From assembly GCA_046597055.1 (NCBI GenBank), contig JBKJLC010000037.1, positions 82,150 to 146,149 of the forward strand: 64,000 bases of DNA, read 5' to 3'. The notes below the pieces were generated by a model, which worked only from the letters and a program-made list of their open reading frames with translations, was not told where the DNA came from and did not search any database. Positions within the stretch are counted from its first letter, which is position 1, and each line of letters begins with the position of its first letter. A program made the translations under genes and the position numbers. This document shows positions 1 to 64,000 of the stretch, in pieces. Origin of the DNA: Kofleriaceae bacterium. GTDB lineage: Bacteria > Myxococcota_A > Polyangia > Haliangiales > Haliangiaceae.

Positions 1-2471
1 CGCCGCGGCGGAGTCCGAGCCAGCGCTTCGCCCAGACGCTGCCGGTCGCCGGCGGCTCCATGCTCAGCGACTGGCTCCTGAACCTGCCGACCGATCCGGC
101 CAAGGACCACGGGCGCCAGCCGATCCGCGCGCACGTCGAGGCGCTGAAGGCGCTCGAGGGCGCGCCCACCGCCGAGCTCGAACGTCTGATGACCGAGACG
201 CTCGACACCTGCTCGCACCGCCTCGACGCGTGGATCACCTCGCTGGCGACGCGCCGGCTGTCGGCGCGTCGCGCCACCCATCCCGAGGGCATCTACCTGG
301 GCGGCTACGCGTTCGTCGAGAACCTGCGCGCCCGCCAGGCGCCGTTTCCCGGCCAGACCGGCGGCTTCATCCATGCGCCGTCGGCATCGCACGCCGCTGC
401 CGCCGCCATCCTGCGCAACGGGTACCTCACTCACGAGAACACCGCGGAGGTTGCGATCGATCTGTCGTCGCAGCGGGTGCGGCGCGCGCTGTCGCTGTTC
501 GACGGCGTGCGGCACGGCCAGCAGGCCGGCGCGGTGCTTGGCTACTGGTTCGAGCGCGGCCTGCACGACCGCCAGCTCGACCGCTACATCGCGCCGTTCC
601 GTCGACTGTATCCGCTGGGCCGGTTGCCCGACGCTCCCGACGAAGGCCCCGACGAGCCGATCGCCGCCCGCAACGTGGTCAACGGCCTGGCGCTGCGCGA
701 TGCATTGCTGCGGCGGCCGGTACTGCCGTGGACCGATGCCGACATCCTGCCGCTGGTGTCCGAGGCCGACCGCCCGGCGGTGCAGGTGTGCCTGGCGCAG
801 CTCGAGGACGACGTCGACGCCGCTGCCGACCTGCTGGCCGCCGAGTCGGTCTATCAGGCGGTGCAGGGCAACACCGATCGCGCTGGGGCCAACCTGGCCA
901 GCGGCGCCGGGACCGGCAGCCTGCCCACGCCGGGCATCGTCACGCCGCCCACCTCCGGCACGGCGTTCACCCACCGGGTGGCCATCGTGCTAGGCGGCGC
1001 GCCGACGACGTTGGCATGGCCGGCGTCCGGCGCCCGCCGCATCGCCGAGCCACGTCTCGACGCCTGGCTCGGCAACCGGATGGGCAGCGCGGCCGCCGTC
1101 CAGTGCCGCGCGCGGTACGACCAGACCGAGACCACGGTCACCATGCAGGACCTCGGTCTGAGCGCCATCGACTTCGTGATCCTGGCGCGCCGTACCGGCG
1201 CCGCCGGCAGCGAGCTGGCGTCGCGCGTGATCGCCCACGTACGCGCGACGGTCAGCGGCATCACCGGGCCGGTCGAGGTTGACTTCGCGCGCCCCACCGC
1301 CGCTGTTCCGTCGTGGCCGTACAGCGTGTTCAGCGTCGACGAGGCACTGGAGACCGCGCGGCTGCTCGGCGACCTGGCGCTGGGCGCTCGCCCGCTCTCC
1401 AGCGACGATCTGATGTTGCCGCACGCCGCCGGCGCGCCGTTCACCGTCGACACCGCCGAGATGACCAGCCGCGCCACCGCGGCGCTGGGCCAGCTCGGCG
1501 CCGCCCGCAGCGCGCTCGACGCCGCCGTCACGGCTGCCGCATCGCCTTCACCGCCACCCACCAGCCTCGACGATCTGCGCGCCGCCTTGTGGACCGCCGC
1601 CGGTTTCGGTGTGCGCGAGGCGGTTCCGGTCGACCTCGCCGGCACCGACGCCGTCGCCCGCGCCGCGCTGCGGGTCCAGGGCGCCACCATGCAGGCCGAG
1701 CTGGCCCGCCGCGACGCCGCCGCCAGCGTGGCGATCAGCGGCTTCGACAAGCTGATCGCCCTGTTCGGCCTCGAGGTGCCCATCCTGGTGCCGTTCACGC
1801 CGGCCAACCGCCCCGACCTCGACACCGCACTGGCGCAACCGCCTGGGAATCCGATCGGAACCCGTCACTGGCTGGAACGGATGGCGCGCCTGCGCGACCC
1901 GCTCGACCGCCTGCGGCTGGCCCACCTGGCCAGCGACGCCATGACCGGCACCCCGGTGTCGGAGGCCGGTCTGCACTTCGAGATCGCCCAGCTGCCGTTC
2001 GTCCCCGGTGCGCCCTGGATCGGCAATTCGTTCGATCCCAGCGAGGCGTGGCAGCGCCCGCGCGCCGGCACCGTTTCGATCGCGGTCCACCGGCCCGTCG
2101 GCTTCGAGTACGCCGGCAGCTGGTCGGGCCTCCTGCTCGACGACTGGAGCGAGACCATCCCCGCGGCGTCACAGATGACGTCGTACGCGGTCCACCACCA
2201 GTCGCCGGGCGCCGAGGCGCCGCAGTGCGTGCTGCTTGCGGTGGCGCCGCCGACACCCGACGTCCCCCGCTGGGGTCCGTCGCTGGTCGAGGACTGCATC
2301 GAGCAGGCCTTCGACGTCGCGCGCATTCGCGCCGTCGACTCCGACCTCCTCCATCCCTATGCGCTGCTCGTGCCTTGCATCTACCTGGCCGCCAACGTCG
2401 CCCCGGACACCATCCGGTCGCCGCTCAGCCACGGGGTCATCCACGAGGCCGTCATCGCGCCGCCGGAGTGA
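1..2471 (+). CDS. Large hypothetical protein, 5'-truncated by the window (>820 aa)
   Basis: Frame open from position 3 to TGA at 2469-2471; GC3-rich codons; conserved-looking blocks LDAWITSLATRRL, GFIHAPS, DLSSQRVR, GLLLDDWSETIP, PGAEAPQCVLLAV. Confidence 0.85.
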   Translation, partial: PRRSPSQRFAQTLPVAGGSMLSDWLLNLPTDPAKDHGRQPIRAHVEALKALEGAPTAELERLMTETLDTCSHRLDAWITSLATRRLSARRATHPEGIYLGGYAFVENLRARQAPFPGQTGGFIHAPSASHAAAAAILRNGYLTHENTAEVAIDLSSQRVRRALSLFDGVRHGQQAGAVLGYWFERGLHDRQLDRYIAPFRRLYPLGRLPDAPDEGPDEPIAARNVVNGLALRDALLRRPVLPWTDADILPLVSEADRPAVQVCLAQLEDDVDAAADLLAAESVYQAVQGNTDRAGANLASGAGTGSLPTPGIVTPPTSGTAFTHRVAIVLGGAPTTLAWPASGARRIAEPRLDAWLGNRMGSAAAVQCRARYDQTETTVTMQDLGLSAIDFVILARRTGAAGSELASRVIAHVRATVSGITGPVEVDFARPTAAVPSWPYSVFSVDEALETARLLGDLALGARPLSSDDLMLPHAAGAPFTVDTAEMTSRATAALGQLGAARSALDAAVTAAASPSPPPTSLDDLRAALWTAAGFGVREAVPVDLAGTDAVARAALRVQGATMQAELARRDAAASVAISGFDKLIALFGLEVPILVPFTPANRPDLDTALAQPPGNPIGTRHWLERMARLRDPLDRLRLAHLASDAMTGTPVSEAGLHFEIAQLPFVPGAPWIGNSFDPSEAWQRPRAGTVSIAVHRPVGFEYAGSWSGLLLDDWSETIPAASQMTSYAVHHQSPGAEAPQCVLLAVAPPTPDVPRWGPSLVEDCIEQAFDVARIRAVDSDLLHPYALLVPCIYLAANVAPDTIRSPLSHGVIHEAVIAPPE

Positions 2472-2474
2472 TCC

Positions 2475-4232
2475 ATGCCGTCCATCACCTACTGGAATCG
2501 TCTCGAACCCCGCGCGCGCTCTAGCGATCTTACCGGCGCGCTCGCCGCCCGCGTGCGCGACCCGGCGTGGTTTCTGGCCCGGCAATGGCAGCTCGGTGAG
2601 CTGGCTGGCGAGGATGCCGGCTCGCCGGCCTATGTGCGCATCAACGCCGCGGTGGCGCCGATGGTCGGATGGCAAGGCGCCACCGGTCCGGCGGTGCCGA
2701 TGCAGGCCAACGTGCCGCTCGAGCGGGCCGCCCTGGCCGAGCCCATGGCCACCGACGACATCTCGCGGTGGGCCGAGCTCGGGACCGTGGTCGACACCTT
2801 CCTGCTGTTCTACAACGTCGCCGATCTGCGCAGCCACTGGCTCGAGGCGTTCCCCATCGGTCCCGCACCGTCCGGTGCGCCGGACGACCCGCGCGCCGCA
2901 CGGCTGCGCTTGCTGTGGCAGGGTCGCGTGATCAACGGGCTGGCGGTATACACGGCAGCCGGACAGACGCCGACGCCGCCGCCGGCGCCCCCACCCGCGG
3001 TGCCGGCAACCGTGCCGTCGACGCGCTGGGCCCAGTGCAACCTCGCCATGCAGGCGTTCCGCGCCTACGTCAACAGCAGCCATCCCGGCAGCCCGATCGG
3101 CGCGGCCGATGCCGCGGCGTGGCGGCCCGAGCGGCTCGAGCACGAGCTGCGCACCGTCACCGGCGAGCCAGGTGCTACGCCGGGCAGCGTCAGCAGCGCG
3201 GTGCTGCAGGCGTTCCCCGACCGTACCGGCGACCTGCCCTGGTACGGCTTCGACCGCGTCGCCGAGGCGGTCCCGTCCGGGCTGCCGGCGTCGGTGCGCA
3301 CCGACATCTCGCGCACCGTCATTCCCGGCCCGGTGAGGTTCCGCGGCCAGCCCAACGAGCGGTTCTGGGACTTCGAGGACGGCCGCGTCGACTTCGGGGC
3401 GCTGCGTCTCGACCGCCGCGATCTGACCAGCATGTTGCTGGTCGACTTCATGCTCGTCCACGGCAACGACTGGTACCTGGTTCCGTTCGAGCAGCCGGTC
3501 GGCACCGTGTGCCGCACCGAGCTCACCGTGGTCGACGTGTTCGGCGTCGTGACGCCGGTGCCGCGCGCCGAGGACGCCGACCCGGTCGCTCCCGGCAAGC
3601 GCTTCTCCCTGTTCGGGGTCACCGGGCTGGCCAACGGCCACCTGGTGCCCGACAGCGTCGCCGGCGTGGTGCAGGACGGACGCACCCTCGAAGAAGTGCG
3701 CTTCGTGCGCGACGAGACCGCCAACCTGGCGTGGGCGATCGAGCGCTCCACCGAGAGTCATCTCGGACGCGCGCTGCCGGGCAGCGAACGCGCCGGCGCC
3801 GAGCCACCGTCGCCGATCACCAGCGGCGTGGCACCGCTCCGGTACCAGCTGCAGTCGCACGTCCCGGTGCACTGGATCCCGTTCCAGGCGGTGGCGCTGC
3901 CGCCGGCCACCAGCGGACAGGTGGTGCTGGAGATGGCGTCGCTCCTCGCGCCAGAGGGTCCGCCCGGCGCAGCGCTCCACGAGGCGCTGCCGGCCGGCAA
4001 GATCTTGCGGCCGTCATCGGTGGCTGGGGCGCCGTACCGCGTTCGCGAGGAAGAGGTTCCGCGCGAAGGCACCCACGTCATCCGCTTCGCGCGCTTCGCG
4101 CGCTCCAGCAACGGCGCCAGCCACCTGTGGGTGACCCGCAAGCGCGTCACCGGACGCGGCGAAGGCGGGAGCGGCCTTCGCTTCGACCGCACCATCCCTC
4201 TCGAGACCGTGGTGCCCGGGACCGATCCGTGA
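2475..4232 (+). CDS. Hypothetical protein (585 aa), operon partner of the upstream large protein
   Basis: Starts 3 nt after the upstream stop; blocks RLEPR..DPAWFLARQWQLGE.GEDAGSP, RFWDFED, GNDWYLVP, EEVRFVRDETANLAWAIE, GSGLRFD. Confidence 0.85.
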   Translation: MPSITYWNRLEPRARSSDLTGALAARVRDPAWFLARQWQLGELAGEDAGSPAYVRINAAVAPMVGWQGATGPAVPMQANVPLERAALAEPMATDDISRWAELGTVVDTFLLFYNVADLRSHWLEAFPIGPAPSGAPDDPRAARLRLLWQGRVINGLAVYTAAGQTPTPPPAPPPAVPATVPSTRWAQCNLAMQAFRAYVNSSHPGSPIGAADAAAWRPERLEHELRTVTGEPGATPGSVSSAVLQAFPDRTGDLPWYGFDRVAEAVPSGLPASVRTDISRTVIPGPVRFRGQPNERFWDFEDGRVDFGALRLDRRDLTSMLLVDFMLVHGNDWYLVPFEQPVGTVCRTELTVVDVFGVVTPVPRAEDADPVAPGKRFSLFGVTGLANGHLVPDSVAGVVQDGRTLEEVRFVRDETANLAWAIERSTESHLGRALPGSERAGAEPPSPITSGVAPLRYQLQSHVPVHWIPFQAVALPPATSGQVVLEMASLLAPEGPPGAALHEALPAGKILRPSSVAGAPYRVREEEVPREGTHVIRFARFARSSNGASHLWVTRKRVTGRGEGGSGLRFDRTIPLETVVPGTDP

Positions 4233-4473
4233 GGTGTCTCGGTCCTGACCCATGCCCTTGACTCATACCCCGGGCTCGTCGGCGCCCTCGGTCGTGCTGC
4301 CACGATGCTGCCACGCAGGACGGCATACGGTGGGCAAGGCCGGGTCAGTTCGGGATCCAAGTGGTTGAAAGCTGTGCAAGCGGCCGTCGGAAATGGCTTC
4401 CCAAATAACAGGCAGTAGCCCTTCGGCCCGGCGTCTTGCGCTCGACGCCCCGCCCAGCCGACCTGCCCAGGCT

Positions 4474-5412
4474 TCACCGCTTCGGGTGAGCGTTCAGCCA
4501 GGGAAAGATCTGGGTAGCGGTGGCCGTGATGAAGAGCGTGTGCGGGCCGCCGACCACGGTCCATGACTCCACGTCGATGCCAGTCGGGCAACTGTCGTAC
4601 GTCCGGGTGGTGGTCTCGGCGGTGGCATCGCCGATGAGGTCGATGGGCGCGCCGGGCGTCGCGGTGGTGGCGCAGCCATTGTAGGCGGCCCAACGCTGGT
4701 CGCTGCCCAGCGCCGATGGATACGGTGCTGCGGTGCCGTTGACCGTCGTCGAGCCACCTTCGTAGGCGATCGTCCGGTCATCGGTGCCGTGCGCGTGCAG
4801 CACGCTCACGGGCTCCGAGGGCGCACAGGCACCGGGATCGTTGAAGGTGGCGCCCCCGATCACGGCAATGGCGGCGAAGCGCCCGGCCGAGGCACAGGCC
4901 ATGCGGAACGCCATGAACCCTCCGTTGGAGTCGCCGACAATGAAGACGCGGTCGGGGTCGACGTTGTAGGCGGCGCTGATCTCGTCGATGAGACCGTTCA
5001 GGTAGGCAACATCATCGACGGTCGAACCGTAGAAGTTGCAGCACGCGTCCGTCGCGTTCCAGAAATAGCGGCCGCCCTCGTCGAGCGTGCCGGTGGGTGC
5101 GATGAGCAGGAATCCGTCAGTTTCGTAGGCGTACGCCAGCCGCGTGACCCCGGTCACGTAGGTCGTGATCGAGCTGTAGCCGTGCAAGGCGATGACGAGC
5201 GGCATTGGTGTCGCGGCCGAGTAGCTCGACGGCACCAGCAACTCCGCCGGGCGCGTGCCGCCGAACGTTGTCGGCGGTGCGCCGTCCACCGCCGTCGCGT
5301 CGACGGCGACGGCGACGGGGCCGCCATCCACCGCGCTGCCGCCCTCACTCCCTCCGCAGCCGAGGACCGAGGCCAGCACGAGCGGCACCACCATCACTTC
5401 GAAAAAGCGCAT
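4474..5412 (-). CDS. PHB-depolymerase/LpqP-type esterase lipoprotein (alpha/beta hydrolase)
   Basis: Lipobox VLGC; LHG oxyanion motif; nucleophile elbow GDSNGG; HGTDD; C-terminal GGPH. Confidence 0.85.
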   Translation of the reverse strand: MRFFEVMVVPLVLASVLGCGGSEGGSAVDGGPVAVAVDATAVDGAPPTTFGGTRPAELLVPSSYSAATPMPLVIALHGYSSITTYVTGVTRLAYAYETDGFLLIAPTGTLDEGGRYFWNATDACCNFYGSTVDDVAYLNGLIDEISAAYNVDPDRVFIVGDSNGGFMAFRMACASAGRFAAIAVIGGATFNDPGACAPSEPVSVLHAHGTDDRTIAYEGGSTTVNGTAAPYPSALGSDQRWAAYNGCATTATPGAPIDLIGDATAETTTRTYDSCPTGIDVESWTVVGGPHTLFITATATQIFPWLNAHPKR

Positions 5413-5524
5413 CGACCAGGGTAGCACGAGCCACGTCAGCGTCGCGCGCACGGTCGGCCCGTGGACCGCCGGCCGGAGCCCGCGCCCGATCTGTACGGAG
5501 CAGCGGCGGCTCGCTTCGCTCGCT

Positions 5525-6682
5525 TCAGCCGCGGCGGGGCAGCAGGACGGTGAGCTCGGTGCCGTGGTCGGAGCGCACGTGGATCTCGCCGCCGTGCAGG
5601 GTCACCAGGCTGTGCACGATCGCCATGCCCATGCCGGTGCCGCCCTCCTTGGTCGAGAAGAACGGCTCGAACATCCGGGCCTCGACGTCGGGCGGGATGC
5701 CGGGGCCCTGATCGCGGACGCGGAGGGTGACGCCGCCGGGCACGGCCGCGAGGTCGACCGCGACCTGGCCGCCGGTCGGGCTCGCTTCGATCGCGTTGCG
5801 GAGCAGGTTCTGCACGACCTGGTGGATCTTGGTCGCGTCGACGTCGGCGTCGATCTGGGCCGGGGCCGCGAGCTCGATCGTCACCTCGCGCAGCGCGGCG
5901 GCCGGGCGCTCGAGCTCGATCACGTGGCGGGTGAGCGCGACCAGGTCGGCGCTGGTGGTCGACAGATCGGCGGGGCGCGCGAACGACAGGAACTCGTTGA
6001 GCAGCAGGGTCAGGCGCGCGATCTCCTGGTGGACCAGCTCGGCCGCCTGCAGCAGGCGCGGGTCGCTGTCGGTGCGACGCAGGCGGCGCTCGAGCAGCTC
6101 GAGCTGCAGCTTGGCCGCGTTGAGCGGGTTGCGGACCTCGTGGGCCAGGCCGGCCGACAGGGTCCGCATCGCCGCGAGCTTCTCGGCCTGGGCGTTGCGC
6201 TCGCGCCGGACCAGGCGCTCCTCGGCCTCGAGCTGGTAGTGGCGCAGCATGATCGCCAGCTCCATGTCGAGCAGCTTGTCGACCGACTCGATCGTCTGCG
6301 ACCGCTCGGTGGTGACCCGGGCCTCGACCAGCCGGTGGAGGTCGCGGCGCAGCACGTTCATCGCCGTGAACATGTACTGCTGCGGCAGGCCGATCGTGAC
6401 GTGGCGGCGGCCGATGCGCGACCGCCGCTCGTAGTAGGCCTCGTCGTGGGGCCCGGCCAGGCCCGACGCCATCCACTCGACCAGCGTGTCCTTGAGCCGC
6501 GCGATCTGGGGCGGCCCCTCGGTGAGCGCGGCGCGGGCGCCGTCGTGCGTGACCAGGACGTCGTAGAAGTGTTCGGCGACGGCGGGGAGCTGGTCGCGGA
6601 CGAGCTCGTGCAGGCGCTGCAGCCGGGTGACGTCGGCAGGCCCGAACTCGACGTACCGCTTGAGCTCGTCGAGATAACGCAC
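5525..6682 (-). CDS. Globin-coupled (protoglobin) sensor histidine kinase
   Basis: N-terminal protoglobin (FY..L, RIGRRHVTIGL); H-box LAHEVRNPL; NLLRNA, DQGPGI, FEPFFSTK, GTGMG boxes. Confidence 0.9.
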   Translation of the reverse strand: MRYLDELKRYVEFGPADVTRLQRLHELVRDQLPAVAEHFYDVLVTHDGARAALTEGPPQIARLKDTLVEWMASGLAGPHDEAYYERRSRIGRRHVTIGLPQQYMFTAMNVLRRDLHRLVEARVTTERSQTIESVDKLLDMELAIMLRHYQLEAEERLVRRERNAQAEKLAAMRTLSAGLAHEVRNPLNAAKLQLELLERRLRRTDSDPRLLQAAELVHQEIARLTLLLNEFLSFARPADLSTTSADLVALTRHVIELERPAAALREVTIELAAPAQIDADVDATKIHQVVQNLLRNAIEASPTGGQVAVDLAAVPGGVTLRVRDQGPGIPPDVEARMFEPFFSTKEGGTGMGMAIVHSLVTLHGGEIHVRSDHGTELTVLLPRRG

Positions 6683-6687
6683 GGGCC

Positions 6688-8088
<1,401 letters not shown>

Positions 8089-8111
8089 TTGATTCTCCTC
8101 TGCGACGACAT

Positions 8112-8127
8112 TGCGAACGCTGTGCCA
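8112..8127 (-). promoter_or_regulatory. Sigma-54 (-24/-12) promoter of the regulator/kinase operon
   Basis: TGGCACAGCGTTCGCA on the minus strand (GG-N10-GC), 25 nt before the GTG. Confidence 0.75.
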
Positions 8128-8157
8128 GCCCAGGGTAGCGCCGGAACCAGGTTTTGT

Positions 8158-8203
8158 GCGCAAACCCTGCGCGCGGCAGCGCAGTCGCGCGCAGATCTTG
8201 CGG
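8158..8203. promoter_or_regulatory. Paired enhancer-like palindromes CGCA-N5-TGCG
   Basis: GCGCAAACCCTGCGC (8158-8172) and GCGCAGATCTTGCGG (8189-8203), 31 bp apart, between divergent sigma-54 promoters. Confidence 0.7.
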
Positions 8204-8264
8204 ATGCCGGATCCCGTGAACGGGCCGGCGCGAGGATTCATTGAATGCATGGGATCCCACATGG

Positions 8265-8280
8265 CGGTACGAGTCGTGCA
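8265..8280 (+). promoter_or_regulatory. Sigma-54 promoter of the former norB-nnrS operon
   Basis: CGGTACGAGTCGTGCA (GG-N10-GC); ATG at 8293 lies 14 nt after the -12 C. Confidence 0.6.
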
Positions 8281-8292
8281 CTCCGGCACGGC

Positions 8293-8495
8293 ATGCGTCG
8301 TCTGTGGATCGCTCTTGCCGCCGTGCTGGTCGTGTGATTTGCCGTCCTGGGCTGGGTTGGCTCGCGGATCTACCAGCTGGCACCGTGTTCGCCGCCGGCG
8401 CCTTCGCGTTCGGGTTCGCGGTCGGACGCATGACCATGACCCGGGCCGCGGCGGTGCCCAAGGCCGACGTCGCCAAGACGCGCAAGCGGAGCTGA
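8293..8495 (+). pseudogene. norB: Deletion remnant of quinol-dependent nitric oxide reductase (qNor)
   Basis: MRRLWIALAAVLVV*FAVLGWVGSRIYQLAP (qNor-like N-terminus, internal TGA at 8335) joined out of frame to TVFAAGAFAFGFAVG...KRS* (qNor-like C-terminus); directly upstream of nnrS. Confidence 0.75.
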
Positions 8496-8503
8496 CCCGG
8501 CCG

Positions 8504-9757
8504 ATGTCCGCGAACCCGCCTGCGATCGTGGCGCCCGCCGGCGCCGGCCCGCGCTGGTCGGTGCGTCGCCTCGGCGCTGCCCCGCACCGGCTGCTCTTCT
8601 TCGCCGGCGCGAGCAACCTGATGCTCGCGATGATGTGGTGGGCGGCCTGGATCGTCAGCCTGCGCTGGCCGACCGTGCTCGGGCTCCCGTACCCGCCGGT
8701 GTTCCCCGGCTGGCTGCACGCCTTCGTGATGCAGTTCCAGGTGCTGCCGACGTTCATCTTCGGGTTCCTGTTGACGACGTTCCCGAAGTGGACGAAGCAA
8801 CCCGAGCTCGCGCCGCGACGGTTCGTGCCGGTCGGGCTCGCCCTGATCGCCGGTCAGCTCGCCACGCTCGCCGGGGCGCTCGGCTCGCACGTCGCGATCG
8901 TCGTCGGGGTCGGGCTGACGCTCCTCGGCTGGAGCGCCGCGCTGGTCGCGCTGGCGCCGATGCTGTGGCGCGCGCAGGGGACGACGTGGCATGCGCGGTC
9001 CTGCGTGGCCGCGCTCGTGCTGGGGTACCTCGGCATCCTGGCGTTCGCCGGGTTCCTGCTCGGGGCGTCGCCGAGGTGGGTGCCCGTCAGCATCGACCTG
9101 GGCACCTTCGGCCTCTTGCTGCCGGTGTTCTTCACGGTCGCACACCGGATGCTCCCGTTCTTCGCTGCTGGCGTCGTCGCCGGCTACCAGCCGTGGCGGC
9201 CAGGCTGGCTGCTCGCGGCGGTGTGGGCCGCGGCGCTCCTGCACCTGGGGCTCGGGCTCGCCCATGCCTCGCGCTGGAGCTGGACCGCGGACGGCGCGCT
9301 GCTGGTGCTGACCGCGGTCGCGTGGTGGCGGTGGTGGCCACGCGGCGCCCGGTCGGGGCTCCTCACCGTGCTGTTCCTGGGCCTGGCCTGGTTGCCGATC
9401 GCGATGGCGCTGTTCACCGTCGATGGGGTGAGCTTCGTGGCGACCGGCGCCCACCTGCTCGGGCGTGCCCCCAGCCACGCGCTGTCGATCGGATGCTTCG
9501 GGAGCCTGCTGGTCGCGATGGTCACCCGGGTCACCCAGGGGCATTCGGGCCGTCCGCTGGTGATGCCCGCGGTGGCGTGGTTCACGTTCATCGCGTGCCA
9601 GCTGATCGCCGGGGCGCGCATCGCCGCGGAGCTGGTGCCGGACCCGTACGCCTGGTTCGCGGTCGCGGCGGTCGGGTGGCTGGTCGGGTTCGGTCCGTGG
9701 GTGGCGCGGCTCGGCTGGATCTACCTGGCGCCCCGGGTGGACCACAAGCCCGGCTGA
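8504..9757 (+). CDS. nnrS: NnrS family membrane protein (nitrosative stress)
   Basis: APHRLLFFAG, GWLHAF, FGFLLTTFPKW, HRMLPFF, PSHALSIG, MVTRVTQGHSGRPL, PRVDHKPG; multiple TM helices. Confidence 0.9.
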   Translation: MSANPPAIVAPAGAGPRWSVRRLGAAPHRLLFFAGASNLMLAMMWWAAWIVSLRWPTVLGLPYPPVFPGWLHAFVMQFQVLPTFIFGFLLTTFPKWTKQPELAPRRFVPVGLALIAGQLATLAGALGSHVAIVVGVGLTLLGWSAALVALAPMLWRAQGTTWHARSCVAALVLGYLGILAFAGFLLGASPRWVPVSIDLGTFGLLLPVFFTVAHRMLPFFAAGVVAGYQPWRPGWLLAAVWAAALLHLGLGLAHASRWSWTADGALLVLTAVAWWRWWPRGARSGLLTVLFLGLAWLPIAMALFTVDGVSFVATGAHLLGRAPSHALSIGCFGSLLVAMVTRVTQGHSGRPLVMPAVAWFTFIACQLIAGARIAAELVPDPYAWFAVAAVGWLVGFGPWVARLGWIYLAPRVDHKPG

Positions 9758-10405
9758 TCAGCGGGCCGCGGCGCCGCGGAGCACGAGCACGACCGCCGCG
9801 AAGTGACAGATCGCCGCGGCGATCACCAGGGCGTGGAAGACCTCGTGATATCCGAACACCCGCGGTGCGGGGTCGGGCCAGCGGAGCGCGTAGGTGAGGG
9901 CGCCCACCGTGTAGAGCACGCCGCCGGCGATGATCGCGGCGAGCGCCAGCGCGCCGGTCGTGGCGGCCACCACCGGCAGGTAGACGAGCACCGACCAGCC
10001 GAGCAGGACGTAGAGCGCGGCCGCGATCCAGCGCGGCGCGGTCGGCCACACCAGCGCCCGCATCGCCCCGAGGACCGCGCCGGTCCAGATCACGACGAGC
10101 AACCGCAGCCCATCGGTGCCGCCGATGCCGAGCGCGCACAGCGGCGTGTACGTGCCGGCGATGAACGTGAAGATGGTCGCGTGGTCCGCGCGTTGCCACC
10201 ACCGCCGTGCCGCCGGCCGCCAGCCGCCGCGGTGGTAGGAGGCGCTCACGCCGAACAGCGCCGCCAGCGTCACCGCGTACACCGCGACCGGCCAGCGGCC
10301 GGTGAGCGCCAGCAAGGCGGCCCCCGCGCCGAGGGCCACGAAGAACGCGAACTGGTGCGAGACCCCGCGGAGCCGGGGCGGTGCGCGCAGGATCTCGGTG
10401 CTCAT
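9758..10405 (-). CDS. Hemolysin III / PAQR family membrane protein
   Basis: PRLRGVSH, SASYH, RADHATIF..IAGTYTP, LGW, GGVLYTVGA, GYHEVFH. Confidence 0.9.
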   Translation of the reverse strand: MSTEILRAPPRLRGVSHQFAFFVALGAGAALLALTGRWPVAVYAVTLAALFGVSASYHRGGWRPAARRWWQRADHATIFTFIAGTYTPLCALGIGGTDGLRLLVVIWTGAVLGAMRALVWPTAPRWIAAALYVLLGWSVLVYLPVVAATTGALALAAIIAGGVLYTVGALTYALRWPDPAPRVFGYHEVFHALVIAAAICHFAAVVLVLRGAAAR

Positions 10406-10495
10406 GACCGCAGGGTGCGCCCGGGTCCGTCACGGTCGGGTCGGGCCTCGCTCACGATGTGCACAGGAGCCGTGGCCCGCCCGGCCGCCCCTGCG

Positions 10496-10741
10496 TCAGT
10501 CGAAGATCTCCCACCACGACCGGCGCTTGCCACCGGCGCGGCGGTCGTCGTCGCGGTCGTCGTCGTCGTCGCGCTGGGCGTCGCGGTGGTCGGGGCCCTC
10601 GGCCGGCGCCGCGCGGGCGATCAGCTTCTCGAGCTCGCCTCGATCGAGCCAGATGCCGCGGCAGCCGTCGCACCGGTCGATGGTGACCCCATCTCGCTCG
10701 ACCTCGGTCAGCTGCGAGGTTTCGCAACGGGGACAGGTCAT
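10496..10741 (-). CDS. zf-TFIIB-like zinc ribbon protein (81 aa)
   Basis: MTCPRC...IDRCDGCRGIWLDRGELEKL...SWWEIFD; AGGAG RBS. Confidence 0.85.
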   Translation of the reverse strand: MTCPRCETSQLTEVERDGVTIDRCDGCRGIWLDRGELEKLIARAAPAEGPDHRDAQRDDDDDRDDDRRAGGKRRSWWEIFD

Positions 10742-10960
10742 GGCTCGACTCCTGGATGGTTGATGAGAACGTTCGGTCGGCATCGGTCCCCAAGTTGACG
10801 CGTGGACGGCCCCGGGCAATGCGGAAGAGTCGAAGTGACGGCTCCGCTTTCTCGAACCGAGGGGGGCGTGGATGGTTTGGCGGAAGCGAAGCCTCGGCGC
10901 CGGATTTGGGCATCGACGTGCCGGCCGGGGCGCCCTATCGAGAGCAACCTGGAGGCCCCC

Positions 10961-12067
10961 ATGGAACTGCTCTATCTCGGGTTCATCGCGTTCATCCTGG
11001 CGCTGCTCGCGCTCGACCTCGGCGTCTTTCACCGGACCGCGCACGTCGTGCGGGTGAAAGAAGCGCTGGCCTGGTCGGCCGTGTGGATCTCGCTCGGGCT
11101 CGCCTTCGCCGGCTTCATCTACGCCGGCTACGAGCATCGATGGTTCGGGCTCGGCACCGGGACCGACACGATGGTGACGCCGACCGTGGGCGCCGACGGC
11201 GTGGTCGTCTACAACGACGGCGCCTCCGCCACGATCAAGTACCTCACCGGCTACCTCGTCGAGAAATCGCTCGCGGTCGACAACATCTTCGTCATCGCGA
11301 TGATCTTCGGCTTCTTCGGCGTGCCGGCCATGTACCAGCACCGGGTGCTGTTCTGGGGCATCGCGGGCGCGCTGCTCATGCGCGGCGCCATGATCGCGGT
11401 CGGCGCGGCGCTGATCGTGCGCTTCTCCTGGATCGTCTACGTGTTCGGCGGGTTCCTGGTGCTGACCGGCGTGAAGATGCTGCTGCTGCGCGGCGCGGCC
11501 GCGGACCTCGACCAGAACCCGGTCGTGCGCCTGGTGCGGCGCCTGCTTCCGGTGACCGAGCGCTACCACGGCGAGAAGTTCGTGGTCCGGGCCGGCTCCG
11601 CCGCCAGCCGGGCCCCTGCCACCCCAGGTGCGCCGGTCGAGCGCGATCGCGTGGTCGAGGCCGCCCGCACCGGCGCGCTGCTGGTGACGCCGCTGTTCCT
11701 CGCCCTCGTGCTGGTCGAGCTCACCGATGTGATCTTCGCGGTCGACTCGATCCCGGCGATCTTCGCGATCACGACCGACCCGTTCCTGGTCTTCACCAGC
11801 AACGTCTTCGCGATCCTGGGCCTGCGCAGCCTGTACTTCGCGCTGGCCGGCGCGATCGACTCGTTCCGGTACCTCAAGGCCGCGCTCGCGTTCGTCCTGA
11901 TCGTGATCGGCGTCAAGATGCTGACCCACGCGTGGCTCAAGGCGTGGCTCGGCGCGAGCTTCAACTTCTACGTGCTCGGCGTCGTCGGCGGGATCATCGC
12001 GATCGGCGTCGTCGCCTCGCTGGTGGCGCGTCGAAGGATGGTCGGCGCTGGCTCGGTGGTGCCGTGA
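10961..12067 (+). CDS. TerC/Alx family membrane protein
   Basis: LALDLGVFH, GYLVEKSLAVDNIFV, QHRVLFWG, ELTDVIFAVDSIPAI, SNVFAILGLRSLYF; GGAGG RBS. Confidence 0.92.
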   Translation: MELLYLGFIAFILALLALDLGVFHRTAHVVRVKEALAWSAVWISLGLAFAGFIYAGYEHRWFGLGTGTDTMVTPTVGADGVVVYNDGASATIKYLTGYLVEKSLAVDNIFVIAMIFGFFGVPAMYQHRVLFWGIAGALLMRGAMIAVGAALIVRFSWIVYVFGGFLVLTGVKMLLLRGAAADLDQNPVVRLVRRLLPVTERYHGEKFVVRAGSAASRAPATPGAPVERDRVVEAARTGALLVTPLFLALVLVELTDVIFAVDSIPAIFAITTDPFLVFTSNVFAILGLRSLYFALAGAIDSFRYLKAALAFVLIVIGVKMLTHAWLKAWLGASFNFYVLGVVGGIIAIGVVASLVARRRMVGAGSVVP

Positions 12068-12078
12068 CGCCGGCGCCG

Positions 12079-12993
12079 TCAGCGTGGCGCGAGTCGAGCG
12101 AACAGGTCGCCGCGGGCCGCATCGCGGATCGCGAGCACCGCCGGGTGGACCAGGCGGCGCTCGGCGGAGATCGCGTAGAAGCGTTCCTTGACGGCCTCGA
12201 CCCGGCCCACCGGGACCAGGTCGTAGCGGGTCCGCACCACGTCGATCACGACGGTCGGGACGAACACCATCCCCATCCCGTCGGCCGCGAACGCCTTGAG
12301 CAAGGCGCTGTCCTCCGCCTCGGCCAGGATGCGCGGCCTCACCCCGATCGAGGCGAACCATGCGTCGAGGTTGCGGCGCAACGCCGAGCCCTCGAGCGGC
12401 AGGAGCAGCGGTGCCCCCTCGAGCGACGCCGGAAAGTCGCGGCGGAACGTCCGGGCCAGGCCCACCGGGCCGACCAGCGTCACGTCGCAGCCGCCGAGGA
12501 GATGATGGAAGGCCTTGATCGTGGACGCCGGCGGGACCGGGGCATCCGCGATCACCAGGTCGAGCGTGTGCGCCGCCAGCTCGACCAGCAGGCGGTCGAA
12601 GCGGTCCTCGCGACAGACCAGCGCGACGGCGGTCGGCCCTTCGAAGGCGGGCGCCAGGAGCGTGCGCACGAGCAGCTTGGGCACGACGTCCGAGATGCCG
12701 ACCACCAGCCGGCGCGGCCGGTCACCCGGTCGATCCCGCAGCACCTCCTGCAGCTCGCGGCCGAGCCCGAAGATCTCGTCGGCGTAGCGGTAGGTAACCC
12801 GGCCCATCTCGGTCAGCTCGAGGCGTCGGCCACGCTTCTGGAACAGCTCGAGCCCGAGCGCCTCTTCGAGCTTGCCGATCTGCCCGCTCAGGGTGGGGGC
12901 CGACAGGCGCAGGAGCTTGCCGGCCGGGGCCAGCCCACCTTCCCGAGCCACGACCCAGAAGTAGAGTAGATGGTGGTAGTTGAGCCATTCCAT
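12079..12993 (-). CDS. nhaR: LysR family transcriptional regulator, NhaR-like
   Basis: MEWLNYHHLLYFW, LSGQI..LE..LG..LF, YADEIF.LG, AEAEDSALLKAF, FYAISAERRLVHPA. Confidence 0.8.
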   Translation of the reverse strand: MEWLNYHHLLYFWVVAREGGLAPAGKLLRLSAPTLSGQIGKLEEALGLELFQKRGRRLELTEMGRVTYRYADEIFGLGRELQEVLRDRPGDRPRRLVVGISDVVPKLLVRTLLAPAFEGPTAVALVCREDRFDRLLVELAAHTLDLVIADAPVPPASTIKAFHHLLGGCDVTLVGPVGLARTFRRDFPASLEGAPLLLPLEGSALRRNLDAWFASIGVRPRILAEAEDSALLKAFAADGMGMVFVPTVVIDVVRTRYDLVPVGRVEAVKERFYAISAERRLVHPAVLAIRDAARGDLFARLAPR

Positions 12994-13024
12994 GGGTCGG
13001 TCGCGCACCCTAGCGCACCCGGCC

Positions 13025-13894
13025 TCATGGCGAGGTACCGGTCCGGGCCCACACGGCGACGTGATCGCGAATGTAGTCCGCGACGGTTCGCGGCGGGTGG
13101 CCGAGCAGGCGGGCCAGCGTCGGATCGATGCGCCGCTCGTCGGCACGACGGAGTTCGGTATGGAGGACGGTCTGGACCAGGGCCTGCTTCCACGGCAGGT
13201 CGCGCCGCTTGCGGAGGTGGCGCAGGTAGCCGACGATGCTCGCGGGTTGGTACGTGATGGCTCGTCCAAGATGGAGCGTCAGGAGCGCGGCCACCTCGGC
13301 GAAGCTGGCGACGGCCGCCCCCGTCAGCGTGTAGCCGGCGCCGGCGTGCGGCGCCGGGTTGGCGAACACGTCGGCCGCGACGGTCGCGATGTCACGGACA
13401 TCGACCCAGGCAACCCGGCCGCGGCCACACGGGACATGGAGCCGGTCGTCCTCACGGATGTCCCGGCGGTACGCGTCGCCCAGGTTCTGCGCGAAGAAGC
13501 CTGGGCGGAGGAACGTCCACGCCGTGGTCGTGGCGCGCAGGTGGCGCTCGGTCGCGTGGTGGGGCACCAGCGGATTGCGGGCAGCGCCGGCGACGGACAG
13601 GAAGACGATCTGCGTGTGGCCGGCCGCGATGGCCGCGTCGATCAGGGGATGGAGGGTCTCGGCGACGTCCGCGATGGCGGGTGGCCGGAGCAGGAACATC
13701 GCATCGCAGCCCGCGACCGCCGCCGGATAGGTCGTCGGCTTCCGCAAGTCGAGGACGGTCCGGTCAGGCGCGTGGACCTCGATCCCGCGTGTCTCGAGCG
13801 CGCGTGCGACCTGACGACCCACGTTGCCGCTCGCGCCGACGATCAGGACGCGGCGCGCGGGTCGTGAGGTGCGGAGCTCGGCGGTCGGTGGCAT
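13025..13894 (-). CDS. NmrA-family NAD(P)-binding protein
   Basis: GASGNVG Rossmann motif; FLSVAGA; PHHATE; LRPGFFAQN; WVDVRDIA. Confidence 0.85.
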   Translation of the reverse strand: MPPTAELRTSRPARRVLIVGASGNVGRQVARALETRGIEVHAPDRTVLDLRKPTTYPAAVAGCDAMFLLRPPAIADVAETLHPLIDAAIAAGHTQIVFLSVAGAARNPLVPHHATERHLRATTTAWTFLRPGFFAQNLGDAYRRDIREDDRLHVPCGRGRVAWVDVRDIATVAADVFANPAPHAGAGYTLTGAAVASFAEVAALLTLHLGRAITYQPASIVGYLRHLRKRRDLPWKQALVQTVLHTELRRADERRIDPTLARLLGHPPRTVADYIRDHVAVWARTGTSP

Positions 13895-13988
13895 GGGCAG
13901 GATGCAGGGGCAGGGTGTGATGGAGTCGCCTGGACCTGGCGCGGGCGCCGAGATGCTACCTCGGCTCGACCCCTGGCCCGGGCGACGG

Positions 13989-16900
13989 TCATGCCGGGGG
14001 AGACGCGGCGGTGGCCGGCGGCAGCGTGCGGTGGCGCTGCCGGAGGCGCAGCTGGATCGCCCGCGCGGTCACGTAGAGGGTCGGCACGATCAGCAAGGTC
14101 ATCAGCAGCAGCGTCACCAGGCCGCCGATCATCGGTGAGGCGATCCGCTGGGTGACGTCGGCGCCGGCGCCGCTCGACAGCATGATCGGCGCCAGGCCGA
14201 CCAGGTTCATGCCCACGGTCATGAGCATCGGACGCACCCGCAGGACCGCGCCCTCGAGCGCACACGCGACCAGGTCCGGGACCGTGCGGATGGCCCCGGC
14301 GGCGAGCGCGCGCCGGTAGGCTTGCTCGAGATACACGACCATCATGGAGGCCGTCTCGGCGGCGATCCCGATCAGCGCGATCATCCCGACCCACACGGCG
14401 ATGCTGGTGTTGAAGTCGAGGACATAGAGCAGCCAGAAGCTGCCGACCACCGCGAACGGCGCCGAGGTCATGACGAGGAACGACAGCCCGATCGAGCGAA
14501 ACTGGAAGTACAGGAGGCCCATCACGAGCAGCAGCGTGATCGGGATGAGGATCCGCATGCGGCGCTCGACGCGCTCGAGGAGCTCGAACTGACCCGTCCA
14601 CTGCAGCCGGTAACCGGCCGGCAGGGGCAGGTCGGCGACGGCCTGCTTGGCCCGGGCGACGTAGCCGCCGAGGTCGTCGTCGCTGGTATCGATGAACACG
14701 TAGCCGACCAGCGAGCCATTCTCGTCCTTGATCATCGCGGGCCCGGCCCGCACGGTGAACGTGCCGAGCTGCGCCATCGGCACCTGACCTGAAGCGGCGC
14801 CCCGCGCACCTGGCGAACTGGCTGCCATCCCGGTCATGCCGTCGGCCGGCGCGGTCCCGGCCGCGCCGGTGCGGACCGGCACCAGCACGCGCGCGAGCGT
14901 GTCGAGGCTGCCGCGCAGGTCGCGGGCATAGCGCACGTTGACGGTGAACCGCTGGCGACCCTCGACCGTCTGGTCGATCACCATCCCACCGATCGCGGTC
15001 TCGACCATCGCCAGCACGTCCTGGACCCGGAGCCCGTACCGCGCGATCGCGCGCCGGTCGGGGGCGAAGTCCAGGTAGGTGCCCTGGGTCTCGCGGTCGG
15101 CGTAGACGCTGCGGGTGCCCGGCACGTCGCGCAGCCGCCGCTCGATCTCCAGCCCGACCCGCTCGATCTGGGCGAGGTCGTCGCCGAAGACCTTGATGCC
15201 GACCGGGGTCCGGATGCCGGTGGTCAGCATGTCGATGCGTGCCCTGATCGGCATCGTCAGCGCACCCTGGATGCCCGGCAGGTCGAGCGCGGCCACGAGC
15301 TCGCGCTCGAGCCGGGCGCGGGTCATCCCGGCTCGCCAGCGCGCGCGGGGATGGAGCACGATCACCGTCTCGAACATCGACAGGGGCGCCGGATCCGTGG
15401 CGGTGTCGGCGCGCCCGGCCTTGCCCATCACCGAGCGCACCTCGGGAAACTCGGCCAGGACCTGGTCCTGCCGCTGCAACAGGTCCCGGGCCTGCTCGAT
15501 CGAGATGTTGGGGAACGTCACGGGCATGTAGAGGAAGGCGCCCTCGTCGAGCGGCGGCATGAACTCGGCGCCGATCCGTCGCGCCGGCCAGAGCGCCGAG
15601 GCGACCAGGGCGACCGCGACCAGGAGCACCGCGAGCCGGAACCGCAGACAGCACCGGAGGACCGGCCGGTACAGCGCGATCGCCAGCCGGTTGATCGGGT
15701 TGGCCCGCTCGGGTCGGATCCGGCCGCGGATGCACAGCACCATCAGCGCCGGCACGATCGTGACCGACAGGATCGCGGCCGCGGTCATCGCGAACGTCTT
15801 GGTGTACGCGAGCGGGGAGAACAGCCGCCCCTCCTGGGCCTCGAGCGCGAACACCGGCAGGAACGCGACCGCGATGATCAGCAGCGATGCGAAGATCGGG
15901 CGAGCCAGCTCCCGGCAGGCCTCGATGATGAGCTCGGTGCGGCGGGCCGGCGCCGAGCCCTCGAGCCGGCGGTGGGCGTTCTCGATCAGCACCACGGTGG
16001 CGTCGACCATGTCGCCGACCGCGATGATGATCCCGCCGAGCGACATGATGTTGAGGCTGACGCCGGCGGCCCGGGTCGCGATGAACGCCGCCAGCACCGC
16101 GAGCGGCAGCGTCACGATCGCGACCAGCGCGCTGCGCACGTGGAGCAAGAACAGGCCGATGAACAGCAGGACGACGATCAGCTCCTCGGTGAGCGCGACC
16201 CCCAACGTGTCGATCGAGGCCCGGATCAGCTCCGAGCGGTCATAGGCGATCTCGACCTCGATCCCGGCCGGCATCGACGGCGCGATCTCGCGCAGGCGCT
16301 GCTTGACCCGGTCGGTCACCTCGAGCGCGTTCTCGCCGCTGCGCATCACGACGATGCCGCCGACCGCCTCGCCCTGGCCGTTCCATTCGAGCAGCCCGCG
16401 CCGGATCTCGGGCCCGATCTCGACCCGGGCGACGTTGCCGATCCGGACCGGCGTCCCGTCGTCGCCGACCTTGACCACCGCCTCTTCGAGATCCTCCTTG
16501 CGCTTCACGTAGCCGAGCCCGCGGAAGACGTACTCACGGCCGGCCCACTCGAGGACCCGGCCCCCGACGTCACCGTTGCTGGCGCGGGCGGCGTCGATCA
16601 CGTCGGCGACCGCCACGCCGAACGAGGCGAGGCGAGCCGGGTCGACCACGATCTGGTACTGCTTCTCGAAGCCGCCGACCGACGCGACCTCGGCGACCCC
16701 GGGCACGCTGGCCAGCGCGTAGCGCAGGTTGAAGTCCTGGAACGCCCGCAGCTCCTGCAGGTCGTGTTGCCCGGTCCGGTCGACCAGCACGTACTGGAAG
16801 ATCCAGCCCGACCCGGTCGCGTCGGGGCCCAGGGTCGGGACCACGCCGGGCGGCAGCTTGCCGGCCGCGTTGGCGAGGTACTCGAGCGTGCGCGAGCGCG

Positions 16901-17216
16901 CCCAGTACGGATCGGTGCCGTCCTCGAAGATCACGTAGACGAAGCTCATGCCGAACATGGAGGCGCCGCGGACGGACTTCACGCGGGGCGCCGAGATGAA
17001 GCTGGTCACCAGCGGGTAGGTGATCTGATCCTCGACCAGCTGCGGGCTGCGACCCATCCACTCGGTCCACACGATGACCTGGGTGTCGGTCAGGTCGGGG
17101 ATCGCGTCGATCGGGCTCCGGCCGACGCTGTAGACGCCGACCGCGGCGATCACCACGGCTGCCGCGAGCATCAGGCCGACCCGGCGCGCGCACCACTCGA
17201 CCAGGCGCTCGAACAT
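13989..17216 (-). CDS. cusA: CusA/CzcA heavy-metal RND efflux transporter
   Basis: DAIPDLTDTQVIV, VEDQITYPL, LGPDATGSGW, NIMSLGG, FMPPLDEG, PIRARIDMLTTGIRTPVG, RVRPMLMT. Confidence 0.92.
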   Translation of the reverse strand: MFERLVEWCARRVGLMLAAAVVIAAVGVYSVGRSPIDAIPDLTDTQVIVWTEWMGRSPQLVEDQITYPLVTSFISAPRVKSVRGASMFGMSFVYVIFEDGTDPYWARSRTLEYLANAAGKLPPGVVPTLGPDATGSGWIFQYVLVDRTGQHDLQELRAFQDFNLRYALASVPGVAEVASVGGFEKQYQIVVDPARLASFGVAVADVIDAARASNGDVGGRVLEWAGREYVFRGLGYVKRKEDLEEAVVKVGDDGTPVRIGNVARVEIGPEIRRGLLEWNGQGEAVGGIVVMRSGENALEVTDRVKQRLREIAPSMPAGIEVEIAYDRSELIRASIDTLGVALTEELIVVLLFIGLFLLHVRSALVAIVTLPLAVLAAFIATRAAGVSLNIMSLGGIIIAVGDMVDATVVLIENAHRRLEGSAPARRTELIIEACRELARPIFASLLIIAVAFLPVFALEAQEGRLFSPLAYTKTFAMTAAAILSVTIVPALMVLCIRGRIRPERANPINRLAIALYRPVLRCCLRFRLAVLLVAVALVASALWPARRIGAEFMPPLDEGAFLYMPVTFPNISIEQARDLLQRQDQVLAEFPEVRSVMGKAGRADTATDPAPLSMFETVIVLHPRARWRAGMTRARLERELVAALDLPGIQGALTMPIRARIDMLTTGIRTPVGIKVFGDDLAQIERVGLEIERRLRDVPGTRSVYADRETQGTYLDFAPDRRAIARYGLRVQDVLAMVETAIGGMVIDQTVEGRQRFTVNVRYARDLRGSLDTLARVLVPVRTGAAGTAPADGMTGMAASSPGARGAASGQVPMAQLGTFTVRAGPAMIKDENGSLVGYVFIDTSDDDLGGYVARAKQAVADLPLPAGYRLQWTGQFELLERVERRMRILIPITLLLVMGLLYFQFRSIGLSFLVMTSAPFAVVGSFWLLYVLDFNTSIAVWVGMIALIGIAAETASMMVVYLEQAYRRALAAGAIRTVPDLVACALEGAVLRVRPMLMTVGMNLVGLAPIMLSSGAGADVTQRIASPMIGGLVTLLLMTLLIVPTLYVTARAIQLRLRQRHRTLPPATAASPPA

Positions 17217-18358
17217 CAGTGGCCCCCATGGCCGGGTGCCGCGCCGGTCGCGCGCAGGCGGCTCTCGCTGTCGACCAGGAACTGGGCGCTGACCACGACC
17301 CGATCGCCCTCGGCGACCCCGCGCCGGACCTCGGCGCGGCCGCTGACCCGGCGGCCGACCTCGATCTCGACCGGGCGGAAGCGCCCGGGCTCGACCTCGA
17401 CATACACGAGCTGGCGGAGGCCGGTGTCGATCACGGCCTCCTCGGGCACCGTCAGGACCTCGCCGCCGGTCACGGGCAGCTCGACCGTCGCGAAGTTGCC
17501 CGGGCGCAGGTCGCCCGTGGGGTTGGCGACCACCATGCGCACCTTCACCGTGCGGCTGGCCGGGTCGACCGTCGGATAGACGTAGTCGAGCGGCGCGGTG
17601 AGCGGCTCGGCCCGGCCTTCGAGCCGGATGGTCGCGATGCCGGTCCGGTCGATGCGGCCGAGCTCGTACTCGTAGACCTCGGCGATCACCCAGAGCCGCG
17701 ACAGATCGGCGATCCGGTACAGCATCATGTCGGGCTCGAGGTAGTGGCCCTGGACGATGCGCTTCTCGATCACGGTGCCGGTGATCGGCGAGCGCACCGT
17801 CACCTTCTCGAGCGGCGCGCCCCGAGCCTCGAGCGCACGGATCTGATCGTCGGGAATCTCCCACCGGCGGAGCCGCTCGCGCGCGGCCGCGGCCAGCTCG
17901 GGGCTGAAGGTCCGCGCCCGCAGGTACTCCTGCTGCGCCACCAGCAGGTCCTGGGAATAGATGGTGTAGAGAGGCTGGCCGCGCTTGACCCGCTGGCCGA
18001 CGGCGTTGACGAACAGATCGCGGACGTAGCCCATGATCCGCGAGTGCACGTGGGCTTCGCGTTGCTCGTCGGTCTGGACGGTGGCGGTGGCGCGCACCAC
18101 GCCCGCGAGCGTGCCCCGGGTTGCCGGTGCGACCTCGAGACCCATCCGCTGCTGGCGGTCGGTGGGAATCTCGACCTCGGCGTGGCCGGCGGGCACGCCG
18201 CCGTGACCGCCGTGGTCGGCCGGTGCCGGTGCCGGTGCCGGTGCCGGTTGGGCGGGGCGGGGCTGGTGGCCGGTATGGTCGGTCGGCGCCGGATCCTTGC
18301 CGCAGGCCAGCACCAGCACGGCCGCGATCGCCACCGCGGATCGGGCTCCGCGCTTCAT
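17216..18358 (-). CDS. cusB: CusB-type RND periplasmic adaptor subunit
   Basis: Signal with LAC; GQPLYTIYSQDLLVAQQEY, IADLSRLWV, YPTVDPASRT, QFLVDSESRL, His-rich end; stop overlaps cusA ATG. Confidence 0.88.
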   Translation of the reverse strand: MKRGARSAVAIAAVLVLACGKDPAPTDHTGHQPRPAQPAPAPAPAPADHGGHGGVPAGHAEVEIPTDRQQRMGLEVAPATRGTLAGVVRATATVQTDEQREAHVHSRIMGYVRDLFVNAVGQRVKRGQPLYTIYSQDLLVAQQEYLRARTFSPELAAAARERLRRWEIPDDQIRALEARGAPLEKVTVRSPITGTVIEKRIVQGHYLEPDMMLYRIADLSRLWVIAEVYEYELGRIDRTGIATIRLEGRAEPLTAPLDYVYPTVDPASRTVKVRMVVANPTGDLRPGNFATVELPVTGGEVLTVPEEAVIDTGLRQLVYVEVEPGRFRPVEIEVGRRVSGRAEVRRGVAEGDRVVVSAQFLVDSESRLRATGAAPGHGGH

Positions 18359-19569
18359 CGCACGACCGCCAGACCGGCGATGCGGTCGATCTCGAACCGG
18401 GTCACGCCGCGGGTGGCGATGGCCTGGATCCGGCGGGCCTCGAGCTCCTGGAGCGCCATCGTCGCGTCGAGCAGGGCGAGGAAGTCGCCGCGCCCGGCGA
18501 TGTAGGCGGCCTCGATCGACGCGATCGTCTCGCGCAGCCGGGGAATCGCGACGTCCTCGAGCGACGCCACCGTCCGCTCGGCGGCCCGGCTCCGGCTCCA
18601 CGCCATCCGGGCCTCGGCGCTGGCCATGGCGCGCATCGCGTCCTGCGCGCGGGCGGCCGCTCGGTCCATCGCCTTGGCCATCGCCACCTCGCTGCGTGGG
18701 CGGTCCCACCAGAGCGGGATCCGGATCGCGATCCCGCCGCCGATGCCGTCCGGCATGCCGCCGGTGTGCTGCTCGTACGCGAGCTCGACCATCACCATGG
18801 GCAAGTACATCTTGCGTGCCACCCGCAGCGACGCGGAGGCCTGCGCCCGCATCGCCTGGGCGGCCTCCACCTCGGGCGCACCCGCCGCGGCGGCCGCCGT
18901 GGTCTCCAGCGATGGCAGCGGTGGCAGGGTCGGTAGCTCGGGCGGTCCGAGCGCGGCCTCGGGCTCGCGCCCGCGCAGCGTGTTCAGCATCGTGACGATC
19001 GCGGCCCGTTCGTCGTCGAGCGAGGCACGCTCGGCCTCCATCGCCGCGATCTGCGACTCGGCGCGCAGGACGTCGTGGTGTCCCATGTCCATCCCGGCGC
19101 GGACCCGCGCCAGCGCCGACTCCTTCATCCGGGCCAGCAGGCCCAGCTGCGCCGCGAGGACGCGCCGCATCTCGCCGTTCATCCACAGCTCGTAGAAGAG
19201 CGCCACCGCGCGCGCCCGCGCATCCCACGCGGTCCGCCGCAGCGCGGCTCGATCGCGATCGACCGCCGTCCGCGCGAGGGCTCGGGCGGTGCCGCGACGG
19301 CCGAACAGGTTCAGCGGCTGACCGATCCGGTAGGCGATCATCGCGGGCTCGTCGTGCGCGCGGCCGGGCAACGCAAAGCCTTCGCCCATCACGGACAGCT
19401 CGGCATCGTCCCAGGCGCCCGCCACCCCGACCGCGGCCCGGCTGACGTCGATCGTGGCTTCCGCGACCGCGACCGCCGGGGCCCGCTGGCCGACCTCTGC
19501 GAGGAGCTCGGGGAGCCGGAGCGGGCCCGGCGCCAGCAGGGCAACCAGGACGCTGCAGGTGAGGAGCAT
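18355..19569 (-). CDS. TolC-family outer membrane efflux protein
   Basis: Signal peptide, two helical OEP-like repeats, IRIPLW, YIAGRGDFLALLDA; overlaps cusB start. Confidence 0.85.
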   Translation of the reverse strand: MLLTCSVLVALLAPGPLRLPELLAEVGQRAPAVAVAEATIDVSRAAVGVAGAWDDAELSVMGEGFALPGRAHDEPAMIAYRIGQPLNLFGRRGTARALARTAVDRDRAALRRTAWDARARAVALFYELWMNGEMRRVLAAQLGLLARMKESALARVRAGMDMGHHDVLRAESQIAAMEAERASLDDERAAIVTMLNTLRGREPEAALGPPELPTLPPLPSLETTAAAAAGAPEVEAAQAMRAQASASLRVARKMYLPMVMVELAYEQHTGGMPDGIGGGIAIRIPLWWDRPRSEVAMAKAMDRAAARAQDAMRAMASAEARMAWSRSRAAERTVASLEDVAIPRLRETIASIEAAYIAGRGDFLALLDATMALQELEARRIQAIATRGVTRFEIDRIAGLAVVR

Positions 19570-19581
19570 GGTGACCAGGGC

Positions 19582-19597
19582 AGCAACCGACGTGCCG
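19582..19597 (-). promoter_or_regulatory. Sigma-54 promoter of the cusCBA-like operon
   Basis: CGGCACGTCGGTTGCT, close to consensus TGGCACG-N4-TTGC; ATG 14 nt after the -12 C. Confidence 0.8.
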
Positions 19598-19625
19598 CTG
19601 GCCGCGCACCCAGCAGGCGCGGACC

Positions 19626-19670
19626 GCGCATCGCCTGCGCTGCGCCCTTGCCGCCGCGCAACCTCTGCGT
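19626..19670. promoter_or_regulatory. Paired enhancer-like palindromes CGCA-N5-TGCG
   Basis: GCGCATCGCCTGCGC (19626-19640) and GCGCAACCTCTGCGT (19656-19670), 30 bp apart. Confidence 0.7.
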
Positions 19671-19744
19671 GCATGGCCGCGCCCGGCGCCCGACCGAGCG
19701 TTGCCCGGCTCGCGGTGCCCCCTGGACGTCCACGAAGGTGGGCT

Positions 19745-20749
19745 TCATCGTGGCTCGGGACGACGCACGATCCGTGCGCGCGCCGTGGCCGGCGTCGTGG
19801 CCGGCGCGCGCGCCGGGCCGGGCACCGGCCACTGGATGGGGTGGGTGGGCCGGTAGCCCAGCTCGGCGCGCGCCCGGGTGTCATCGACGATGCCGCCGAG
19901 ATGGAAGCGGCGGACGTTGAGGTCGTAGCGGAAGTCGAGCCCGACCGTCCGCGTGCGCAACCGGTACAGCGGGGCCAGCAAGGGGCCGGGCAGGGGCACG
20001 TCGTGCCGTCCCCAGCGCGCGATCAGGCGCGTGAGGGGCAGGGTATCGAGGCCGGCAACGTTGAAGACTCCCTGGGCTGGGCTGGCCAGCGCCAGCGCGA
20101 CCGCGTCGACGGCATCGGCGAGCGACAGCACGTTGATCATCGGATCGAAGCCGAGCGGGCGCAGGCACACCCGTGACTGCAGGTAGTCCCACAGCTGGCT
20201 GCCGGTGTCCTCGGCGAGGATCTCGGCACAGCGGAGCACGACCACGCCAAAACCGGTCAGGCCCATGCGGGCGCACACCGTCAGATCGGCCTCGACCCGG
20301 TCGCGGACCCACTGCGGCGTGCGGGGGTCGAGCTCGAGCGGGCCGTCCTCCTCGAGCAGGTTGGGCTCGCTGGTGCGCAGGGCGTAGACGGCGGCGGTGC
20401 TCGGGAAGACGAACCGGCGGAGCGTCGGCAGGCCGCCGCACGCGTGCAGCAGCGCGCGGGTGACGTCGACGTTGCGCCGGTGGACCTGTGGGCCCTCGTG
20501 GCGCGCGCTCCGGTGCAGCGCGGTATGCACGATCGCGTCGATGCCGGCGGCCCGGGCGGGACCGTGGATCAACGCGTGGACCGCGCGGGGCCGGGTCAGA
20601 TCGGTCCGCTGGTAGCTCAGGCGGGGCGTGGCCTCGACGCCGGGCTCGACGCCGACCTCGAGCACGTGCTCGATCGCCGGATCGGCGAGCAAGCGTTGGA
20701 TGACCGCGGCGCCGAACGGCGCGGTGGCACCGGTGACCATGACCCTCAT
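19745..20749 (-). CDS. NAD-dependent epimerase/dehydratase family protein
   Basis: MRVMVTGATAPFG, STAAVY, LGFDPMINV, GVFNVAG; ATGA overlap with the upstream acyltransferase. Confidence 0.85.
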   Translation of the reverse strand: MRVMVTGATAPFGAAVIQRLLADPAIEHVLEVGVEPGVEATPRLSYQRTDLTRPRAVHALIHGPARAAGIDAIVHTALHRSARHEGPQVHRRNVDVTRALLHACGGLPTLRRFVFPSTAAVYALRTSEPNLLEEDGPLELDPRTPQWVRDRVEADLTVCARMGLTGFGVVVLRCAEILAEDTGSQLWDYLQSRVCLRPLGFDPMINVLSLADAVDAVALALASPAQGVFNVAGLDTLPLTRLIARWGRHDVPLPGPLLAPLYRLRTRTVGLDFRYDLNVRRFHLGGIVDDTRARAELGYRPTHPIQWPVPGPARAPATTPATARARIVRRPEPR

Positions 20750-21510
20750 GACCGGCGGTCCCGGCGCTCGCCCAGCGCCCGATCGAGCAGGGCGCGCACC
20801 GCGTCGTGCACCCGCGTGGCCGCCGCGGCCACGACCCGGGGGTCGTCGGCGTCGTCGACCGAGTGGCCGCGGTGGAGCGCGATCGGCGCGCCGTAGCGCA
20901 GGTGGATGCGGACCGGCAGCGGGACCGGCGACCACGGCACCGGCAGGTAGGGCGCGCCGAACACGTGCAGGCGGCGGAGGCGCAGCGCCACCGGCCAGCT
21001 CTCCTCGGCGCCGACGATCGCGACCGGGATGATCGGCGCGCGGTGACGGATCGCGAGCTCGGCGTGACCGACCTGCCAGCGCTGCAGCTGGTAGCGCTCG
21101 CGGTATCGCTTGGCGGTCCCGGCCACACCCTCGGGGAAGATCGCCAGCAGCTCGCCGCGTTCGAGCAGCCGGCGCACGTTGGCCGCGGTGCCGGTGACCA
21201 CGCCGACCCGCGCGAAGAGCGTGCTCACGAACGGAAGCATGGGAATGAAGCGGTCGGCGATGGGGCGAACCATCCGCCCGGTGTGGCGCACGATGTCGTG
21301 CCACAGCATGGCGCCGTCGACCGGGAGCATGCCGCCGTGGTTGGCGACCAGGATCGCCGGACCCGACGCCGGCACGTGCTCGCGGCCCTGGGCCTCGACC
21401 CGGAAGTAGTGATCGTAGACCGGCGCGACCAGGGCGACGGTGCGGGCGACGGCGCGCGGATGAAGCCCGAACTCGTCGTACCCGTGCCCGGCGTCGTGGA
21501 AGTCGATCAT
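20746..21510 (-). CDS. Lysophospholipid (PlsC-like) acyltransferase
   Basis: NHGGMLPVD (HxxxxD-type), FPEG, PIIPVAIVGAEE. Confidence 0.88.
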   Translation of the reverse strand: MIDFHDAGHGYDEFGLHPRAVARTVALVAPVYDHYFRVEAQGREHVPASGPAILVANHGGMLPVDGAMLWHDIVRHTGRMVRPIADRFIPMLPFVSTLFARVGVVTGTAANVRRLLERGELLAIFPEGVAGTAKRYRERYQLQRWQVGHAELAIRHRAPIIPVAIVGAEESWPVALRLRRLHVFGAPYLPVPWSPVPLPVRIHLRYGAPIALHRGHSVDDADDPRVVAAAATRVHDAVRALLDRALGERRDRRS

Positions 21511-21532
21511 CACTGGCTCCGCCGCGCATCCT

Positions 21533-21548
21533 TGCCAGTCCCGTGCCT
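21533..21548 (-). promoter_or_regulatory. Probable sigma-54 promoter of the acyltransferase-epimerase operon
   Basis: AGGCACGGGACTGGCA (GG-N10-GC), followed by GGAG and GTG/ATG. Confidence 0.5.
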
Positions 21549-21569
21549 GACGGCGGCGTCCGTGTCCTC

Positions 21570-21656
21570 GGCGCGCCGCACCACTCGCGCCGCGACCGAT
21601 GCGAGGACGAGGTGCTGCAAGCCACTTCGCCCGTGGGTGCCCATGACGATCAGGTC
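21570..21656 (-). pseudogene. Universal stress protein C-terminal fragment
   Basis: DLIVMGTHGRSGLQHLVLASVAARVVRRA; no N-terminal half or convincing start codon. Confidence 0.75.
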
Positions 21657-21711
21657 GCACGGCCGCTGGCGGGCGGCGGTGGTGTTCGCGGTCGCGGTCG
21701 CCGGCGCGCCC

Positions 21712-21756
21712 CCGCAGAAGCTGCGCGCGGCGTGGCTTCGAACGCAACGTCTGCGC
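21712..21756. promoter_or_regulatory. Paired enhancer-like palindromes CGCA-N5-TGCG
   Basis: CCGCAGAAGCTGCGC (21712-21726) and ACGCAACGTCTGCGC (21742-21756), 30 bp apart. Confidence 0.65.
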
Positions 21757-21760
21757 AGAG

Positions 21761-22231
21761 TCAGAGCGGCAAGTCGTGGTGGACGGGCAGGCGCGCGGTG
21801 AGCACCGCGCAGGTCGCGCGCCTGACCACGTGCTCGGCGATCGAGCCGAGCAGCATGTGCTTCAGCCCGCTGCGCCCGTGGGTACCCATCGCGATCAGAT
21901 CGAACCCGGCTGCGCGCACGAGCTCGATCAGCTCGTCAGCGACCACGCCCTGCCGGACCATGCGCTCGACGCCGACCGCGCCGGCGGCCTTCGCCTGGGC
22001 CACGCTCCTGGCGAGCTCGAGCTCGATGCTGGCGAGCTGGTTGGCGATGATCTCGGGCGGTGGGCTCCACGCGCCCTCCGCCGGACCCAGCGAGAAGACC
22101 GGAATCTGGTAGACGTGCGCGAGGGTCAGCGGGGCGCCACATAGCCTGGACAGCTCGGACGCGATCCGGACGGCCTCGGCTGCGTGTCCGGAGAAGTCGA
22201 CCGCAACGAGAATCTTGTGAAACGCAGGCAT
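21761..22231 (-). CDS. Universal stress protein (UspA family)
   Basis: KILVAVDFS...DLIAMGTHGRSGLKHMLLGSIAEHVVRRATCAVL. Confidence 0.92.
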   Translation of the reverse strand: MPAFHKILVAVDFSGHAAEAVRIASELSRLCGAPLTLAHVYQIPVFSLGPAEGAWSPPPEIIANQLASIELELARSVAQAKAAGAVGVERMVRQGVVADELIELVRAAGFDLIAMGTHGRSGLKHMLLGSIAEHVVRRATCAVLTARLPVHHDLPL

Positions 22232-22243
22232 GTCGACTGCGAA

Positions 22244-22259
22244 TGCAAGCGAAGGGCCG
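22244..22259 (-). promoter_or_regulatory. Sigma-54 promoter of the USP gene
   Basis: CGGCCCTTCGCTTGCA; ATG 14 nt after the -12 C. Confidence 0.7.
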
Positions 22260-22279
22260 GCTGGCCCTGGTGGCCCTGG

Positions 22280-22295
22280 TGGCCCGGCCGATGCA
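22280..22295 (+). promoter_or_regulatory. Sigma-54 promoter of the lipoprotein gene
   Basis: TGGCCCGGCCGATGCA; ATG 14 nt after the -12 C. Confidence 0.7.
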
Positions 22296-22307
22296 TCCGG
22301 GTGATTC

Positions 22308-23066
22308 ATGCGTCGCCACCTGTTCCCGCTGGTCCTGTTCGCGCTTTCCGCGTGCGGTGGTTCGACCCGCCTCCCGGCGCGCACGCTCGGGGTCGGTGAT
22401 CACCTGGCCGAGGCCGACCGTCACGACGCCGAGGCCCGCGAGCATGACGAGCTCGCGGCCGGCGCCGAGCGACGGGCGACCGTCGCGCCCCTGGTCTGCG
22501 GCGATCGCGCGCTGGCCGACCTGGCGACCTCTGGAGGTGAGGTGCTGGTGCTGTCTGCGCCGTGCTGGACCTCCGAGGCCCACGCGGTCGAGAACCACCG
22601 GGCGGCGGCCGCTCGACTGCGCGCCGATGCCGCCGACCACCGGGCCCGCGCCCGCAAGCTGCTCACCCGCGAGCGTGGGGCATGTGCGGGTCTGCCAGCG
22701 GCCGAGATCGATCACTCGCCGTTTGACCACCGCGGCGACATCGGTGCCGTCGCCGCCGAGGTCGACGGGGACCGGCTCGTGGGCGCCCGGGTGACGTTCG
22801 AGGCCGTGCCGGGCCTCAGCGCTGCCTGGCTGCGGCGAGCGCTGGCCTGCCACCAGGCGCAGGCGGCGACGTCCGGGCATGATGGCCAGTTCCTGCCGAC
22901 GTCGCCGTCGGTCGTCGCTGGTGCGGAGACCACGGTCCTCGATGAGCCGGGTGGTCTGGTCGTGGTCATTCGCGCCGGCGACCCGGCGGCGGCGCTGGTC
23001 GTCTACGCCCGGGCCGAGGCGCTGCTGGCCAGTGGCGTCGACGCCGCAGCGACGTCACCGCGCTGA
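22308..23066 (+). CDS. Hypothetical lipoprotein
   Basis: Lipobox LSAC after a hydrophobic stretch; VPGLSAAWLRRALACHQA. Confidence 0.8.
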   Translation: MRRHLFPLVLFALSACGGSTRLPARTLGVGDHLAEADRHDAEAREHDELAAGAERRATVAPLVCGDRALADLATSGGEVLVLSAPCWTSEAHAVENHRAAAARLRADAADHRARARKLLTRERGACAGLPAAEIDHSPFDHRGDIGAVAAEVDGDRLVGARVTFEAVPGLSAAWLRRALACHQAQAATSGHDGQFLPTSPSVVAGAETTVLDEPGGLVVVIRAGDPAAALVVYARAEALLASGVDAAATSPR

Positions 23067-23194
23067 CTGACCGGTCACCAGGGTTCGTCAGTGTGCGGGG
23101 CCGGTCCAGGATTCGCATCCACCAGGCCGCCTTCGGATCCGATCATCACCGGTGCGCGGCGCCGGGCTGGTGACAGCGCGCGCGACCACGCATC

Positions 23195-23210
23195 CGGCCC
23201 ACGACTTGCT
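23195..23210 (+). promoter_or_regulatory. Sigma-54 promoter of the phosphotransferase operon
   Basis: CGGCCCACGACTTGCT; ATG at 23223 lies 14 nt after the -12 C. Confidence 0.7.
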
Positions 23211-23222
23211 CCGGTTCCTGGC

Positions 23223-24296
23223 ATGGACGCGATGTGTGCCTTCATCCGCGCGCGGTTCCCCGGGTGGACCGTGGTCGACAGTCAGCGGCTGGGCGACGAC
23301 GAGGCCCCCGGCGACGCCACCACCAAGGGCGTCGGGTACGGCGTGCCCGTGCGGGTGACCTGCGAGGACGAGGCTGGTCAGCGTCGCGCGCTGGTGGTGC
23401 ACACCGCGCGCGCGGACGACTTCGGCCACGACCGTCGATCGGACCGCGCGGCTGCGATGCTGCTGGCGTTCGATACCTACGGGCAGGTGCCGAGGCACGT
23501 CCCCGCACTCGACGTTGGCGTGATCGCCCGCGACGGGACCATGCGCTCGATCGCCGATGGCACCGAGGTGTACCTGGTGACGGAGTGGCGCGCGGGGGAG
23601 CTGTACGCGCAGGATCTCCGCCGGATCGTGGTCAGCGGGCCCACGCCCCAGGATCAGCGCCGGGTCGACGCCCTGGCGGACTACCTCGTCAACCTGCACG
23701 CACGACACCAGGGCCGGCTCGCCGTCTACACCCGCGCGGTGCGCGATCTGGTCGGCTCCGGCGAGGGCATCTTCGGAATGATCGACGGCTATCCGGACGA
23801 CGTGCCAGGGGCGCCGCCGGCGCGCCTGCGACGGATCGAGGAGGCCTGCCACGGATGGCGCTGGCGTCTGCGCGGGCGTCAGCCTCGGGTCGCGCGCATC
23901 CACGGTGACTTCCATCCGTTCAACATCCTGTTCGCGGGCGAGACCGACCTGACGCTGTTGGACGCCAGCCGGGGCGCCATGGGCGAGCCGGCGGATGACC
24001 TCACCGCGCTGGCGATCAACTACGTCTTCTTCGCGCTCGACCGCCCGGGCGCCTGGACCCGCGGCCTCGGGACGCTGTGGCATCGACTGTGGAATCGCTA
24101 CCTGCGGGCCTCGAGCGATGCCGAGGTGCTCGAGGTCGCCGCGCCGTGGCTGGCCTGGCGCGCGCTCGTGGTCGCCAACCCGCGCTGGTACCCGGCGCTG
24201 TCGGTACGCGGGCGCGACCGGCTGCTGGGATGGGTCGAAGCGGTCCTGGCCGCGCCCCGCTTCGATCCGGACTCGGCCGATGGAGTCGCCGCGTGA
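23223..24296 (+). CDS. APH/choline-kinase-like phosphotransferase
   Basis: Brenner motif HGDFHPFNI, LLDAS, GEPADD. Confidence 0.85.
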   Translation: MDAMCAFIRARFPGWTVVDSQRLGDDEAPGDATTKGVGYGVPVRVTCEDEAGQRRALVVHTARADDFGHDRRSDRAAAMLLAFDTYGQVPRHVPALDVGVIARDGTMRSIADGTEVYLVTEWRAGELYAQDLRRIVVSGPTPQDQRRVDALADYLVNLHARHQGRLAVYTRAVRDLVGSGEGIFGMIDGYPDDVPGAPPARLRRIEEACHGWRWRLRGRQPRVARIHGDFHPFNILFAGETDLTLLDASRGAMGEPADDLTALAINYVFFALDRPGAWTRGLGTLWHRLWNRYLRASSDAEVLEVAAPWLAWRALVVANPRWYPALSVRGRDRLLGWVEAVLAAPRFDPDSADGVAA

Positions 24297-24817
24297 GCCG
24301 CGGCGCGGTGGTCTGGTTCACCGGGTTGCCGGCGTCCGGCAAGACCACCGCCGCCGGGCAGCTGGTGCGGCGGCTGCGGGCGCGCGGGCGCGAGCCGGCG
24401 CTGCTCGACAGCGACGAGCTGCGTGCGCAGCTCGTGCCGCAGGGGGGATACCAGCCCGACGCTCGCGACGGGTTCTACCGGACGCTCGCCAATCTCGCCG
24501 GCCTGCTCGCGGCGCAGGGCCTGATCGTGGTGGTCGCGGCCACCGCACATCGCCGGCAGTGGCGGGATCTGGCACGGGCCCGTGCGCCCGCCTTTGTCGA
24601 GGTCCATGTCGCGACCCCACTCGACGAATGCCAGCGGCGTGACCCCAAGCACCTCTATGCCGAGCCGTCCGCGTGGGTGGCGCTGCCCGGCGCCGGGGTC
24701 GCGTACGAACCTCCGCTGCAGGCCGAGGTGGTGGTGCTGGGCGGCGACGCCCGGGCGTACCTCGACGCGGTGCTGGCGGCGCTGGACCGGGTGACCGCGG
24801 ACCCGTCGTCGGGGTGA
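24293..24817 (+). CDS. Adenylyl-sulfate kinase-like P-loop kinase
   Basis: VVWFTGLPASGKTT, LDSDELR, ECQRRDPKHLY, YEPP; GTGA overlap with the upstream gene. Confidence 0.8.
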   Translation: MSRGAVVWFTGLPASGKTTAAGQLVRRLRARGREPALLDSDELRAQLVPQGGYQPDARDGFYRTLANLAGLLAAQGLIVVVAATAHRRQWRDLARARAPAFVEVHVATPLDECQRRDPKHLYAEPSAWVALPGAGVAYEPPLQAEVVVLGGDARAYLDAVLAALDRVTADPSSG

Positions 24818-24869
24818 CCCGGGCGGCGTGGGCCTCGCCGCACCGCGCGCGGGTCGGCTCGACCCACGA

Positions 24870-25904
24870 TCAGCGACCGGGGAGCGCCCCAGCGCTGGGG
24901 TCCGGGGCTGCGGCGGCGCGCACCTCGTGCGCGAGCGGGGCACCCGCGGCAAACGCCGCGATGCTGGCGAGCGTGGTGTCCGCGATCGCGGCCAGCGCCT
25001 CGCGGGTCAGGAAGGCCTGGTGGGACGTGACGACGACGTTGGGGAAGGTCAAGAGGCGCGCCAGCACGTCGTCCTGCAGGACCTGGTTGGACAGGTCCTC
25101 GAAGAAGACCCCTTCCTCCTCCTCGTAGACGTCGAGGCCGGCGCCCCCGATCTGCCCGCGCTTGAGGGCGTCGACCAGCGCCGGGGTGTCGATCAGCGCA
25201 CCGCGGCCGGTGTTGATCAGGATCACGCCGCGCTTCATGCGATCGAGTGAGGCCGCATCGATCACGTGGCGGGTCGCCGGGGTCAGCGGCACGTGGAGCG
25301 AGATGATGTCCGACCGTCGGTAGAGCTCGTCGAGCCCGACGTAGGACACCAGCGAGGTCGGCGCCGCGACCAGATCGTGGGCGATGACGACACAGCCGAA
25401 GCCGCCGAAGATGCGGGCGGCCACCAGGCCGATCCGGCCGGTGCCGATCAGCCCGACGGTCTTGCCATGAAGATCGAAGCCAACCAGGCCGTCGAGCGAG
25501 AAGTTGCCATCGCGCACCCGGGCGTGGGCCCGCGGCAGCTTGCGCACCAGGGCGAGGACCAGCGCCACCGCATGCTCGGCGACGGCGTGGGGGGAGTACT
25601 CGGGGACCCGGACCACCGGCAGGTCGAGGCGGGCGGCCGCGGCCAGGTCGACGTGGTTGAACCCGGCCGAGCGGAGCGCGATCAGGCGGACCCCGGCGGC
25701 GCGCAGGATCGCGAGCACGTCCGCGTCGAGCTGGTCGTTGACGAACGCGCACACGACGTCGTGGCCGGCGGCCAGCGGCGCCGTCGCGCGGGTCAGCCGC
25801 ACCTCGAGGAACGTCAGCTCGTGGGTGGCGTCGTGGTTGGCAGTCGTGAACGACTCGCGATCGTAGCGGTGCGCATCGAACAGGAGGGTCTTCATCGGCG
25901 GCAT
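24870..25904 (-). CDS. ldhA: D-lactate / D-2-hydroxyacid dehydrogenase
   Basis: LRSAGFNHVD, VPEYSPHAVAEH, GTGRIG, NTGRG, LDVYEEE, TSHQAFLT. Confidence 0.88.
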   Translation of the reverse strand: MPPMKTLLFDAHRYDRESFTTANHDATHELTFLEVRLTRATAPLAAGHDVVCAFVNDQLDADVLAILRAAGVRLIALRSAGFNHVDLAAAARLDLPVVRVPEYSPHAVAEHAVALVLALVRKLPRAHARVRDGNFSLDGLVGFDLHGKTVGLIGTGRIGLVAARIFGGFGCVVIAHDLVAAPTSLVSYVGLDELYRRSDIISLHVPLTPATRHVIDAASLDRMKRGVILINTGRGALIDTPALVDALKRGQIGGAGLDVYEEEEGVFFEDLSNQVLQDDVLARLLTFPNVVVTSHQAFLTREALAAIADTTLASIAAFAAGAPLAHEVRAAAAPDPSAGALPGR

Positions 25905-25976
25905 GGGCCCATCCTGCCTGGTTCGCCCGCGAACCGGCGGTCGCCCGGGGGTGGCGACCTGGTATAAACCTCGCCT

Positions 25977-27077
25977 GTGAGGAAGGCGGCGCCGGAATTT
26001 GCGGAGGAGGCGTATCACCTGCTGATCCAGGCCGCGCCCGACGGCGTGCTGGTGGTCGATGCCGGGGGGCGCATCATGCTCGCCAACCCGGAGCTCGCGC
26101 GCATGACGGGCTTCACGGCCGACGAGCTGGTTGGCCAGCTCATCGAGGCGCTGGTCCCACCCGCGGTGCGCGGCACCCACGTGGCGCACCGCGACGGGTA
26201 CGCGCGTAACCCCCACGCCCGTCCGATGGGCTCGAACCTCGAGCTGGCGGCGATGCGCAAGGACGGCAGCTCGCTGCCGGTCGAGATCATGCTCAGCCCC
26301 ATGCAGCTCGGCGACCGGCGGGTGACGATCGCGTTCGTCCGCGACTCGACCGAGCCGCGACGGCGACGCAAGGAGCTGGAGGATGCCAACGCGACCGCGC
26401 AGGCCGCCGTGCGCGAGCTCGAGGCGTTCAGCTACTCGGTCGCGCACGATCTGCGGACGCCCCTGCGCACGGTCGACGGGTTCTCCCAGGCGCTGCTCGA
26501 GGACTACGGCGACCGGCTCGACGCGACCGGCCGCGACTACCTGGCCCGGTCGCGCAGCGCGGCCCAGCGCATGGGCCACCTGATCGACGACCTGCTGGCG
26601 CTGGCCCGGCTGTCGCGGATCCAGCTCGCCCGCGAATCGATCGATCTCGCGCACTTCGTCCGCGAAGCGGACACTCGGCTGCGCCAGGCTCAGCCGGGGC
26701 GCCGGGTCGACCTGACCGTCCACGAGCCCCTGCGCGCCGACGCCGACCCGCGGCTGATCGCGCTGGTCCTCGACAACCTGCTCGGCAACGCCTGGAAGTT
26801 CTCGCGGCCGCGCGCGATCGCCCACGTCGAGGTCGGCCGCCGGGGCGACGCCTACTTCGTCCGGGACGACGGGGTCGGGTTCGACCCGCAGTACGCGGCG
26901 GCGCTGTTCCTGCCGTTCAAGCGCTTGCACGCCGCCCGCGAGTTCGAGGGGACCGGGATCGGCCTGGCCACGGTCGCACGCGCGATCCAGCGCCACGGCG
27001 GCCGGATCTGGGCCGAGGCGACCCCGGACGGGGGCGCGACGTTCTTCTTCACGTTGACCGCCGAGGAGACCCCATGA
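25977..27077 (+). CDS. PAS-domain sensor histidine kinase
   Basis: PAS (APDGVLVVD, RKDGSSLPVEI); FSYSVAHDLRTPL; NLLGNAWKF; GTGIGLA. Confidence 0.9.
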   Translation: MRKAAPEFAEEAYHLLIQAAPDGVLVVDAGGRIMLANPELARMTGFTADELVGQLIEALVPPAVRGTHVAHRDGYARNPHARPMGSNLELAAMRKDGSSLPVEIMLSPMQLGDRRVTIAFVRDSTEPRRRRKELEDANATAQAAVRELEAFSYSVAHDLRTPLRTVDGFSQALLEDYGDRLDATGRDYLARSRSAAQRMGHLIDDLLALARLSRIQLARESIDLAHFVREADTRLRQAQPGRRVDLTVHEPLRADADPRLIALVLDNLLGNAWKFSRPRAIAHVEVGRRGDAYFVRDDGVGFDPQYAAALFLPFKRLHAAREFEGTGIGLATVARAIQRHGGRIWAEATPDGGATFFFTLTAEETP

Positions 27078-27517
27078 CCGACGGCCTGATCCTCCTCGTC
27101 GAGGACAACCCCGACGACGAGACGCTGACCGTGCGCGCGCTGCGCAAGAACCACATTCTCAACGAGGTCGTGGTGGCTCGTGATGGGATCGAGGCGCTCG
27201 AATGGCTGTTCGGCACCGGCGCCCACGTTGGGCGCGACGTGCGGATCCAGCCGCACGTGATCCTGCTCGATCTCAACATGCCACGCCTGTCGGGCCTCCA
27301 GGTCCTGGCGCGGATCCGCGGCGATGCCCGCACCGCGCTGGTGCCGGTGGTCGTGCTGACCTCTTCGAAAGAGGACGACGACGTCGTCAAGAGCTACGCG
27401 CTCGGGGCCAACAGCTACGTGCGCAAGCCGGTCGACTTCGCCGAGTTCGTCGAGGCGGCGCGCCGGCTCGGGATGTACTGGCTGCTGGTCAACCAGGTGG
27501 CACCGGCGAGGACGTGA
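27074..27517 (+). CDS. Single-domain response regulator (Rcp1-like)
   Basis: ILLVEDNPDD, LLDLNMP, LTSS, GANSYVRKPVDF. Confidence 0.92.
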   Translation: MTDGLILLVEDNPDDETLTVRALRKNHILNEVVVARDGIEALEWLFGTGAHVGRDVRIQPHVILLDLNMPRLSGLQVLARIRGDARTALVPVVVLTSSKEDDDVVKSYALGANSYVRKPVDFAEFVEAARRLGMYWLLVNQVAPART

Positions 27518-28605
27518 TGGGCGGGGCGATCCGGGTCCTCTTCGTCGAGGACAGCGAGGACGACGTCTTCGTGATCGTGCGCGAGCTCCGCCGCGGCGGC
27601 TTCGCGCCGACCTGGGCGCGGGTCGACGCCGCCGCCGCGCTCGCCGCGGCGCTGGTCGAGCCGTGGGATCTCGTGCTGTGCGATTACTCGCTGCCCGGGT
27701 TCGATGCGCTGGCCGCGCTGGCCCAGGTGCGCGCGCGCGCGGATCTGCCGTTCATCGTGGTGTCGGGGAAGGTCGGCGAGGAGATCGCGGTGGAGCTCAT
27801 GCGCGCCGGCGTCCACGACTTCGTGCTCAAGGACCGCCTGGCGCGGCTGGTGCCGGCGGTGGAGCGCGAGCTGCGGGACGCGCGCGCGCGCGCCGATCTG
27901 CGCCGGGCCGAGGACACCTTGCGCCGGACCGAGAAGCTGCGCGCGCTCGGACAGATGGCGGCCGGCATCGCCCACGACCTCAAGAACCTGATCAATCCGC
28001 TCGGCCTCCACGTCGAGATCGTGGAGCGCGCGCTGCGGCGCGCCGGCGCCGAGCGACCGGACGCCATCGAGACGATGCGCTCGATCCTCCAGCGCGGCGT
28101 CGAGACGATCGATCGCCTGTGCGCGTTCGGTCGGCTGGATCCGGTCGTGATCGTGGAGCGGCTCGACCTCGCCGCCGCGGCGCGCGAGAGCATCGAGCTG
28201 GCCCGTCCGCGGCTGGCGGCGGTCCCGGGCGTGACGCTCACCGACGACGTCGCGGACGTCGGCACCGTGCCGGCCCTGTCGACCGAGGTGGTCGGCGCGA
28301 TCGTCAACCTGATCGTCAACGCGATCGATGCCTGTGGCGACCGCGGGCAGATCGCCGTGCGGGTCGGCGGCGACCTGACCCACGCCTGGGTCGAGGTCGG
28401 CGACGACGGCCCGGGCATGAGCCGCGAGGTCGAGGCGCGGGTCTTCGAGCCATTCTTCACGACCAAGGGCAACGACGGGACCGGGCTCGGGCTCACCAAC
28501 GTGTTCGCGACCATGGGCCGCCACGGCGGGCTGGTGCGGCTCGAGACCGCGCCGGGCCAGGGCTCGCGGTTCACCCTCTGGTTTCCGCGCGCGCCGGTGC
28601 GCTGA
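27517..28605 (+). CDS. Hybrid receiver-histidine kinase
   Basis: VLFVEDSEDD, DYSLP; IAHDLKN; NLIVNA; FEPFFTTK; GTGLGL. Confidence 0.88.
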   Translation: MGGAIRVLFVEDSEDDVFVIVRELRRGGFAPTWARVDAAAALAAALVEPWDLVLCDYSLPGFDALAALAQVRARADLPFIVVSGKVGEEIAVELMRAGVHDFVLKDRLARLVPAVERELRDARARADLRRAEDTLRRTEKLRALGQMAAGIAHDLKNLINPLGLHVEIVERALRRAGAERPDAIETMRSILQRGVETIDRLCAFGRLDPVVIVERLDLAAAARESIELARPRLAAVPGVTLTDDVADVGTVPALSTEVVGAIVNLIVNAIDACGDRGQIAVRVGGDLTHAWVEVGDDGPGMSREVEARVFEPFFTTKGNDGTGLGLTNVFATMGRHGGLVRLETAPGQGSRFTLWFPRAPVR

Positions 28606-28817
28606 CCGCGGCGACCGTCGTGCGCGGCATGCTGGCCTCGCGCGCGGGGCCTGGGGTCACGCCGACGGGGCGCCGCGCGATCGCGAAAATCCTGCGCTGC
28701 GCGAGCGGCGGAGCTGCCTCACGCGCACCGGTTGCGCACGGCGCCCCGGCATCAGCCGGCCCCGGCAGGTGCCGCGGGCCGTGCGGGTCCGTCCGCGGAT
28801 GCCGGCGCGGCCGGTGC

Positions 28818-28833
28818 TGGCGCGCCGCTTGCT
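28818..28833 (+). promoter_or_regulatory. Sigma-54 promoter of the hemerythrin gene
   Basis: TGGCGCGCCGCTTGCT; upstream palindrome GCGCACCGGTTGCGC (28723-28737) and degenerate copy at 28683-28697. Confidence 0.7.
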
Positions 28834-28846
28834 GCTTCGAGTCAGG

Positions 28847-29269
28847 ATGGATCCCACCGAAGCCCGAGGCCTGCTCCTGGCGCAGCACGAGTGCCTGCGG
28901 GCGCTCCTGGCCTCGGCCCATGGCGAGGCCAAGCGGGTCATCGCCGGCGCGGCGGCGACCGGACTTCACGAGATCCTGGTCGAGTTGCGGCGAGCGTTCG
29001 CCGAGCACAACGCCAGCGAGGAGGCCTTGCTCGAGCCGATCCTGCGACGCGATCCAGCCTGGGGAACGCCACGGATCGACCGCATGCTCGAGGAGCATGC
29101 CGGCGAGCACCTCGCGTTTCAGGCGGCGTTGTCCGGCACGGATCACGGGGTCGCGGCTGGCATGGCCGACCTGTGCGAGGAGGTCGAGGCGCACATGGCG
29201 GCCGAGGAGCGGACGTTCCTCAGCCCTGGCGTGCTGTGCCGTGACGTGGTGGGGCGCGATGGCCCGTGA
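28847..29269 (+). CDS. Hemerythrin/HHE cation-binding domain protein
   Basis: QH..LR, HNASEE, EEH..EH, HMAAEE. Confidence 0.8.
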   Translation: MDPTEARGLLLAQHECLRALLASAHGEAKRVIAGAAATGLHEILVELRRAFAEHNASEEALLEPILRRDPAWGTPRIDRMLEEHAGEHLAFQAALSGTDHGVAAGMADLCEEVEAHMAAEERTFLSPGVLCRDVVGRDGP

Positions 29270-29364
29270 CCGCGCCGCGCTAGCCGGTCCGGGTGCGCGG
29301 CGCACGGCTTGCGCGGCCGGCTGCGTCAGGACGCAGCGCGGCGCGGGTCCCGACCGCTCGGGGC

Positions 29365-29380
29365 TGGCATCGAGCGTGCT
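29365..29380 (+). promoter_or_regulatory. Sigma-54 promoter of the second USP gene
   Basis: TGGCATCGAGCGTGCT; upstream palindrome GCGCACGGCTTGCGC (29300-29314); GGAGGAGG RBS downstream. Confidence 0.7.
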
Positions 29381-29403
29381 TGTAAAAGGCGGAGGAGGAC
29401 GTC

Positions 29404-29943
29404 ATGAGCAAGAGCCAGATCCTGATCGCATACGACTTCACCAAGCAGGCCGACATCGCCCTGGATCGGTCCGTGGAGCTCGCCTGTCGTGATCCCCAGT
29501 ACGTCCTCCACTTCCTCACCGTGGTGAAGTCGCAGGAGACGTACCTGACGGCCGACCGGATCCGCGAGAGCCTGATCGAGCGGCTCACCGCGATCTTCCG
29601 GGCCCGCGAGCCGCACGCCGAAGTCGACTTCTGTGTCCACACCCGCCTCGGCTACCCCGAGAAGGAAATCCTGGCGCTCGCCGAGGAGATCGGCGCCGAT
29701 CTGATCATCGTCGGCTCGCACGATCGCGGCAAGGTTGGCCGCATCTTCCTGGGCTCGGTCTCCGAAGCGGTGCTGCGCGGCGCCCGCTGCCCGGTCACGG
29801 TGGTGCGGCTCAAGAGCTACCCGCACGTCGAGCTGCAGCGGGTCATCGAGGTGCCACACGCCGAGCCGCACGCGCGGCCGCACCGGTACTCGTACCTGCC
29901 GTCGGCGATGCAGGCCCGCGCCAACGACCGGACGGTCCGGTAG
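29404..29943 (+). CDS. Universal stress protein
   Basis: ILIAYDF...ADLIIVGSH...FLGSVSEAVLRGARCPVTVVR. Confidence 0.9.
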   Translation: MSKSQILIAYDFTKQADIALDRSVELACRDPQYVLHFLTVVKSQETYLTADRIRESLIERLTAIFRAREPHAEVDFCVHTRLGYPEKEILALAEEIGADLIIVGSHDRGKVGRIFLGSVSEAVLRGARCPVTVVRLKSYPHVELQRVIEVPHAEPHARPHRYSYLPSAMQARANDRTVR

Positions 29944-30168
29944 CGGAGCCCGCCTCGCGGGTGTGCGCTTGCGGCGCAGTGGTGGCGCACGTCGCGCTTC
30001 TGCTTCTCGGTTCGCGCGCCCACGCTGCGAGGTGGGCGCGTCTCGGCGCGAGACCTGCGGGTCACGACACCAGGTGATCGCCAGGCCCACGATGGCGCCA
30101 TGGTGCTCGGCGTACGGGCGGTGTTATCAAGCCTCGATGTTGCTCGCGCGCGCTCGGATCCCCTCGGC

Positions 30169-30849
30169 ATGACCACGCCCGACGACCCGAACGTGCTCCG
30201 CACCACCGCCGGGGACATGCCGCTCGAGGAGATCGAGCTGGTCGTGGCGGGGCGTACCTGGACGGTCCTGCACACCGGCGCGGTCATCAGCCGCGAGCAG
30301 GAGCAGGCGTTCTTGCGCGGTCAGACCACGACCCGGTGGCCGTACGGCATCGTGGTGTGGCCCGCGGCGATCGCGCTCGCGCACGAGGTCGCTTCGCGCC
30401 ACCTCGCCGGGAAGCGCATCCTCGAGCTCGGCGCCGGGACCGGCCTGCCCGGCATCGTTGCCGCCGGGCTCGATGCGCGCGTGGTGCAGACCGACCGGCA
30501 GCAGGTCGCGCTGCACGTGTGCAGGCTGAACGCGGAACGCAACGGCGTCACGACGATCGACCACCGGCTCGCGGACTGGACCGCATGGGACGACACCGAG
30601 CGCTACGACGTCATCCTCGGCGCAGACGTGCTCTATGCCGAGCCGCTCCACGCCCACCTGCGGCACATCTTCGCGACCAACCTCGCCCCGGGTGGAACGG
30701 TGCTGCTCGCCGACCCGTTCCGCAAGCCGAGCCTGCGCTTCCTGGAAGCGATGGAGGCCGAGGGGTGGCAGGTCACGCTCGACAAGTGGACCGTGGGGGT
30801 CACCCCACCCCCGCGGTCCGTCGGCGTCTACGCGTTGACGCGGACCTGA
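30169..30849 (+). CDS. Class I SAM-dependent methyltransferase (protein/lysine MTase-like)
   Basis: PYGIVVWPAA, ILELGAGTGLPG, ILGADVLY, LLADP. Confidence 0.85.
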   Translation: MTTPDDPNVLRTTAGDMPLEEIELVVAGRTWTVLHTGAVISREQEQAFLRGQTTTRWPYGIVVWPAAIALAHEVASRHLAGKRILELGAGTGLPGIVAAGLDARVVQTDRQQVALHVCRLNAERNGVTTIDHRLADWTAWDDTERYDVILGADVLYAEPLHAHLRHIFATNLAPGGTVLLADPFRKPSLRFLEAMEAEGWQVTLDKWTVGVTPPPRSVGVYALTRT

Positions 30850-30918
30850 GGCTCGAGCGCGGTATCACCACCGCAGCCCTCGGTCGGCGCGGCGGCCGGG
30901 TGCGGCCGCCGAGATCAC

Positions 30919-31239
30919 TCAGATCATGTCTTTGAGGGCCTTGAGCGGCCGGACCTTGATCTTGGTCGTCGCCTTGCGCGCGGCCACGTTCATGGTCTCG
31001 CCGGGCTTGAAGGGGTTCGGCACGTTCTTGCGCGCGGGCCGCGCCGGCACGGCCTTCTTCTCGATCTTGACCAGGCCCGGCAGGGCGAACACGCCGGGGC
31101 CTCGCTTGCCCAGGTTCTTCGCGATCTCGGCGACCAGTGCGTCGAAGACCTGGCTGACCTGCTTGCGGGTCAGCTGAGTCTCCTCGGCAATCGCGGTGAA
31201 AATCTCGGTCTTGGTAGCTGCCTTCGGTGCGTTCGCCAT
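30919..31239 (-). CDS. HU/IHF family DNA-binding protein
   Basis: TKTEIF..IAEET, LPGLVKI, PARPAR..PNPF, KVRPLKALKD; GGAG RBS. Confidence 0.88.
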   Translation of the reverse strand: MANAPKAATKTEIFTAIAEETQLTRKQVSQVFDALVAEIAKNLGKRGPGVFALPGLVKIEKKAVPARPARKNVPNPFKPGETMNVAARKATTKIKVRPLKALKDMI

Positions 31240-31511
31240 TGGTAATCCGTCTCCATAGGTCGCTCGATTGCGACTACGGCCCGACTTTAACCACGTAAAG
31301 GGCCGGCATGCCGTTCCTCCTGGCGAATTGCGGCCCGCTACGCCACGTCGCGATCCCGTCTCGCCCCCTGCGAATAGTTACGGCGAGGGCGGGTCGGCGG
31401 GGGCGAAGCCACGGTGTTGACGGACCGGTCTTGGCCCGCCAATGTGCCGGCGCAGGAGGAGACCCCGATGAGACTCGAGATCGCGAACCTCGACCTGGAG
31501 ACACGGCCCTC

Positions 31512-32054
31512 ATGAAGGCGTCGGCGGGTCCTCCGCGCGAGGCTGGCACAACGAAGCCCAAGGCCGAGGGCCAGGCGACCGGGGCGGCCGCGTCCCGGCT
31601 CATCGACCAGCGGATCCGCGACCTGGCGGACTGGCGCGGGCAGACCCTGGCCCGCATGCGGGCGATGATCCTCGAGGCCGCCCCCGCGGCGATCGAGGAG
31701 TGGAAGTGGATGGGCACGCCGGTCTGGTCCCACGACGGGATCATCTGCACCGGGGAGTCGTACAAGCAGGTCGTGAAGCTCACGTTCGCCCGGGGAGCCT
31801 CGGTCCCGGACCCCGCGCATCTCTTCAATTCCAGCCTCGAAGGCAACATGCGCCGGGCGATCGACCTCCGGGAGGGCGAGCAGGTCGACGCGGGCGCGTT
31901 CAAGGCGCTCGTGCAGGCCGCGGTGGTCCTCAACGGCTCGCGCGCGAAGAAAGCCCGCCCGGCCAAGCCCGCCGCGAAGGCCAAGCCCGCCGCCCAGGCC
32001 AGGCCCGCCGCGAAGGCCAAGCCCGCCGCGAAGGCCAAGCCGGTCAAGGGGTGA
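31512..32054 (+). CDS. DUF1801 (YdhG-like) protein with Lys/Ala-rich tail
   Basis: DWRGQTLARMR, EEWKWMGTPVW, VKLTFARGA, FNSSLEGN.RRAID; C-terminal AKPAAK repeats. Confidence 0.85.
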   Translation: MKASAGPPREAGTTKPKAEGQATGAAASRLIDQRIRDLADWRGQTLARMRAMILEAAPAAIEEWKWMGTPVWSHDGIICTGESYKQVVKLTFARGASVPDPAHLFNSSLEGNMRRAIDLREGEQVDAGAFKALVQAAVVLNGSRAKKARPAKPAAKAKPAAQARPAAKAKPAAKAKPVKG

Positions 32055-33074
32055 TCACACCTCGCGCCGGCGCACCGACCAGATGAACCCGTCGTACCAA
32101 AAGTGCATCAGCGACACGACAATGGTCACGGCCCACAGCATCTCGAGGTCGGCGTCGAAGAGCTCGGCCGCGACGCCGTACGCGAGCACCGATCCGAAGA
32201 AGACGAGCGCCGCGAGCAGGCCGGCACGCCGCCGCGCGCCCAGGCGATCCACCACCGTCTTCCGCTCCATCGCCCACACCAAGGCGAGGTACTGCACGGC
32301 ATGGAACGAGTTCATGATGAAGAACGCCTCGCCCCAGCTGTTGAACCCCCACGTGTAGATCGAGCACAGCCCGGTCGTCGCGAGCAGGTACACCTTGAGC
32401 ATCGGCACGCGATAGCCGCGTCGCCGCAGCCGGGCGTAGCCGGCGAGATAGACGCCGATGAACACGGTCCCGATCGCGATGACCGCGAGGGTGAGGGTCT
32501 GGCGGGCGCCCTGGGCGTGGGCGGGGACGGCGGAGAAGAAGGCCGCGTCGACATCGTCGAACCCCTCGAAGACGTCGACGTGGTCCATCAGCGTCGCGCC
32601 CGCCAGGATCGGTCCGGCGTAGAGGAGCTGGTTGAGCCAGTAGTCGAGGCGGCGACCCGCCTCTGGTGGGTTGCCGACGTTGCGGTCGTAGATGCGCGCG
32701 AAGCCGAACGTCTGTGCGCCCGAGTGCCAGACGTCCCAGAACGTCGCCACCACCGTCGCCGCGATCGCGAGCCAGGTCGAGCTGACGATCGCGATCCACA
32801 GGACCATCGGTACCAGGACGAAGCGGAGCGGATACCGGCGGAAGATCGCCGGGTTCCCGTGGCTGCGGAAGAACACCGCCACCAGGTGCGCGTGGATCAG
32901 GCTCCCGATGCAGACCGCGGCGAGCGTGGTCTCCTGGCCGTTGACCGCAACCTGGTCGTCGGTGAACGACGTGCCAGCGATCAGCATGCCGACGACGAGG
33001 GCGCCCAGCGGTGGCAGCAGGAAGAACGCCCAGTCGTAGCGGGCGCTGACGAGGTAGGGCGAGCGCGCGCTCAC
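32055..33074 (-). CDS. Hypothetical polytopic membrane protein with His motifs
   Basis: Several TM helices; [29 protein letters not shown]. Confidence 0.75.
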
Positions 33075-33730
33075 GGCGTGGGCTCCGCGCGCGTCTGCCA
33101 GTGCTCGGCCAGCGCCAGGAGGAAGCAGGTCACCCCGAGCAGCTCGAGCGCTTCCTCGACCCAGTCGATCGAGGCGTAGACGACGTTATCGGTGCCGGCG
33201 CGCGCGGTCCACCAGCCGAGGGGCAGCTCGGTGCCGACCGCGCCGGTCACGAAGATGGCACCGGCGATCACGAACTGACGGCGTCGCCGCGGCGGCAGGT
33301 CGCGCAGGAACGGAACGTAGAGCGCCCCGACCACGGCGACGATGACCAGGGCCGGGATGACCCAGTCGAAGTAGAGCAGGCCGTCACCGCCGAACCGCCC
33401 GCCCAGGTGCTCGTGGATCTCGATGGCCTCGTCGAGGGACATGTAGCCGAAGCCGGCCGCGAGGCCGATCCAGCGCGCGCGGTGGCGGCCGCCCCGGGCG
33501 CCCAGGTCCGCGGCGATCGCGCCGAGCAGCAGGGCGCAGGCCAGGAGGAGCGAGCTCGCATACCAGGTCGGGAGGTTGGCCTCGTAGCTGAGCGAGCACA
33601 GCTCGACCATGATCTCGACCACCGGCGCGTGCGAGCGGGTGTGGAGCAGCTCGACGGCAAGGCCGGCGAGCGCGATGACGAGGCCCACGACGATCAGCGG
33701 TCGCGCGATGAGCTCCCTCAGCGGTCGCAT
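33071..33730 (-). CDS. Hypothetical membrane protein
   Basis: [27 protein letters not shown]; overlaps the next gene by 4 nt. Confidence 0.75.
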
Positions 33731-33900
33731 GGTCGAACGGTGAATGTAGCGCACGATGTCTGTCGGCCTGGCGCCCACTCGTTCGGCCGAGTCAGACGAT
33801 CACCGGGGCGACCAGAGCCGCTCGGCTCCGTCGGAGCCGCTCGGCTCCATGGAAGGTCGGCGGCGCGGGCCCAGGTGGCCGAACCTGCGAATGCGCGACG

Positions 33901-33916
33901 TGGCGTGCGGGTTGCT
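33901..33916 (+). promoter_or_regulatory. Sigma-54 promoter with upstream tandem palindromes
   Basis: TGGCGTGCGGGTTGCT; GAGCCGCTCGGCTC at 33815-33828 and 33834-33847. Confidence 0.65.
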
Positions 33917-33930
33917 GTGTATCAGTAACA

Positions 33931-34557
33931 ATGATGCGCAGCCCCGTCGTGATCGCGATCGCCGCACTGGCCCTCGCCGCCTGTGAGTCCGAGGGCGACA
34001 TGCCCGCCACCGCCGCCGCCGGGGCGGTGCCGCCGGCCAAGGTGTCGGTGGAGGTGCCGAAGACCGCCGTCAGGCCCGAGCACTTCGACCTGGCGGGGAC
34101 CGCCGACCTCGTCCGCGACAACCGCGTGAAGAATGGTGCCGAGCTCGAGGTGCAGCTCAACAAGAACACCCGGAACCGGGTCGATGTCGATGCCGACGGC
34201 AAGCGCGACCGCCTGCAGGTGGTCGAGGTCCGCACCGGCGCCGCGCGGACCCTCGAGGTCCGGGCGGTGCCCTCGAGTCAGCGCGGCGCGGCGGCCGCCC
34301 AGGCGGCGGTGCCGGTCGCCGTGGTCGAGCTCGCGCCGGCGGGCGACCGCGCCCACGTGACGGTCGGGTACGCCGACGTGGTCGTCGTGGACGAGCCGGT
34401 CGTGGTCACGTTCGACGCCCCGATCGTGGTCGGCGGCTTCTGTCACTGGGTGCTCGTCGTGGAGCGGCCGATCTTCATCGGGGTGGCCGTCGTGGTCGTG
34501 CCCGCGCGCTCCGAGCACTCCAAACACAAGAAGCACAAGCAGCACAAATGGAAGTAA
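33931..34557 (+). CDS. Hypothetical lipoprotein with His/Lys-rich C-terminus
   Basis: Lipobox LAAC; DVDADGKRD loop; HSKHKKHKQHKWK tail. Confidence 0.8.
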   Translation: MMRSPVVIAIAALALAACESEGDMPATAAAGAVPPAKVSVEVPKTAVRPEHFDLAGTADLVRDNRVKNGAELEVQLNKNTRNRVDVDADGKRDRLQVVEVRTGAARTLEVRAVPSSQRGAAAAQAAVPVAVVELAPAGDRAHVTVGYADVVVVDEPVVVTFDAPIVVGGFCHWVLVVERPIFIGVAVVVVPARSEHSKHKKHKQHKWK

Positions 34558-34593
34558 CCACGACCGGTCGCGCCGCGCGCGCCCTGGTGAACG

Positions 34594-35475
34594 TCAGCCA
34601 CGCCAGGCGATCGTCACGAGCTCCCTGAGCCGCGCCGGGTCGCTCGCCGACGTCTTGCACATGAAGCCGCTCTTGTGCGCGAAGTGCACGTCGGGCTGGC
34701 CCTCGACTCGGGAGAAGTCGAGGCCGGGATGGTCCTCGTAGCGGCCGATGCCGAAGCCGTCGCCGCGTCGGTCCGGATACACGATGGCGGCGATGACCGC
34801 GTCGAGCTTCCGGGCCCGGATGTAGCTGCCGAGCATGGCGCTGGGCTCGTCGGCGGCGGGCTCGGTGCGCGGCAGGAACAGGGCCTCGACCCGGTCCTCG
34901 CCACAGGCGATCGTCCACCGCTCGACGCGCTGGTCGATGAAGTCGAGGCGCTCGCGAGCGACGCGCAGGTACTCGAGCAGGTCGGCGCCGACCATCCTCA
35001 TGAACAGGTAGAGCGGATCGGTGGGCTCGAGCCGGGTCGCCTGCGCGAAGCGACGCAGCAGCGTCAGGTCGATCGGCGAGTTGAGCTGGGAGATCGCGCG
35101 GCGCGGCACACCCAGCCACTCGCCGGTCTTCTTGGGGCCGCGCGAATCGAACCACTCCGCGGTCTCGAGCCAGTCGCAGAACTGCAGCGCGTCCTGGTAC
35201 AGACCCAGGTGATCAAGGACCAGGCTGAGCGCGCAGGTCGGCGGGTGCTCGCGCGCGAAGTGGTGGTGGTCGAAGTTCGAGCGCGCCGGGTCGTGGATCC
35301 CGCCGATGTCGACCACGGCGACCGCGGGATCGTCGAGCTCGGCGGCCGTGGGCTCGCGGCGGACGATGGGACAGCCATGGAGCGCCGCCAGGACACAGAC
35401 GGCGAGCAGGTCGTCCTTGTGAGCGCCGCCGGGATGCGTGACGATCGTGTGCACGTGGGTCGCGCACCCTACCAT
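34594..35475 (-). CDS. MYG1-like (DHH superfamily) hydrolase/exonuclease
   Basis: THPGGAHKDD, VVDIGG..DP...FDHHH, FAHKSGF parallel MYG1 motifs; ATG overlaps upstream TGA. Confidence 0.75.
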   Translation of the reverse strand: MVGCATHVHTIVTHPGGAHKDDLLAVCVLAALHGCPIVRREPTAAELDDPAVAVVDIGGIHDPARSNFDHHHFAREHPPTCALSLVLDHLGLYQDALQFCDWLETAEWFDSRGPKKTGEWLGVPRRAISQLNSPIDLTLLRRFAQATRLEPTDPLYLFMRMVGADLLEYLRVARERLDFIDQRVERWTIACGEDRVEALFLPRTEPAADEPSAMLGSYIRARKLDAVIAAIVYPDRRGDGFGIGRYEDHPGLDFSRVEGQPDVHFAHKSGFMCKTSASDPARLRELVTIAWRG

Positions 35476-36506
35476 CACGCGCCCGCGTCCGATTCGACCG
35501 ATGCGTCGATCATGGTGAGCGCGAGCCAGTTCTCGGCCAGCTCGCGCGCTGTCTGCTTCCGGTGTGCGGGCACCGAGATCCGGTGCTGCCAGCCGCCATC
35601 GCCGGTGAGATCGAAGCGGCCCCACGAGCGGATCGCCCCGAGCGCCTCGAGCTCGCGGATCAGCCCGCGCGCGGTGCCGTCGTAGCGGCCGCGGGTGTGG
35701 TCGTCGTCGCCGGCGATGATCAGCGTCGTGCCGGCCGGGGGATCGTCGGCAAGATCGGTGATCCGATCGACCGCCTCCGCGTCGGTGGCTGCATCGCCGA
35801 TCGCGCGCACCGCGCCCCGCGCCTCGGCGAACAGCGCGCCCGCCGCGCGCTTGGTCAGCCGCGCGACATCGCGTGAGGGCGGCGCCGGGGCCGCCAGGTA
35901 GAAGGGCTCGGGATCGCCCATGCGAACGCCGTCGAGGCCGATCCGGGTGCCGAGCGCGAGTCGGGACAGCCAGCGCAACCAGGCCGGCATCGCCGCGCGG
36001 GGCGGCGCGGCGCGCAGCTCGGGATCGGTGACCAGCGGCACCGCGAGCAGGAGGGCCCAGCCGAAGCTGCCGAACCAGCCGAGCCCGTTGTGGCCGAGCG
36101 CGCGCGCCCGCACGAACCGGCGCACATGGGGCCAGGCGGCCTGGAACACCTCGTCGCGGCCGTGGTCGCGCAGGTGGGCGACCAGCAGCGCCGCGTCCCG
36201 CGGGCCGGCCCGCATGCGGCGCGCGAGGTCATCGTCGCCGGTCACGACCGTGACGTCGACCGAGACGCCCTCGAGGGTGCCATGCATGCGTGGCGGCAGG
36301 GTCGGGATGAGCGTCAGCCCGAGCGCGGCGGCGAGGCGCGCCGGATCGTCGTCCGAGACCAGCACGTCGACGTCGCCGGCGTGGGCCGGTGCGTAGACGC
36401 TCGAGCCGTACGGCTCGACGACGGCGCGCGGATCCGCGACGGCGCGCACCCGCGCGAGGACGCGCGCCGCGGGTGGGGAGCTCGAGTCGTGCGCTGATCC
36501 CGTCAT
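35475..36506 (-). CDS. Pol-beta nucleotidyltransferase resembling canonical poly(A) polymerase
   Basis: YGS..DVD and third Asp in VSVDV; VRRFVRARALGHNGLGWFGSFGWALLLA resembles the PAP central domain. Confidence 0.65.
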   Translation of the reverse strand: MTGSAHDSSSPPAARVLARVRAVADPRAVVEPYGSSVYAPAHAGDVDVLVSDDDPARLAAALGLTLIPTLPPRMHGTLEGVSVDVTVVTGDDDLARRMRAGPRDAALLVAHLRDHGRDEVFQAAWPHVRRFVRARALGHNGLGWFGSFGWALLLAVPLVTDPELRAAPPRAAMPAWLRWLSRLALGTRIGLDGVRMGDPEPFYLAAPAPPSRDVARLTKRAAGALFAEARGAVRAIGDAATDAEAVDRITDLADDPPAGTTLIIAGDDDHTRGRYDGTARGLIRELEALGAIRSWGRFDLTGDGGWQHRISVPAHRKQTARELAENWLALTMIDASVESDAGA

Positions 36507-36766
36507 CACGCGCAGGAGACCGTGGCGCGGGCGTGGGCGCCAGCGTTCTCGCACATCTTGATCTGCCCCCGTGAGCGGCTGCTGCGAGCGCGCCCCCCCG
36601 TCGCCTGGTCGGCCGGGGCGCGCCAGCGCATCGCGCGCGGTCCGGGGGCGGGTGAACCGTTCAGGTCGGGCGCTGAACGGTGCAGCTCGGACGCTGGACC
36701 GTCCGCGCCGGGCCGGGGCCCGCGGTCGGATCGGGTCGATCTGCGGAGAATCAAACCAGGGCCAGC

Positions 36767-36782
36767 TGGTGCGGCGCTTGCT
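36767..36782 (+). promoter_or_regulatory. Sigma-54 promoter with upstream TGAAC-N-GTTCA-type palindromes
   Basis: TGGTGCGGCGCTTGCT; TGAACCGTTCA (36653-36663) and TGAACGGTGCA (36674-36684); GTG 14 nt after the -12 C. Confidence 0.65.
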
Positions 36783-36794
36783 CGACATCGAGAC

Positions 36795-37592
36795 GTGCCC
36801 AAGTCGTCCGTGCGTCCGCGAGTCCGGTTCTGGTTGCTGGCCGCCGCGTGGCTGGCCGCGTGCGGGACGGTCGAATCCGAGCCCGTGGCGGCGGTCGACG
36901 CGTCGTCGCCCGACGCCATGTCCACCGATGCCATGGCGGCGCCCGACGCCGCGGTGCTGACCGCGGCCTGCAGCCAGGATCCGAGCTGCGGCGAGGTCGA
37001 GACGATCTCGTCCGTGGACGACCTGATCGCGGTGACCCGGCGCTGTCCGACCTGGGACGCGGTGCTGGTCGATCGCTACCGCAACCGGACCGCGACGATC
37101 CGCGTCGGGTCGGACATCGAGGTGTGCGTGGGCCACATCCCGCTGCCGCTCGACTGCTCGGGAGGCATCCCGTGCGAGGCGGGCGTGCGCCTGGAGGTGG
37201 ACCGGTTCCTGGCGGGTGTCGACAGCAGCGTCGGGTGCCCGGGCGGCGTGGTGCTGGCGGCGGGGGCGCGCTTCCGGATCCGCTACGACGTCATGCCGGG
37301 CGGGCAACGCAGTCAATTCCGGGTTCCGAACCTGCGCTTCGAGCGCGCCTGCGACGCGGCCTGCAGCCCGAGCGAGCGCCGCTGCGACGGCAACGGCGGC
37401 TGCTACCCCGCGGACGAGGTGTGCTTCGCGTGCGGTCGCGGCACCCAGGAGCAGTGTGCGTGCCGGTCGCCCGACAACGGTGTCATTGGCGACTGCGAGT
37501 CGTGCGCGATCCGCGGCGAGGGAACCGTGTCCCCCGGTCACTGCCTCGGCGGGAGCTGCACGCGCGACGCGTGCGCGACCTGCCCGTGCTGA
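36795..37592 (+). CDS. Cys-rich hypothetical lipoprotein
   Basis: Lipobox LAAC; many Cys in the C-terminal half. Confidence 0.75.
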   Translation: MPKSSVRPRVRFWLLAAAWLAACGTVESEPVAAVDASSPDAMSTDAMAAPDAAVLTAACSQDPSCGEVETISSVDDLIAVTRRCPTWDAVLVDRYRNRTATIRVGSDIEVCVGHIPLPLDCSGGIPCEAGVRLEVDRFLAGVDSSVGCPGGVVLAAGARFRIRYDVMPGGQRSQFRVPNLRFERACDAACSPSERRCDGNGGCYPADEVCFACGRGTQEQCACRSPDNGVIGDCESCAIRGEGTVSPGHCLGGSCTRDACATCPC

Positions 37593-37655
37593 CCCGAGGG
37601 GCGGGCGCGGCCGTCGAGGTCGCCGCCGGACCGGGCCGGTGGGCGGCGGGCGAGG

Positions 37656-39611
37656 TCAGCGGTGGGCCGCGCCCCCCTGGTCGAGCGCCGCGACGAGTTG
37701 ATCGACGTCGACCGGCTTGACGAGGTGGGCGTCGAAGCCGGCGACCGCCGAGCGCTCTCGATCGCCCGGCTGGCCGTAGCCGGTGAGCGCGACCAGCCGG
37801 AGCGAGCCCAGTCCCGAGTGCTGGCGCACGCGCCGCGCGAGCTCGTAGCCGTCCATGACCGGCAGTCCGATGTCGAGGATGGCCACATCGGGGGTGAACG
37901 TCGCCAGCAGGGCGAGCGCGGCCGGCCCGTCATGCGCGATCCGCACGGTGTAGCCGAGCCCGTCCATGATCTCCGCGAGCATCTCGGCGGCGTCCTCGTT
38001 GTCGTCGACCACGAGGACGGACCGGCCCGCGGGGCGGGCCGCGACGACGGCCGGCTGTGGCGCCGCCGGCGCGTTCAGGCGCGCCTGCGCCACGGCGGGC
38101 AGCCGCACCGTGAACGTCGAGCCGTGGCCGAGCCCCGGGCTCGCCACCTCGACCTCACCACCGTGGAGCTCGACCAGCCGACGCACGATCGCGAGGCCGA
38201 GCCCGAGGCCGCCCGGTGCCCGATCGAGGTCCTGACGCCCCTGCACGAACAGATCGAAGACCACCGGCAGCAGCTCGACCCCAAGGCCGACCCCGCTGTC
38301 GATGACGCGGACGACGATCGTCTCGCCCTCGCGCGCCGCGGTGATCGTGATGCGCCCCTCCGCGGGGGTGTACTTCGCCGCGTTGGCCAGGAGGTTCGCG
38401 AAGACCTGTTGCAGGCGGTAGGCGTCGCCGACCACGGCCAGGCCAGCCGGAACCTCGGCCCGCAGCCGGTGCCGACGCTGCTCGATCAGCGGACTGGCCG
38501 TCTCGATCGCGCGTTCGGTGATCTCACCGAGGTCGAGGACCTCGCGGGCCAGCTCCACCTTGCCACGCGTGATCCGCGAGACGTCGAGCAGGTCGTCGAC
38601 CAGGCGGACGAGGTGGGTGACCTGGCGCTCGATCACGCCGCGCTCGCGCTCGGTGTCCGGGTTGCCCCGCAGCCGCATGAGCTCCAGGGCGGTCCGGATC
38701 GGCGCCAGCGGGTTGCGCAGCTCGTGGCCCAGCAGCGCGAGGAACTCGTCCTTGGCGCGGCTGGCCGACTCCGCTGCCGCGCGCGCCTCGGTCTCGCCCG
38801 CGAGCAGCTCGGCGCGCTGGCGCTCGGCCCGCTTGCGCTCGCTGACGTCGCGGAAGAAGACCGAGATGCCGCCGTCGCGCGCCGGGAACGCGTCGACCTC
38901 GGTCCAGACGTCGAGCGGTGCGTAGTACTCCTCGAAGTGCGCGTCGCAGCGCTCCTGCATGATGCGGTGGTACTCGGTCCAGCAGCGCGAGGTCGGCGTC
39001 GCGGTCTCCGGAAAGACCTCCCAGAAGGTGCGGCCCAGCGACTGATCGCGCGACGTCTGCGACACCCGCTCCTGGTTGCGGTTGACCCGGATGATGCGGT
39101 AGTCGCGATCGAGCAGGAGGAAGGCGTCGCTCATCGACTCGAGCGTGTCGCCCAGCTGCTCGAGCGCCCGCTTCTGGTCATCGATGTCGGTGTTGATCCC
39201 GATCCAGCGAACGATCGCGCCTCGCGCGTCCCGCATCGGCGTGACCCGGGTCAAGAACCAGCGGAAGGCGCCGTCGCGGCGCCGCAGCGGGAACTCCATC
39301 TCGAAGGGCTGCCCGGTCGCGATCGAGTGCTGCCAGCGCTCCATCACGCTCGGCAGCAGCGCCTGATCGTGCACCGACCGCCAGCCCCAGCCTTCCATGT
39401 CAGCGGGCGTGGTGCCGGTGTACTCGTACCAGCGCGGGTTGTAGTAGTCGATGTAGCCGTCGGCCCGGGCCCACCAGGCCAGCTGCGGCATCCACTCGAT
39501 CATCGTCCGGAACTGGTGGTCGCCCGCGTCGTCGGCAGGATCGCGAGGGCCGGCGTCCGGCCTTGGCAGGTCCTCCCTCTTGACGGGATTCTGACAGTGC
39601 TCGCAGATCAC
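37656..39611 (-). CDS. PAS-PAS hybrid histidine kinase/receiver (start uncertain)
   Basis: PAS_3-like (YYNPRWYEYTG, RWIGINTDIDD), second PAS, LGHELRNPL, NAAKYT, GLGLGL, VLVVDDN receiver. Confidence 0.9.
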   Translation of the reverse strand: MICEHCQNPVKREDLPRPDAGPRDPADDAGDHQFRTMIEWMPQLAWWARADGYIDYYNPRWYEYTGTTPADMEGWGWRSVHDQALLPSVMERWQHSIATGQPFEMEFPLRRRDGAFRWFLTRVTPMRDARGAIVRWIGINTDIDDQKRALEQLGDTLESMSDAFLLLDRDYRIIRVNRNQERVSQTSRDQSLGRTFWEVFPETATPTSRCWTEYHRIMQERCDAHFEEYYAPLDVWTEVDAFPARDGGISVFFRDVSERKRAERQRAELLAGETEARAAAESASRAKDEFLALLGHELRNPLAPIRTALELMRLRGNPDTERERGVIERQVTHLVRLVDDLLDVSRITRGKVELAREVLDLGEITERAIETASPLIEQRRHRLRAEVPAGLAVVGDAYRLQQVFANLLANAAKYTPAEGRITITAAREGETIVVRVIDSGVGLGVELLPVVFDLFVQGRQDLDRAPGGLGLGLAIVRRLVELHGGEVEVASPGLGHGSTFTVRLPAVAQARLNAPAAPQPAVVAARPAGRSVLVVDDNEDAAEMLAEIMDGLGYTVRIAHDGPAALALLATFTPDVAILDIGLPVMDGYELARRVRQHSGLGSLRLVALTGYGQPGDRERSAVAGFDAHLVKPVDVDQLVAALDQGGAAHR

Positions 39612-39780
39612 CGTAACAGTCTTGCTCGATCCTCGCCGTCCGTCCAGGGCACGACACCCGCGGCGGGCCGGGTCCCCTGACGCGAAGCGCACCTCGGCAG
39701 GGGGCCGCGCCGAACGCCGCGGTCCACGCGGTCAGCGCGGCGGCTGGCGGGACCCGCGTCTTGTGCCACCCTATCGCGCC

Positions 39781-40647
39781 ATGTCCGAACGCGACGCTAC
39801 CCCGCTGCCTGCCGAAGTCTTTCAGCTCCTCGTCGAGCAGAGCGGTGACGGGATCATCGTCGCGGACGAGAATGGCGTCATCCGGGTCTTCAACCCGGAG
39901 GCCGAGCGACAGCATGGGGTTGCCCGCCGTCAGGTCGCGGCACCTGATTGGGCCGATACGTTTGGGCTCTATAGCCTGGACGGCGCCAAGCTTGCCTTGG
40001 CCGAGACGCCGCTGTACCGGGCGGTCCACGGAGAAGTCGTCAGGGGCGCGCGGTGGGCCGTGAAGCTGCCGAGCGGCGCCATGCGCACGCTGAGCGGGAC
40101 GGCGACGCCGCTCCGCCACGCCGATGGCCGCGCCGCGGGCGCGCTGCTCATCACGCGCGACGAGACCGAGCGGATCGACCTCGAGCGGCAGCGGCAGACG
40201 CTCGCCGAGGTCGTCGAGCAGAGCCGCGACTTCATCGGGATCGCAACGCCGCAAGGGGTTCCGTTCTATGTCAACTCGGCCGGCCGACGCCTGGTCGGAC
40301 TCGACCACGAGCCCCTGGACGCACTCACGGTGGCCGACTTCTTCGGGCCGGCAGAGTACGAGCGCGTGGCGCACGCGATGACGTCCCTGGACCACAGCGC
40401 CCGCACTCACTTCCGGCATTTTCGAACCGGCGCGCTCATCCCGGTCTGTTGGCACGTGTTTCCGATCCGTGACGAGCACGGCGCGGTCACGGCGATCGCG
40501 ACCGTGACCCGCGACCTCACGACCGAGGAAGCGCTGGCCGTGGAGCTCGCCGCCCAGCAGCGCGACGTGGTCGCGATGCTGCAGCGGCTGCTCGACGAGC
40601 GGCAGCAGCTCGAGCGGCGCATCGCGGAGCTCGAGGGACGCGCGTGA
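39781..40647 (+). CDS. Tandem PAS-domain protein with C-terminal coiled coil
   Basis: SGDGIIVAD..FNPEAE; SRDFIGIA..YVNSAG; ATVTRDLT; no output domain. Confidence 0.8.
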   Translation: MSERDATPLPAEVFQLLVEQSGDGIIVADENGVIRVFNPEAERQHGVARRQVAAPDWADTFGLYSLDGAKLALAETPLYRAVHGEVVRGARWAVKLPSGAMRTLSGTATPLRHADGRAAGALLITRDETERIDLERQRQTLAEVVEQSRDFIGIATPQGVPFYVNSAGRRLVGLDHEPLDALTVADFFGPAEYERVAHAMTSLDHSARTHFRHFRTGALIPVCWHVFPIRDEHGAVTAIATVTRDLTTEEALAVELAAQQRDVVAMLQRLLDERQQLERRIAELEGRA

Positions 40648-40904
40648 GCGAGCTGCACACGTCGACGGTGCAACGCATGCATCGCGTCCTGGGCGCGGAC
40701 CGTGCCGACAGACTGCTGCGCGATGGCCTCGCCGCGATCGGGTGCGATCAGCTCGAGACGGCTGACGACCTGTACCGGTTCGCGCTGTGGCTCGGCACGA
40801 GCACTGGCTTCGAACAAGCCCTCGGCAGCCTGCTCGCCGTGCAGGCCGTCATGCGCGGCGCCGGACGGAAAGTCACGGATCCGGACGACGCGGCAGGACG
40901 CTAG
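40644..40904 (+). CDS. Small hypothetical protein (86 aa)
   Basis: GTGA overlap with the PAS gene; coding-like codon usage. Confidence 0.65.
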   Translation: MSELHTSTVQRMHRVLGADRADRLLRDGLAAIGCDQLETADDLYRFALWLGTSTGFEQALGSLLAVQAVMRGAGRKVTDPDDAAGR

Positions 40905-41640
40905 CCTCGCCGCGAGTCGTCGGAGCTCCGGTCGAGCCGCCGCGCGCCAGCTGGCGGGACCGGCCGTAGACGAGGGCGACGTAGAGGACGTCGAAGCAGA
41001 GGATGCCAGCGTAGAGCGTGAGGAGCAGCGGCGCGATCGGGTGGTAGGCCGCGGGGAGCAGCGCGTCCCAGTGCTCGTGGAGCGTCGGCGGCGACCAGAA
41101 CAGGGCGAGCACGAACGCGAAGAAGCTGCCGAGCAGCTTGGCGACGCCGATGGACACCGACTGGCCGCGCAGGCTGTCGCGGCGCAGGAACATGCACACG
41201 AACAGGATGGACATCATCAGGTTCTGGCCGAACGCGGCGTACCAGCCGATCGCGTCGTCGAGCTGGCGCACGAACGAGCCCAGGACGGCGAAGGCGAAGA
41301 CGATGATGCCGGTCAGGCCCAGGTGGAAGTAGCGGACCACGAACGGGTGCGAGAAGTCGGCGCGTCCGTAGCGGAAGCACTGCACCAGGATGCCGAGATC
41401 GAGCAGCGTCCACGGCAGCAGCATGGCGAGCCGCGCGTCGTAGACGCCATGGTGGAGCGTGACGCCGAGGAAGATCAGCTCCCAGGACAGGTTCGCGGCC
41501 AGGGCGACCAGCGGCATGCCATAGGCGCGATCGCGCGCCGCCTGGCGGAGAATGAGCACGTAGGTCAGGGTCCAGAACAGGCTGCTCAGCCCGCCGACGA
41601 GCAGTCCGAGCGTGTGATTGGCGTTGATGGCCGTGACCAT
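40873..41640 (-). CDS. Integral membrane terpene cyclase, Pyr4/PaxB/XiaE-like
   Basis: About 255 aa, multi-TM; W...Y..I.R....D..YGMPLVALAANLSWE, RGQS, KLLGS, C-terminal FDVLY. Confidence 0.8.
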   Translation of the reverse strand: MVTAINANHTLGLLVGGLSSLFWTLTYVLILRQAARDRAYGMPLVALAANLSWELIFLGVTLHHGVYDARLAMLLPWTLLDLGILVQCFRYGRADFSHPFVVRYFHLGLTGIIVFAFAVLGSFVRQLDDAIGWYAAFGQNLMMSILFVCMFLRRDSLRGQSVSIGVAKLLGSFFAFVLALFWSPPTLHEHWDALLPAAYHPIAPLLLTLYAGILCFDVLYVALVYGRSRQLARGGSTGAPTTRGEASVLPRRPDP

Positions 41641-41645
41641 GGGGC

Positions 41646-42680
41646 TCACGGCAGCCGGGGCGGCGTGGTCGGGGCGGTCGCGTGCAGGGCGACGTAGGGT
41701 TCGCCCGGGATGACCTTCTTGAACCTGACGTCGGTGAAGCCGGCCTCGCCCAGCTGGACCCGCAGCTCGGCCTCGGTCGGCAGCGGGCCCATCGCCGGTG
41801 TGCTGCTGGTCCACAGGTTGAGCACCCGCATCCCGGGCGAGCCGCCCTGGCACGAGGTCGTGAGGATCAGCCGGCCGCCGGGCACCAGCCGCGCGGCCAG
41901 CATGCGCAGGAACGGCACGCGCTCGGCCGTGGCCAGGTAGTAGATGACGTTGTAGAGCGTGACGACGTCGAAGCGCGCCGCGCTCGCCAGGGCGCGCACG
42001 TCACCGGTCTCGATCTGCACGCGGTCGTGCAGGCCCCAGCGCGCGATGGCGACGCGGCTGCTGGCGGCCACCTCCGGCTGCAGCTCGACCCCGACCGCCC
42101 GCAGCGCCGGGTTGCGACCGGCCGCGTACCGCAGGTAGGTCCCGGTGCCGCAGCCGACCTCGAGCAGGTGGATCGGGCCCGACGGCAGGGCCCAGTCGAT
42201 CGCCTGGAAGACGAACGGCTCCATGATGCGCGAGGAGCGGGCGATCAGCGCGCCGTCGTGCTCGCTTGGTTCCCACCGGCGCCGGGCGCGCAGGCGGGTC
42301 GGGGTCTCGACGATGAGCCGGTGGTGGAAGGTGGCGACCTCCTCGACCAGCGCGGCGATCTCGTCGTTGTCGACCTCGGCGAGGCGGCGCACCAGGTAGC
42401 CCCGGAGCCGATAGCCGTGGCGGTCGAGGCCGAGCTCGCCGAGACCCACGCCGAGGTCAAGCCACGCAGCCAGCGAGGCGCGACCGCCGTCGCCGGGCGC
42501 CAGCTCCGCGGCCAGCGCGTCGAGCGACCGTGGGCCCGCTGCGAGCAGCCCGAGCAGGCCGCTGCGGACCGCGGCGGCGGCGAAGCTGAGCCGGTAGAAC
42601 GGGGTGAACAGCTGGGTGACGTGCCACAGCAGGCGCAGTCGACCGCCGCGAACCAGGGCGAGCGCGGTCTTGCCGTTCAT
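41646..42680 (-). CDS. Class I SAM-dependent methyltransferase with N-terminal dimerisation-type region
   Basis: LLEVGCGTG, GVELQ, GDVR, FDVVTLYNVIYY, LVPGGRL. Confidence 0.88.
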   Translation of the reverse strand: MNGKTALALVRGGRLRLLWHVTQLFTPFYRLSFAAAAVRSGLLGLLAAGPRSLDALAAELAPGDGGRASLAAWLDLGVGLGELGLDRHGYRLRGYLVRRLAEVDNDEIAALVEEVATFHHRLIVETPTRLRARRRWEPSEHDGALIARSSRIMEPFVFQAIDWALPSGPIHLLEVGCGTGTYLRYAAGRNPALRAVGVELQPEVAASSRVAIARWGLHDRVQIETGDVRALASAARFDVVTLYNVIYYLATAERVPFLRMLAARLVPGGRLILTTSCQGGSPGMRVLNLWTSSTPAMGPLPTEAELRVQLGEAGFTDVRFKKVIPGEPYVALHATAPTTPPRLP

Positions 42681-44038
42681 CAGGCCGACCTCAGGCGATC
42701 GGCCGCGGCCGCGGACCACCGGGCCACGAACCCGTCGCCGGTGGTCACCGCCGCCAGGTCGAGGCCCCCGAGCTCGCCGAGCCGCCGCAAGAAGGGCCGG
42801 AACAGCTCGCCGTGAAAGGCGGCGCCGAGCGCGGCCTCGTCGTACACGGCGAGCACCCGCAGGCCGCCGCGGAAGGTCGAGAACACCAGCATGATCTCCG
42901 CCGGCGCGAACAGCTGGGGGAAGGTCACGTAGTCGACGACCGCCGTGTCGCCGAAGCAGGGCAGGCGCGACGGACAGACGCCGGGATTGGTGAGCATGAC
43001 GTTGCTCTTGAACAGCGCGGGCCACAGGCCGGCGAACCAGCGCTGCGGGAGCCACCGGCCGAACCCGGCGAACAGATCGTCGAAGCGCGCGGCGTGGCTG
43101 TAGATGTCGCCGTCACGCAGCCGCTCGATGGTCGCGGCGCAGCGGGTCAGCACCTCGTCGTCGGTCCAGGCGGCGTCGAGCTCGACCGGGTACACCAGCG
43201 CCAGACAGTCGTAGCGGGGTGCCTGGTCGCCCCGGAGCGGCCGCACCGAGAAAAAATCCCACAGGCGCAGGCGCGCGCGCGCGACCCCGCGGCGGCGGTT
43301 GAAGTCGGTCGCGGTGCGCAGGAACGCCAGCTGGAAGAAGGCGTGGATCGAGCAGCCGCGGCGGCGGGCCGCCTGCCGGAGCTGGTCGGTCTCGGCCGGC
43401 GTGAGCGTGACGCGGGCCAGCTGGCGTCGGCCCGGCGCGGCGCGCCGCGGCGTGGCCAGGCCGCCGAACGGGGCGCGTAGATCGCGCGCGGTCTGCGCGA
43501 CGCCGCGCGCGTGCGCCGCCAGCGCGTGGCGCCATCCGCGTGACCCTCGGTCGGGGCCCGGGGTGGCCGGGCTGGCCACCGACGCCAGCCCGGGGCCCGG
43601 TGCGCCCGGGGTCGCCCCGCGCCCACCATAGCTGGCAGCGATCTGCTCGGTCAGCAGATAGCAGGCGGTCGCGTCGGCGTGGACGTGGGTGTGGATCGTC
43701 TGGAAGTAGGTCTGGCCCGGCGTCTCGGTGACGTGGAACCGGACCGGCGCCGCGTCGGGCGCGAGCCGCTCGCTCCAGATGAGGCCGAGCAGGTGGTCGT
43801 CGACCCGCGCCGCGTCGTCGTCGGGCAGCGCGTGGAAGCGCAGCTGGAACGGCTGGCCGCGCAGGACCGGATGGCGGGCCAGGGTCGCGGTGATCGCCGC
43901 CCGCAGGCGGTCGTGGCCGAGCTTGCCAGCGAGGACGACGACGTCGCACGAGTTGGGGTTGACCACGGACCCGAGCGCCTCGAACAGCCAGTTGAGGGCG
44001 TGGGGCCGATGGTGGGTTGCGAGCGACGACAGGCGCAC
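42680..44038 (-). CDS. Condensation-domain/PapA5-like CoA-dependent acyltransferase
   Basis: LRAAI...LARHPVLR, HVHAD (HxxxD), L.QAARRRGCSI, LTNPG. Confidence 0.65.
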   Translation of the reverse strand: MRLSSLATHHRPHALNWLFEALGSVVNPNSCDVVVLAGKLGHDRLRAAITATLARHPVLRGQPFQLRFHALPDDDAARVDDHLLGLIWSERLAPDAAPVRFHVTETPGQTYFQTIHTHVHADATACYLLTEQIAASYGGRGATPGAPGPGLASVASPATPGPDRGSRGWRHALAAHARGVAQTARDLRAPFGGLATPRRAAPGRRQLARVTLTPAETDQLRQAARRRGCSIHAFFQLAFLRTATDFNRRRGVARARLRLWDFFSVRPLRGDQAPRYDCLALVYPVELDAAWTDDEVLTRCAATIERLRDGDIYSHAARFDDLFAGFGRWLPQRWFAGLWPALFKSNVMLTNPGVCPSRLPCFGDTAVVDYVTFPQLFAPAEIMLVFSTFRGGLRVLAVYDEAALGAAFHGELFRPFLRRLGELGGLDLAAVTTGDGFVARWSAAAADRLRSA

Positions 44039-44041
44039 GGG

Positions 44042-44980
44042 TCACCGATCCAGCAGGAGATTGGCGAGCACGAGCGCGACGATGCCCGTGCGGATCACCA
44101 GGAAGCCGAGCCGGCGGGCCTGCAACCAGCGCCGCTGGCCCAGGCCGCACCACAGCTGGTAGCCCTGGAGCGCCCAGACTGGTGTCAGCGCGAGCAGGTA
44201 GCCGCGCGGCAGGAGGCCGGTTGCCAGCGCGACGAGCCCGACCGCCGCCGACGCGACGAACACGGCGAGGATGTAGCGACGGTTGCCGCGCTCGCTGGTC
44301 CGCGCCGCGATCGTCAGGCGCGCGGTCGCGCGGTCGCCGGCGGCGTCGTGGGTGTTCGAGAAGACCACGACCTGGGCGTGCCAGGCGCCGACCAGCGCGG
44401 CCTCGACCAGCAGGATTCCGCTCGGCTGGTGGGCGACCAGCGCGTAGGGAATCAGCACGGTCCCGGCGGCGCCGACCCAGATCACCAGCTCGCCGGCGCC
44501 GTGGTAGCTCAGCTTCAGGCCGTACGAGTAGTTGACCGCCAGGAGCATCATCGCCGGCATGGCGATCAGCAGCCAGGTCGGCAGCGGCCAGGCCAGCACC
44601 ATCACGGCCGCGTAGGCCAGCGCGGCGACGACGCCGAGCAGATGGACGAAGCGAAACGCATGCTCCTCCGAGAGCTGACCGGTGAGGATCGGCTTGCGGA
44701 CGCCCCAGCGAGCGTCGCCCTGGTGGGTGGCCTGGTCGACCCCGTCGCGCACGCCGACGATGTCGTCGAGGCTGCAGGTCGCCGCGATCACCGCCACGCC
44801 GACCACCAGGATCGCCGCGAGGATCGTGAGCGCGCGCGCATCCTGGGTCGCCGCGGCGCCGAGCAGCGACACGCCCACGAAGAACCCGAGCCACAGCTCG
44901 ACGATCCGGAGCTTGCCCAGCTCGAACCAGGCGCGCACCCGCTCGGCGGGCCCGCGCGTCCTCGGGGCGACCGCGGCCAT
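44042..44980 (-). CDS. UbiA-family aromatic prenyltransferase
   Basis: DDIVGVRDGVD, RKP, YSYGLKLSY.GAGE, NTHDAAGD; multi-TM. Confidence 0.85.
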   Translation of the reverse strand: MAAVAPRTRGPAERVRAWFELGKLRIVELWLGFFVGVSLLGAAATQDARALTILAAILVVGVAVIAATCSLDDIVGVRDGVDQATHQGDARWGVRKPILTGQLSEEHAFRFVHLLGVVAALAYAAVMVLAWPLPTWLLIAMPAMMLLAVNYSYGLKLSYHGAGELVIWVGAAGTVLIPYALVAHQPSGILLVEAALVGAWHAQVVVFSNTHDAAGDRATARLTIAARTSERGNRRYILAVFVASAAVGLVALATGLLPRGYLLALTPVWALQGYQLWCGLGQRRWLQARRLGFLVIRTGIVALVLANLLLDR

Positions 44981-46110
44981 CAGGCGGGGTTCGGCCGGGT
45001 GTGGGCCACCGGGCGCAGCGCCTCGGCCACGAAGCGGTCGACCAGCGCGCGCAGCGCCGGCTCCTGGGCCAGGACCGGCGAGCGCTCGATGCCCATCAGC
45101 AGGTCGTCGATCCGCTGCCAGACCGCGGCCAGCGCGCCGTCGGCCGCGAACCGGGCGATCACGTCCTCGATCGCGTCGCGCGCGGTCTCGGCCCGCGGTG
45201 CGGTCAGGATGCCGAGCAGCCAGGCGCGGTCGTCGGGGTGTAGCCGCAGGTGCTCGACCACGAACGCGGTCGCCTTGCCGCTCTGCGCCAGGTCGGAGCC
45301 CTTCATCTCGCGGCCGTTGTCGCCATAGAGGTCGAGGATGTCGTCCTGGATCTGGAACAGCAGCCCGAGCGGGCGGAACGACGCCGCCAGCAGCGCCGCC
45401 GGCTCGGGCGAGCGCCCGGCGATCAGCGCCGCTCCCTCGATCGGCAACGAGAACAGCGCGGTGGTCTTGCCCTCCACGCAGGCCGCGTAGGCCTCCCAGG
45501 TGAGGGTGCCCGACGACAGGAGCTGGAGCTCGGCGGCCTGGCCCTCGACCACCCGTCGCGCGGCCAGCGACACCAGCTGGGTGAGACGCCAGCGCAGGCC
45601 GTCGCTGACCGGGACCGCGCCGATCGCCAGGTAGCTGAGGACGATCGACAGGTCACCGGCGTTGATCGCCTGGGCGACGCCGTGGCGGGCCCACAGCGCG
45701 GGGCGACCGCGCCGGTAGCGATCGCCATCCTGGATGTCGTCGTGGATCAGCGAGGCGTTGTGGAGGAGCTCGCAGCAGGCCCCCCACGGCACGCCGTCTT
45801 CCATCCGTCCGCCGAGCGCGTTGACCGCGAACAGCGCCAGCCGCGCGCGCAGGCGCTTGCCGCCCGCCGCGATGTGCGCCCAGACCAGGCCGCCGAGGGC
45901 TTGCTCGCGCTCGGCGAAGCACAGCCGATGCATCAGGCGTTCGATGCTGGCGACGTGGCTCGGGTCGCCCCAGAGCTCGGCGAGCGGGGCCGGCCGGGGC
46001 GGCGCAGGTGCGGGCGACGCCGGTGGGTTCGGCACGCGCGCCGTGCCTGCAGCGGCACGAGTCGGCTCACAGACGGGGCGCTCGGCGACTCGCAGTGGCT
46101 TGTACGACAT
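44980..46110 (-). CDS. Polyprenyl diphosphate synthase (FPP/GGPP)
   Basis: GGKRLR, ELLHNASLIHDDIQD..RRGRP, AINAGD, GQ, KT, FQIQDDILD, GK. Confidence 0.93.
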   Translation of the reverse strand: MSYKPLRVAERPVCEPTRAAAGTARVPNPPASPAPAPPRPAPLAELWGDPSHVASIERLMHRLCFAEREQALGGLVWAHIAAGGKRLRARLALFAVNALGGRMEDGVPWGACCELLHNASLIHDDIQDGDRYRRGRPALWARHGVAQAINAGDLSIVLSYLAIGAVPVSDGLRWRLTQLVSLAARRVVEGQAAELQLLSSGTLTWEAYAACVEGKTTALFSLPIEGAALIAGRSPEPAALLAASFRPLGLLFQIQDDILDLYGDNGREMKGSDLAQSGKATAFVVEHLRLHPDDRAWLLGILTAPRAETARDAIEDVIARFAADGALAAVWQRIDDLLMGIERSPVLAQEPALRALVDRFVAEALRPVAHTRPNPA

Positions 46111-46193
46111 TGGTTGGTGACTGACCTCGACACGAACCGCGTAGTGGCGTGATAGCCATTCTCGGTGCAGTTCGTGATGTGGGTCTGGTCCCA

Positions 46194-46221
46194 ACCATAG
46201 GGGACTGGAACGGGTTGTCAA
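46194..46221 (-). promoter_or_regulatory. Sigma-70-type promoter of the terpenoid operon
   Basis: TTGACA-N16-TATGGT in a locally AT-richer intergenic region. Confidence 0.65.
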
Positions 46222-46477
46222 CCTGGCCAAGGTGGCGAGGACATTGCGGTTTGGCCGCCAGCCTCAGCTATTCTCGGTGCGTCATTTCCGCTCGCACTGG
46301 AACCGGTAAGTAGCCGTAATGATTTGTTAGTCGGTGTCGGTGTGGCAAGCGCGCACGCACCGCCTGACCGCAAATCGTCAATTGCGGGCTTTCTTCGACA
46401 AGGGACAACTCGAGTTCACTGACTGTTCGTTGTGGCGAAACAGTCAATTTCGGCCGCGGTTGCTCGCGGGTCGCTTT

Positions 46478-47365
46478 TCATGGACTGCCGCCGTGGCTGC
46501 TCACTGTGGCCGGCGCGGGCCCGCGCGGCACGAGCCACATCACGTTGCGGTGCATGTTCACGATCACGTCGAAGTGCTGGAGGGTGGCGCCGCCCAGGAT
46601 GCCGTCCCGACGGTCGTCGCGCGCGCCCCGGTACCGGCCGAACGCCACGTCACGCAGGACCAGGTCGCCGAGCGTCACCGCGTCGGCCGACCAGATCCCC
46701 CGCCGCGATTCGCGCAGGCCCGCGGTCGCGGCCAGCCGTGGGTGGAGGAACGACCCCATCTCGGGACCGAAGGCCACCACCAGCGTCGCCGGCTTGCCGT
46801 TGACGATGACCCGGGCATGAAAGTGTGAGCCAACCGGCTCGAGCTCGACCCGGTGCGCGTTCGCTGGCAGCGGCTGGTGGCCCTGCGTCGCCAGCGTGAG
46901 GGTCCCGGCGGCCTGACGCAGGTCCCAGATCAAGGTGTCGTCGAGAACGTCGCGTCCGATCGTGCCCGCGATGATCCCGCCGTGGTCGTGGACCACGAAC
47001 TTCCGGGCCTTGACCGTGAGGTCGCCGATCGACAGCTTCGGGACCTCGGCCAGGTACGGGATCGTCTTGCCGACGTCCCGGGAGTCGAGGACGCGCAGGT
47101 CCACCTTCTCCAGGTAGAGGCCGAGCTCCTTCGCGACCGCGAGCGAGATGCTCGACGCGTCGGAGTCCGGGCTCAGGAAGAACCGATAGGGGCCCCGGCC
47201 CAGGAGGTAGACCTCGGCCACCAGCGGCGAGCCCGGCGGGGTCGGCTGCAGCGGGATCGTCCAGCGATCGCCCGCGCTGAAGCCGGGCGGGCGGCCCATG
47301 GCGCACGCCTGCAGGACGACGAAGGCCAGGGCGGCGAGCGCGAGACGAGGAGCTGTCGTGGTCAC
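46478..47365 (-). CDS. Retropepsin-like (aspartyl protease fold) lipoprotein, degenerate
   Basis: LQAC lipobox; two lobes ending GTIGRDVL and DGILGG; DTG sites replaced (FFLSPDS, LVVAFG). Confidence 0.6.
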   Translation of the reverse strand: MTTTAPRLALAALAFVVLQACAMGRPPGFSAGDRWTIPLQPTPPGSPLVAEVYLLGRGPYRFFLSPDSDASSISLAVAKELGLYLEKVDLRVLDSRDVGKTIPYLAEVPKLSIGDLTVKARKFVVHDHGGIIAGTIGRDVLDDTLIWDLRQAAGTLTLATQGHQPLPANAHRVELEPVGSHFHARVIVNGKPATLVVAFGPEMGSFLHPRLAATAGLRESRRGIWSADAVTLGDLVLRDVAFGRYRGARDDRRDGILGGATLQHFDVIVNMHRNVMWLVPRGPAPATVSSHGGSP

Positions 47366-47422
47366 GGCGGGCGCTGTCGGCGCGCCGGTCCCGCGGTTGC
47401 GCGTCCGCCGCAGTTTGCCGGT

Positions 47423-49060
47423 CTACAGATCTTCGGCGATGATCTTCTCGATGTTGCGCTCGGCCAGGGCCGACACGGTGAAGGCCGGGTTCGCGCAGCC
47501 GGTGAAGCCGGGGATCAGCGCGCTGTCGTTCACGTAGAGTCGGTCGTAGTTCTTCACGCGACCGTAGAAGTCGCAGGCCTTGCCGAGCACCGCGCCGCCC
47601 AGCGGGTGATAGACGGAGTCGTCGCGGTAGCCCTTGGGGCCGCCGATCAGCCAGCTCGTGGTGCCGCCGTTGGCGCGGTTGAGCCGCTGCATCGTGTGCA
47701 TCATGGCGCGGTTGACCGTGTGCTGGTCGTTGAAGAACCGCGGCCACTGCAGCGAGACCTCGTCCGTCCAGCGGTCGTACTCGAACTGGCCGCGGGTCTT
47801 GTGGATGCCCATGCCGAAGTAGAGCAAGTAGTGCAGGTCGAGCCCGAGGGGCAGCTGCGGGTGCTCGATGTACAGCGGCGCGATCGGGTTGTCGTAGTCC
47901 TTGATCGCGGACGCCGGCGGCCCACCCTGCCACTGACCGGTCGACTCGGGGATGAGCGTCCGCAGCGCGTAGACGTTGCCGTTGTTGCCCCAGCCCTTGC
48001 CGACCTGGTCGTTGAGGTCCGGCAGCATGCCCGTCGCCTTGGCGCGGACCAGCAGCTTGCTGGTGCCGATCGATCCCGCCGACAGGATCAGGTACTTGCA
48101 GCTGTACGTCTCGTGCTCCTCGACGTTCCCGCGCTCGTCGATGCGCTCGACGAAGACCAGGTAGTTGCCGTCGTCGCCCCGGGCGATGTCGGTGACCTGG
48201 CGCAGGGTGCGCGCCTCGAACAGCCCGGTGGCCTCGGCGTCCGCCAGGTAGTTCGTGTCGAGCGTCTTCTTCGCGCCGCTCTCCACGCCGTAGATCGCCT
48301 CGCCGTGGATGACCGACGGCGCGACGGTGCCGGCGATCTCCTGGCGGACGATGTCCCAGTCGGTGCCCGACCGGATGCGGTCGACCTCGATGCCGGCCTT
48401 CTGGCAGTGCTGCTCCATGACCCGGTAGTGCGTGTGGTAGTCCGAGGCCAGCACGTCGGCGGGGATCGCGCTGATGCCGACCTTGGCGTCGACCCGCTGG
48501 TAGTAGCGGCCCATGTCGTCGTACGACACCTCGGCCGGGAACACCTGCTCGAAGAGGTGCTTCGGCGGTTTGACGTACAGGCCGCCGTAGACGATCGACC
48601 CGCCGCCGTAGGCCGCGCCGGTGAGCACCTTCAGGTTGCCGAAGTCGTGGCCCTCGAGCACGCCGGTGTATCGCCGGATCGGCAGCGCGGGCCCGAGCGG
48701 CACCACCGTCTTGCGGTTGAGCCAGGTGCTGCGTCCGTCCGGGTAGATGTAGGGCGAGAAGGTGTCGACGCCGGGCGTGCGGACCCAGCGCTTGCCCTTC
48801 TCGAGCATCAGCGTATCGATCCCGTGCTCGGTCAGGCGCAGCGCGCTGATCGCGCCGCCGAAGCCACTGCCGATCACGATGGCCTCGCGGACGATCGGCG
48901 TGGTGACGATGCCGAGATTCGAGGCGCGCGCCTTGCTCGCCCCCAGCAGGATCGGTCCGGCCGCTGCGGCCGCGCCGGCGACGCCGGCCAGCTTCAGCAG
49001 GTCACGCCGGCTGGGCGCGCGGGTCGGTGGGGAGTCGTCGCCGTCGTTCTGATCTGACAT
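47423..49060 (-). CDS. Tat-exported cholesterol oxidase-like GMC oxidoreductase
   Basis: Tat motif SRRDLLK; GSGFGG; GGGSIVYG; GAKKTLDTNYL; GWGNNG; YHPLGG; NPAFTVSALAERN. Confidence 0.85.
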   Translation of the reverse strand: MSDQNDGDDSPPTRAPSRRDLLKLAGVAGAAAAAGPILLGASKARASNLGIVTTPIVREAIVIGSGFGGAISALRLTEHGIDTLMLEKGKRWVRTPGVDTFSPYIYPDGRSTWLNRKTVVPLGPALPIRRYTGVLEGHDFGNLKVLTGAAYGGGSIVYGGLYVKPPKHLFEQVFPAEVSYDDMGRYYQRVDAKVGISAIPADVLASDYHTHYRVMEQHCQKAGIEVDRIRSGTDWDIVRQEIAGTVAPSVIHGEAIYGVESGAKKTLDTNYLADAEATGLFEARTLRQVTDIARGDDGNYLVFVERIDERGNVEEHETYSCKYLILSAGSIGTSKLLVRAKATGMLPDLNDQVGKGWGNNGNVYALRTLIPESTGQWQGGPPASAIKDYDNPIAPLYIEHPQLPLGLDLHYLLYFGMGIHKTRGQFEYDRWTDEVSLQWPRFFNDQHTVNRAMMHTMQRLNRANGGTTSWLIGGPKGYRDDSVYHPLGGAVLGKACDFYGRVKNYDRLYVNDSALIPGFTGCANPAFTVSALAERNIEKIIAEDL

Positions 49061-49250
49061 CGGGTCGCCATTCCTCGTTTGCTCGCGCGTCGCGACGCGC
49101 AGGTCTATCGAGGGCACTGGCTACCATGGAATTTTCGTGAGCTAGTCTCAGTCCGCGCGATTGCCATTACCGCTCGTGACATGGCCGTCTCGCGGTCGGC
49201 GAACCGCCTTCAACCTGAGGGCGTGCTGGCGAGCCAGCGCGCGGCCGCGG

Positions 49251-49664
49251 TCATGGCGGCGAGAAGTCGTAGCGGTGGAAGGCGCGCGTCGACTTGCCCC
49301 GCGCGCTCTGGGCGAACTTCACCGCGCGGACGACCGCGAGGACGCAGTCGACCACGCTGGCGTCGGTGAGCTGGTCGTCCTGCGAGCCCTGCGCGGCGTC
49401 GGTCACGGTCCCCTCGGGATCGATCTCGAAGTTGATGACCAGCCGTCCCTGCAGCGTTGGATCGTGGTCGTGACCGGCCTCGTAGCAGGCGCGCGCTGCC
49501 GGGCGATGGTCGTCGATGCGGGCCGAGATGTCCTCGAGGCAGCGCCCCGGCTCGCAGGCGCCGCCCGATGGGGCCGGGTCGCCGGCGGCGGCGACGTCCG
49601 GCTTGGAACCTCCGCACCCGATCGCGAGCGCGAGCGTGAAGATGGCAAATGCAACGCGCCGCAT
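49251..49664 (-). CDS. AgmX/PglI-like TonB C-terminal domain lipoprotein
   Basis: Lipobox AIGC; RACYE...PTLQGRL...FEIDPEG.V; CVL..V..VKF. Confidence 0.75.
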   Translation of the reverse strand: MRRVAFAIFTLALAIGCGGSKPDVAAAGDPAPSGGACEPGRCLEDISARIDDHRPAARACYEAGHDHDPTLQGRLVINFEIDPEGTVTDAAQGSQDDQLTDASVVDCVLAVVRAVKFAQSARGKSTRAFHRYDFSPP

Positions 49665-49840
49665 GCCTCGACGGTAGCAGACCTGTCAGCCCCCGATCGC
49701 CGTGACGGCAGACACACGCGCCTTGGGCCGGCGCCGACGCTGGGCTCGCGCGCCGGCGCGGGTGCGGCAACCCGCGGAAGCGCACGGCGCAGCCCCAACA
49801 GGTCCTTCTCAACGCGGGTGGCAACGGGCACAGTAGGTGG

Positions 49841-50770
49841 ATGGCGTCGACCTGCGGGCTCGGGCTGTGTCTGCTGCTGGTCGCGGCCGCCGGCGCGTGC
49901 AACGACGGCACGACGTCCGAGAGTGGGGTGGATGCCGGTCCAACGGGCTACGGGCGGGTGTCCGGCACCATCGAGCTGGACACGCGGCGGGCCGCCACGC
50001 GGACGCCGCCGATCGCACCGGGCGACGTGCACGTGGCGCTGGTCTGGTACGCCACGCTCGACGACGCCAGCAAGCGGCCGTGGGTCAGCCAGGAGCTCGA
50101 GATCCTGCGGATCGGGACCAGCTGGCCGGCCGAGTTCGAGCTTCTGATCACGGAGCCGCCGCCGCCCGGCGCCATCCGGTACGAGCTCGGGTACAGCCAG
50201 GCCAAGTTCGTCGCGTACCACGACAAGAACGGCAACGGGCGACTCGACTGGACCCCGACCACCGCCGACGCGTTCGTCGACGAGGTGGTCGCGTACCACC
50301 CCCGCCTGTTCCTGTGGTTCTTCACCGATGGTGGGCTCAAGCTGATGCTGCCGGGCAGCGGCGACCTGGTCGATCCATCGACGCCGATCCAGCTGCTCGA
50401 GCGCGCCGACCTGCGGTCGAGCTGTCACCTGCTGGAGTGGCTGCCGCGCTTCTCGTTCGAGTCACAGCGCCACAGCTATGACGACCCGGACCAAGGTGAT
50501 CAGGGGCCGTTCGACTCGCAGGGCTTCACCCGCTGCCCGACCGACGAGCCGCCGGACGGCGCGCGGGTGGCCTGCCAGCCCGGCGGCCCCAGCGCCTACC
50601 AGTACTACACGTCATGGTCGAGCGAGACGAGCGCGTTCGTCGGGACCACCTGCGGTCCGGTGATCCGGACGTGCGAAGGACGCCGCGCCGATCCCCAGGC
50701 GCCGGGTCCGTGGCCGTGTCCGTGTGATGCGGCGCGGTACACCTGCGTCGACTACCAGCTCGAGATCTGA
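49841..50770 (+). CDS. Hypothetical lipoprotein
   Basis: AGAC lipobox; YHDKNGNGRLD loop; Cys-rich C-terminus. Confidence 0.75.
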   Translation: MASTCGLGLCLLLVAAAGACNDGTTSESGVDAGPTGYGRVSGTIELDTRRAATRTPPIAPGDVHVALVWYATLDDASKRPWVSQELEILRIGTSWPAEFELLITEPPPPGAIRYELGYSQAKFVAYHDKNGNGRLDWTPTTADAFVDEVVAYHPRLFLWFFTDGGLKLMLPGSGDLVDPSTPIQLLERADLRSSCHLLEWLPRFSFESQRHSYDDPDQGDQGPFDSQGFTRCPTDEPPDGARVACQPGGPSAYQYYTSWSSETSAFVGTTCGPVIRTCEGRRADPQAPGPWPCPCDAARYTCVDYQLEI

Positions 50771-50822
50771 GCCGTACCCGGCCTGCTCCAGCGCGAGCGC
50801 CGGGAACGCCTGGCCGGTCCGA

Positions 50823-51062
50823 TCAGACCGAGCGGCGACGCGCCGAGGACGGGATGGTCCGGGAGGCTGCCTCGGGCCGGGGCGCCTGCTGCTTGGCCCG
50901 CGGGGCGCGGGGCGGGAGCGGTGCCGACGCGGCGGGCTCGGCAGCGGCCAGAATGGCGGCGGTCTCGGCGCGCGCCGCGGCATCCTTCTCGATGCAACAC
51001 TTCTTGTACTTGGACCCGGAGCCGCAGTGACAGGGGTCGTTGCGTCCTGGAAGTTGCGACAT
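50823..51062 (-). CDS. SEC-C motif small protein
   Basis: GRNDPCHCGSGSKYKKCC. Confidence 0.8.
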   Translation of the reverse strand: MSQLPGRNDPCHCGSGSKYKKCCIEKDAAARAETAAILAAAEPAASAPLPPRAPRAKQQAPRPEAASRTIPSSARRRSV

Positions 51063-51284
51063 CCGGGGAGCGTACGACGGGCAGCGCAGGACGTCAGGGC
51101 CGGTTCGGCGAAACCCGACCGGCGGGCCCGGCAACCTGCGCTGGGCCGGGTCGCTCGGCGATCGAAGCACCCCGATCGGGCAGGCGCGACCGGCGGGTGA
51201 CGGTGGGTCACGGCGGGCTGGCGCCAGACGCGGACCCGGCGCGGGCGGCTACCAATGGCGGTGGGACCTGGCTATCTTGCGCCC

Positions 51285-53237
51285 ATGTCTGTCAGCGTCA
51301 CCGTGACCCTTCCCGACGGAAGCCAGAAGCAGACCGCTGCTGGCACGCCGATCGGCGACTTCGTGCGGGACTCGATCGGTCCCGGTCTCGCCAAGGCGGC
51401 CGTGCTCGCGAAGGCGAACGGCACGGTCGTCGATCTCTCGCGCAAGCTCGACGCCGACACCCAGCTCGAGATCTACACGACCAAGGCGCCCGAGGCGCTC
51501 GAGACCATCCGGCACGATGGCGCGCACATCCTCGCCGACGCCGTGCAGCGGCTGTTTCCGGGCACCCAGGTCACGATCGGCCCGAGCATCGAGCACGGCT
51601 TCTACTACGACTTCGATCGCGGTCAGCCGTTCACCGAGGACGAGCTCGCCCGCATCGAGGTCGAGGCCAACCGGATCATCGCGCAGGACCTGCCGTTCGT
51701 GCGCAGCGAGGTGTCGCCCGAGCAGGCGATCGAGCTGTTCACCGGCAAGGGCGAGGCGTTCAAGGTCGAGATCATCCAGGACATCGTCGGCCGGGGTGCC
51801 ACCGTGCTGACGCTGTACCGCCATGGCGACTGGGTCGACTTCTGCGAAGGCCCGCACGGCCCGTCGACCGGCCGGGTCGGGGTCATCAAGGTGCTCAGCT
51901 CGTCGGCGGCGTACTGGCGCGGTGACCACCGCAACAAGTCACTCCAGCGGATCTACGGCACCGCCTTCTTCGACAAAAAGGGGCTCGACGCCTGGCTCAA
52001 GCAGCGCGAGGAGGCCGAGAAGCGCGACCACCGGCGGCTGGGCCGCGAGCTCGACCTGTTCCACTTCCACCCGCTGTCCCCGGGCGCGGCGTTCTGGACC
52101 CCCAAGGGCACCGCGATCTACACGGTGCTGTCGTCGTACATGCGGCAGCTCGCCCTGGCGAACGGCTACGTCGAGATCAAGACGCCGCTGCTCTACAACA
52201 AGGGCCTGTGGGAGATGTCGGGCCACTGGGGCAAGTACAAGGAGAACATGTTCCTCGTCGAGGACAGCGACGCGCGGGCCGCCGGCGACCCGGATCCTCA
52301 TCACTTCTCGCTGAAGCCGATGAACTGCCCGTCGCACCACCTCTATTACGGGTTCCGGAAGCAGAGCTATCGCGACCTCCCGCTGCGGCTGCACACCCAG
52401 GACGTGCTGCACCGCAACGAGGCGGCCGGCTCGCTCGGCGGGCTCACCCGCGTGCGGCAGTTCGCGCAGGACGACGCCCACATCTACTGCCGCGAGGACC
52501 AGATCGCGGACGAGGTGAAGAAGTTCGTGAAGCTGCTCGACCACGTCTACAACGCGGTCGGCCTGCAGTACTCGGCCAAGTTCGCGACCCGGCCGCCCCA
52601 GCGGATCGGCGACGACGCGATGTGGGACCGCGCCGAGGCCGCGCTCAAGAGCGCGCTCGACGGGCTCGGGCTCGCCTACGAGCTCAAGCCCGGCGATGGC
52701 GCGTTCTACGGGCCCAAGATCGACTTCGACGTGTCCGACAGCATCGGCCGCAAGTGGCAGCTGGGCACCGTCCAGCTCGACTACGCGGCGCCGGAGCGGT
52801 TCGACCTCACCTACGTCGGCGAGGACGGCAAGCCGCACCGTCCGGTGGTGCTGCACCGGGCCGTGTACGGCTCGTTCGAGCGGTTCATCGCGATCCTGAT
52901 CGAGCACTTCGCCGGGGCGTTCCCGCTGTGGCTGGCGCCGGTCCAGGTCGCGATCGTCACCGTCACCGACCGGGTCAACGACCACGCGCGCACGGTCGCC
53001 GATCGGCTGGCCGCGGCCGGGACGCGCGTGATGTTCGATGACAGCAGCGGGACCATGCAGGCCAAGGTCCGCGAGGCGTCGCTCCAGAAGATCCCGTACA
53101 CCGTCGTGATCGGCGACAAGGAGGTCGCGGCCGACCAGGTCAGCGTCCGGGTGTTCGGCGTCGATCAGCAGAAGATGCAGACGATGGACTTTGCGGCGTT
53201 CGCCGCGCGCGTGGCCGTCGAAGCGCGGTACCCGTGA
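51285..53237 (+). CDS. thrS: Threonine--tRNA ligase
   Basis: TGS domain, [62 protein letters not shown]. Confidence 0.98.
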
Positions 53238-53267
53238 GCGCCGCGAGCCTGGGGACCCGCGGCGCTC
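53236..53267 (+). terminator. Hairpin directly after thrS
   Basis: GAGCGCCGCG / CGCGGCGCTC 10-bp inverted repeat; no U-tract. Confidence 0.45.
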
Positions 53268-53435
53268 GGCTACGGCAGCTTGCGGCTGGTCAGCTTGAAG
53301 CGCATCGACTCGCCGGCCTGTAGCGCGGTGGTGCCGAGCGTCGCCAGGTTGGCGGCGAGGTTGACGTGGATCAGGGTGCGATCGCGTCGAGGAGGCGCGG
53401 GGCGGGGCGGGCGAAGGTGCCGAGCAGCAGGAGCG

Positions 53436-53901
53436 GGTCTGCCCCCAGGATTGATCACAAGTCTCCATGTGATCGGATGCGCTCACCCTTCCCCGGTGGC
53501 CCTGAGCCGGCGCCGAAGGCGCCGCGTCGAAGGGCAGAGCGGCAAGGAGCCGCACGCCGCTCCGACGGGCTGCCCTTCGACAGCGGGCTCGCGTGCGCTC
53601 GCCCTGGCTCAGGGCCACCGGGAAGATGTGCGGGATCCAGAGGTCTGCCCTCGAGATTGATCACAACTCGCCAGGTGATCGAAAGCGTTGCCCTTTCCCG
53701 GTGGCCCTGAACCGGCGCCGCAGGCGCCGTGTCGAAGGGCCAGGTGCGCAGGGTGCAACGCGGGATCTTCGACGGGCTGCCCTTCGACTTCGGCTCGCTG
53801 CGCGAGCCTTCGCTCAGGGACACCGGAACAACATGTGCGGGATCCTGAGGTCTGCCCTTCGACACGGCGCTTCGCGCCGGCTCAGGGCCACCGGAAAACG
53901 G
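53436..53901. repeat. REP-like composite palindromic repeat, 2+ units of about 206 bp
   Basis: GATTGATCACAA at 53449 and 53655; each unit has inverted CCGGTGGCCCTGA..GTCGAAGGGC and GCCCTTCGAC..CTCAGGG.CACCGG arms. Confidence 0.85.
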
Positions 53902-53913
53902 GCGCGCTTGCGA

Positions 53914-56031
53914 TCACATCGCTGCCGGAGCGGGCGGGCCTGACGGTGCTGCCGGAGCGGGCGGGGGCGTCGGGGGCGCGGGCGGGCCTGACGGTGCAGC
54001 CGGAGCGGGCGGGCCTGACGGTGCTGCCAAGGCGGCCGGGGGCGTCGGGGGCGCGGGCGGCAGGCAGAACTCGGCCGGGGCGTCGAAGCGCGCGGTCAGC
54101 GCGGCTGCCGGCGTGCCCGGCGCCGCCTTCAGATCCCAGCGGTCGTCCCAGTCACCGTCGGCGCCGTAGCGCCAGCGGCCGGCGATGGCGCGGACGCCGT
54201 CCCCGTCGACGATGACCCGCATCTCGACGTCGCCGGCGTCGCCTGGGGGCTTGCGCGACGGCACCTCGCACCACCAGCCGACGAAGGTGTCGCCGACCAT
54301 GCGGCCGCGGACGGTGCCGACGTCATGGCCGTAGACGCCCCAGATCTCGTCGCCAACCCGGCGCAGCAGCAGGTGGCCGAAGTCGCCGCGCCAGTGGCCC
54401 TCGATCGCATCAGCCGGCGCCGATGTGCCGCCGACCAGCAGCTGCGGCTCGGCGCAGCGGTCGACCTCGGGCAGCGATGTGGCGTCGGCCACCACGACCG
54501 GACTGACCTTGGCGCGCGCGACCAGGGTTCGCAGCGCCACGAGCGACGCCTGCAGGCACCGATCGCTGGCCGCCGCGATCGCCGGGCTCCACCGGTGGGC
54601 GCGGGTGGCCTCGCACGAGGTGACCGCCGCGCGCTGCCAGTGCATCGACCAGGCGTCGATCGCGGTGGCCAGCTGGTTGGCGGCCTCGGGACCGCTGAAC
54701 GGGTCGAGTCGGGCGTAGTGCGCGGCGATCTTGCTGCGCGCGGACGGCCCCCAGGCCGCGACCACCGGGGTGCCGGCGGCGTCGCACGATGCCGCGCGGG
54801 GCGCAGCGGTCCGCGCGCCGACGATCGCGACCGCGGCGATCGCGGCGATCGCGACCGCCACTGTCGCCGCGCCGGCGATCAGGGCGCGACGGGGCGGCGA
54901 GCGCAGCGCCGCGAGCAGCGCGCGCATGTCCGGGTAGCGTCCGGCCGGATCGATCGCCAGCCCGCGGCGCAGCACCGGCCAGACCCAGGCTGGCACCCCG
55001 GTGCGGGTCGGTTCGCGGGGCGGAGTCCTGGTGACCTGCTCGCGCAGCTCGGCGACCTGGTTGCCCGGCCAAGGTCGCTGGCCATGGAGCGCCTCGTACA
55101 GCACCACGCAGTAGCCGAACTGATCGGCGCGCGCATCAACGACCTGACCGGCGAGTTGCTCCGGTGCCATGTACGACGGCGTGCCCAAGGTGGTGCCGAC
55201 CGCGGTGAGATCGCCGGCGCGCGGGCTCGCCCCCGACGGCCGGGTCGTCGGCGGATGCGACGACGGCGGCCGGGAGCGCGGCCGCGGGTCGGCTGGCTCG
55301 ACCCGCGCGCGGGCGAGCGGCTGGGTGACCTCGGCCCGGAGCGCCTCGTCGCCGGCGAGCTCGGGGCGCAGCCCATCGCTGGCGACCGAGACCAGGCCGA
55401 AGTCGCCGATCCGCGGTCGCTGGTCGAGCCCGACCAGGATGTTCTGGGGCTTGATGTCGCGATGGACGAAGCCGGCGTCGTGGGCGGCGGCGAGGCCCTC
55501 GCCGGCACCCAGCATCACGTCGAGCACCTCGCGCCACGAGCGCTTGGCCGCGGCCTGCCAGTCGGACAGGTTGTCCCCGGGCACGTACTCCATCGCGATG
55601 TAGAGCTGGCCGTTGACCCGACCGACGCCGTGGATGGTCACCACGTTGGGATGGGCGAGCTGCGCCATCGCGACCGCTTCCCGGTACAGCCGCTCGGTGC
55701 CGACCGCGGCGCGATGCACCTTGACCGCCACGTCCCGCTGCAGCTCGAGGTCGCGCGCGAGGTACACCACGCCCATCCCGCCGGCCCCGATGCGGCGGAC
55801 GATCTGGTAGACGGTGCCGAGATCGGAGCCCGGGGTCAGCTCGACCGGCGGGGCCGCCGCCGGGGCGCTGGCGATGCCGCCCAGCAGCGCGGCCAGCGAG
55901 CCTTCCTCGCTGCCGGCGGGTGCGTCGAGGTCGCCGCCTGACTCGGCGATCGAGCCCGCGGCCGCGTCGTTGCCGGGCTCGCCGGGCCCATCGGCCCGTC
56001 GATCTCTGACGTTGCGGGGGTCCTTGGGCAC
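53914..56031 (-). CDS. Membrane-anchored Ser/Thr protein kinase
   Basis: GAGGMGVV, VAVK, HRDIKPQN, DFGL, GTPSYMAPEQ; TM helix; C-terminal domain with PAAPSGPP repeats. Confidence 0.92.
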   Translation of the reverse strand: MPKDPRNVRDRRADGPGEPGNDAAAGSIAESGGDLDAPAGSEEGSLAALLGGIASAPAAAPPVELTPGSDLGTVYQIVRRIGAGGMGVVYLARDLELQRDVAVKVHRAAVGTERLYREAVAMAQLAHPNVVTIHGVGRVNGQLYIAMEYVPGDNLSDWQAAAKRSWREVLDVMLGAGEGLAAAHDAGFVHRDIKPQNILVGLDQRPRIGDFGLVSVASDGLRPELAGDEALRAEVTQPLARARVEPADPRPRSRPPSSHPPTTRPSGASPRAGDLTAVGTTLGTPSYMAPEQLAGQVVDARADQFGYCVVLYEALHGQRPWPGNQVAELREQVTRTPPREPTRTGVPAWVWPVLRRGLAIDPAGRYPDMRALLAALRSPPRRALIAGAATVAVAIAAIAAVAIVGARTAAPRAASCDAAGTPVVAAWGPSARSKIAAHYARLDPFSGPEAANQLATAIDAWSMHWQRAAVTSCEATRAHRWSPAIAAASDRCLQASLVALRTLVARAKVSPVVVADATSLPEVDRCAEPQLLVGGTSAPADAIEGHWRGDFGHLLLRRVGDEIWGVYGHDVGTVRGRMVGDTFVGWWCEVPSRKPPGDAGDVEMRVIVDGDGVRAIAGRWRYGADGDWDDRWDLKAAPGTPAAALTARFDAPAEFCLPPAPPTPPAALAAPSGPPAPAAPSGPPAPPTPPPAPAAPSGPPAPAAM

Positions 56032-56386
56032 GGCGGCGCGCCACGACCGCGGCGCGGTCGCATAGTACGAGACCTCACCACGACTGTCGCCTGCGCCGCA
56101 CGGGCGTGACCGAGGGTGGCCGCGGTCGGACCGGGCGGCGGCGAGGACGCGACCGAACGTCGATCGACCCGCACGACGATCGTCGACGAGACCGAGCCCA
56201 TCACGGCGAGCGGTCTCGCACCTCATACGGCGCCGCGGCGGCGGCGGCCGACGGCTGGGATCGGGCCCGTTTGCGTCGCCTCGCCTGGGACTCCACGGCC
56301 CGTCGTCGGTAGATCCCGGGGCGACGCGCGCGTGACGAAAAGTTGCGCGCTCCGTGGCAATGCCATAGGGCTTTAAACAGCCTCGC

Positions 56387-57457
56387 ATGACTTCTCCAGG
56401 CGCCTTGTCCGAGCATGACCGAAGCCGGGACGGTGGACCCGACGTGGGCGTGAGCCCGGACGGCCGGCCCGCGGTGATCCTGCGGGGCACCGCACGCGGT
56501 CTCGACCTGATCGTCCGCGGTCGCGCGTCGGTCGAGGAGATCGCTTGCGCGCTCACCGCGCGGCTGGAGGAAGCGCCCGGGTTCTTCTCGGGAAGCGACG
56601 TCCGGATCCGGGTCGAGGATGGTCCGCTGGTCACCGGCTGCCTGGCGCGGCTCGACGAGCTCGCGAGCCGGTTCAAGCTGCGGATCGTCGAGGTTGGCGC
56701 GCTGCGGCGCGACGGCACCGAGGACGGCGTGCCCCGACCCCAGTTTCCCGCCGGCTCGTCCCGGACCCCGCGCCTCGCGGTCGACCCGGCCGCGCTGGCC
56801 GGCACGGCGGCCGGCAGCGACACCGACCCGGCGGCCGCGCCTGCGACCGAGCTCTCGGCAGCGATCGAGAGCGCCGAGCTCGTGAGCGACCCGGTCGAGC
56901 CGGCGTGCGCTGCTTCGCCCGAGGCGTCGGCGGCAGTCGAACCCGTGGTCGTCGCCGCGCCGGAGGTCGCCGCCGCGCCGGTGGTCGCCGCCGAGCCGGA
57001 GGTCGTCGCCGAGCCGGTGGTCGTCGCCGAGCCGGTCACCGCGCCGGCGCTGCCTGCGCCCGCGCCCGCGGCGGCCCTCGACGACGAGCTCGACGCTCGC
57101 CTCGACGGCGCGCGCGTGGTCGTCGGACCGGTCCGCTCCGGCGTCATCCTCGAGCACGCAGGGCATCTCCTCGTGTTCGGGGACGTCAATCCCGGCGCCG
57201 AGATCCGCGCCGCCGGCAACATCGTCGTGCTCGGGCGGCTGCGCGGCATCGCGCACGCCGGCATCGGGCGGCCGATCGGGTTCATCGTCGCGCTGCGGCT
57301 CGAGCCGCAGCAGTTGCGGATCTGCCGGACGGTCGCGCGCGCGGGCGACAGCGACAAGCCGAGCGCCGAGCCCGAGATCGCGTACGTCACGGACGACGTC
57401 ATGATCGTCGAGCGTTATCGAGGCCGGCTCCCGGCCAGCCTCGCAGCCAGCATCTAG
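56387..57457 (+). CDS. minC: Septum site-determining protein MinC
   Basis: N-terminal ILRG..GL..FFSG; C-terminal VRSG, GDVNPGAEI.A.GNIVVLGRLRGIAHAG, PQQLRI; long Ala/Pro/Glu linker. Confidence 0.9.
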   Translation: MTSPGALSEHDRSRDGGPDVGVSPDGRPAVILRGTARGLDLIVRGRASVEEIACALTARLEEAPGFFSGSDVRIRVEDGPLVTGCLARLDELASRFKLRIVEVGALRRDGTEDGVPRPQFPAGSSRTPRLAVDPAALAGTAAGSDTDPAAAPATELSAAIESAELVSDPVEPACAASPEASAAVEPVVVAAPEVAAAPVVAAEPEVVAEPVVVAEPVTAPALPAPAPAAALDDELDARLDGARVVVGPVRSGVILEHAGHLLVFGDVNPGAEIRAAGNIVVLGRLRGIAHAGIGRPIGFIVALRLEPQQLRICRTVARAGDSDKPSAEPEIAYVTDDVMIVERYRGRLPASLAASI

Positions 57458-57466
57458 GAGGATTCC

Positions 57467-58261
57467 ATGGGTCGAGCGATCGTCATCACATCGGGCAAGG
57501 GCGGCGTCGGCAAGACCACCGTCACGGCCAATCTCGGAGCCGCGCTGGCCCAGCTGGGGCACTCGGTGGTCGTGGTGGACGCCGACATCGGCCTCCGCAA
57601 CCTCGACGTCGTCATGGGCCTCGAGAACCGCATCGTCTTCCACGTGGTCGACGCGATCCGGGGCCGCTGCACGGTGGCGAAGGCGCTGATCAAGGATCGC
57701 CGCCTCGACAACCTGTGGCTGCTGCCGGCGTCGCAGAGCGACGACAAGGACGCGGTCACGCCCGACGAGATGAGCAAGCTGGTGCGCGAGCTCAAGCAGA
57801 CCCACGACTACGTGATCATCGATTGCCCGGCCGGCATCGAGCAGGGCTTCAAGAACGCGATCGCCGGCGCCGACGAGGCGGTCGTGGTCGCGACGCCCGA
57901 GGTGTCGTCGATCCGGGATGCGGACCGCGTCGTCGGCCTGCTCGCCGCGGCCGACGTGCCGGCGCGCCTCGTGGTCAACCGGATCTCGCAGCACCTGGTG
58001 AAGCGCGGCGACATGCTCTCGCAGTCGGACGTGATCGAGATCCTCGCGCTCGAGCTGCTCGGGACGATCCCGCTCGATGATCATATCGTCGCCACGACCA
58101 ACCGCGGCATGCCCGCGGTGATCGAGGGCAAGTCGCTCGCCGCGAAGGAGCTCACCCGGATCGCGCTCCGGCTGTCCGGCGTGGACGTCGAGGAGCGCGC
58201 CCCGGGCGGGTTCTTCGCTCGGCTTGGCCGCGCGCTCGGCCTGACGGCTACCCCGGCGTGA
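57467..58261 (+). CDS. minD: Septum site-determining ATPase MinD
   Basis: TSGKGGVGKTT, DIGLRNLD..MGLENR, DCPAGIEQGF, PEVSSIRDADR; C-terminal GFFARL helix. Confidence 0.96.
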   Translation: MGRAIVITSGKGGVGKTTVTANLGAALAQLGHSVVVVDADIGLRNLDVVMGLENRIVFHVVDAIRGRCTVAKALIKDRRLDNLWLLPASQSDDKDAVTPDEMSKLVRELKQTHDYVIIDCPAGIEQGFKNAIAGADEAVVVATPEVSSIRDADRVVGLLAAADVPARLVVNRISQHLVKRGDMLSQSDVIEILALELLGTIPLDDHIVATTNRGMPAVIEGKSLAAKELTRIALRLSGVDVEERAPGGFFARLGRALGLTATPA

Positions 58262-58272
58262 GGAGTCTACTC

Positions 58273-58527
58273 ATGTGGAACAACATCAAGGGATTTCTCT
58301 CGGGCAAGTCGAGCCGTGAGGTGGCCAAGGGCCGGCTTCACCTCGTGCTCGCTCACGACCGCACCGGACTCGAGGGCGGACGGCTGCAGGAGATGCGCAA
58401 CGAGATCGCCGCGGTGATCGCGAAGTACGTACCAATCGACGCCGACGCAGTCGAGATCCAGATCGAGACACGAAGCCGCGAGAGCCAGCTCACCGTCTCG
58501 AGCCGGATCCAGCCACGCAACGCATGA
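58273..58527 (+). CDS. minE: Cell division topological specificity factor MinE
   Basis: SREVAKGRLHLVLAHDR, EIAAVIAKYV; AGGAG RBS. Confidence 0.92.
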   Translation: MWNNIKGFLSGKSSREVAKGRLHLVLAHDRTGLEGGRLQEMRNEIAAVIAKYVPIDADAVEIQIETRSRESQLTVSSRIQPRNA

Positions 58528-58544
58528 CGAGGTAAGCTCGGCGC

Positions 58545-58706
58545 ATGTGCATCATCTGCGTCGAGCTCGCGAAGCAAGCGATGTCCCCGCTGGAGGCGCG
58601 CCGCGCGCTTCGCGAGATGAGCGGCAAGCTCGACCAGGCGCATGTCGCCGAGGTCGAGGCGAAGCTTCAGCAGGCCGAGCAGGCCGCGAAGCCAGCCACG
58701 CCATAG
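58545..58706 (+). CDS. Small CxxC protein (53 aa), absent from the ORF track
   Basis: MCIICVELAKQAMSPLEARRALREM...; TAAGCT hexamer 6 nt before ATG; coding-like codons. Confidence 0.6.
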   Translation: MCIICVELAKQAMSPLEARRALREMSGKLDQAHVAEVEAKLQQAEQAAKPATP

Positions 58707-58862
58707 CCGATCAGCCGCCGCTGACGTATCCCGAAGCCAAGGGCTACGACGCCGTCGTGCGGGCGGCGGTTCGGCCCGCGGGCGGCTGCCCTGGTGGACG
58801 TGAGCGCACGATGAGCGCCGCTCGGGACACCATCCGCGGCGCGCGACTGTATGATGCGCGCA

Positions 58863-59831
58863 ATGGCAGCTACTCCGAATCCCGAGCGATTGCTGTCGGT
58901 GATCGAGCTCCAGAACGCGATCGCCGCGGCCGGGCTCAACGCAGACGAGGTCATGAGCATCGTCGTGGAGCGGGCCGCAGCGATGACCGGCGCGACCGGT
59001 AGCGTCGTCGCGATCGTCGAGGGCGACGAGCTGGTGTACCGCGCGACTGGACGGCCGACGAACCTGGCGACCGGGACGCGGCTGCCGAAGGCGACGAGCA
59101 TTCCGGGGCGCTGCGTGTCGGAGCGGATTCCGCTGCGGATCGATGATGCCTCGAAGGACGACCGGGCCGATCCCGACACGATCCAGCGAACCGGCGCGGG
59201 TTCGATCCTGTGCGTGCCGCTGCTCTACGGCGAGAGTGCGGTCGGCGTGCTCGAGGTGGTGTCGTCGCGCACGAGCGCGTTTGGCGACGAAGACGTCGAG
59301 AGCCTGCGGCTGCTCGCGCAGATCATCGCGATCGCCCTGCACCGCGCGTACACGTATCCGCGGCCGCGCTACGACAGCGACCACGACGCGCTCACCGGGC
59401 TCGGCAACCGCCGCGCGTTTGATGAGCGGATCCAGGCCGAGCTGACGCGCAACCGCCGCTACGGTCACTCGTTCAGCCTCGCGGTCGTCGACCTCGAGGG
59501 ACTCGAGACGGCGGTCGATCGGTTCGGTCAGGCCACGGGCGACGAGGCGCTGCGCGAGGTCGCCACGATCCTCAAGCTGAACACGCGCGCGATCGATGCC
59601 GGGTTCCGCGTCGGACCCGATGACTTCGCGATCGTCATGCCGGGCACCTCGCTCGAGGGCGCGCGGATCGTGGTCGAGCGGTTCCGCAGCCACATCCGCG
59701 ACGCGAAGCTGTGCGCGGGCGGGCTTGGCTCGGCGATCGGCGTGGTCGAGGCGACCGACGAGACGGCCGATGCACTCTCGACCCGCGCGCTCGCCGCGGT
59801 CGGCGCGGACAGGCAAGCGCAACGAGCCTGA
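58863..59831 (+). CDS. GAF-GGDEF protein with degenerate active site
   Basis: GAF (SILCVPL..VGVLEV); DALTGLGNRRAF; RVGPDDF in place of RxGGDEF. Confidence 0.85.
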   Translation: MAATPNPERLLSVIELQNAIAAAGLNADEVMSIVVERAAAMTGATGSVVAIVEGDELVYRATGRPTNLATGTRLPKATSIPGRCVSERIPLRIDDASKDDRADPDTIQRTGAGSILCVPLLYGESAVGVLEVVSSRTSAFGDEDVESLRLLAQIIAIALHRAYTYPRPRYDSDHDALTGLGNRRAFDERIQAELTRNRRYGHSFSLAVVDLEGLETAVDRFGQATGDEALREVATILKLNTRAIDAGFRVGPDDFAIVMPGTSLEGARIVVERFRSHIRDAKLCAGGLGSAIGVVEATDETADALSTRALAAVGADRQAQRA

Positions 59832-60000
59832 GCCGATCGATCGCGTTCGTGTCCGGCGAAGCAAGGACGCGAACCACCCTACGGCGAAGGAACCCCCTGG
59901 GGAGCCTGAGCCGATCGATCGCGTTCGTGTCCGGCGACGCAAGGACGCGAACCACCCTGCGGCGAAGCAACCCCCTGGGGAGCCTGCGCCGATCGATCGC
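59824..60000. repeat. 78-bp tandem repeat (2 full units plus a partial) between convergent genes
   Basis: Units start at 59824, 59902, 59980; internal stem GTTCGTGTCC / GGACGCGAAC. Confidence 0.9.
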
Positions 60001-60909
60001 TCAGGGCGTTCGCGGCACGACCATGATCGCCGGCAGGTGATCGCTGACGATCGTGCGGTACGACTGGGTCATGAGGTCGAGGCGTGGCGCGTCGATCCGG
60101 GACCCGGGCCAGGTGAGGTCGAGCGCGGCGCTGGTCGTGATGTGATCGATGAACGAGCCGCCGAACCCGAGGTAGGTCACCGCGCCGGCGAGCGCAGGAG
60201 GCTCGGTGCGGATGGTGTAGCGATCCGGTGCGGTGAGTAGGGGGGCGAGGATCGCGCGGTCGGACTCGCTCGTGACGCGCTCGTTGTAGTCGCCAAGCAC
60301 CACGAACTCGGGCTCGCCGCCGGCATCGACCTGCTGGCGGAGGAACGTATCGAGGATCACGACCGCCTCGCGCCGGCGCTCCGCATCGGCGTCGGTGACG
60401 CCGGCCTTCAGGTGGATCCCGATGACCTGCACGGTGTCGCCATCGACGGTGACCGGCAGCGCGAACGCTGGCCGCGGAAACGCGAAGCTCTGGGGGAACA
60501 GCAGCTCGGGGGTACCGACGCTCGCGATCGACGCCCGGTAGATGACGCCGATCTTCTGGTAGTCGTCTGGCCCGTACTGATGGCTCGACAGCGAGCCCTC
60601 GTGCTCGGGGAGACGCGCGAGCAGCTCGTCCCACGCGGTCTCGCTCGCGATCTCCTCGACGACGACGACGTCGAGATCGAGGCTCGTGATCAGATCCGCG
60701 ACGAGCTGTGCCGAGTTGCCGGTCGACGGGAAGTTGTGCAGGTTCCACGTCGCGATCTCGAACGTGTCCGCGCTGCCGATCGCGGGCACGACATCGGAGC
60801 GCGGCGGCGGGTAGGGGTTCGCGGGGTCAGCATCCGCGGCCGGTTCCGGCCCGCGCTCGACCGTGCACGCCGGGAGCGCGATCAAGGCCACCACGAGCGC
60901 GCATCGCAT
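60001..60909 (-). CDS. Endonuclease/exonuclease/phosphatase family lipoprotein
   Basis: LPAC lipobox; ATWNL, VEE, HLKA, LGDYN, IDHI, SDHLP. Confidence 0.88.
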   Translation of the reverse strand: MRCALVVALIALPACTVERGPEPAADADPANPYPPPRSDVVPAIGSADTFEIATWNLHNFPSTGNSAQLVADLITSLDLDVVVVEEIASETAWDELLARLPEHEGSLSSHQYGPDDYQKIGVIYRASIASVGTPELLFPQSFAFPRPAFALPVTVDGDTVQVIGIHLKAGVTDADAERRREAVVILDTFLRQQVDAGGEPEFVVLGDYNERVTSESDRAILAPLLTAPDRYTIRTEPPALAGAVTYLGFGGSFIDHITTSAALDLTWPGSRIDAPRLDLMTQSYRTIVSDHLPAIMVVPRTP

Positions 60910-61192
60910 ATGGCGCGAAGCGTAGGCAGTTGCGCCGGGGCAGTCCAGCGCGAAACGTGATGCCCCCCAACTTGGTCGCTCGAGCGTGGCGGCCAGCGTG
61001 GCTGCGCTCGCGATGCTCGACCGCAGCCTCTGGTTCGACGGCTGGCGGCTCGAGCCGGCGGTCGTTTGACGCGGCTGCAGAGCGGTCCTGCGCACACTTT
61101 TGCCGCCGGGTTCGCGTTGCCCGTCGCGTTGCCGGTCATCCGGCGCAATCACCGCTGTCAAGCGAGCGGCACCTCGTGGCAGATTCCGGCGC

Positions 61193-62479
61193 ATGCGTCA
61201 GCTCGCGTGCGTCCTAGCCATCGGTCTGTTCGGAGTCCTGCCCGCGAACGCGGAGGAGACCGGCAAGGGGAGCTCGGTAAAGCCGACGATCAGGAAGGTC
61301 GATGTGCCGGTCGCGCCCGAGCCCGCACTCGCCGTCATCGCCGAGCTCGTCGATCACGCGAAGGAGCTGCTGATCGTGGGCGCGTGTGCCGAGGGCAGCT
61401 CCACGAAGGTGAAGCCCGAGATCGTCGCGGCGCACTGCAAGACGGTGCGTGGCTTCCAGGACGAGTACAAGAAGTCGTGGCTCGGCCTCGCGACCGCGTT
61501 CTTCAAGGCGAACATGCCGGCGGGGCTTTCGAAGACAGTGGTCTATCCGTTCGCCGGTGGTGACCTGTCGACCGCGCTCACGGTCTATCCGGACGCGGAC
61601 GAGATCACGACGCTCTCGCTCGAGCCCGCGGGAGATGCACGCGCGCTGGCGCGACTGACCGAGCCGCAGGTCAAGGCGTCGCTCGCGATCGTGGCGACCG
61701 AGCTCGGCGCGCTCTACACCGCGAACTTCAGCAAGACGATGAACATGATCGGCGCCATGCGCAGCGGCCAGCTGCCGACGCAGCTGATCTTCAGCCTGTC
61801 CGCGCTGCGCCTGCATGGCTACGACCCGGTCGGGCTCCGCTATTTCAAGCTCGATGCAGCCGGCGACATCGTCTACCTGACCGAGCGCGACCTCGTGAAG
61901 ATCGATGCGATCAAGGATCCCGGCTCGCACAACCGGTTCCTCGGCAACGTCGAGCTCAAGTTCCGCAAGGTCGGCGGCACGCGTGACCAGGTGTGGCGCC
62001 ACATCATGGCGAACCTCGACAATGCTCACCTCAAGACCGCACCCGCACCGCTGCTCCACCTCAAGAAGAAGGGCCACGTCTCCGGCATGACGAAAGCGGC
62101 GAGCTACCTGCTGTCGTTCGGCGACTTCAGCACGCTGCGCACGTACATCATCGACCACGTCGACTTCATGGTCTCGGACACGACCGGCGTGCCGCCCTCG
62201 TACGGCGTGCCTGCCGGCTTCACGTACGAGACGTGGGGCGACTGGAAGGGCTCGAACATGCCCGCCGGCAACGGCGCGGTGCGCGCGACGTGGATGGGGC
62301 TGTTCGCGAAGCAGGAGCCGAAGCGCGAGCTCGCGTTCCGATTCGGCTACCCGAACAACAAGATGGGAGGCCACCTCGTGGTCATGAAGCGAGGGCCGAA
62401 GCCCGTCGCGCCGGTCGCGAAGCCCGTGCCGGGGAAGCCGGCCCCGGCCAAGCCGACGCCGGCTCCGCCGACGAAGTAG
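61193..62479 (+). CDS. Secreted hypothetical protein
   Basis: Signal peptide (ANA/EE); VVYPFAGGDL, KAASYLL, SDTTGVP, FRFGY; Pro/Lys tail. Confidence 0.85.
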   Translation: MRQLACVLAIGLFGVLPANAEETGKGSSVKPTIRKVDVPVAPEPALAVIAELVDHAKELLIVGACAEGSSTKVKPEIVAAHCKTVRGFQDEYKKSWLGLATAFFKANMPAGLSKTVVYPFAGGDLSTALTVYPDADEITTLSLEPAGDARALARLTEPQVKASLAIVATELGALYTANFSKTMNMIGAMRSGQLPTQLIFSLSALRLHGYDPVGLRYFKLDAAGDIVYLTERDLVKIDAIKDPGSHNRFLGNVELKFRKVGGTRDQVWRHIMANLDNAHLKTAPAPLLHLKKKGHVSGMTKAASYLLSFGDFSTLRTYIIDHVDFMVSDTTGVPPSYGVPAGFTYETWGDWKGSNMPAGNGAVRATWMGLFAKQEPKRELAFRFGYPNNKMGGHLVVMKRGPKPVAPVAKPVPGKPAPAKPTPAPPTK

Positions 62480-62482
62480 TCG

Positions 62483-62962
62483 CTACTTGCCGTCCTTGTC
62501 GAAGTCGCCCGGGAGCGCTCGCTCGATGCGGTCCCACGCGTCGCGGCTCGCGTGCTTGGCCTTATCCCAGCCGAGCCGCGAGGTGCCCTTCGCGGACTCC
62601 CACTTGCTGCCGAGATCCGACTCGACCTCGTCGAACCGCTTGTTCGTCGGATACTGACCGCGAGTCTCCCACCCGTACTTGTACGCGGGCTGGAGCTCCT
62701 CGTACGACGAGTCCTTGCCGTACGGACGCGAGCTGTAGTTCTGCTTCCAGTACCGGTCTTCCGCCTCCGGGTTGATCTGCTCGGCGACTGCGTGGCCGAC
62801 GGCCGCGCCACCTGCCAGTCCAACCACGCCGCCGATGACGGCGCCGACGACGTTACCGACGCCGGGGATGATCGTGCCGAGCGCCGCGCCCGCCGCTGCA
62901 CCCGCGACCGCACCCGCTGCAGTGCCGACCTTGTGATCCTTGTCGTTGTGGTCTTTGTTCAT
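62483..62962 (-). CDS. Glycine-zipper stress-type hypothetical protein
   Basis: GTAAGAVAGAAAGA zipper; EDRYW, PAYKYG, WDKAKHASRDAWDR. Confidence 0.85.
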   Translation of the reverse strand: MNKDHNDKDHKVGTAAGAVAGAAAGAALGTIIPGVGNVVGAVIGGVVGLAGGAAVGHAVAEQINPEAEDRYWKQNYSSRPYGKDSSYEELQPAYKYGWETRGQYPTNKRFDEVESDLGSKWESAKGTSRLGWDKAKHASRDAWDRIERALPGDFDKDGK

Positions 62963-63242
62963 GGTGGCAAACGTGCACTTCCGACCTCCGCCCCGCCAAA
63001 CCTCGCGGCGCGGTCTCACGTGCGCTTCACGAATCAAATCCGGAATTCGCTTGGCATCGTGCCGACCCGCACGTGTGCGAGCTGTCGCGCAGCAAGAACC
63101 GCACGGCGCGACGCTGCCGACCGTGGCGCCGGCTCATCGCGACCCGCGTCCCGTCAGGACCTCGCCCGCTGCACTCGGTGAGCGGGTACCGGGTGGAATG
63201 CGGAGAGTCGACCGCGCGTTCGGTTCGTGGGAGATTCCGGCC

Positions 63243-64000
63243 ATGCGTCTGATGCAGCTCACCTGGGTCGTTGCGTTCGGTCTGTCCGCTGGTTCGGTCG
63301 CGCGCGCCGAAACTCCGGTCGCGCCACAGGACTTCATCGAGGACGCCAAGGCGCTGCTCGTCGTCGGTGCCTGTGCCGAGGGTCCGCCTCCCGCGCAGCT
63401 GAAGCCGCAGGTCTACGCCGCGCACTGCAAGAAGGTCCGTGCGGCGCAGGAGGAGTACAGGAAGTCGTGGATCACGGTCGCGCGCGAGTTCTTCGCCGCG
63501 AAGGTTCCGGCCGGGATCCCGAAGACGGTCGTGTACCCGTTCGCGGGCGGTGACCTGTCGACCGCGTTGACCGTGTATCCCGACGCGGACGAGATCACCA
63601 CGCTGTCGCTCGAGCCGGCAGGTGACGCGCGCGCCCTGTCGCGACTCAGCGAGGCACAGGTCAAGGCGTCGCTCGGCACGGTCGCGACCGAGCTCGCTTC
63701 GCTCTACCAGGCGAACTTCTCGCGCACGATGGCGATGATCGGCGCGATGCGCAGCGGCCAGCTCCCGACGCAGCTGATCTTCAGCCTGTCGGCGCTGTGG
63801 ATCCACGGCTACGAGCCGGTGTCGCTGAAGTACTTCAAGCTCTCGGACACCGGCGACATCCAGTACCTGACCGCCGATGACGTCACGAAAATCGATGCGA
63901 TCAAGAACGTCGCGAAGCACAACAAGGCGCTCGCGAACGTCGAGCTGCGGTTCCGCAAGCAGGGCTCGAAGCGCGAGCAGGTCTATCGCCACATCATGGC
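63243..64000 (+). CDS. Paralog of 61193-62479, 3'-truncated by the window
   Basis: MRLMQLTWVV...; shares KTVVYPFAGGDLSTALTVYPDADEITTLSLEPAGDARAL and GAMRSGQLPTQLIFSLSAL; open to the window end. Confidence 0.9.
   Translation, partial: MRLMQLTWVVAFGLSAGSVARAETPVAPQDFIEDAKALLVVGACAEGPPPAQLKPQVYAAHCKKVRAAQEEYRKSWITVAREFFAAKVPAGIPKTVVYPFAGGDLSTALTVYPDADEITTLSLEPAGDARALSRLSEAQVKASLGTVATELASLYQANFSRTMAMIGAMRSGQLPTQLIFSLSALWIHGYEPVSLKYFKLSDTGDIQYLTADDVTKIDAIKNVAKHNKALANVELRFRKQGSKREQVYRHIM

Follow-up and report, generated by a model that had tools for sequence, protein, structure and literature searches.

Gene A of the window (the whole stretch of 64,000 nucleotides that was analysed) encodes a stand-alone bacterial protein which, in its predicted model, has the full three-domain architecture of a canonical poly(A) polymerase (PAP), namely a catalytic nucleotidyltransferase (NTase), a central domain and an RNA-binding domain. 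It is followed at once by gene B, which encodes a divergent DHH phosphoesterase of the MYG1 lineage. The reading that we favour, held tentatively and at a little under an even chance, is that A and B are a co-transcribed two-gene unit working as an RNA 3'-end trim-and-re-extend module, and the junction suggests that the unit is probably translationally coupled. The predicted folds of the two proteins, their conserved catalytic residues, the descent of A from a family of fused proteins and the tight linkage of A and B in a subset of genomes were established in the analysis.

Location of the gene pair and its junction

Both open reading frames were recovered on the minus strand where the first-pass annotation had placed them (Table 1), and all the strings it had quoted are present in P0001 and P0002. 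A and B are real genes and not chance open reading frames, since a GC3/GC2 codon-position caller selected exactly their frames and starts and both have numerous homologues: 286 for A at E <= 1e-3 (identity 74-86% among the 120 matches listed) and 3271 for B.

Table 1. Features of the gene pair and its surroundings (positions in the window)
Feature	Position	Strand	Description or basis
Gene A	35475-36506	minus	343 aa, P0001, stand-alone canonical-PAP-like nucleotidyltransferase
A residues 29-88	36243-36422	minus	Pol-beta-type NTase core (G34-S35, D45-x-D47, D84); sequence, model, family alignment
A residues ~93-250	35757-36230	minus	helical PAP-central-like domain (VRRFVRARALGHNGLGWFGSFGWALLLA; APAPPSRD); structure match
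A residues ~251-343	35478-35756	minus	C-terminal domain equivalent to PAP RNA-binding domain; secondary structure, structural alignment
Gene B	34594-35478	minus	294 aa, P0002, divergent MYG1/DHH-family phosphoesterase
Gene B, alternative start	GTG at 35454	minus	286 aa
B residues 178-294	34597-34947	minus	putative DHHA1-like C-terminal domain with H-K-S-G-F motif
A-B junction GTGATG	35473-35478	minus	A stop TGA over candidate GTG and ATG starts of B
Divergent intergenic region	36507-36809		between A (minus) and lipoprotein-like gene (plus); presumed promoter region of the A-B unit
Lipoprotein-like gene	36810-37592	plus	gene calls

On the minus strand the junction reads ...GGC GCG TGA TGG..., and the TGA of A (35477-35475) shares two bases with a GTG (35478-35476) and one base with an ATG (35475-35473). 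The two genes therefore lie on one strand with the stop of the first overlapping a start of the second, in GTGATG, as in a translationally coupled operon. The overlap of TGA and ATG that had been annotated is there as a single base, but it may not be where B begins. The candidate starts of B in the window are 35478, 35475 and 35454, and as most B homologues are 286-287 aa long with the N-terminus M-x-H-T-I, B may begin at the last of these, a GTG 20 nt past the stop of A, which would leave tight linkage without overlap.

A scan of 34300-37000 found no sigma-70-like promoter consensus. The single terminator-like site found, at 36770-36755 (minus), lies upstream of A and matches no gene end. The genes flanking the pair are unrelated and convergent or divergent relative to it, and no effector gene adjoins it. 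The host of the pair is a soil myxobacterium.

Gene A resembles canonical poly(A) polymerases

P0001 carries PYGSS...GDVDV...VDV, which supplies the Pol-beta NTase catalytic set (G34, S35, D45, D47, D84), and the strands and helix expected around this core are found in the model (strands at 29-33, 46-51 and 81-88, helix at 35-38). The acidic catalytic residues are kept throughout the family alignment. Further along the protein are VRRFVRARALGHNGLGWFGSFGWALLLA at 128-155, LAAPAPPSRD and GRYDGTARGLIRELE, segments which had been annotated as paralleling canonical eukaryotic PAPs. The parallel holds in structure, but sequence alone does not make the motifs significant: when 14 close A homologues were made into a profile and searched against the PDB, PAP gamma came up at E 1.9, on the very segment quoted, and this sub-significant HMM alignment covers the central-domain segments of A. 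Pfam and NCBIfam gave no match for P0001, and the protein is annotated everywhere as hypothetical.

In the structure comparison (VIA), canonical PAPs stood about 10 Z units above every other class. They align with the model of A over residues 7-343 (chain range to about 490-535), whereas TUTases, GLD-2 and Cid1 align only to about residue 254. Residues ~93-250 align to the PAP central domain, which is present in the structural matches, and the PAP reading therefore does not fall to NTases that lack this domain. Residues 260-340 have a beta-alpha-beta-beta-alpha-beta topology in the predicted model; this topology and the structural alignment point to a C-terminal RRM-like RNA-binding domain.

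The link between A and PAPs becomes significant by sequence only through the fused relatives described below. Family profile A1 matched yeast PAP at 5e-14, and P0159 matched PAP_central at 8e-18, PAP_NTPase at 6e-9 and PAP gamma at 9e-28; P0136, P0145 and P0148, like P0159, match Pfam PAP_central. Among language-model neighbours, A was closest to eukaryotic PAP_central/PAP_NTPase clusters (0.94), then to archaeal CCA enzymes (0.91).

Gene B is a divergent MYG1 homologue

P0002 carries THPGGAHKDD, DIGG, FDHH and HKSGF. Pfam MYG1_exonuc matched B at 45.9 bits (gathering threshold 22.1), in an alignment that spans model positions 1-64 of 318 only and is therefore far from full length; in the six-frame genome search the score was 38.4 bits. 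A MYG1 exonuclease in the PDB was matched at E 1.4e-3, and hhalign of B against canonical bacterial MYG1 gave a probability of 98.3% and E 1.3e-14 with only the first 84 or so columns aligned. In a joint alignment of 28 sequences that includes canonical bacterial MYG1, H15, G17, H20, D22, D57, G59, D70, H71, H72, H268 and F272 are invariant; B thus keeps every DHH motif for metal binding and catalysis, the histidine near the C-terminus among them. The MYG1-like nuclease of the first-pass annotation is accordingly retained, in a narrower form: B is, as far as its sequence can be read, a divergent MYG1/DHH phosphoesterase, recognisable in its N-terminal third only. According to PMC6582341, human MYG1 is an Mg-dependent 3'-5' exonuclease with a preference for RNA, and the roles of the DHH motif and the C-terminal histidine in MYG1 are taken from the same paper.

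The AF2 model of B (pLDDT 90.6) matched only DHH/DHHA1 proteins, and the fold searches returned no solved MYG1 chains. The best Foldseek matches were the pGpG phosphodiesterase PggH (E 3.2e-6) and NrnA-type nanoRNases. These matches would suit the idea that A and B are a nucleotide-signal pair, in which A would make a linear or cyclic oligonucleotide messenger (compare OAS, cGAS and the CD-NTases) and B would degrade it, in the manner of the DHH-DHHA1 enzymes GdpP, PggH, NrnA and Rv2837c. OAS/cGAS-type enzymes also consist of an NTase and a PAP-central-like helical domain. Even so, we regard a signalling pair as quite improbable: A has an RNA-binding-type C-terminal domain, its relatives carry fused domains for the healing of RNA ends, and canonical PAPs are well separated from the other classes in its structure comparison, with no OAS, cGAS or CD-NTase among the best 50 VIA matches or among the Foldseek matches listed. 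In addition, PADLOC gave no match for A and no significant match for B (best E 0.011, 11.6 bits), and there is no effector gene beside the pair.

The divergent B subfamily was found in 8 of 201 sampled Myxococcota genomes. Genes of about 280-340 aa beside divergent B elsewhere in the phylum were considered as hidden A homologues and rejected by their identities (SAICAR synthetase, collagen-like protein, methyltransferase, purple acid phosphatase, START-domain protein); hhalign of one of these neighbours against A1 gave a probability of 0.1%.

Fused relatives and the descent of gene A

A matched only 38 cluster representatives (one per 50%-identity cluster) in 1.84 billion proteins. Seven of the 38 are 726-1004 aa long and carry MJ1316, Exo_endo_phos (EEP) and 2_5_RNA_ligase2 (2H) domains N-terminal to the A-like part. 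These fused forms were matched by A in phmmer at E 5e-61 to 3e-17, and identity with the NTase module of the Kofleriaceae fused forms is 45-54%. In the tree, seven rows form the stand-alone clade (support 100/100), which is nested in a 17-row clade (100/99) that includes the Kofleriaceae fused forms. The sequences indicate that A goes back to the NTase module of four-domain proteins from bacteria.

In these fused relatives the EEP domain is akin to TDP2 as well as to the CCR4-type enzyme Nocturnin. The four-domain proteins already go by 'poly(A) polymerase' or 'RNA repair domain-containing protein' in NCBI, and the description of the gene pair as undescribed is therefore true only in part. For MJ1316 fusions in RNA repair, PMC6514570 cites Burroughs & Aravind 2016 (Nucleic Acids Res 44:8525).

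MJ1316 had no match in the window's own genome (94% completeness). The 345 open codons 5' of the ATG of A were considered as a relic of the healing domains and rejected: their codon statistics are non-coding, a plus-strand gene fills 36810-37592, and the A homologues have the same start.

Linkage of A and B across genomes

A is patchy within the family, being present in 61 of 138 genomes and in 4 of 17 genera. Among the 37 family genomes with both genes, A and B are adjacent in nine (two in the order A to B, seven in the order B to A) and not adjacent in 28; the adjacency is therefore not peculiar to the window's genome. In four further genomes they lie 3-6 kb apart on one strand, so that 13 of the 37 genomes, which measure 6-13 Mb, have B no further than 6.5 kb from A. 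The B to A junctions are ATGA (4 loci), GTGA, TTGA and TGAATG, and in all adjacent cases the junction is overlapping or no longer than about 20 nt. Both gene orders could have come from one tandem duplication and not from two independent juxtapositions.

The pairing is real but facultative. Genus g9 (91 genomes) has both genes in 36, A only in 14, B only in 11 and neither in 30, an excess of co-occurrence which may be partly phylogenetic because the family genomes are not independent. Obligate co-retention is not seen: of the 16 other genomes in the window's own genus, eight carry A and all eight lack B, which implies that A works without B, and in other Myxococcota families divergent B stands beside unrelated genes, which implies that B works without A. 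At 41 of 53 loci there is no B within the DNA examined. The earlier picture of a writer/eraser pair has to be qualified accordingly.

We judge it unlikely that A and B serve separate functions and that an operon accident of this lineage, in a family whose gene order is very fluid, brought them side by side. Apart from B, the neighbourhood of A is not conserved (547 called genes at 54 loci fall into 400 clusters), A and B are each common alone, and they are kept apart in most genomes that have both. Random placement, on the other hand, would bring B within 6.5 kb of A far less often than observed, and the tight junctions occur in both orders despite differing surrounding genes. A toxin-antitoxin-like pair would suit two small genes with an overlapping junction. 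The RNA-modifying NTase would then be the toxin and the nuclease or phosphoesterase its antidote, or the other way round, and NTase-fold toxins and antitoxins such as MenT and MNT exist. This explanation is the least credible of all and very improbable, as solitary A and solitary B are frequent in g9, half of the other genomes of the window's own genus have A without B, A is a full three-domain PAP-like enzyme instead of a minimal NTase, and PADLOC gave the results reported above.

Proposed function

The first-pass annotation had left the choice between RNA 3'-end tailing and trimming, a nucleotide signal and a toxin-antitoxin-like pair; the first is favoured by the evidence and the last is disfavoured. 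In the trim-and-re-extend module, A is predicted to be an active, template-independent RNA 3'-nucleotidyltransferase and B a metal-dependent DHH phosphoesterase, most likely a 3'-5' exoribonuclease. B would take off damaged or surplus 3' nucleotides and leave a 3'-OH, and A would restore nucleotides at this end, so that A and B could jointly set the 3'-end state of stable RNAs (tRNA-like or rRNA-like) after damage. We infer that the substrate is RNA, and likewise which reaction comes first, which nucleotide is added and whether A and B touch each other. In the fused relatives, MJ1316 (as reader of 2',3'-cyclic-phosphate RNA ends), the EEP phosphoesterase and the 2H cyclic phosphodiesterase precede the NTase module, and a broken RNA 3' end would there be healed and then extended. 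As A is without the healing domains, it is by inference that we carry 'repair' over to it.

Some observations count against this reading. A and B each occur without the other, their linkage is the minority state, and the nearest solved folds of B are nanoRNases and dinucleotide phosphodiesterases and not long-RNA exonucleases, in a Foldseek comparison that is incomplete, as solved MYG1 entries did not appear in the fold library.

The main rival is RNA decay or surveillance, in which structured or defective RNAs would receive from A an unstructured 3' extension, to serve as the landing site for B or other 3'-5' exonucleases. The same logic is known from PcnB with PNPase/RNase R in bacteria and from TRAMP with the exosome in eukaryotes. 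It draws on the same structural and linkage evidence as the trim-and-re-extend module, a PAP fold with an RNA-binding domain suits processive tailing, and the kinship of the EEP domain to TDP2 and Nocturnin would suit a logic of tail adding and tail removing across the family. The 3'-5' RNA exonuclease activity of MYG1 (PMC6582341) also fits. We consider tailing for decay possible but rather doubtful, as the fused relatives combine a reader of cyclic-phosphate ends with a 2H cyclic phosphodiesterase, which suggests damaged ends and not bulk decay, housekeeping tailing is probably covered by three class II PolyA_pol-family (PF01743-type) genes elsewhere in the window's genome, and A is an accessory gene of patchy distribution.

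Significance and comparison with known systems

To our knowledge, the canonical three-domain poly(A) polymerase is regarded as a signature enzyme of eukaryotes. Bacteria are known for PcnB, which belongs to an unrelated class. In a literature search of limited scope, neither a bacterial PAP of the canonical type nor a pairing of PAP with MYG1 turned up. With its 343 aa, A could offer structural and mechanistic studies a minimal PAP that occurs in nature, and it adds to the bacterial PAP-like RNA-end enzymes, which are few and uncharacterised. The repeated tight coupling with divergent MYG1 provides a testable hypothesis on the role of bacterial MYG1 homologues and another on RNA 3'-end repair or marking in myxobacteria.

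If rooted properly, a phylogeny with the bacterial PAP-like proteins in it would inform the question of where the polyadenylation enzyme of eukaryotes came from. In the boldest reading, which we think improbable, the minimal canonical PAP of Kofleriaceae would act in a complex with a MYG1-type exonuclease as a self-contained, eukaryote-style writer/eraser of RNA 3' ends, and the bacterial PAP-like clade would be sister to, or the source of, eukaryotic PAP. This clade, which comprises the stand-alone form and the four-domain RNA-end-healing forms of Myxococcota and Streptomyces, would not be a recent eukaryotic import. If this is true, the polyadenylation of eukaryotic mRNA is the work of an enzyme whose ancestor was a nucleotidyltransferase of bacterial RNA repair.

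Among the closest known systems to A are the bacterial MJ1316-EEP-2H-PAP proteins, whose NTase module is homologous to it; examples are P0126 ('RNA repair domain-containing protein [Kofleriaceae bacterium]') and P0287 ('poly(A) polymerase [Streptomyces erythrochromogenes]'). A differs from them in having none of the three N-terminal end-healing domains, P0001 beginning at the NTase domain, and in being coupled to a MYG1-like gene in some genomes. At L053, the only fused locus that was looked at, no MYG1-like gene turned up at distances of up to 6 kb. Eukaryotic PAPs (mammalian PAP alpha/gamma, yeast Pap1, S. pombe Pla1) share 12-17% identity with A in structural alignments. Compared with them, A is stripped down (about 343 aa against roughly 440-490 residues of aligned range), bacterial and without cleavage and polyadenylation partners. 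The archaeal class I CCA-adding enzymes are of the same superfamily with a similar multi-domain layout, but they match A clearly more weakly than canonical PAPs do (Foldseek E 7e-9 to 8e-8, TMq 0.46-0.55), and none is among the best 50 VIA matches. PcnB and the class II CCA-adding enzymes (PF01743) may have the reaction class in common with A, the untemplated addition to RNA 3' ends, but they belong to another NTase class and carry other accessory domains.

B has H-x-G-x-x-H-x-D-D, D-x-G-G, F-D-H-H and a C-terminal H-x-x-G-F in common with canonical bacterial MYG1, of the family of human and yeast MYG1 (PF03690). Its signature is THPGGAHKDD where the canonical one is THSGxFHADD, it is about 290 aa long and its helical middle part differs. 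Also among the closest known systems are the DHH-DHHA1 nanoRNases and dinucleotide phosphodiesterases (NrnA, PggH, Rv2837c/CnpB, GdpP) and RecJ.

Results

The A-B locus

The window (72% G+C) is part of a 146-kb contig, and the names of its nearest database relatives point to a Kofleriaceae-type myxobacterium as the source. The assembly totals 8.4 Mb, with 94% completeness and 7.6% contamination. Gene A, for the PAP-like (poly(A) polymerase-like) nucleotidyltransferase P0001, and gene B, for the MYG1/DHH-like phosphoesterase P0002, are consecutive on one strand, and all motifs listed for the two proteins in the first-pass annotation were found in them. Exactly these two genes were recovered by a caller that uses GC content in the second and third codon positions; a 688-codon open frame upstream of A was discarded as a gene by the same caller. 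The junction on the coding strand is GTGATG, in which the TGA of A shares two bases with GTG and one with ATG. The homologues of B are mostly 286-287 aa with an M-x-H-T-I N-terminus, and the GTG at 35454, 20 nt past the stop of A, may be an alternative start. Whichever start holds, A and B are a predicted single transcription unit.

By Pfam, the neighbours (universal stress protein, methyltransferase, HU, DUF1801, membrane, lipoprotein-like and PAS hybrid histidine kinase genes) are unrelated to the pair. The cysteine-rich protein divergent from A carries a lipoprotein-type signal (…LLAAAWLAACG…) and gave no match in a Pfam search. The Methyltransf_16 family, to which one neighbour had its best match, is mostly eukaryotic, and the gene adjoins the HU-like gene. 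The Pyr4-like family matched by a membrane protein is known from fungal meroterpenoid pathways, which makes it unexpected in a myxobacterium.

Features of the A-B locus and its surroundings (window positions)
Feature	Position	Strand	Description
Gene A	35475-36506	minus	343 aa, P0001
Gene B	34594-35478	minus	294 aa, P0002
Flanking gene, convergent	33931-34557	plus	codon-position GC caller
Flanking gene, divergent from A	36810-37592	plus	260 aa, cysteine-rich; codon-position GC caller
Methyltransf_16 gene	30121-30849	plus	242 aa, lysine methyltransferase family, E 3.7e-15
HU-like gene	30919-31239	minus	
Membrane protein gene	40873-41649	minus	258 aa, PF25129 (Pyr4-like transmembrane terpene cyclase), E 3.7e-26

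Gene A and its relatives

Searches of Pfam, NCBIfam and PADLOC with P0001 gave no match, and a sequence search of PDB gave no significant one. The family is small, since HMMER, run exhaustively against 1.84 billion cluster representatives, gave 38 relatives in total. Seven of the 38 are 726-1004 aa long, with the A-like part C-terminal and an N-terminal part assigned by Pfam to MJ1316, EEP (endonuclease/exonuclease/phosphatase) and 2H (2'-5' RNA ligase/LigT) phosphoesterase domains. The MJ1316 domain is described as recognising RNA 2',3'-cyclic-phosphate ends (PMC6514570). P0159, which diverges most among the seven, matched Pfam PAP_NTPase (6e-9) and PAP_central (8e-18), as well as human PAP gamma (9e-28). 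The whole-family profile A1, which includes these fused forms, matched yeast PAP (5e-14), and its EEP part matched TDP2 (4e-21) and Nocturnin (2e-7). With the profile A2, built from close stand-alone homologues only, the match to PAP was below significance (E 1.9); the aligned segment was the central-domain helix and 'PAYP'-like turn. The first-pass annotation had pointed to this same segment, so its motif reading was correct, although proof was out of reach by sequence alone.

The AlphaFold2 model of A, made with the A1 alignment, was very confident (pLDDT 93.4, pTM 0.90). Its top Foldseek matches were canonical eukaryotic PAPs (bovine 1f5a, E 6.6e-13, TMq 0.67; yeast Pap1, S. pombe Pla1 and human PAP gamma). 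Next came CCA-adding enzymes of the archaeal class I (E near 1e-8, TMq near 0.5), and after these TUT1, URT1, Cid1 and mtPAP. The catalytic residues G34-S35, D45-x-D47 and D84 lie on the expected structural elements, and the protein-language-model neighbours were eukaryotic PAP clusters (0.94) and archaeal CCA enzymes (0.91). Fold ranks, catalytic residues and neighbours together point to A being a compact, complete enzyme with canonical-PAP architecture. By computation, A has the fold and the catalytic residues that mark nucleotidyltransferases acting on RNA 3' ends, together with an RNA-binding domain, and it is probably active. That A and B would instead make and hydrolyse a nucleotide messenger is improbable.

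Distribution and origin of A

All 53 A loci, from one-genome-per-species contigs, came from Kofleriaceae, Haliangiales or 'Myxococcales' MAGs. Within the window's family, A was matched in 61 of 138 genomes (including two or three weak, probably false matches) and in 4 of 17 genera, mainly g1 (8/16) and g9 (50/91). Of the 201 genomes sampled across the phylum, only 2 had a Pfam PAP_central match, each time in an open frame of about 900 aa. Four-domain MJ1316-EEP-2H-PAP proteins of 954-991 aa also occur in Streptomyces (P0287, P0288), where NCBI names them 'poly(A) polymerase' and TDP2 is closest to the EEP domain among solved structures. In one Haliangiales MAG (JBBQEX01), a stand-alone A (L004) coexists with a fused form of 812 aa (L053:4823-5710). 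Several genomes of the family (G026, G046, G047, G069) similarly show, besides their main A match, a weaker one that lies in an open frame of 814-1557 aa.

When the PAP-like region was placed in a maximum-likelihood tree, all stand-alone A proteins fell into one clade (7 rows, support 100/100) nested in a 17-row clade (100/99) that holds Kofleriaceae fused proteins, with the Streptomyces/P0159 group across the midpoint root; three short rows that had been classed as 'stand-alone' on length probably represent pieces of fused proteins. Read most simply, and depending on the root, the tree suggests that A would have arisen when the healing domains were lost or split off. A bolder reading, in which eukaryotic canonical PAP would descend from the bacterial PAP-like clade or be its sister, is very unlikely.

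The window's own genome, at 94% completeness, gave no MJ1316 match and has three ordinary class II PolyA_pol/CCA-family genes. One of the three class II PolyA_pol-family matches, at G000:C262:31773-32144 (L058), lies inside a 1435-aa open frame, a length well beyond that usual for CCA-adding enzymes or PcnB.

Gene B

P0002 matched Pfam MYG1_exonuc at 45.9 bits (threshold 22.1), over model positions 1-64 of 318 only, and PDB 'MYG1 exonuclease' chains (E 1.4e-3) over the same N-terminal part. Two kinds of MYG1 homologue were seen in the 201 sampled Myxococcota genomes: 14 full-length, canonical matches and nine N-terminal-only ones, including that of the window, which share the signature THPGGAHKDD. 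The divergent and canonical subfamilies matched each other profile to profile (98.3% probability, E 1.3e-14) over only 84 columns. Invariant in their joint alignment were H15, G17, H20, D22, R40, R41, D57, G59, F69, D70, H71, H72, D111, P235, F266, H268 and F272, among them the DHH motif and the C-terminal histidine. In human MYG1, described as a Mg-dependent 3'-5' exonuclease preferring RNA, both are tied to catalysis and RNA preference (PMC6582341). From the Pfam, PDB and profile matches and the invariant residues, B is thus a divergent, predicted DHH phosphoesterase of the MYG1 lineage whose active site is intact.

Pairing of A and B

In family-wide genome searches, both genes were present in 37 genomes. 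They are adjacent on one strand in nine, in the order A-B in the window's genome and G034 and B-A in seven (G032, G074, G080, G084, G087, G090, G104). Four others (G040, G068, G082, G089) have the two genes on the same strand with 3-6 kb between them. A further genome has them separated by 590 kb, and in the remainder they are on different contigs. Among the 53 fetched A loci, counts that are not independent of the genome counts, B was adjacent in eight, 3-6 kb upstream in four and not found inside the fetched DNA of 41. The adjacent junctions are all tight (ATGA at four loci, GTGA, TTGA, TGAATG, and GTGATG in the window); the surrounding genes vary from locus to locus, the 547 called genes falling into 400 clusters.

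In g9, 36 genomes have both genes, 14 A only, 11 B only and 30 neither (n=91; 35, 13, 11 and 30, n=89, without the unpublished G037 and G038). This co-occurrence is above the independence expectation, and is weak evidence for partnership because the genomes are related and so do not count as independent. In the genus of the window itself, A is present in 8 of 16 other genomes, none of which has B, and in other Myxococcota families the divergent B subfamily adjoins unrelated genes. These cases speak against an obligate partnership. Taken with the tight adjacency, they show a genuine pairing that is under selection in some lineages yet facultative. That the two genes have no functional link at all is distinctly unlikely, and that they are a toxin-antitoxin pair is barely credible.

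Both gene orders might stem from one tandem duplication rather than two independent events. The closest relatives of the window's A and B (86% and 89% identity) are in G034 of g9 (G034:C156:10064-11960), in the same A-B order, whereas own-genus A copies reach at most 81% identity and B is missing from those genomes. This comparison suggests an inter-genus transfer of the pair at 34594-36506, or a binning problem, which has to be considered because of the contamination of the assembly.

Discussion

The closest kin of A are joined to domains for reading and opening 2',3'-cyclic-phosphate ends and for phosphate removal. We tentatively propose, at somewhat less than even chance, that A and B form an RNA 3'-end repair or remodelling module. 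Both enzymes would work on the same RNA 3' ends, with B trimming damaged or excess 3' nucleotides and A re-extending the end afterwards; in genomes with both, B may stand in for the healing domains lost by A. Tail-to-degrade RNA decay, in which the same two enzymes would act towards turnover, is a rather unlikely alternative to the repair module.

No description of an A operon with a divergent MYG1 was found in the literature searched. Databases already list the fused relatives, with names that include 'poly(A) polymerase', 'RNA repair domain-containing protein' and 'DUF504 domain-containing protein'. The 343-aa stand-alone A is named only hypothetical there and is missed by Pfam and NCBIfam.

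Follow-up and report, generated by a model that had tools for sequence, protein, structure and literature searches.

A five-gene operon with a Pyr4-type cyclase in Myxococcota and its candidate route to a cyclised prenyl conjugate

The window (the whole 64,000-nucleotide stretch of Kofleriaceae DNA analysed here) contains a minus-strand operon of five genes at positions 40873–46221, which we consider, with a probability of roughly 0.55, to encode by itself the formation of a cyclised prenyl conjugate (meroterpenoid) that is so far uncharacterised. We conclude that it is an uncharacterised variant of the known bacterial logic of prenylation followed by cyclisation. Gene families, catalytic motifs, gene coupling, conserved gene order and rarity were established for the operon. 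The route that we infer, including its step order, would begin with an all-trans prenyl diphosphate, most likely C15–C20 and possibly longer, made by the synthase. A divergent UbiA enzyme would put this chain on a small acceptor already made by the cell, and a TylF-related cyclase would protonate the terminal alkene directly, with no epoxide formed beforehand, so that the chain folds into rings. The methyltransferase and the condensation-family enzyme would tailor the product in the five-gene version, and the untailored core would be the product of three-gene versions.

Operon architecture, conservation and rarity

Based on ORF calls and Pfam assignments, the five genes lie on the same strand within 5.3 kb, are translationally coupled and follow one sigma-70-like site (Table 1). 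Inspection of the sequence revealed one-base overlaps between the synthase TGA and the UbiA ATG (44980) and between the condensation-like TGA and the methyltransferase ATG (42680). The gap between UbiA and the GTG of the condensation-like gene (44038) is 3 nt, and that between the methyltransferase and the cyclase ATG (41640) is 5 nt, with a GTGA overlap at 41649 as an alternative. The genes, their operon arrangement and the TTGACA-N16-TATGGT site, which the preliminary description named as a promoter, were thus all recovered. In a consensus scan, two promoter-like sites were found within 40300–47500, compared with 0.2 ± 0.5 in shuffled sequences. Scans of the window with Rfam and for tRNAs found no RNA features. 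None of the 15 sequencing runs listed was an RNA run containing the stretch; the three runs with most of it are soil metagenome DNA and may be its source.

Table 1 Features of the operon and its candidate promoter, in window positions
Feature	Position	Strand	Details
Candidate sigma-70-like promoter TTGACA-N16-TATGGT	46194..46221	-	Consensus match 10/12; 84 nt upstream of first synthase ATG
Trans-prenyl diphosphate synthase, 376 aa	44980..46110	-	PF00348; ATG 46110, alternative GTG start 46035
Divergent UbiA-superfamily prenyltransferase, 312 aa	44042..44980	-	PF01040
Stand-alone condensation-family protein, 452 aa	42680..44038	-	Weak PapA_C match, invariant H-T-H-x-x-A-D
Class I SAM-dependent methyltransferase, 344 aa	41646..42680	-	Methyltransf_12/23/25/11
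Pyr4-type seven-helix membrane terpene cyclase, TylF-related, 255 aa	40873..41640	-	PF25129

The gene order recurs in Myxococcota MAGs (55–74% identity) on independent contigs, so the operon is more than a chance arrangement. The order synthase, UbiA, condensation-like gene, methyltransferase and cyclase is complete in locus L005 and the same in L007, which is cut at the contig start, and its 3' part is found in L002 and L003. L006 has the synthase, UbiA and cyclase genes only. In L089 the synthase and UbiA are 74% and 73% identical to those of the window, but the adjoining cyclase is only 41% identical, and no member of the condensation-like family was found in that genome. The operon was present in 2 of the 401 sampled genomes of the phylum and was not found in a genome of the same genus (G150), with which synteny was limited to flanking housekeeping genes (74–77%) on different contigs, and no clean insertion site could be defined by this comparison.

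A GMC flavoprotein gene (47423–49117) lies on the same strand two genes upstream of the operon. It has no counterpart beside the operon in L005, and an upstream aspartyl-protease-like gene is likewise not conserved beside the operon; both were therefore left out of the cluster.

The Pyr4-type cyclase and proposed alkene protonation

The last gene product matched the Pyr4-TMTC profile PF25129 with 91.5 bits (cut-off 27; profile positions 24–218 of 227), which places it in the Pyr4/XiaE-type family as proposed, and it is the single PF25129 protein of the host genome. Its length is within that of the family (about 230–260 aa), and it has seven hydrophobic segments and, in the AF2 model (pLDDT 85.6), seven long helices. 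The WE glutamate and C-terminal aspartate that had been pointed out as retained, W56-E57 and D220, were present in all 120 aligned homologues, and E57/D220 also in 24/24 of a smaller set. They represent the Glu in helix 2 and the Asp near the C-terminus that typify the family, numbered E60/D214 in DmtA1 and regarded as the catalytic residues of Pyr4 and DmtA1 (PMC6173783). Two further acidic positions are conserved, namely D84 (117/120 homologues, plus 3 with E) and D132 (108/120, plus 5 with E).

The closest relative of the cyclase is TylF of the tolypodiol locus (36% identity, 151 bits). In a cyclase tree built from a quick search, with no DmtA or XiaE sequences included, all rows with adjacent prenyl genes formed one group of 17 with moderate support (SH-aLRT 86). 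This group consisted of 14 operon-type rows (SH-aLRT 99), TylF, its Iningainema relative and L089, and the 23 rows without prenyl-gene neighbours were its sister group. The cyclase phylogeny, suggested earlier as a check, thus joined the operon clade to the TylF group. Terpenoid genes are missing from the neighbourhood of most prokaryotic PF25129 members, so cyclase activity cannot be assumed for the family as a whole. For the window protein, the context supports a putative role in cyclising a prenyl substrate, its gene being coupled to synthase and UbiA genes here and in L005, L006, L007 and L089.

The scarcity of terpenoid context among homologues would also fit a seven-helix carrier or accessory membrane protein that is not a cyclase, in which case the product would be a linear methylated prenylquinone-type lipid. 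The only clear structural relatives of the model are indeed carriers or receptors of the SWEET, PQ-loop and KDEL-receptor type (Z 14.4, 11.1, 10.5, 10.3 and 10.1, then 7.1). A common fold does not give function, however, and the gene is translationally coupled to pathway genes. Its E57/D220 pair, invariant among the homologues, is the one held catalytic in Pyr4 and DmtA1 (PMC6173783), and the characterised protein closest to it in sequence is a proven member of the cyclase family (PMC13307353), which makes a non-cyclase quite unlikely.

Profile searches of the 5 operon proteins and the 48 other ORFs of the window gave no family match for a P450 or, in agreement with what had been reported for the operon, for an epoxidase, PKS, NRPS or CDPS, and no oxygenase was conserved beside the operon in the flanks of L005, L006 and L007. 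The operon therefore lacks the flavin or P450 epoxidase that accompanies the cyclase in epoxide-dependent pathways of the pyripyropene, paxilline and xiamycin type. This absence is ordinary and no distinguishing novelty, since direct alkene protonation has been described for DmtA1, GroF and ZigF alike. DmtA1 starts from a C=C bond without an epoxidase, as had been stated for DmtA-type cyclases, and has extra acidic residues D94/E133 (PMC6173783), to which D84/D132 of the window cyclase may be likened by description only; for GroF (PMC12105684) and ZigF (PMC13307353), protonation at a terminal alkene has been proposed. A UbiH-like flavoprotein gene is reportedly part of the tolypodiol cluster (PMC8073705), so TylF itself may use an epoxide.

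The combination of synthase, prenyltransferase and membrane cyclase that had been recognised in the operon is borne out by the gene families, and bacterial pathways with Pyr4-type cyclases are few, those described being for xiamycin, drimentine, tolypodiol, gromomycin and zigralone, mostly from actinomycetes (PMC13307353). The Streptomyces cyclases DmtA1-3 (drimentine) and XiaE/XiaH (xiamycin), compared here by description, are also seven-helix membrane proteins with a conserved Glu and Asp. The drimentine system, however, uses a phytoene-synthase-like prenyl donor enzyme and a CDPS-made cyclodipeptide acceptor, neither of which is encoded in the operon, and xiamycin formation uses an epoxide. 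The gromomycin (GroD/GroH/GroF) and zigralone (Zig) systems are described as sharing a synthase, a prenyl-transferring enzyme and a Pyr4-like cyclase with the operon, and GroF as falling in the same similarity-network cluster as TylF. They differ in that gromomycin is built from hexaprenyl diphosphate and a guanidine acceptor with the help of Rieske proteins and a P450, whereas five P450s and a TPP enzyme are required for zigralone; a stand-alone condensation-family protein appears in neither description.

The tolypodiol cluster (tyl; Nostocales/Brasilonema HT-58-2), with the nearest characterised cyclase, resembles the operon in having genes for a prenyl diphosphate synthase, a methyltransferase and a UbiA protein. 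Its UbiA, in contrast, belongs to the canonical 4-hydroxybenzoate enzymes (TIGR01474, 291 bits, above cut-off) and has an adjoining chorismate lyase gene, a pairing seen in neither the operon nor its genome. The tyl synthase has another type of FARM, its methyltransferase has no phmmer likeness to that of the window, and the locus contains MEP genes, a Rieske protein and a P450 but no condensation-family gene. No matching characterised cluster was found in the literature searched. To call it the strongest candidate for a new system was an overstatement, because a 2026 study had already mapped bacterial Pyr4-like cyclases in a network of 264 cyclases (PMC13307353).

Prenyl donor, prenyltransferase and acceptor

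The synthase matched polyprenyl_synt (PF00348) with 165.9 bits (cut-off 27) and has two Asp-rich motifs of the DDxxD type, a FARM (HNASLIHDDIQD; DDIQD) and a SARM (DDILD), which together identify it as a trans-prenyl diphosphate synthase. Its orthologues in L005, L006, L007 and L089 are 61–74% identical. The best NCBIfam models are of short-chain types, every one far under its cut-off, and the best solved relative is the GGPP synthase 1wy0 (111.7 bits), with octaprenyl synthases at about 86 bits. Ahead of the first Asp motif are A at -5 and S at -4, a pattern that occurs in a long-chain synthase. Judged from these features, C15–C20 is the most likely chain length and a longer chain is also conceivable.

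The UbiA protein matched PF01040 with 59.6 bits (cut-off 34.2), and D72, D73, G76, R78, D79, G80 and D82, together with D212, D216 and R217, were invariant in 18/18 aligned relatives. The profile and the two Asp-rich motifs (the second being D212-x3-D216) place it in the UbiA superfamily. It is not a recognisable MenA (33.2 bits against the equivalog models, cut-off 264), and the host genome has a separate MenA (316 bits) on another contig. No phmmer match was found between the operon UbiA and its five paralogues in the host genome, MenA included, or the tolypodiol UbiA; it did not match TIGR01474 either, and its matches in the protein atlas were to generic UbiA clusters only. By these comparisons, the operon UbiA resembles no characterised aromatic prenyltransferase compared with it. 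Actinobacterial relatives occur in a different context, a Kitasatospora cluster without synthase or cyclase, and are uninformative on the acceptor.

The operon has no acceptor-forming gene, and no aromatic-building gene was found in any related locus examined. Chorismate lyase of either family (PF01947, PF04345) was not found in the host genome, which is 94% complete. As the UbiA is not a MenA and not a 4-hydroxybenzoate enzyme either, and the genome is without detectable chorismate lyase, an aromatic acceptor is unproven, and the earlier reading of the product as a prenyl-aromatic is weakened.

Bacterial UbiA enzymes can have non-aromatic acceptors, for example PlaT3 (PMC11317874), and the operon enzyme might accordingly prenylate a small aliphatic metabolite or polar head group, yielding a ring-bearing membrane isoprenoid, either a lipid or an acid. 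The missing likeness to MenA and 4-hydroxybenzoate enzymes, the missing chorismate lyase and the related loci devoid of aromatic-building genes all favour such a product. However, the only family signals of the UbiA, though weak (33 and 27 bits), are MenA-type, and its first Asp motif ends in G-x-D like that of MenA in the same genome. The occurrence of the operon in so few genomes of the phylum, and its absence from the same-genus genome, also fit an accessory metabolite better than a structural membrane lipid. We therefore regard a non-aromatic acceptor as a tentative alternative, with odds well below even.

Both fungi and bacteria have terpene synthases of the UbiA type. The operon UbiA keeps both Asp-rich motifs for the ionisation of prenyl diphosphate and no acceptor pathway is encoded, as would be expected if it were a type I terpene synthase acting without an acceptor, whose pure terpenoid would then be further cyclised, methylated and modified. 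This is very improbable, since it would be unusual for a type I cyclase to be followed by one of the protonation type and the partners of characterised Pyr4-type cyclases are prenyltransferases (PMC13307353, PMC6173783).

Putative tailoring enzymes and significance of the operon

Under the preferred reading of a tailored prenyl conjugate, the methyltransferase and the condensation-family protein would act last. The methyltransferase matched Methyltransf_12/23/25/11 with 44–58 bits (Methyltransf_12, 58.1) and has an N-terminal extension of about 170 aa; among solved structures it is closest to the MTHB S-methyltransferase DsyB (44 bits), with natural-product methyltransferases next.

The condensation-like protein is under the cut-offs of both PapA_C (25 bits, cut-off 30) and NCBIfam (15.8 bits, cut-off 396). 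Among the 27 members of its family, PapA_C was matched by 26 and Condensation by 7 (E ≤ 0.01), and the motif with H116, H118 and D122 was invariant in all. The family profile matched AzeD (8s6l; E 2.5e-7) with the His motifs aligned, and the AF2 model (pLDDT 79.8, pTM 0.84) was likewise closest to 8s6l (Z 31.1, rmsd 3.6, 389 residues aligned, 21% identity; next row Z 26.5), with PapA5 (1q9j) 33rd among the structural matches (Z 23.3). The model matched 357 chains at Z ≥ 8, and the best 50 of these 357 were all condensation-family or related acyltransferase chains. The two-lobed predicted fold and H118-x3-D122, corresponding to the His of HHxxxDG, place the protein in the condensation/PapA5 superfamily, and Condensation, PapA_C and WS_DGAT are the families seen among its protein-atlas neighbours. 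PapA5 and WS/DGAT enzymes share this fold and His motif, whereas the window protein scores below the profile cut-offs.

Of the acyltransferase described earlier as PapA5-like, the condensation-family fold and the His motif stand, but the acylated product that was read from the PapA5 label is unsupported, because by profile as well as by predicted fold the protein is closest to the stand-alone dehydratase AzeD. Both proteins are free-standing and keep the second His of HHxxxDG but not the first, which is Pro in AzeD and Thr in the window protein (bioRxiv 10.64898/2026.07.17.738954). AzeD differs in acting in an NRPS-derived azabicyclocarbamate pathway, and the two are just about 20% identical. 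The stand-alone gene, the Thr in place of the first His and the best match to AzeD resemble the 'C_standalone' clade, the likeness to AzeD being pairwise and not from a tree; whether other members of that clade are dehydratases is not known according to its authors (bioRxiv 10.64898/2026.07.17.738954). No carrier protein, PKS or acyl-activating gene was found near the condensation-like gene. Its chemistry, which might be acyl transfer or AzeD-like dehydration, is left unassigned.

A bolder version of the pathway, which we think unlikely, would yield a polycyclic isoprenoid by a route independent of squalene. A chain of perhaps more than C20 would be put on a respiratory-quinone precursor or other primary metabolite and closed by protonation, with AzeD-like acid/base processing (e.g., dehydration) of the free terpenoid. 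If true, such an acid/base role on a free terpenoid would be one not described for the condensation enzyme family.

The cluster is a reasonable rather than revolutionary natural-product target and overturns no current view. At 5.3 kb and with no outside genes evidently needed, it is suited to synthesis and heterologous expression. To the bacterial Pyr4-type pathways it would add a lineage of uncultured Myxococcota from soil, a UbiA branch not yet characterised and a terpenoid context for a stand-alone condensation-family enzyme, and, if the acceptor is a primary metabolite, it would represent a minimal three-gene route to ring-bearing prenyl conjugates.

Gene content and recurrence of the operon

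Gene calls and Pfam profile matches bear out the five-gene operon and the gene families named in the preliminary description (see table). The junctions were read from the sequence exactly as given there, with two 1-nt overlaps of the TGATG type, one 3-nt gap and one 5-nt gap, and the promoter-like site is present, being one of two such sites in the 7.2 kb scanned against 0.2 in shuffles. The window has a G+C content of 72% and belongs to a 146-kb contig of an 8.4-Mb MAG (completeness 94%, contamination 7.6%). Elsewhere in the window, a protoglobin-domain histidine kinase adjoins a sigma-54-dependent response regulator, and with an NnrS gene on the opposite strand this pair may form a gas- or NO-sensing module.

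Features of the operon, its surroundings and related loci (window positions unless a locus is named; percentages are identities to the window proteins)
Feature	Position	Strand	Evidence or content
Five consecutive genes	40873-46110	minus	Codon-position gene call and ORF list
Gene 1 (in transcription order), polyprenyl diphosphate synthase		minus	PF00348, 165.9 bits
Gene 2, UbiA-family prenyltransferase		minus	PF01040, 59.6 bits
Gene 3, 452-aa protein		minus	PapA_C, 25 bits, sub-threshold (cut-off 30)
Gene 4, class I SAM methyltransferase		minus	Pfam profile match
Gene 5, Pyr4-like transmembrane terpene cyclase	40873-41640	minus	PF25129, 91.5 bits (cut-off 27)
Promoter-like site	46221..46194		TTGACA-N16-TATGGT
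GMC flavoprotein gene	47423-49117	minus	Two genes upstream of the operon
Protoglobin kinase and sigma-54 regulator	5525-8088
NnrS gene	8504-9757		Strand opposite to the kinase/regulator pair
L005			tblastn; all five genes, arranged as in the window (synthase 61%, UbiA 66%, third gene 56%, methyltransferase 60%, cyclase 65%)
L007			tblastn; five-gene order as in the window, truncated by contig start
L002, L003			tblastn; three 3' genes present
L006			tblastn; synthase-UbiA-cyclase, no genes in between
L004			tblastn; cyclase at contig edge, hence neighbourhood uninformative
L008 (Myxococcales MAG)	8001-8312 of locus		tblastn; close cyclase orthologue (73%), of which only the C-terminal 104 residues are present, hence uninformative
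L089 (genome G121, same phylum)			Synthase 74%, UbiA 73%, then cyclase at only 41%
L011 (tolypodiol locus)	708-1374 of locus		Place of the listed UbiH-like gene
L100 (Kitasatospora, G401:C1:670200-690199)	~6636-14557 of locus		Cluster with a UbiA relative
L084 (same genome as the window)	G000:C182:58778-61486		Second divergent MenA-like UbiA gene, 61.6 bits (MenA cut-off 264)

The cyclase alignment was scanned against one genome per species, giving 220 relatives, 80 of which were kept. Among these 80, the seven closest (61-73% identity) were all from MAGs labelled as Myxococcota, i.e., Kofleriaceae, Polyangiales, Polyangium, Myxococcales and "Deltaproteobacteria bacterium". The cyclase fragment at L008 may be a remnant; neither a synthase nor a UbiA gene lies within 8 kb upstream of it. 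The third gene's family is absent from the genome carrying L089. The operon flanks are different at each locus, so that the unit consists of a three-gene core (synthase-UbiA-cyclase) plus an optional tailoring pair, the third gene and the methyltransferase.

The operon is rare. Among 401 genomes sampled from the phylum, two had a UbiA orthologue and one had a close cyclase orthologue, and the cyclase orthologue was absent from the same-genus genome. Public protein data held 57 cyclase sequences at 58-75% identity, nearly all from metagenomes, along with 37 sequences related to the third protein.

The cyclase and the missing epoxidase

The assignment of the cyclase to the Pyr4 family held, with a PF25129 match above cut-off, the acidic pair kept and seven helices. 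The protein has seven hydrophobic segments, and its predicted structure is a confident seven-helix model (pLDDT 85.6). W56-E57 and D220 are found in all 120 aligned homologues, D84 in 117 (E in 3 more) and D132 in 108 (E in 5 more). As judged from the sequence and the model, these features fit the Pyr4-like family. Membrane cyclases including Pyr4 are described as sharing an acidic pair, E60 and D214 in DmtA1, an enzyme whose substrate is protonated at a C=C bond, not at an epoxide, and which needs one further acidic residue (PMC6173783). The two extra conserved acids (D84 and D132) would fit the DmtA1 type as described there.

The model's structural matches were confined to the SWEET/PQ-loop/KDEL-receptor seven-helix superfamily, i.e., the KDEL receptor (Z 14.4, rmsd 3.9, 191 aligned), AtSWEET13 (Z 11.1), cystinosin (Z 10.5 and 10.1) and a rice SWEET (Z 10.3), with unrelated rows from Z 7.1; SemiSWEET aligns with helices 1-3. 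No solved Pyr4-family structure was among these matches, and a literature search found no paper naming Pyr4-type cyclases together with this superfamily.

The nearest characterised relative is the tolypodiol-locus cyclase of strain HT-58-2 (36% identity), named TylF and placed in one similarity cluster with GroF (PMC13307353). A quick maximum-likelihood tree (44 rows; SH-aLRT supports) placed the 14 operon-type rows in a clade (support 99), which together with TylF, an Iningainema relative and L089 made up a group of 17 (86) that includes all rows with adjacent prenyl genes. The remaining 23 rows formed a sister group (88) from Hymenobacteraceae, Nitrososphaeria, Methanoperedens, Chloroflexota, Bacillota, Kitasatospora and others, and none of its eight annotated loci (L014, L022, L027, L046, L064, L067, L039 and L081) had terpenoid neighbour genes. 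Judging by these eight loci, most prokaryotic PF25129 members, including those of ammonia-oxidising archaea, do not lie near terpenoid genes.

The preliminary description had reported no epoxidase, PKS, NRPS or CDPS gene in the operon, and none was found among the operon proteins or the 48 other ORFs called within the window, which also lack a P450. The conserved flanks hold no epoxidase either, and in L005 nothing equivalent to the GMC flavoprotein gene adjoins the operon. The absence of an epoxidase is real, yet it is not unusual among bacterial family members, since DmtA1 (PMC6173783), GroF (PMC12105684) and ZigF (PMC13307353) are described as protonating an alkene. We do not claim alkene protonation for TylF, because a UbiH-like flavoprotein gene is listed in the tolypodiol cluster (PMC8073705). 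At that place, the L011 record has a pair of short ORFs that overlap in different frames and give only a weak FAD/NAD Rossmann signal; possibly the record carries a split gene.

Prenyl chain, acceptor and predicted tailoring enzymes

The synthase carries DDIQD and DDILD motifs, with Ala and Ser at -5 and -4; small residues ahead of the first motif would, as a rule, leave the chain uncapped. Profile and PDB scores lean toward C15-C20 enzymes.

The operon UbiA should be active, since both Asp-rich motifs are invariant, and belongs to an uncharacterised subfamily. Of the curated models, MenA types score highest for it, at 33 and 27 bits where the cut-offs are 264 and 346. The operon gene is one of six UbiA-family members in the genome; the other five are a heme O synthase, a genuine MenA scoring 316 bits, a further MenA-like gene, a DPPR-synthase-like gene and an EboC-like gene. 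By phmmer, the operon enzyme showed no likeness to any of these five or to the tolypodiol 4-hydroxybenzoate enzyme. Actinobacterial relatives were detected by phmmer at 33-40% identity. One of them, at L100 in Kitasatospora, shares its cluster with genes for a methyltransferase, an AMP-ligase, an amine-oxidase-type flavoprotein and two DegT aminotransferases. The cluster lacks both a synthase and a cyclase, and no known pathway was recognised in its gene content. In a related protein, P0246, the UbiA part is joined to an AMP-binding domain as a fusion.

Neither family of chorismate lyase was found in the 94%-complete genome, and so 4-hydroxybenzoate does not suggest itself as an acceptor. 1,4-Dihydroxy-2-naphthoate would be available in principle, and bacterial UbiA enzymes are described as able to take a three-carbon keto acid (PMC11317874). 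The proposed "prenyl-aromatic" product is a guess.

The methyltransferase is of class I with an N-terminal extension of ~170 residues, and its best solved relatives, at weak scores, are DsyB and natural-product methyltransferases. The third gene's family is small and confined to operons of this type. H118-x3-D122 is invariant, and Thr replaces the first His of HHxxxDG. The family profile matched 8s6l, the structure of AzeD, best (E 2.5e-7), followed by NRPS condensation domains and PapA5. The AF2 model (pLDDT 79.8, pTM 0.84) also matched 8s6l in Foldseek (E 6.7e-21) and VIA (Z 31.1, rmsd 3.6, 389 aligned; 4.6 units above the next row), with PapA5 at rank 33 (Z 23.3). According to a preprint, AzeD is a dehydratase whose substrate is a free intermediate, and it founds a clade of stand-alone proteins whose first His is often variable (bioRxiv 10.64898/2026.07.17.738954). 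No carrier protein or acyl-activating gene is present with the third gene. Of the HxxxD acyltransferase first proposed, the predicted condensation-type fold and catalytic His are secure, but the acyltransferase label is not, as AzeD outscores PapA5; the protein seems about as likely to transfer an acyl group from a common acyl-CoA as to work by acid/base chemistry like that of AzeD.

Standing among known pathways

The combination of synthase, prenyltransferase and Pyr4-family cyclase had been read as known pathway logic, and the gene content agrees. The operon follows the known bacterial logic of prenylation and then Pyr4-type cyclisation, which was recently surveyed (PMC13307353). No characterised cluster matching it was found in literature searches. 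Three features set it apart from every known example: a distinct UbiA branch, the absence of acceptor and oxygenase genes, and the presence of a stand-alone condensation-family enzyme.
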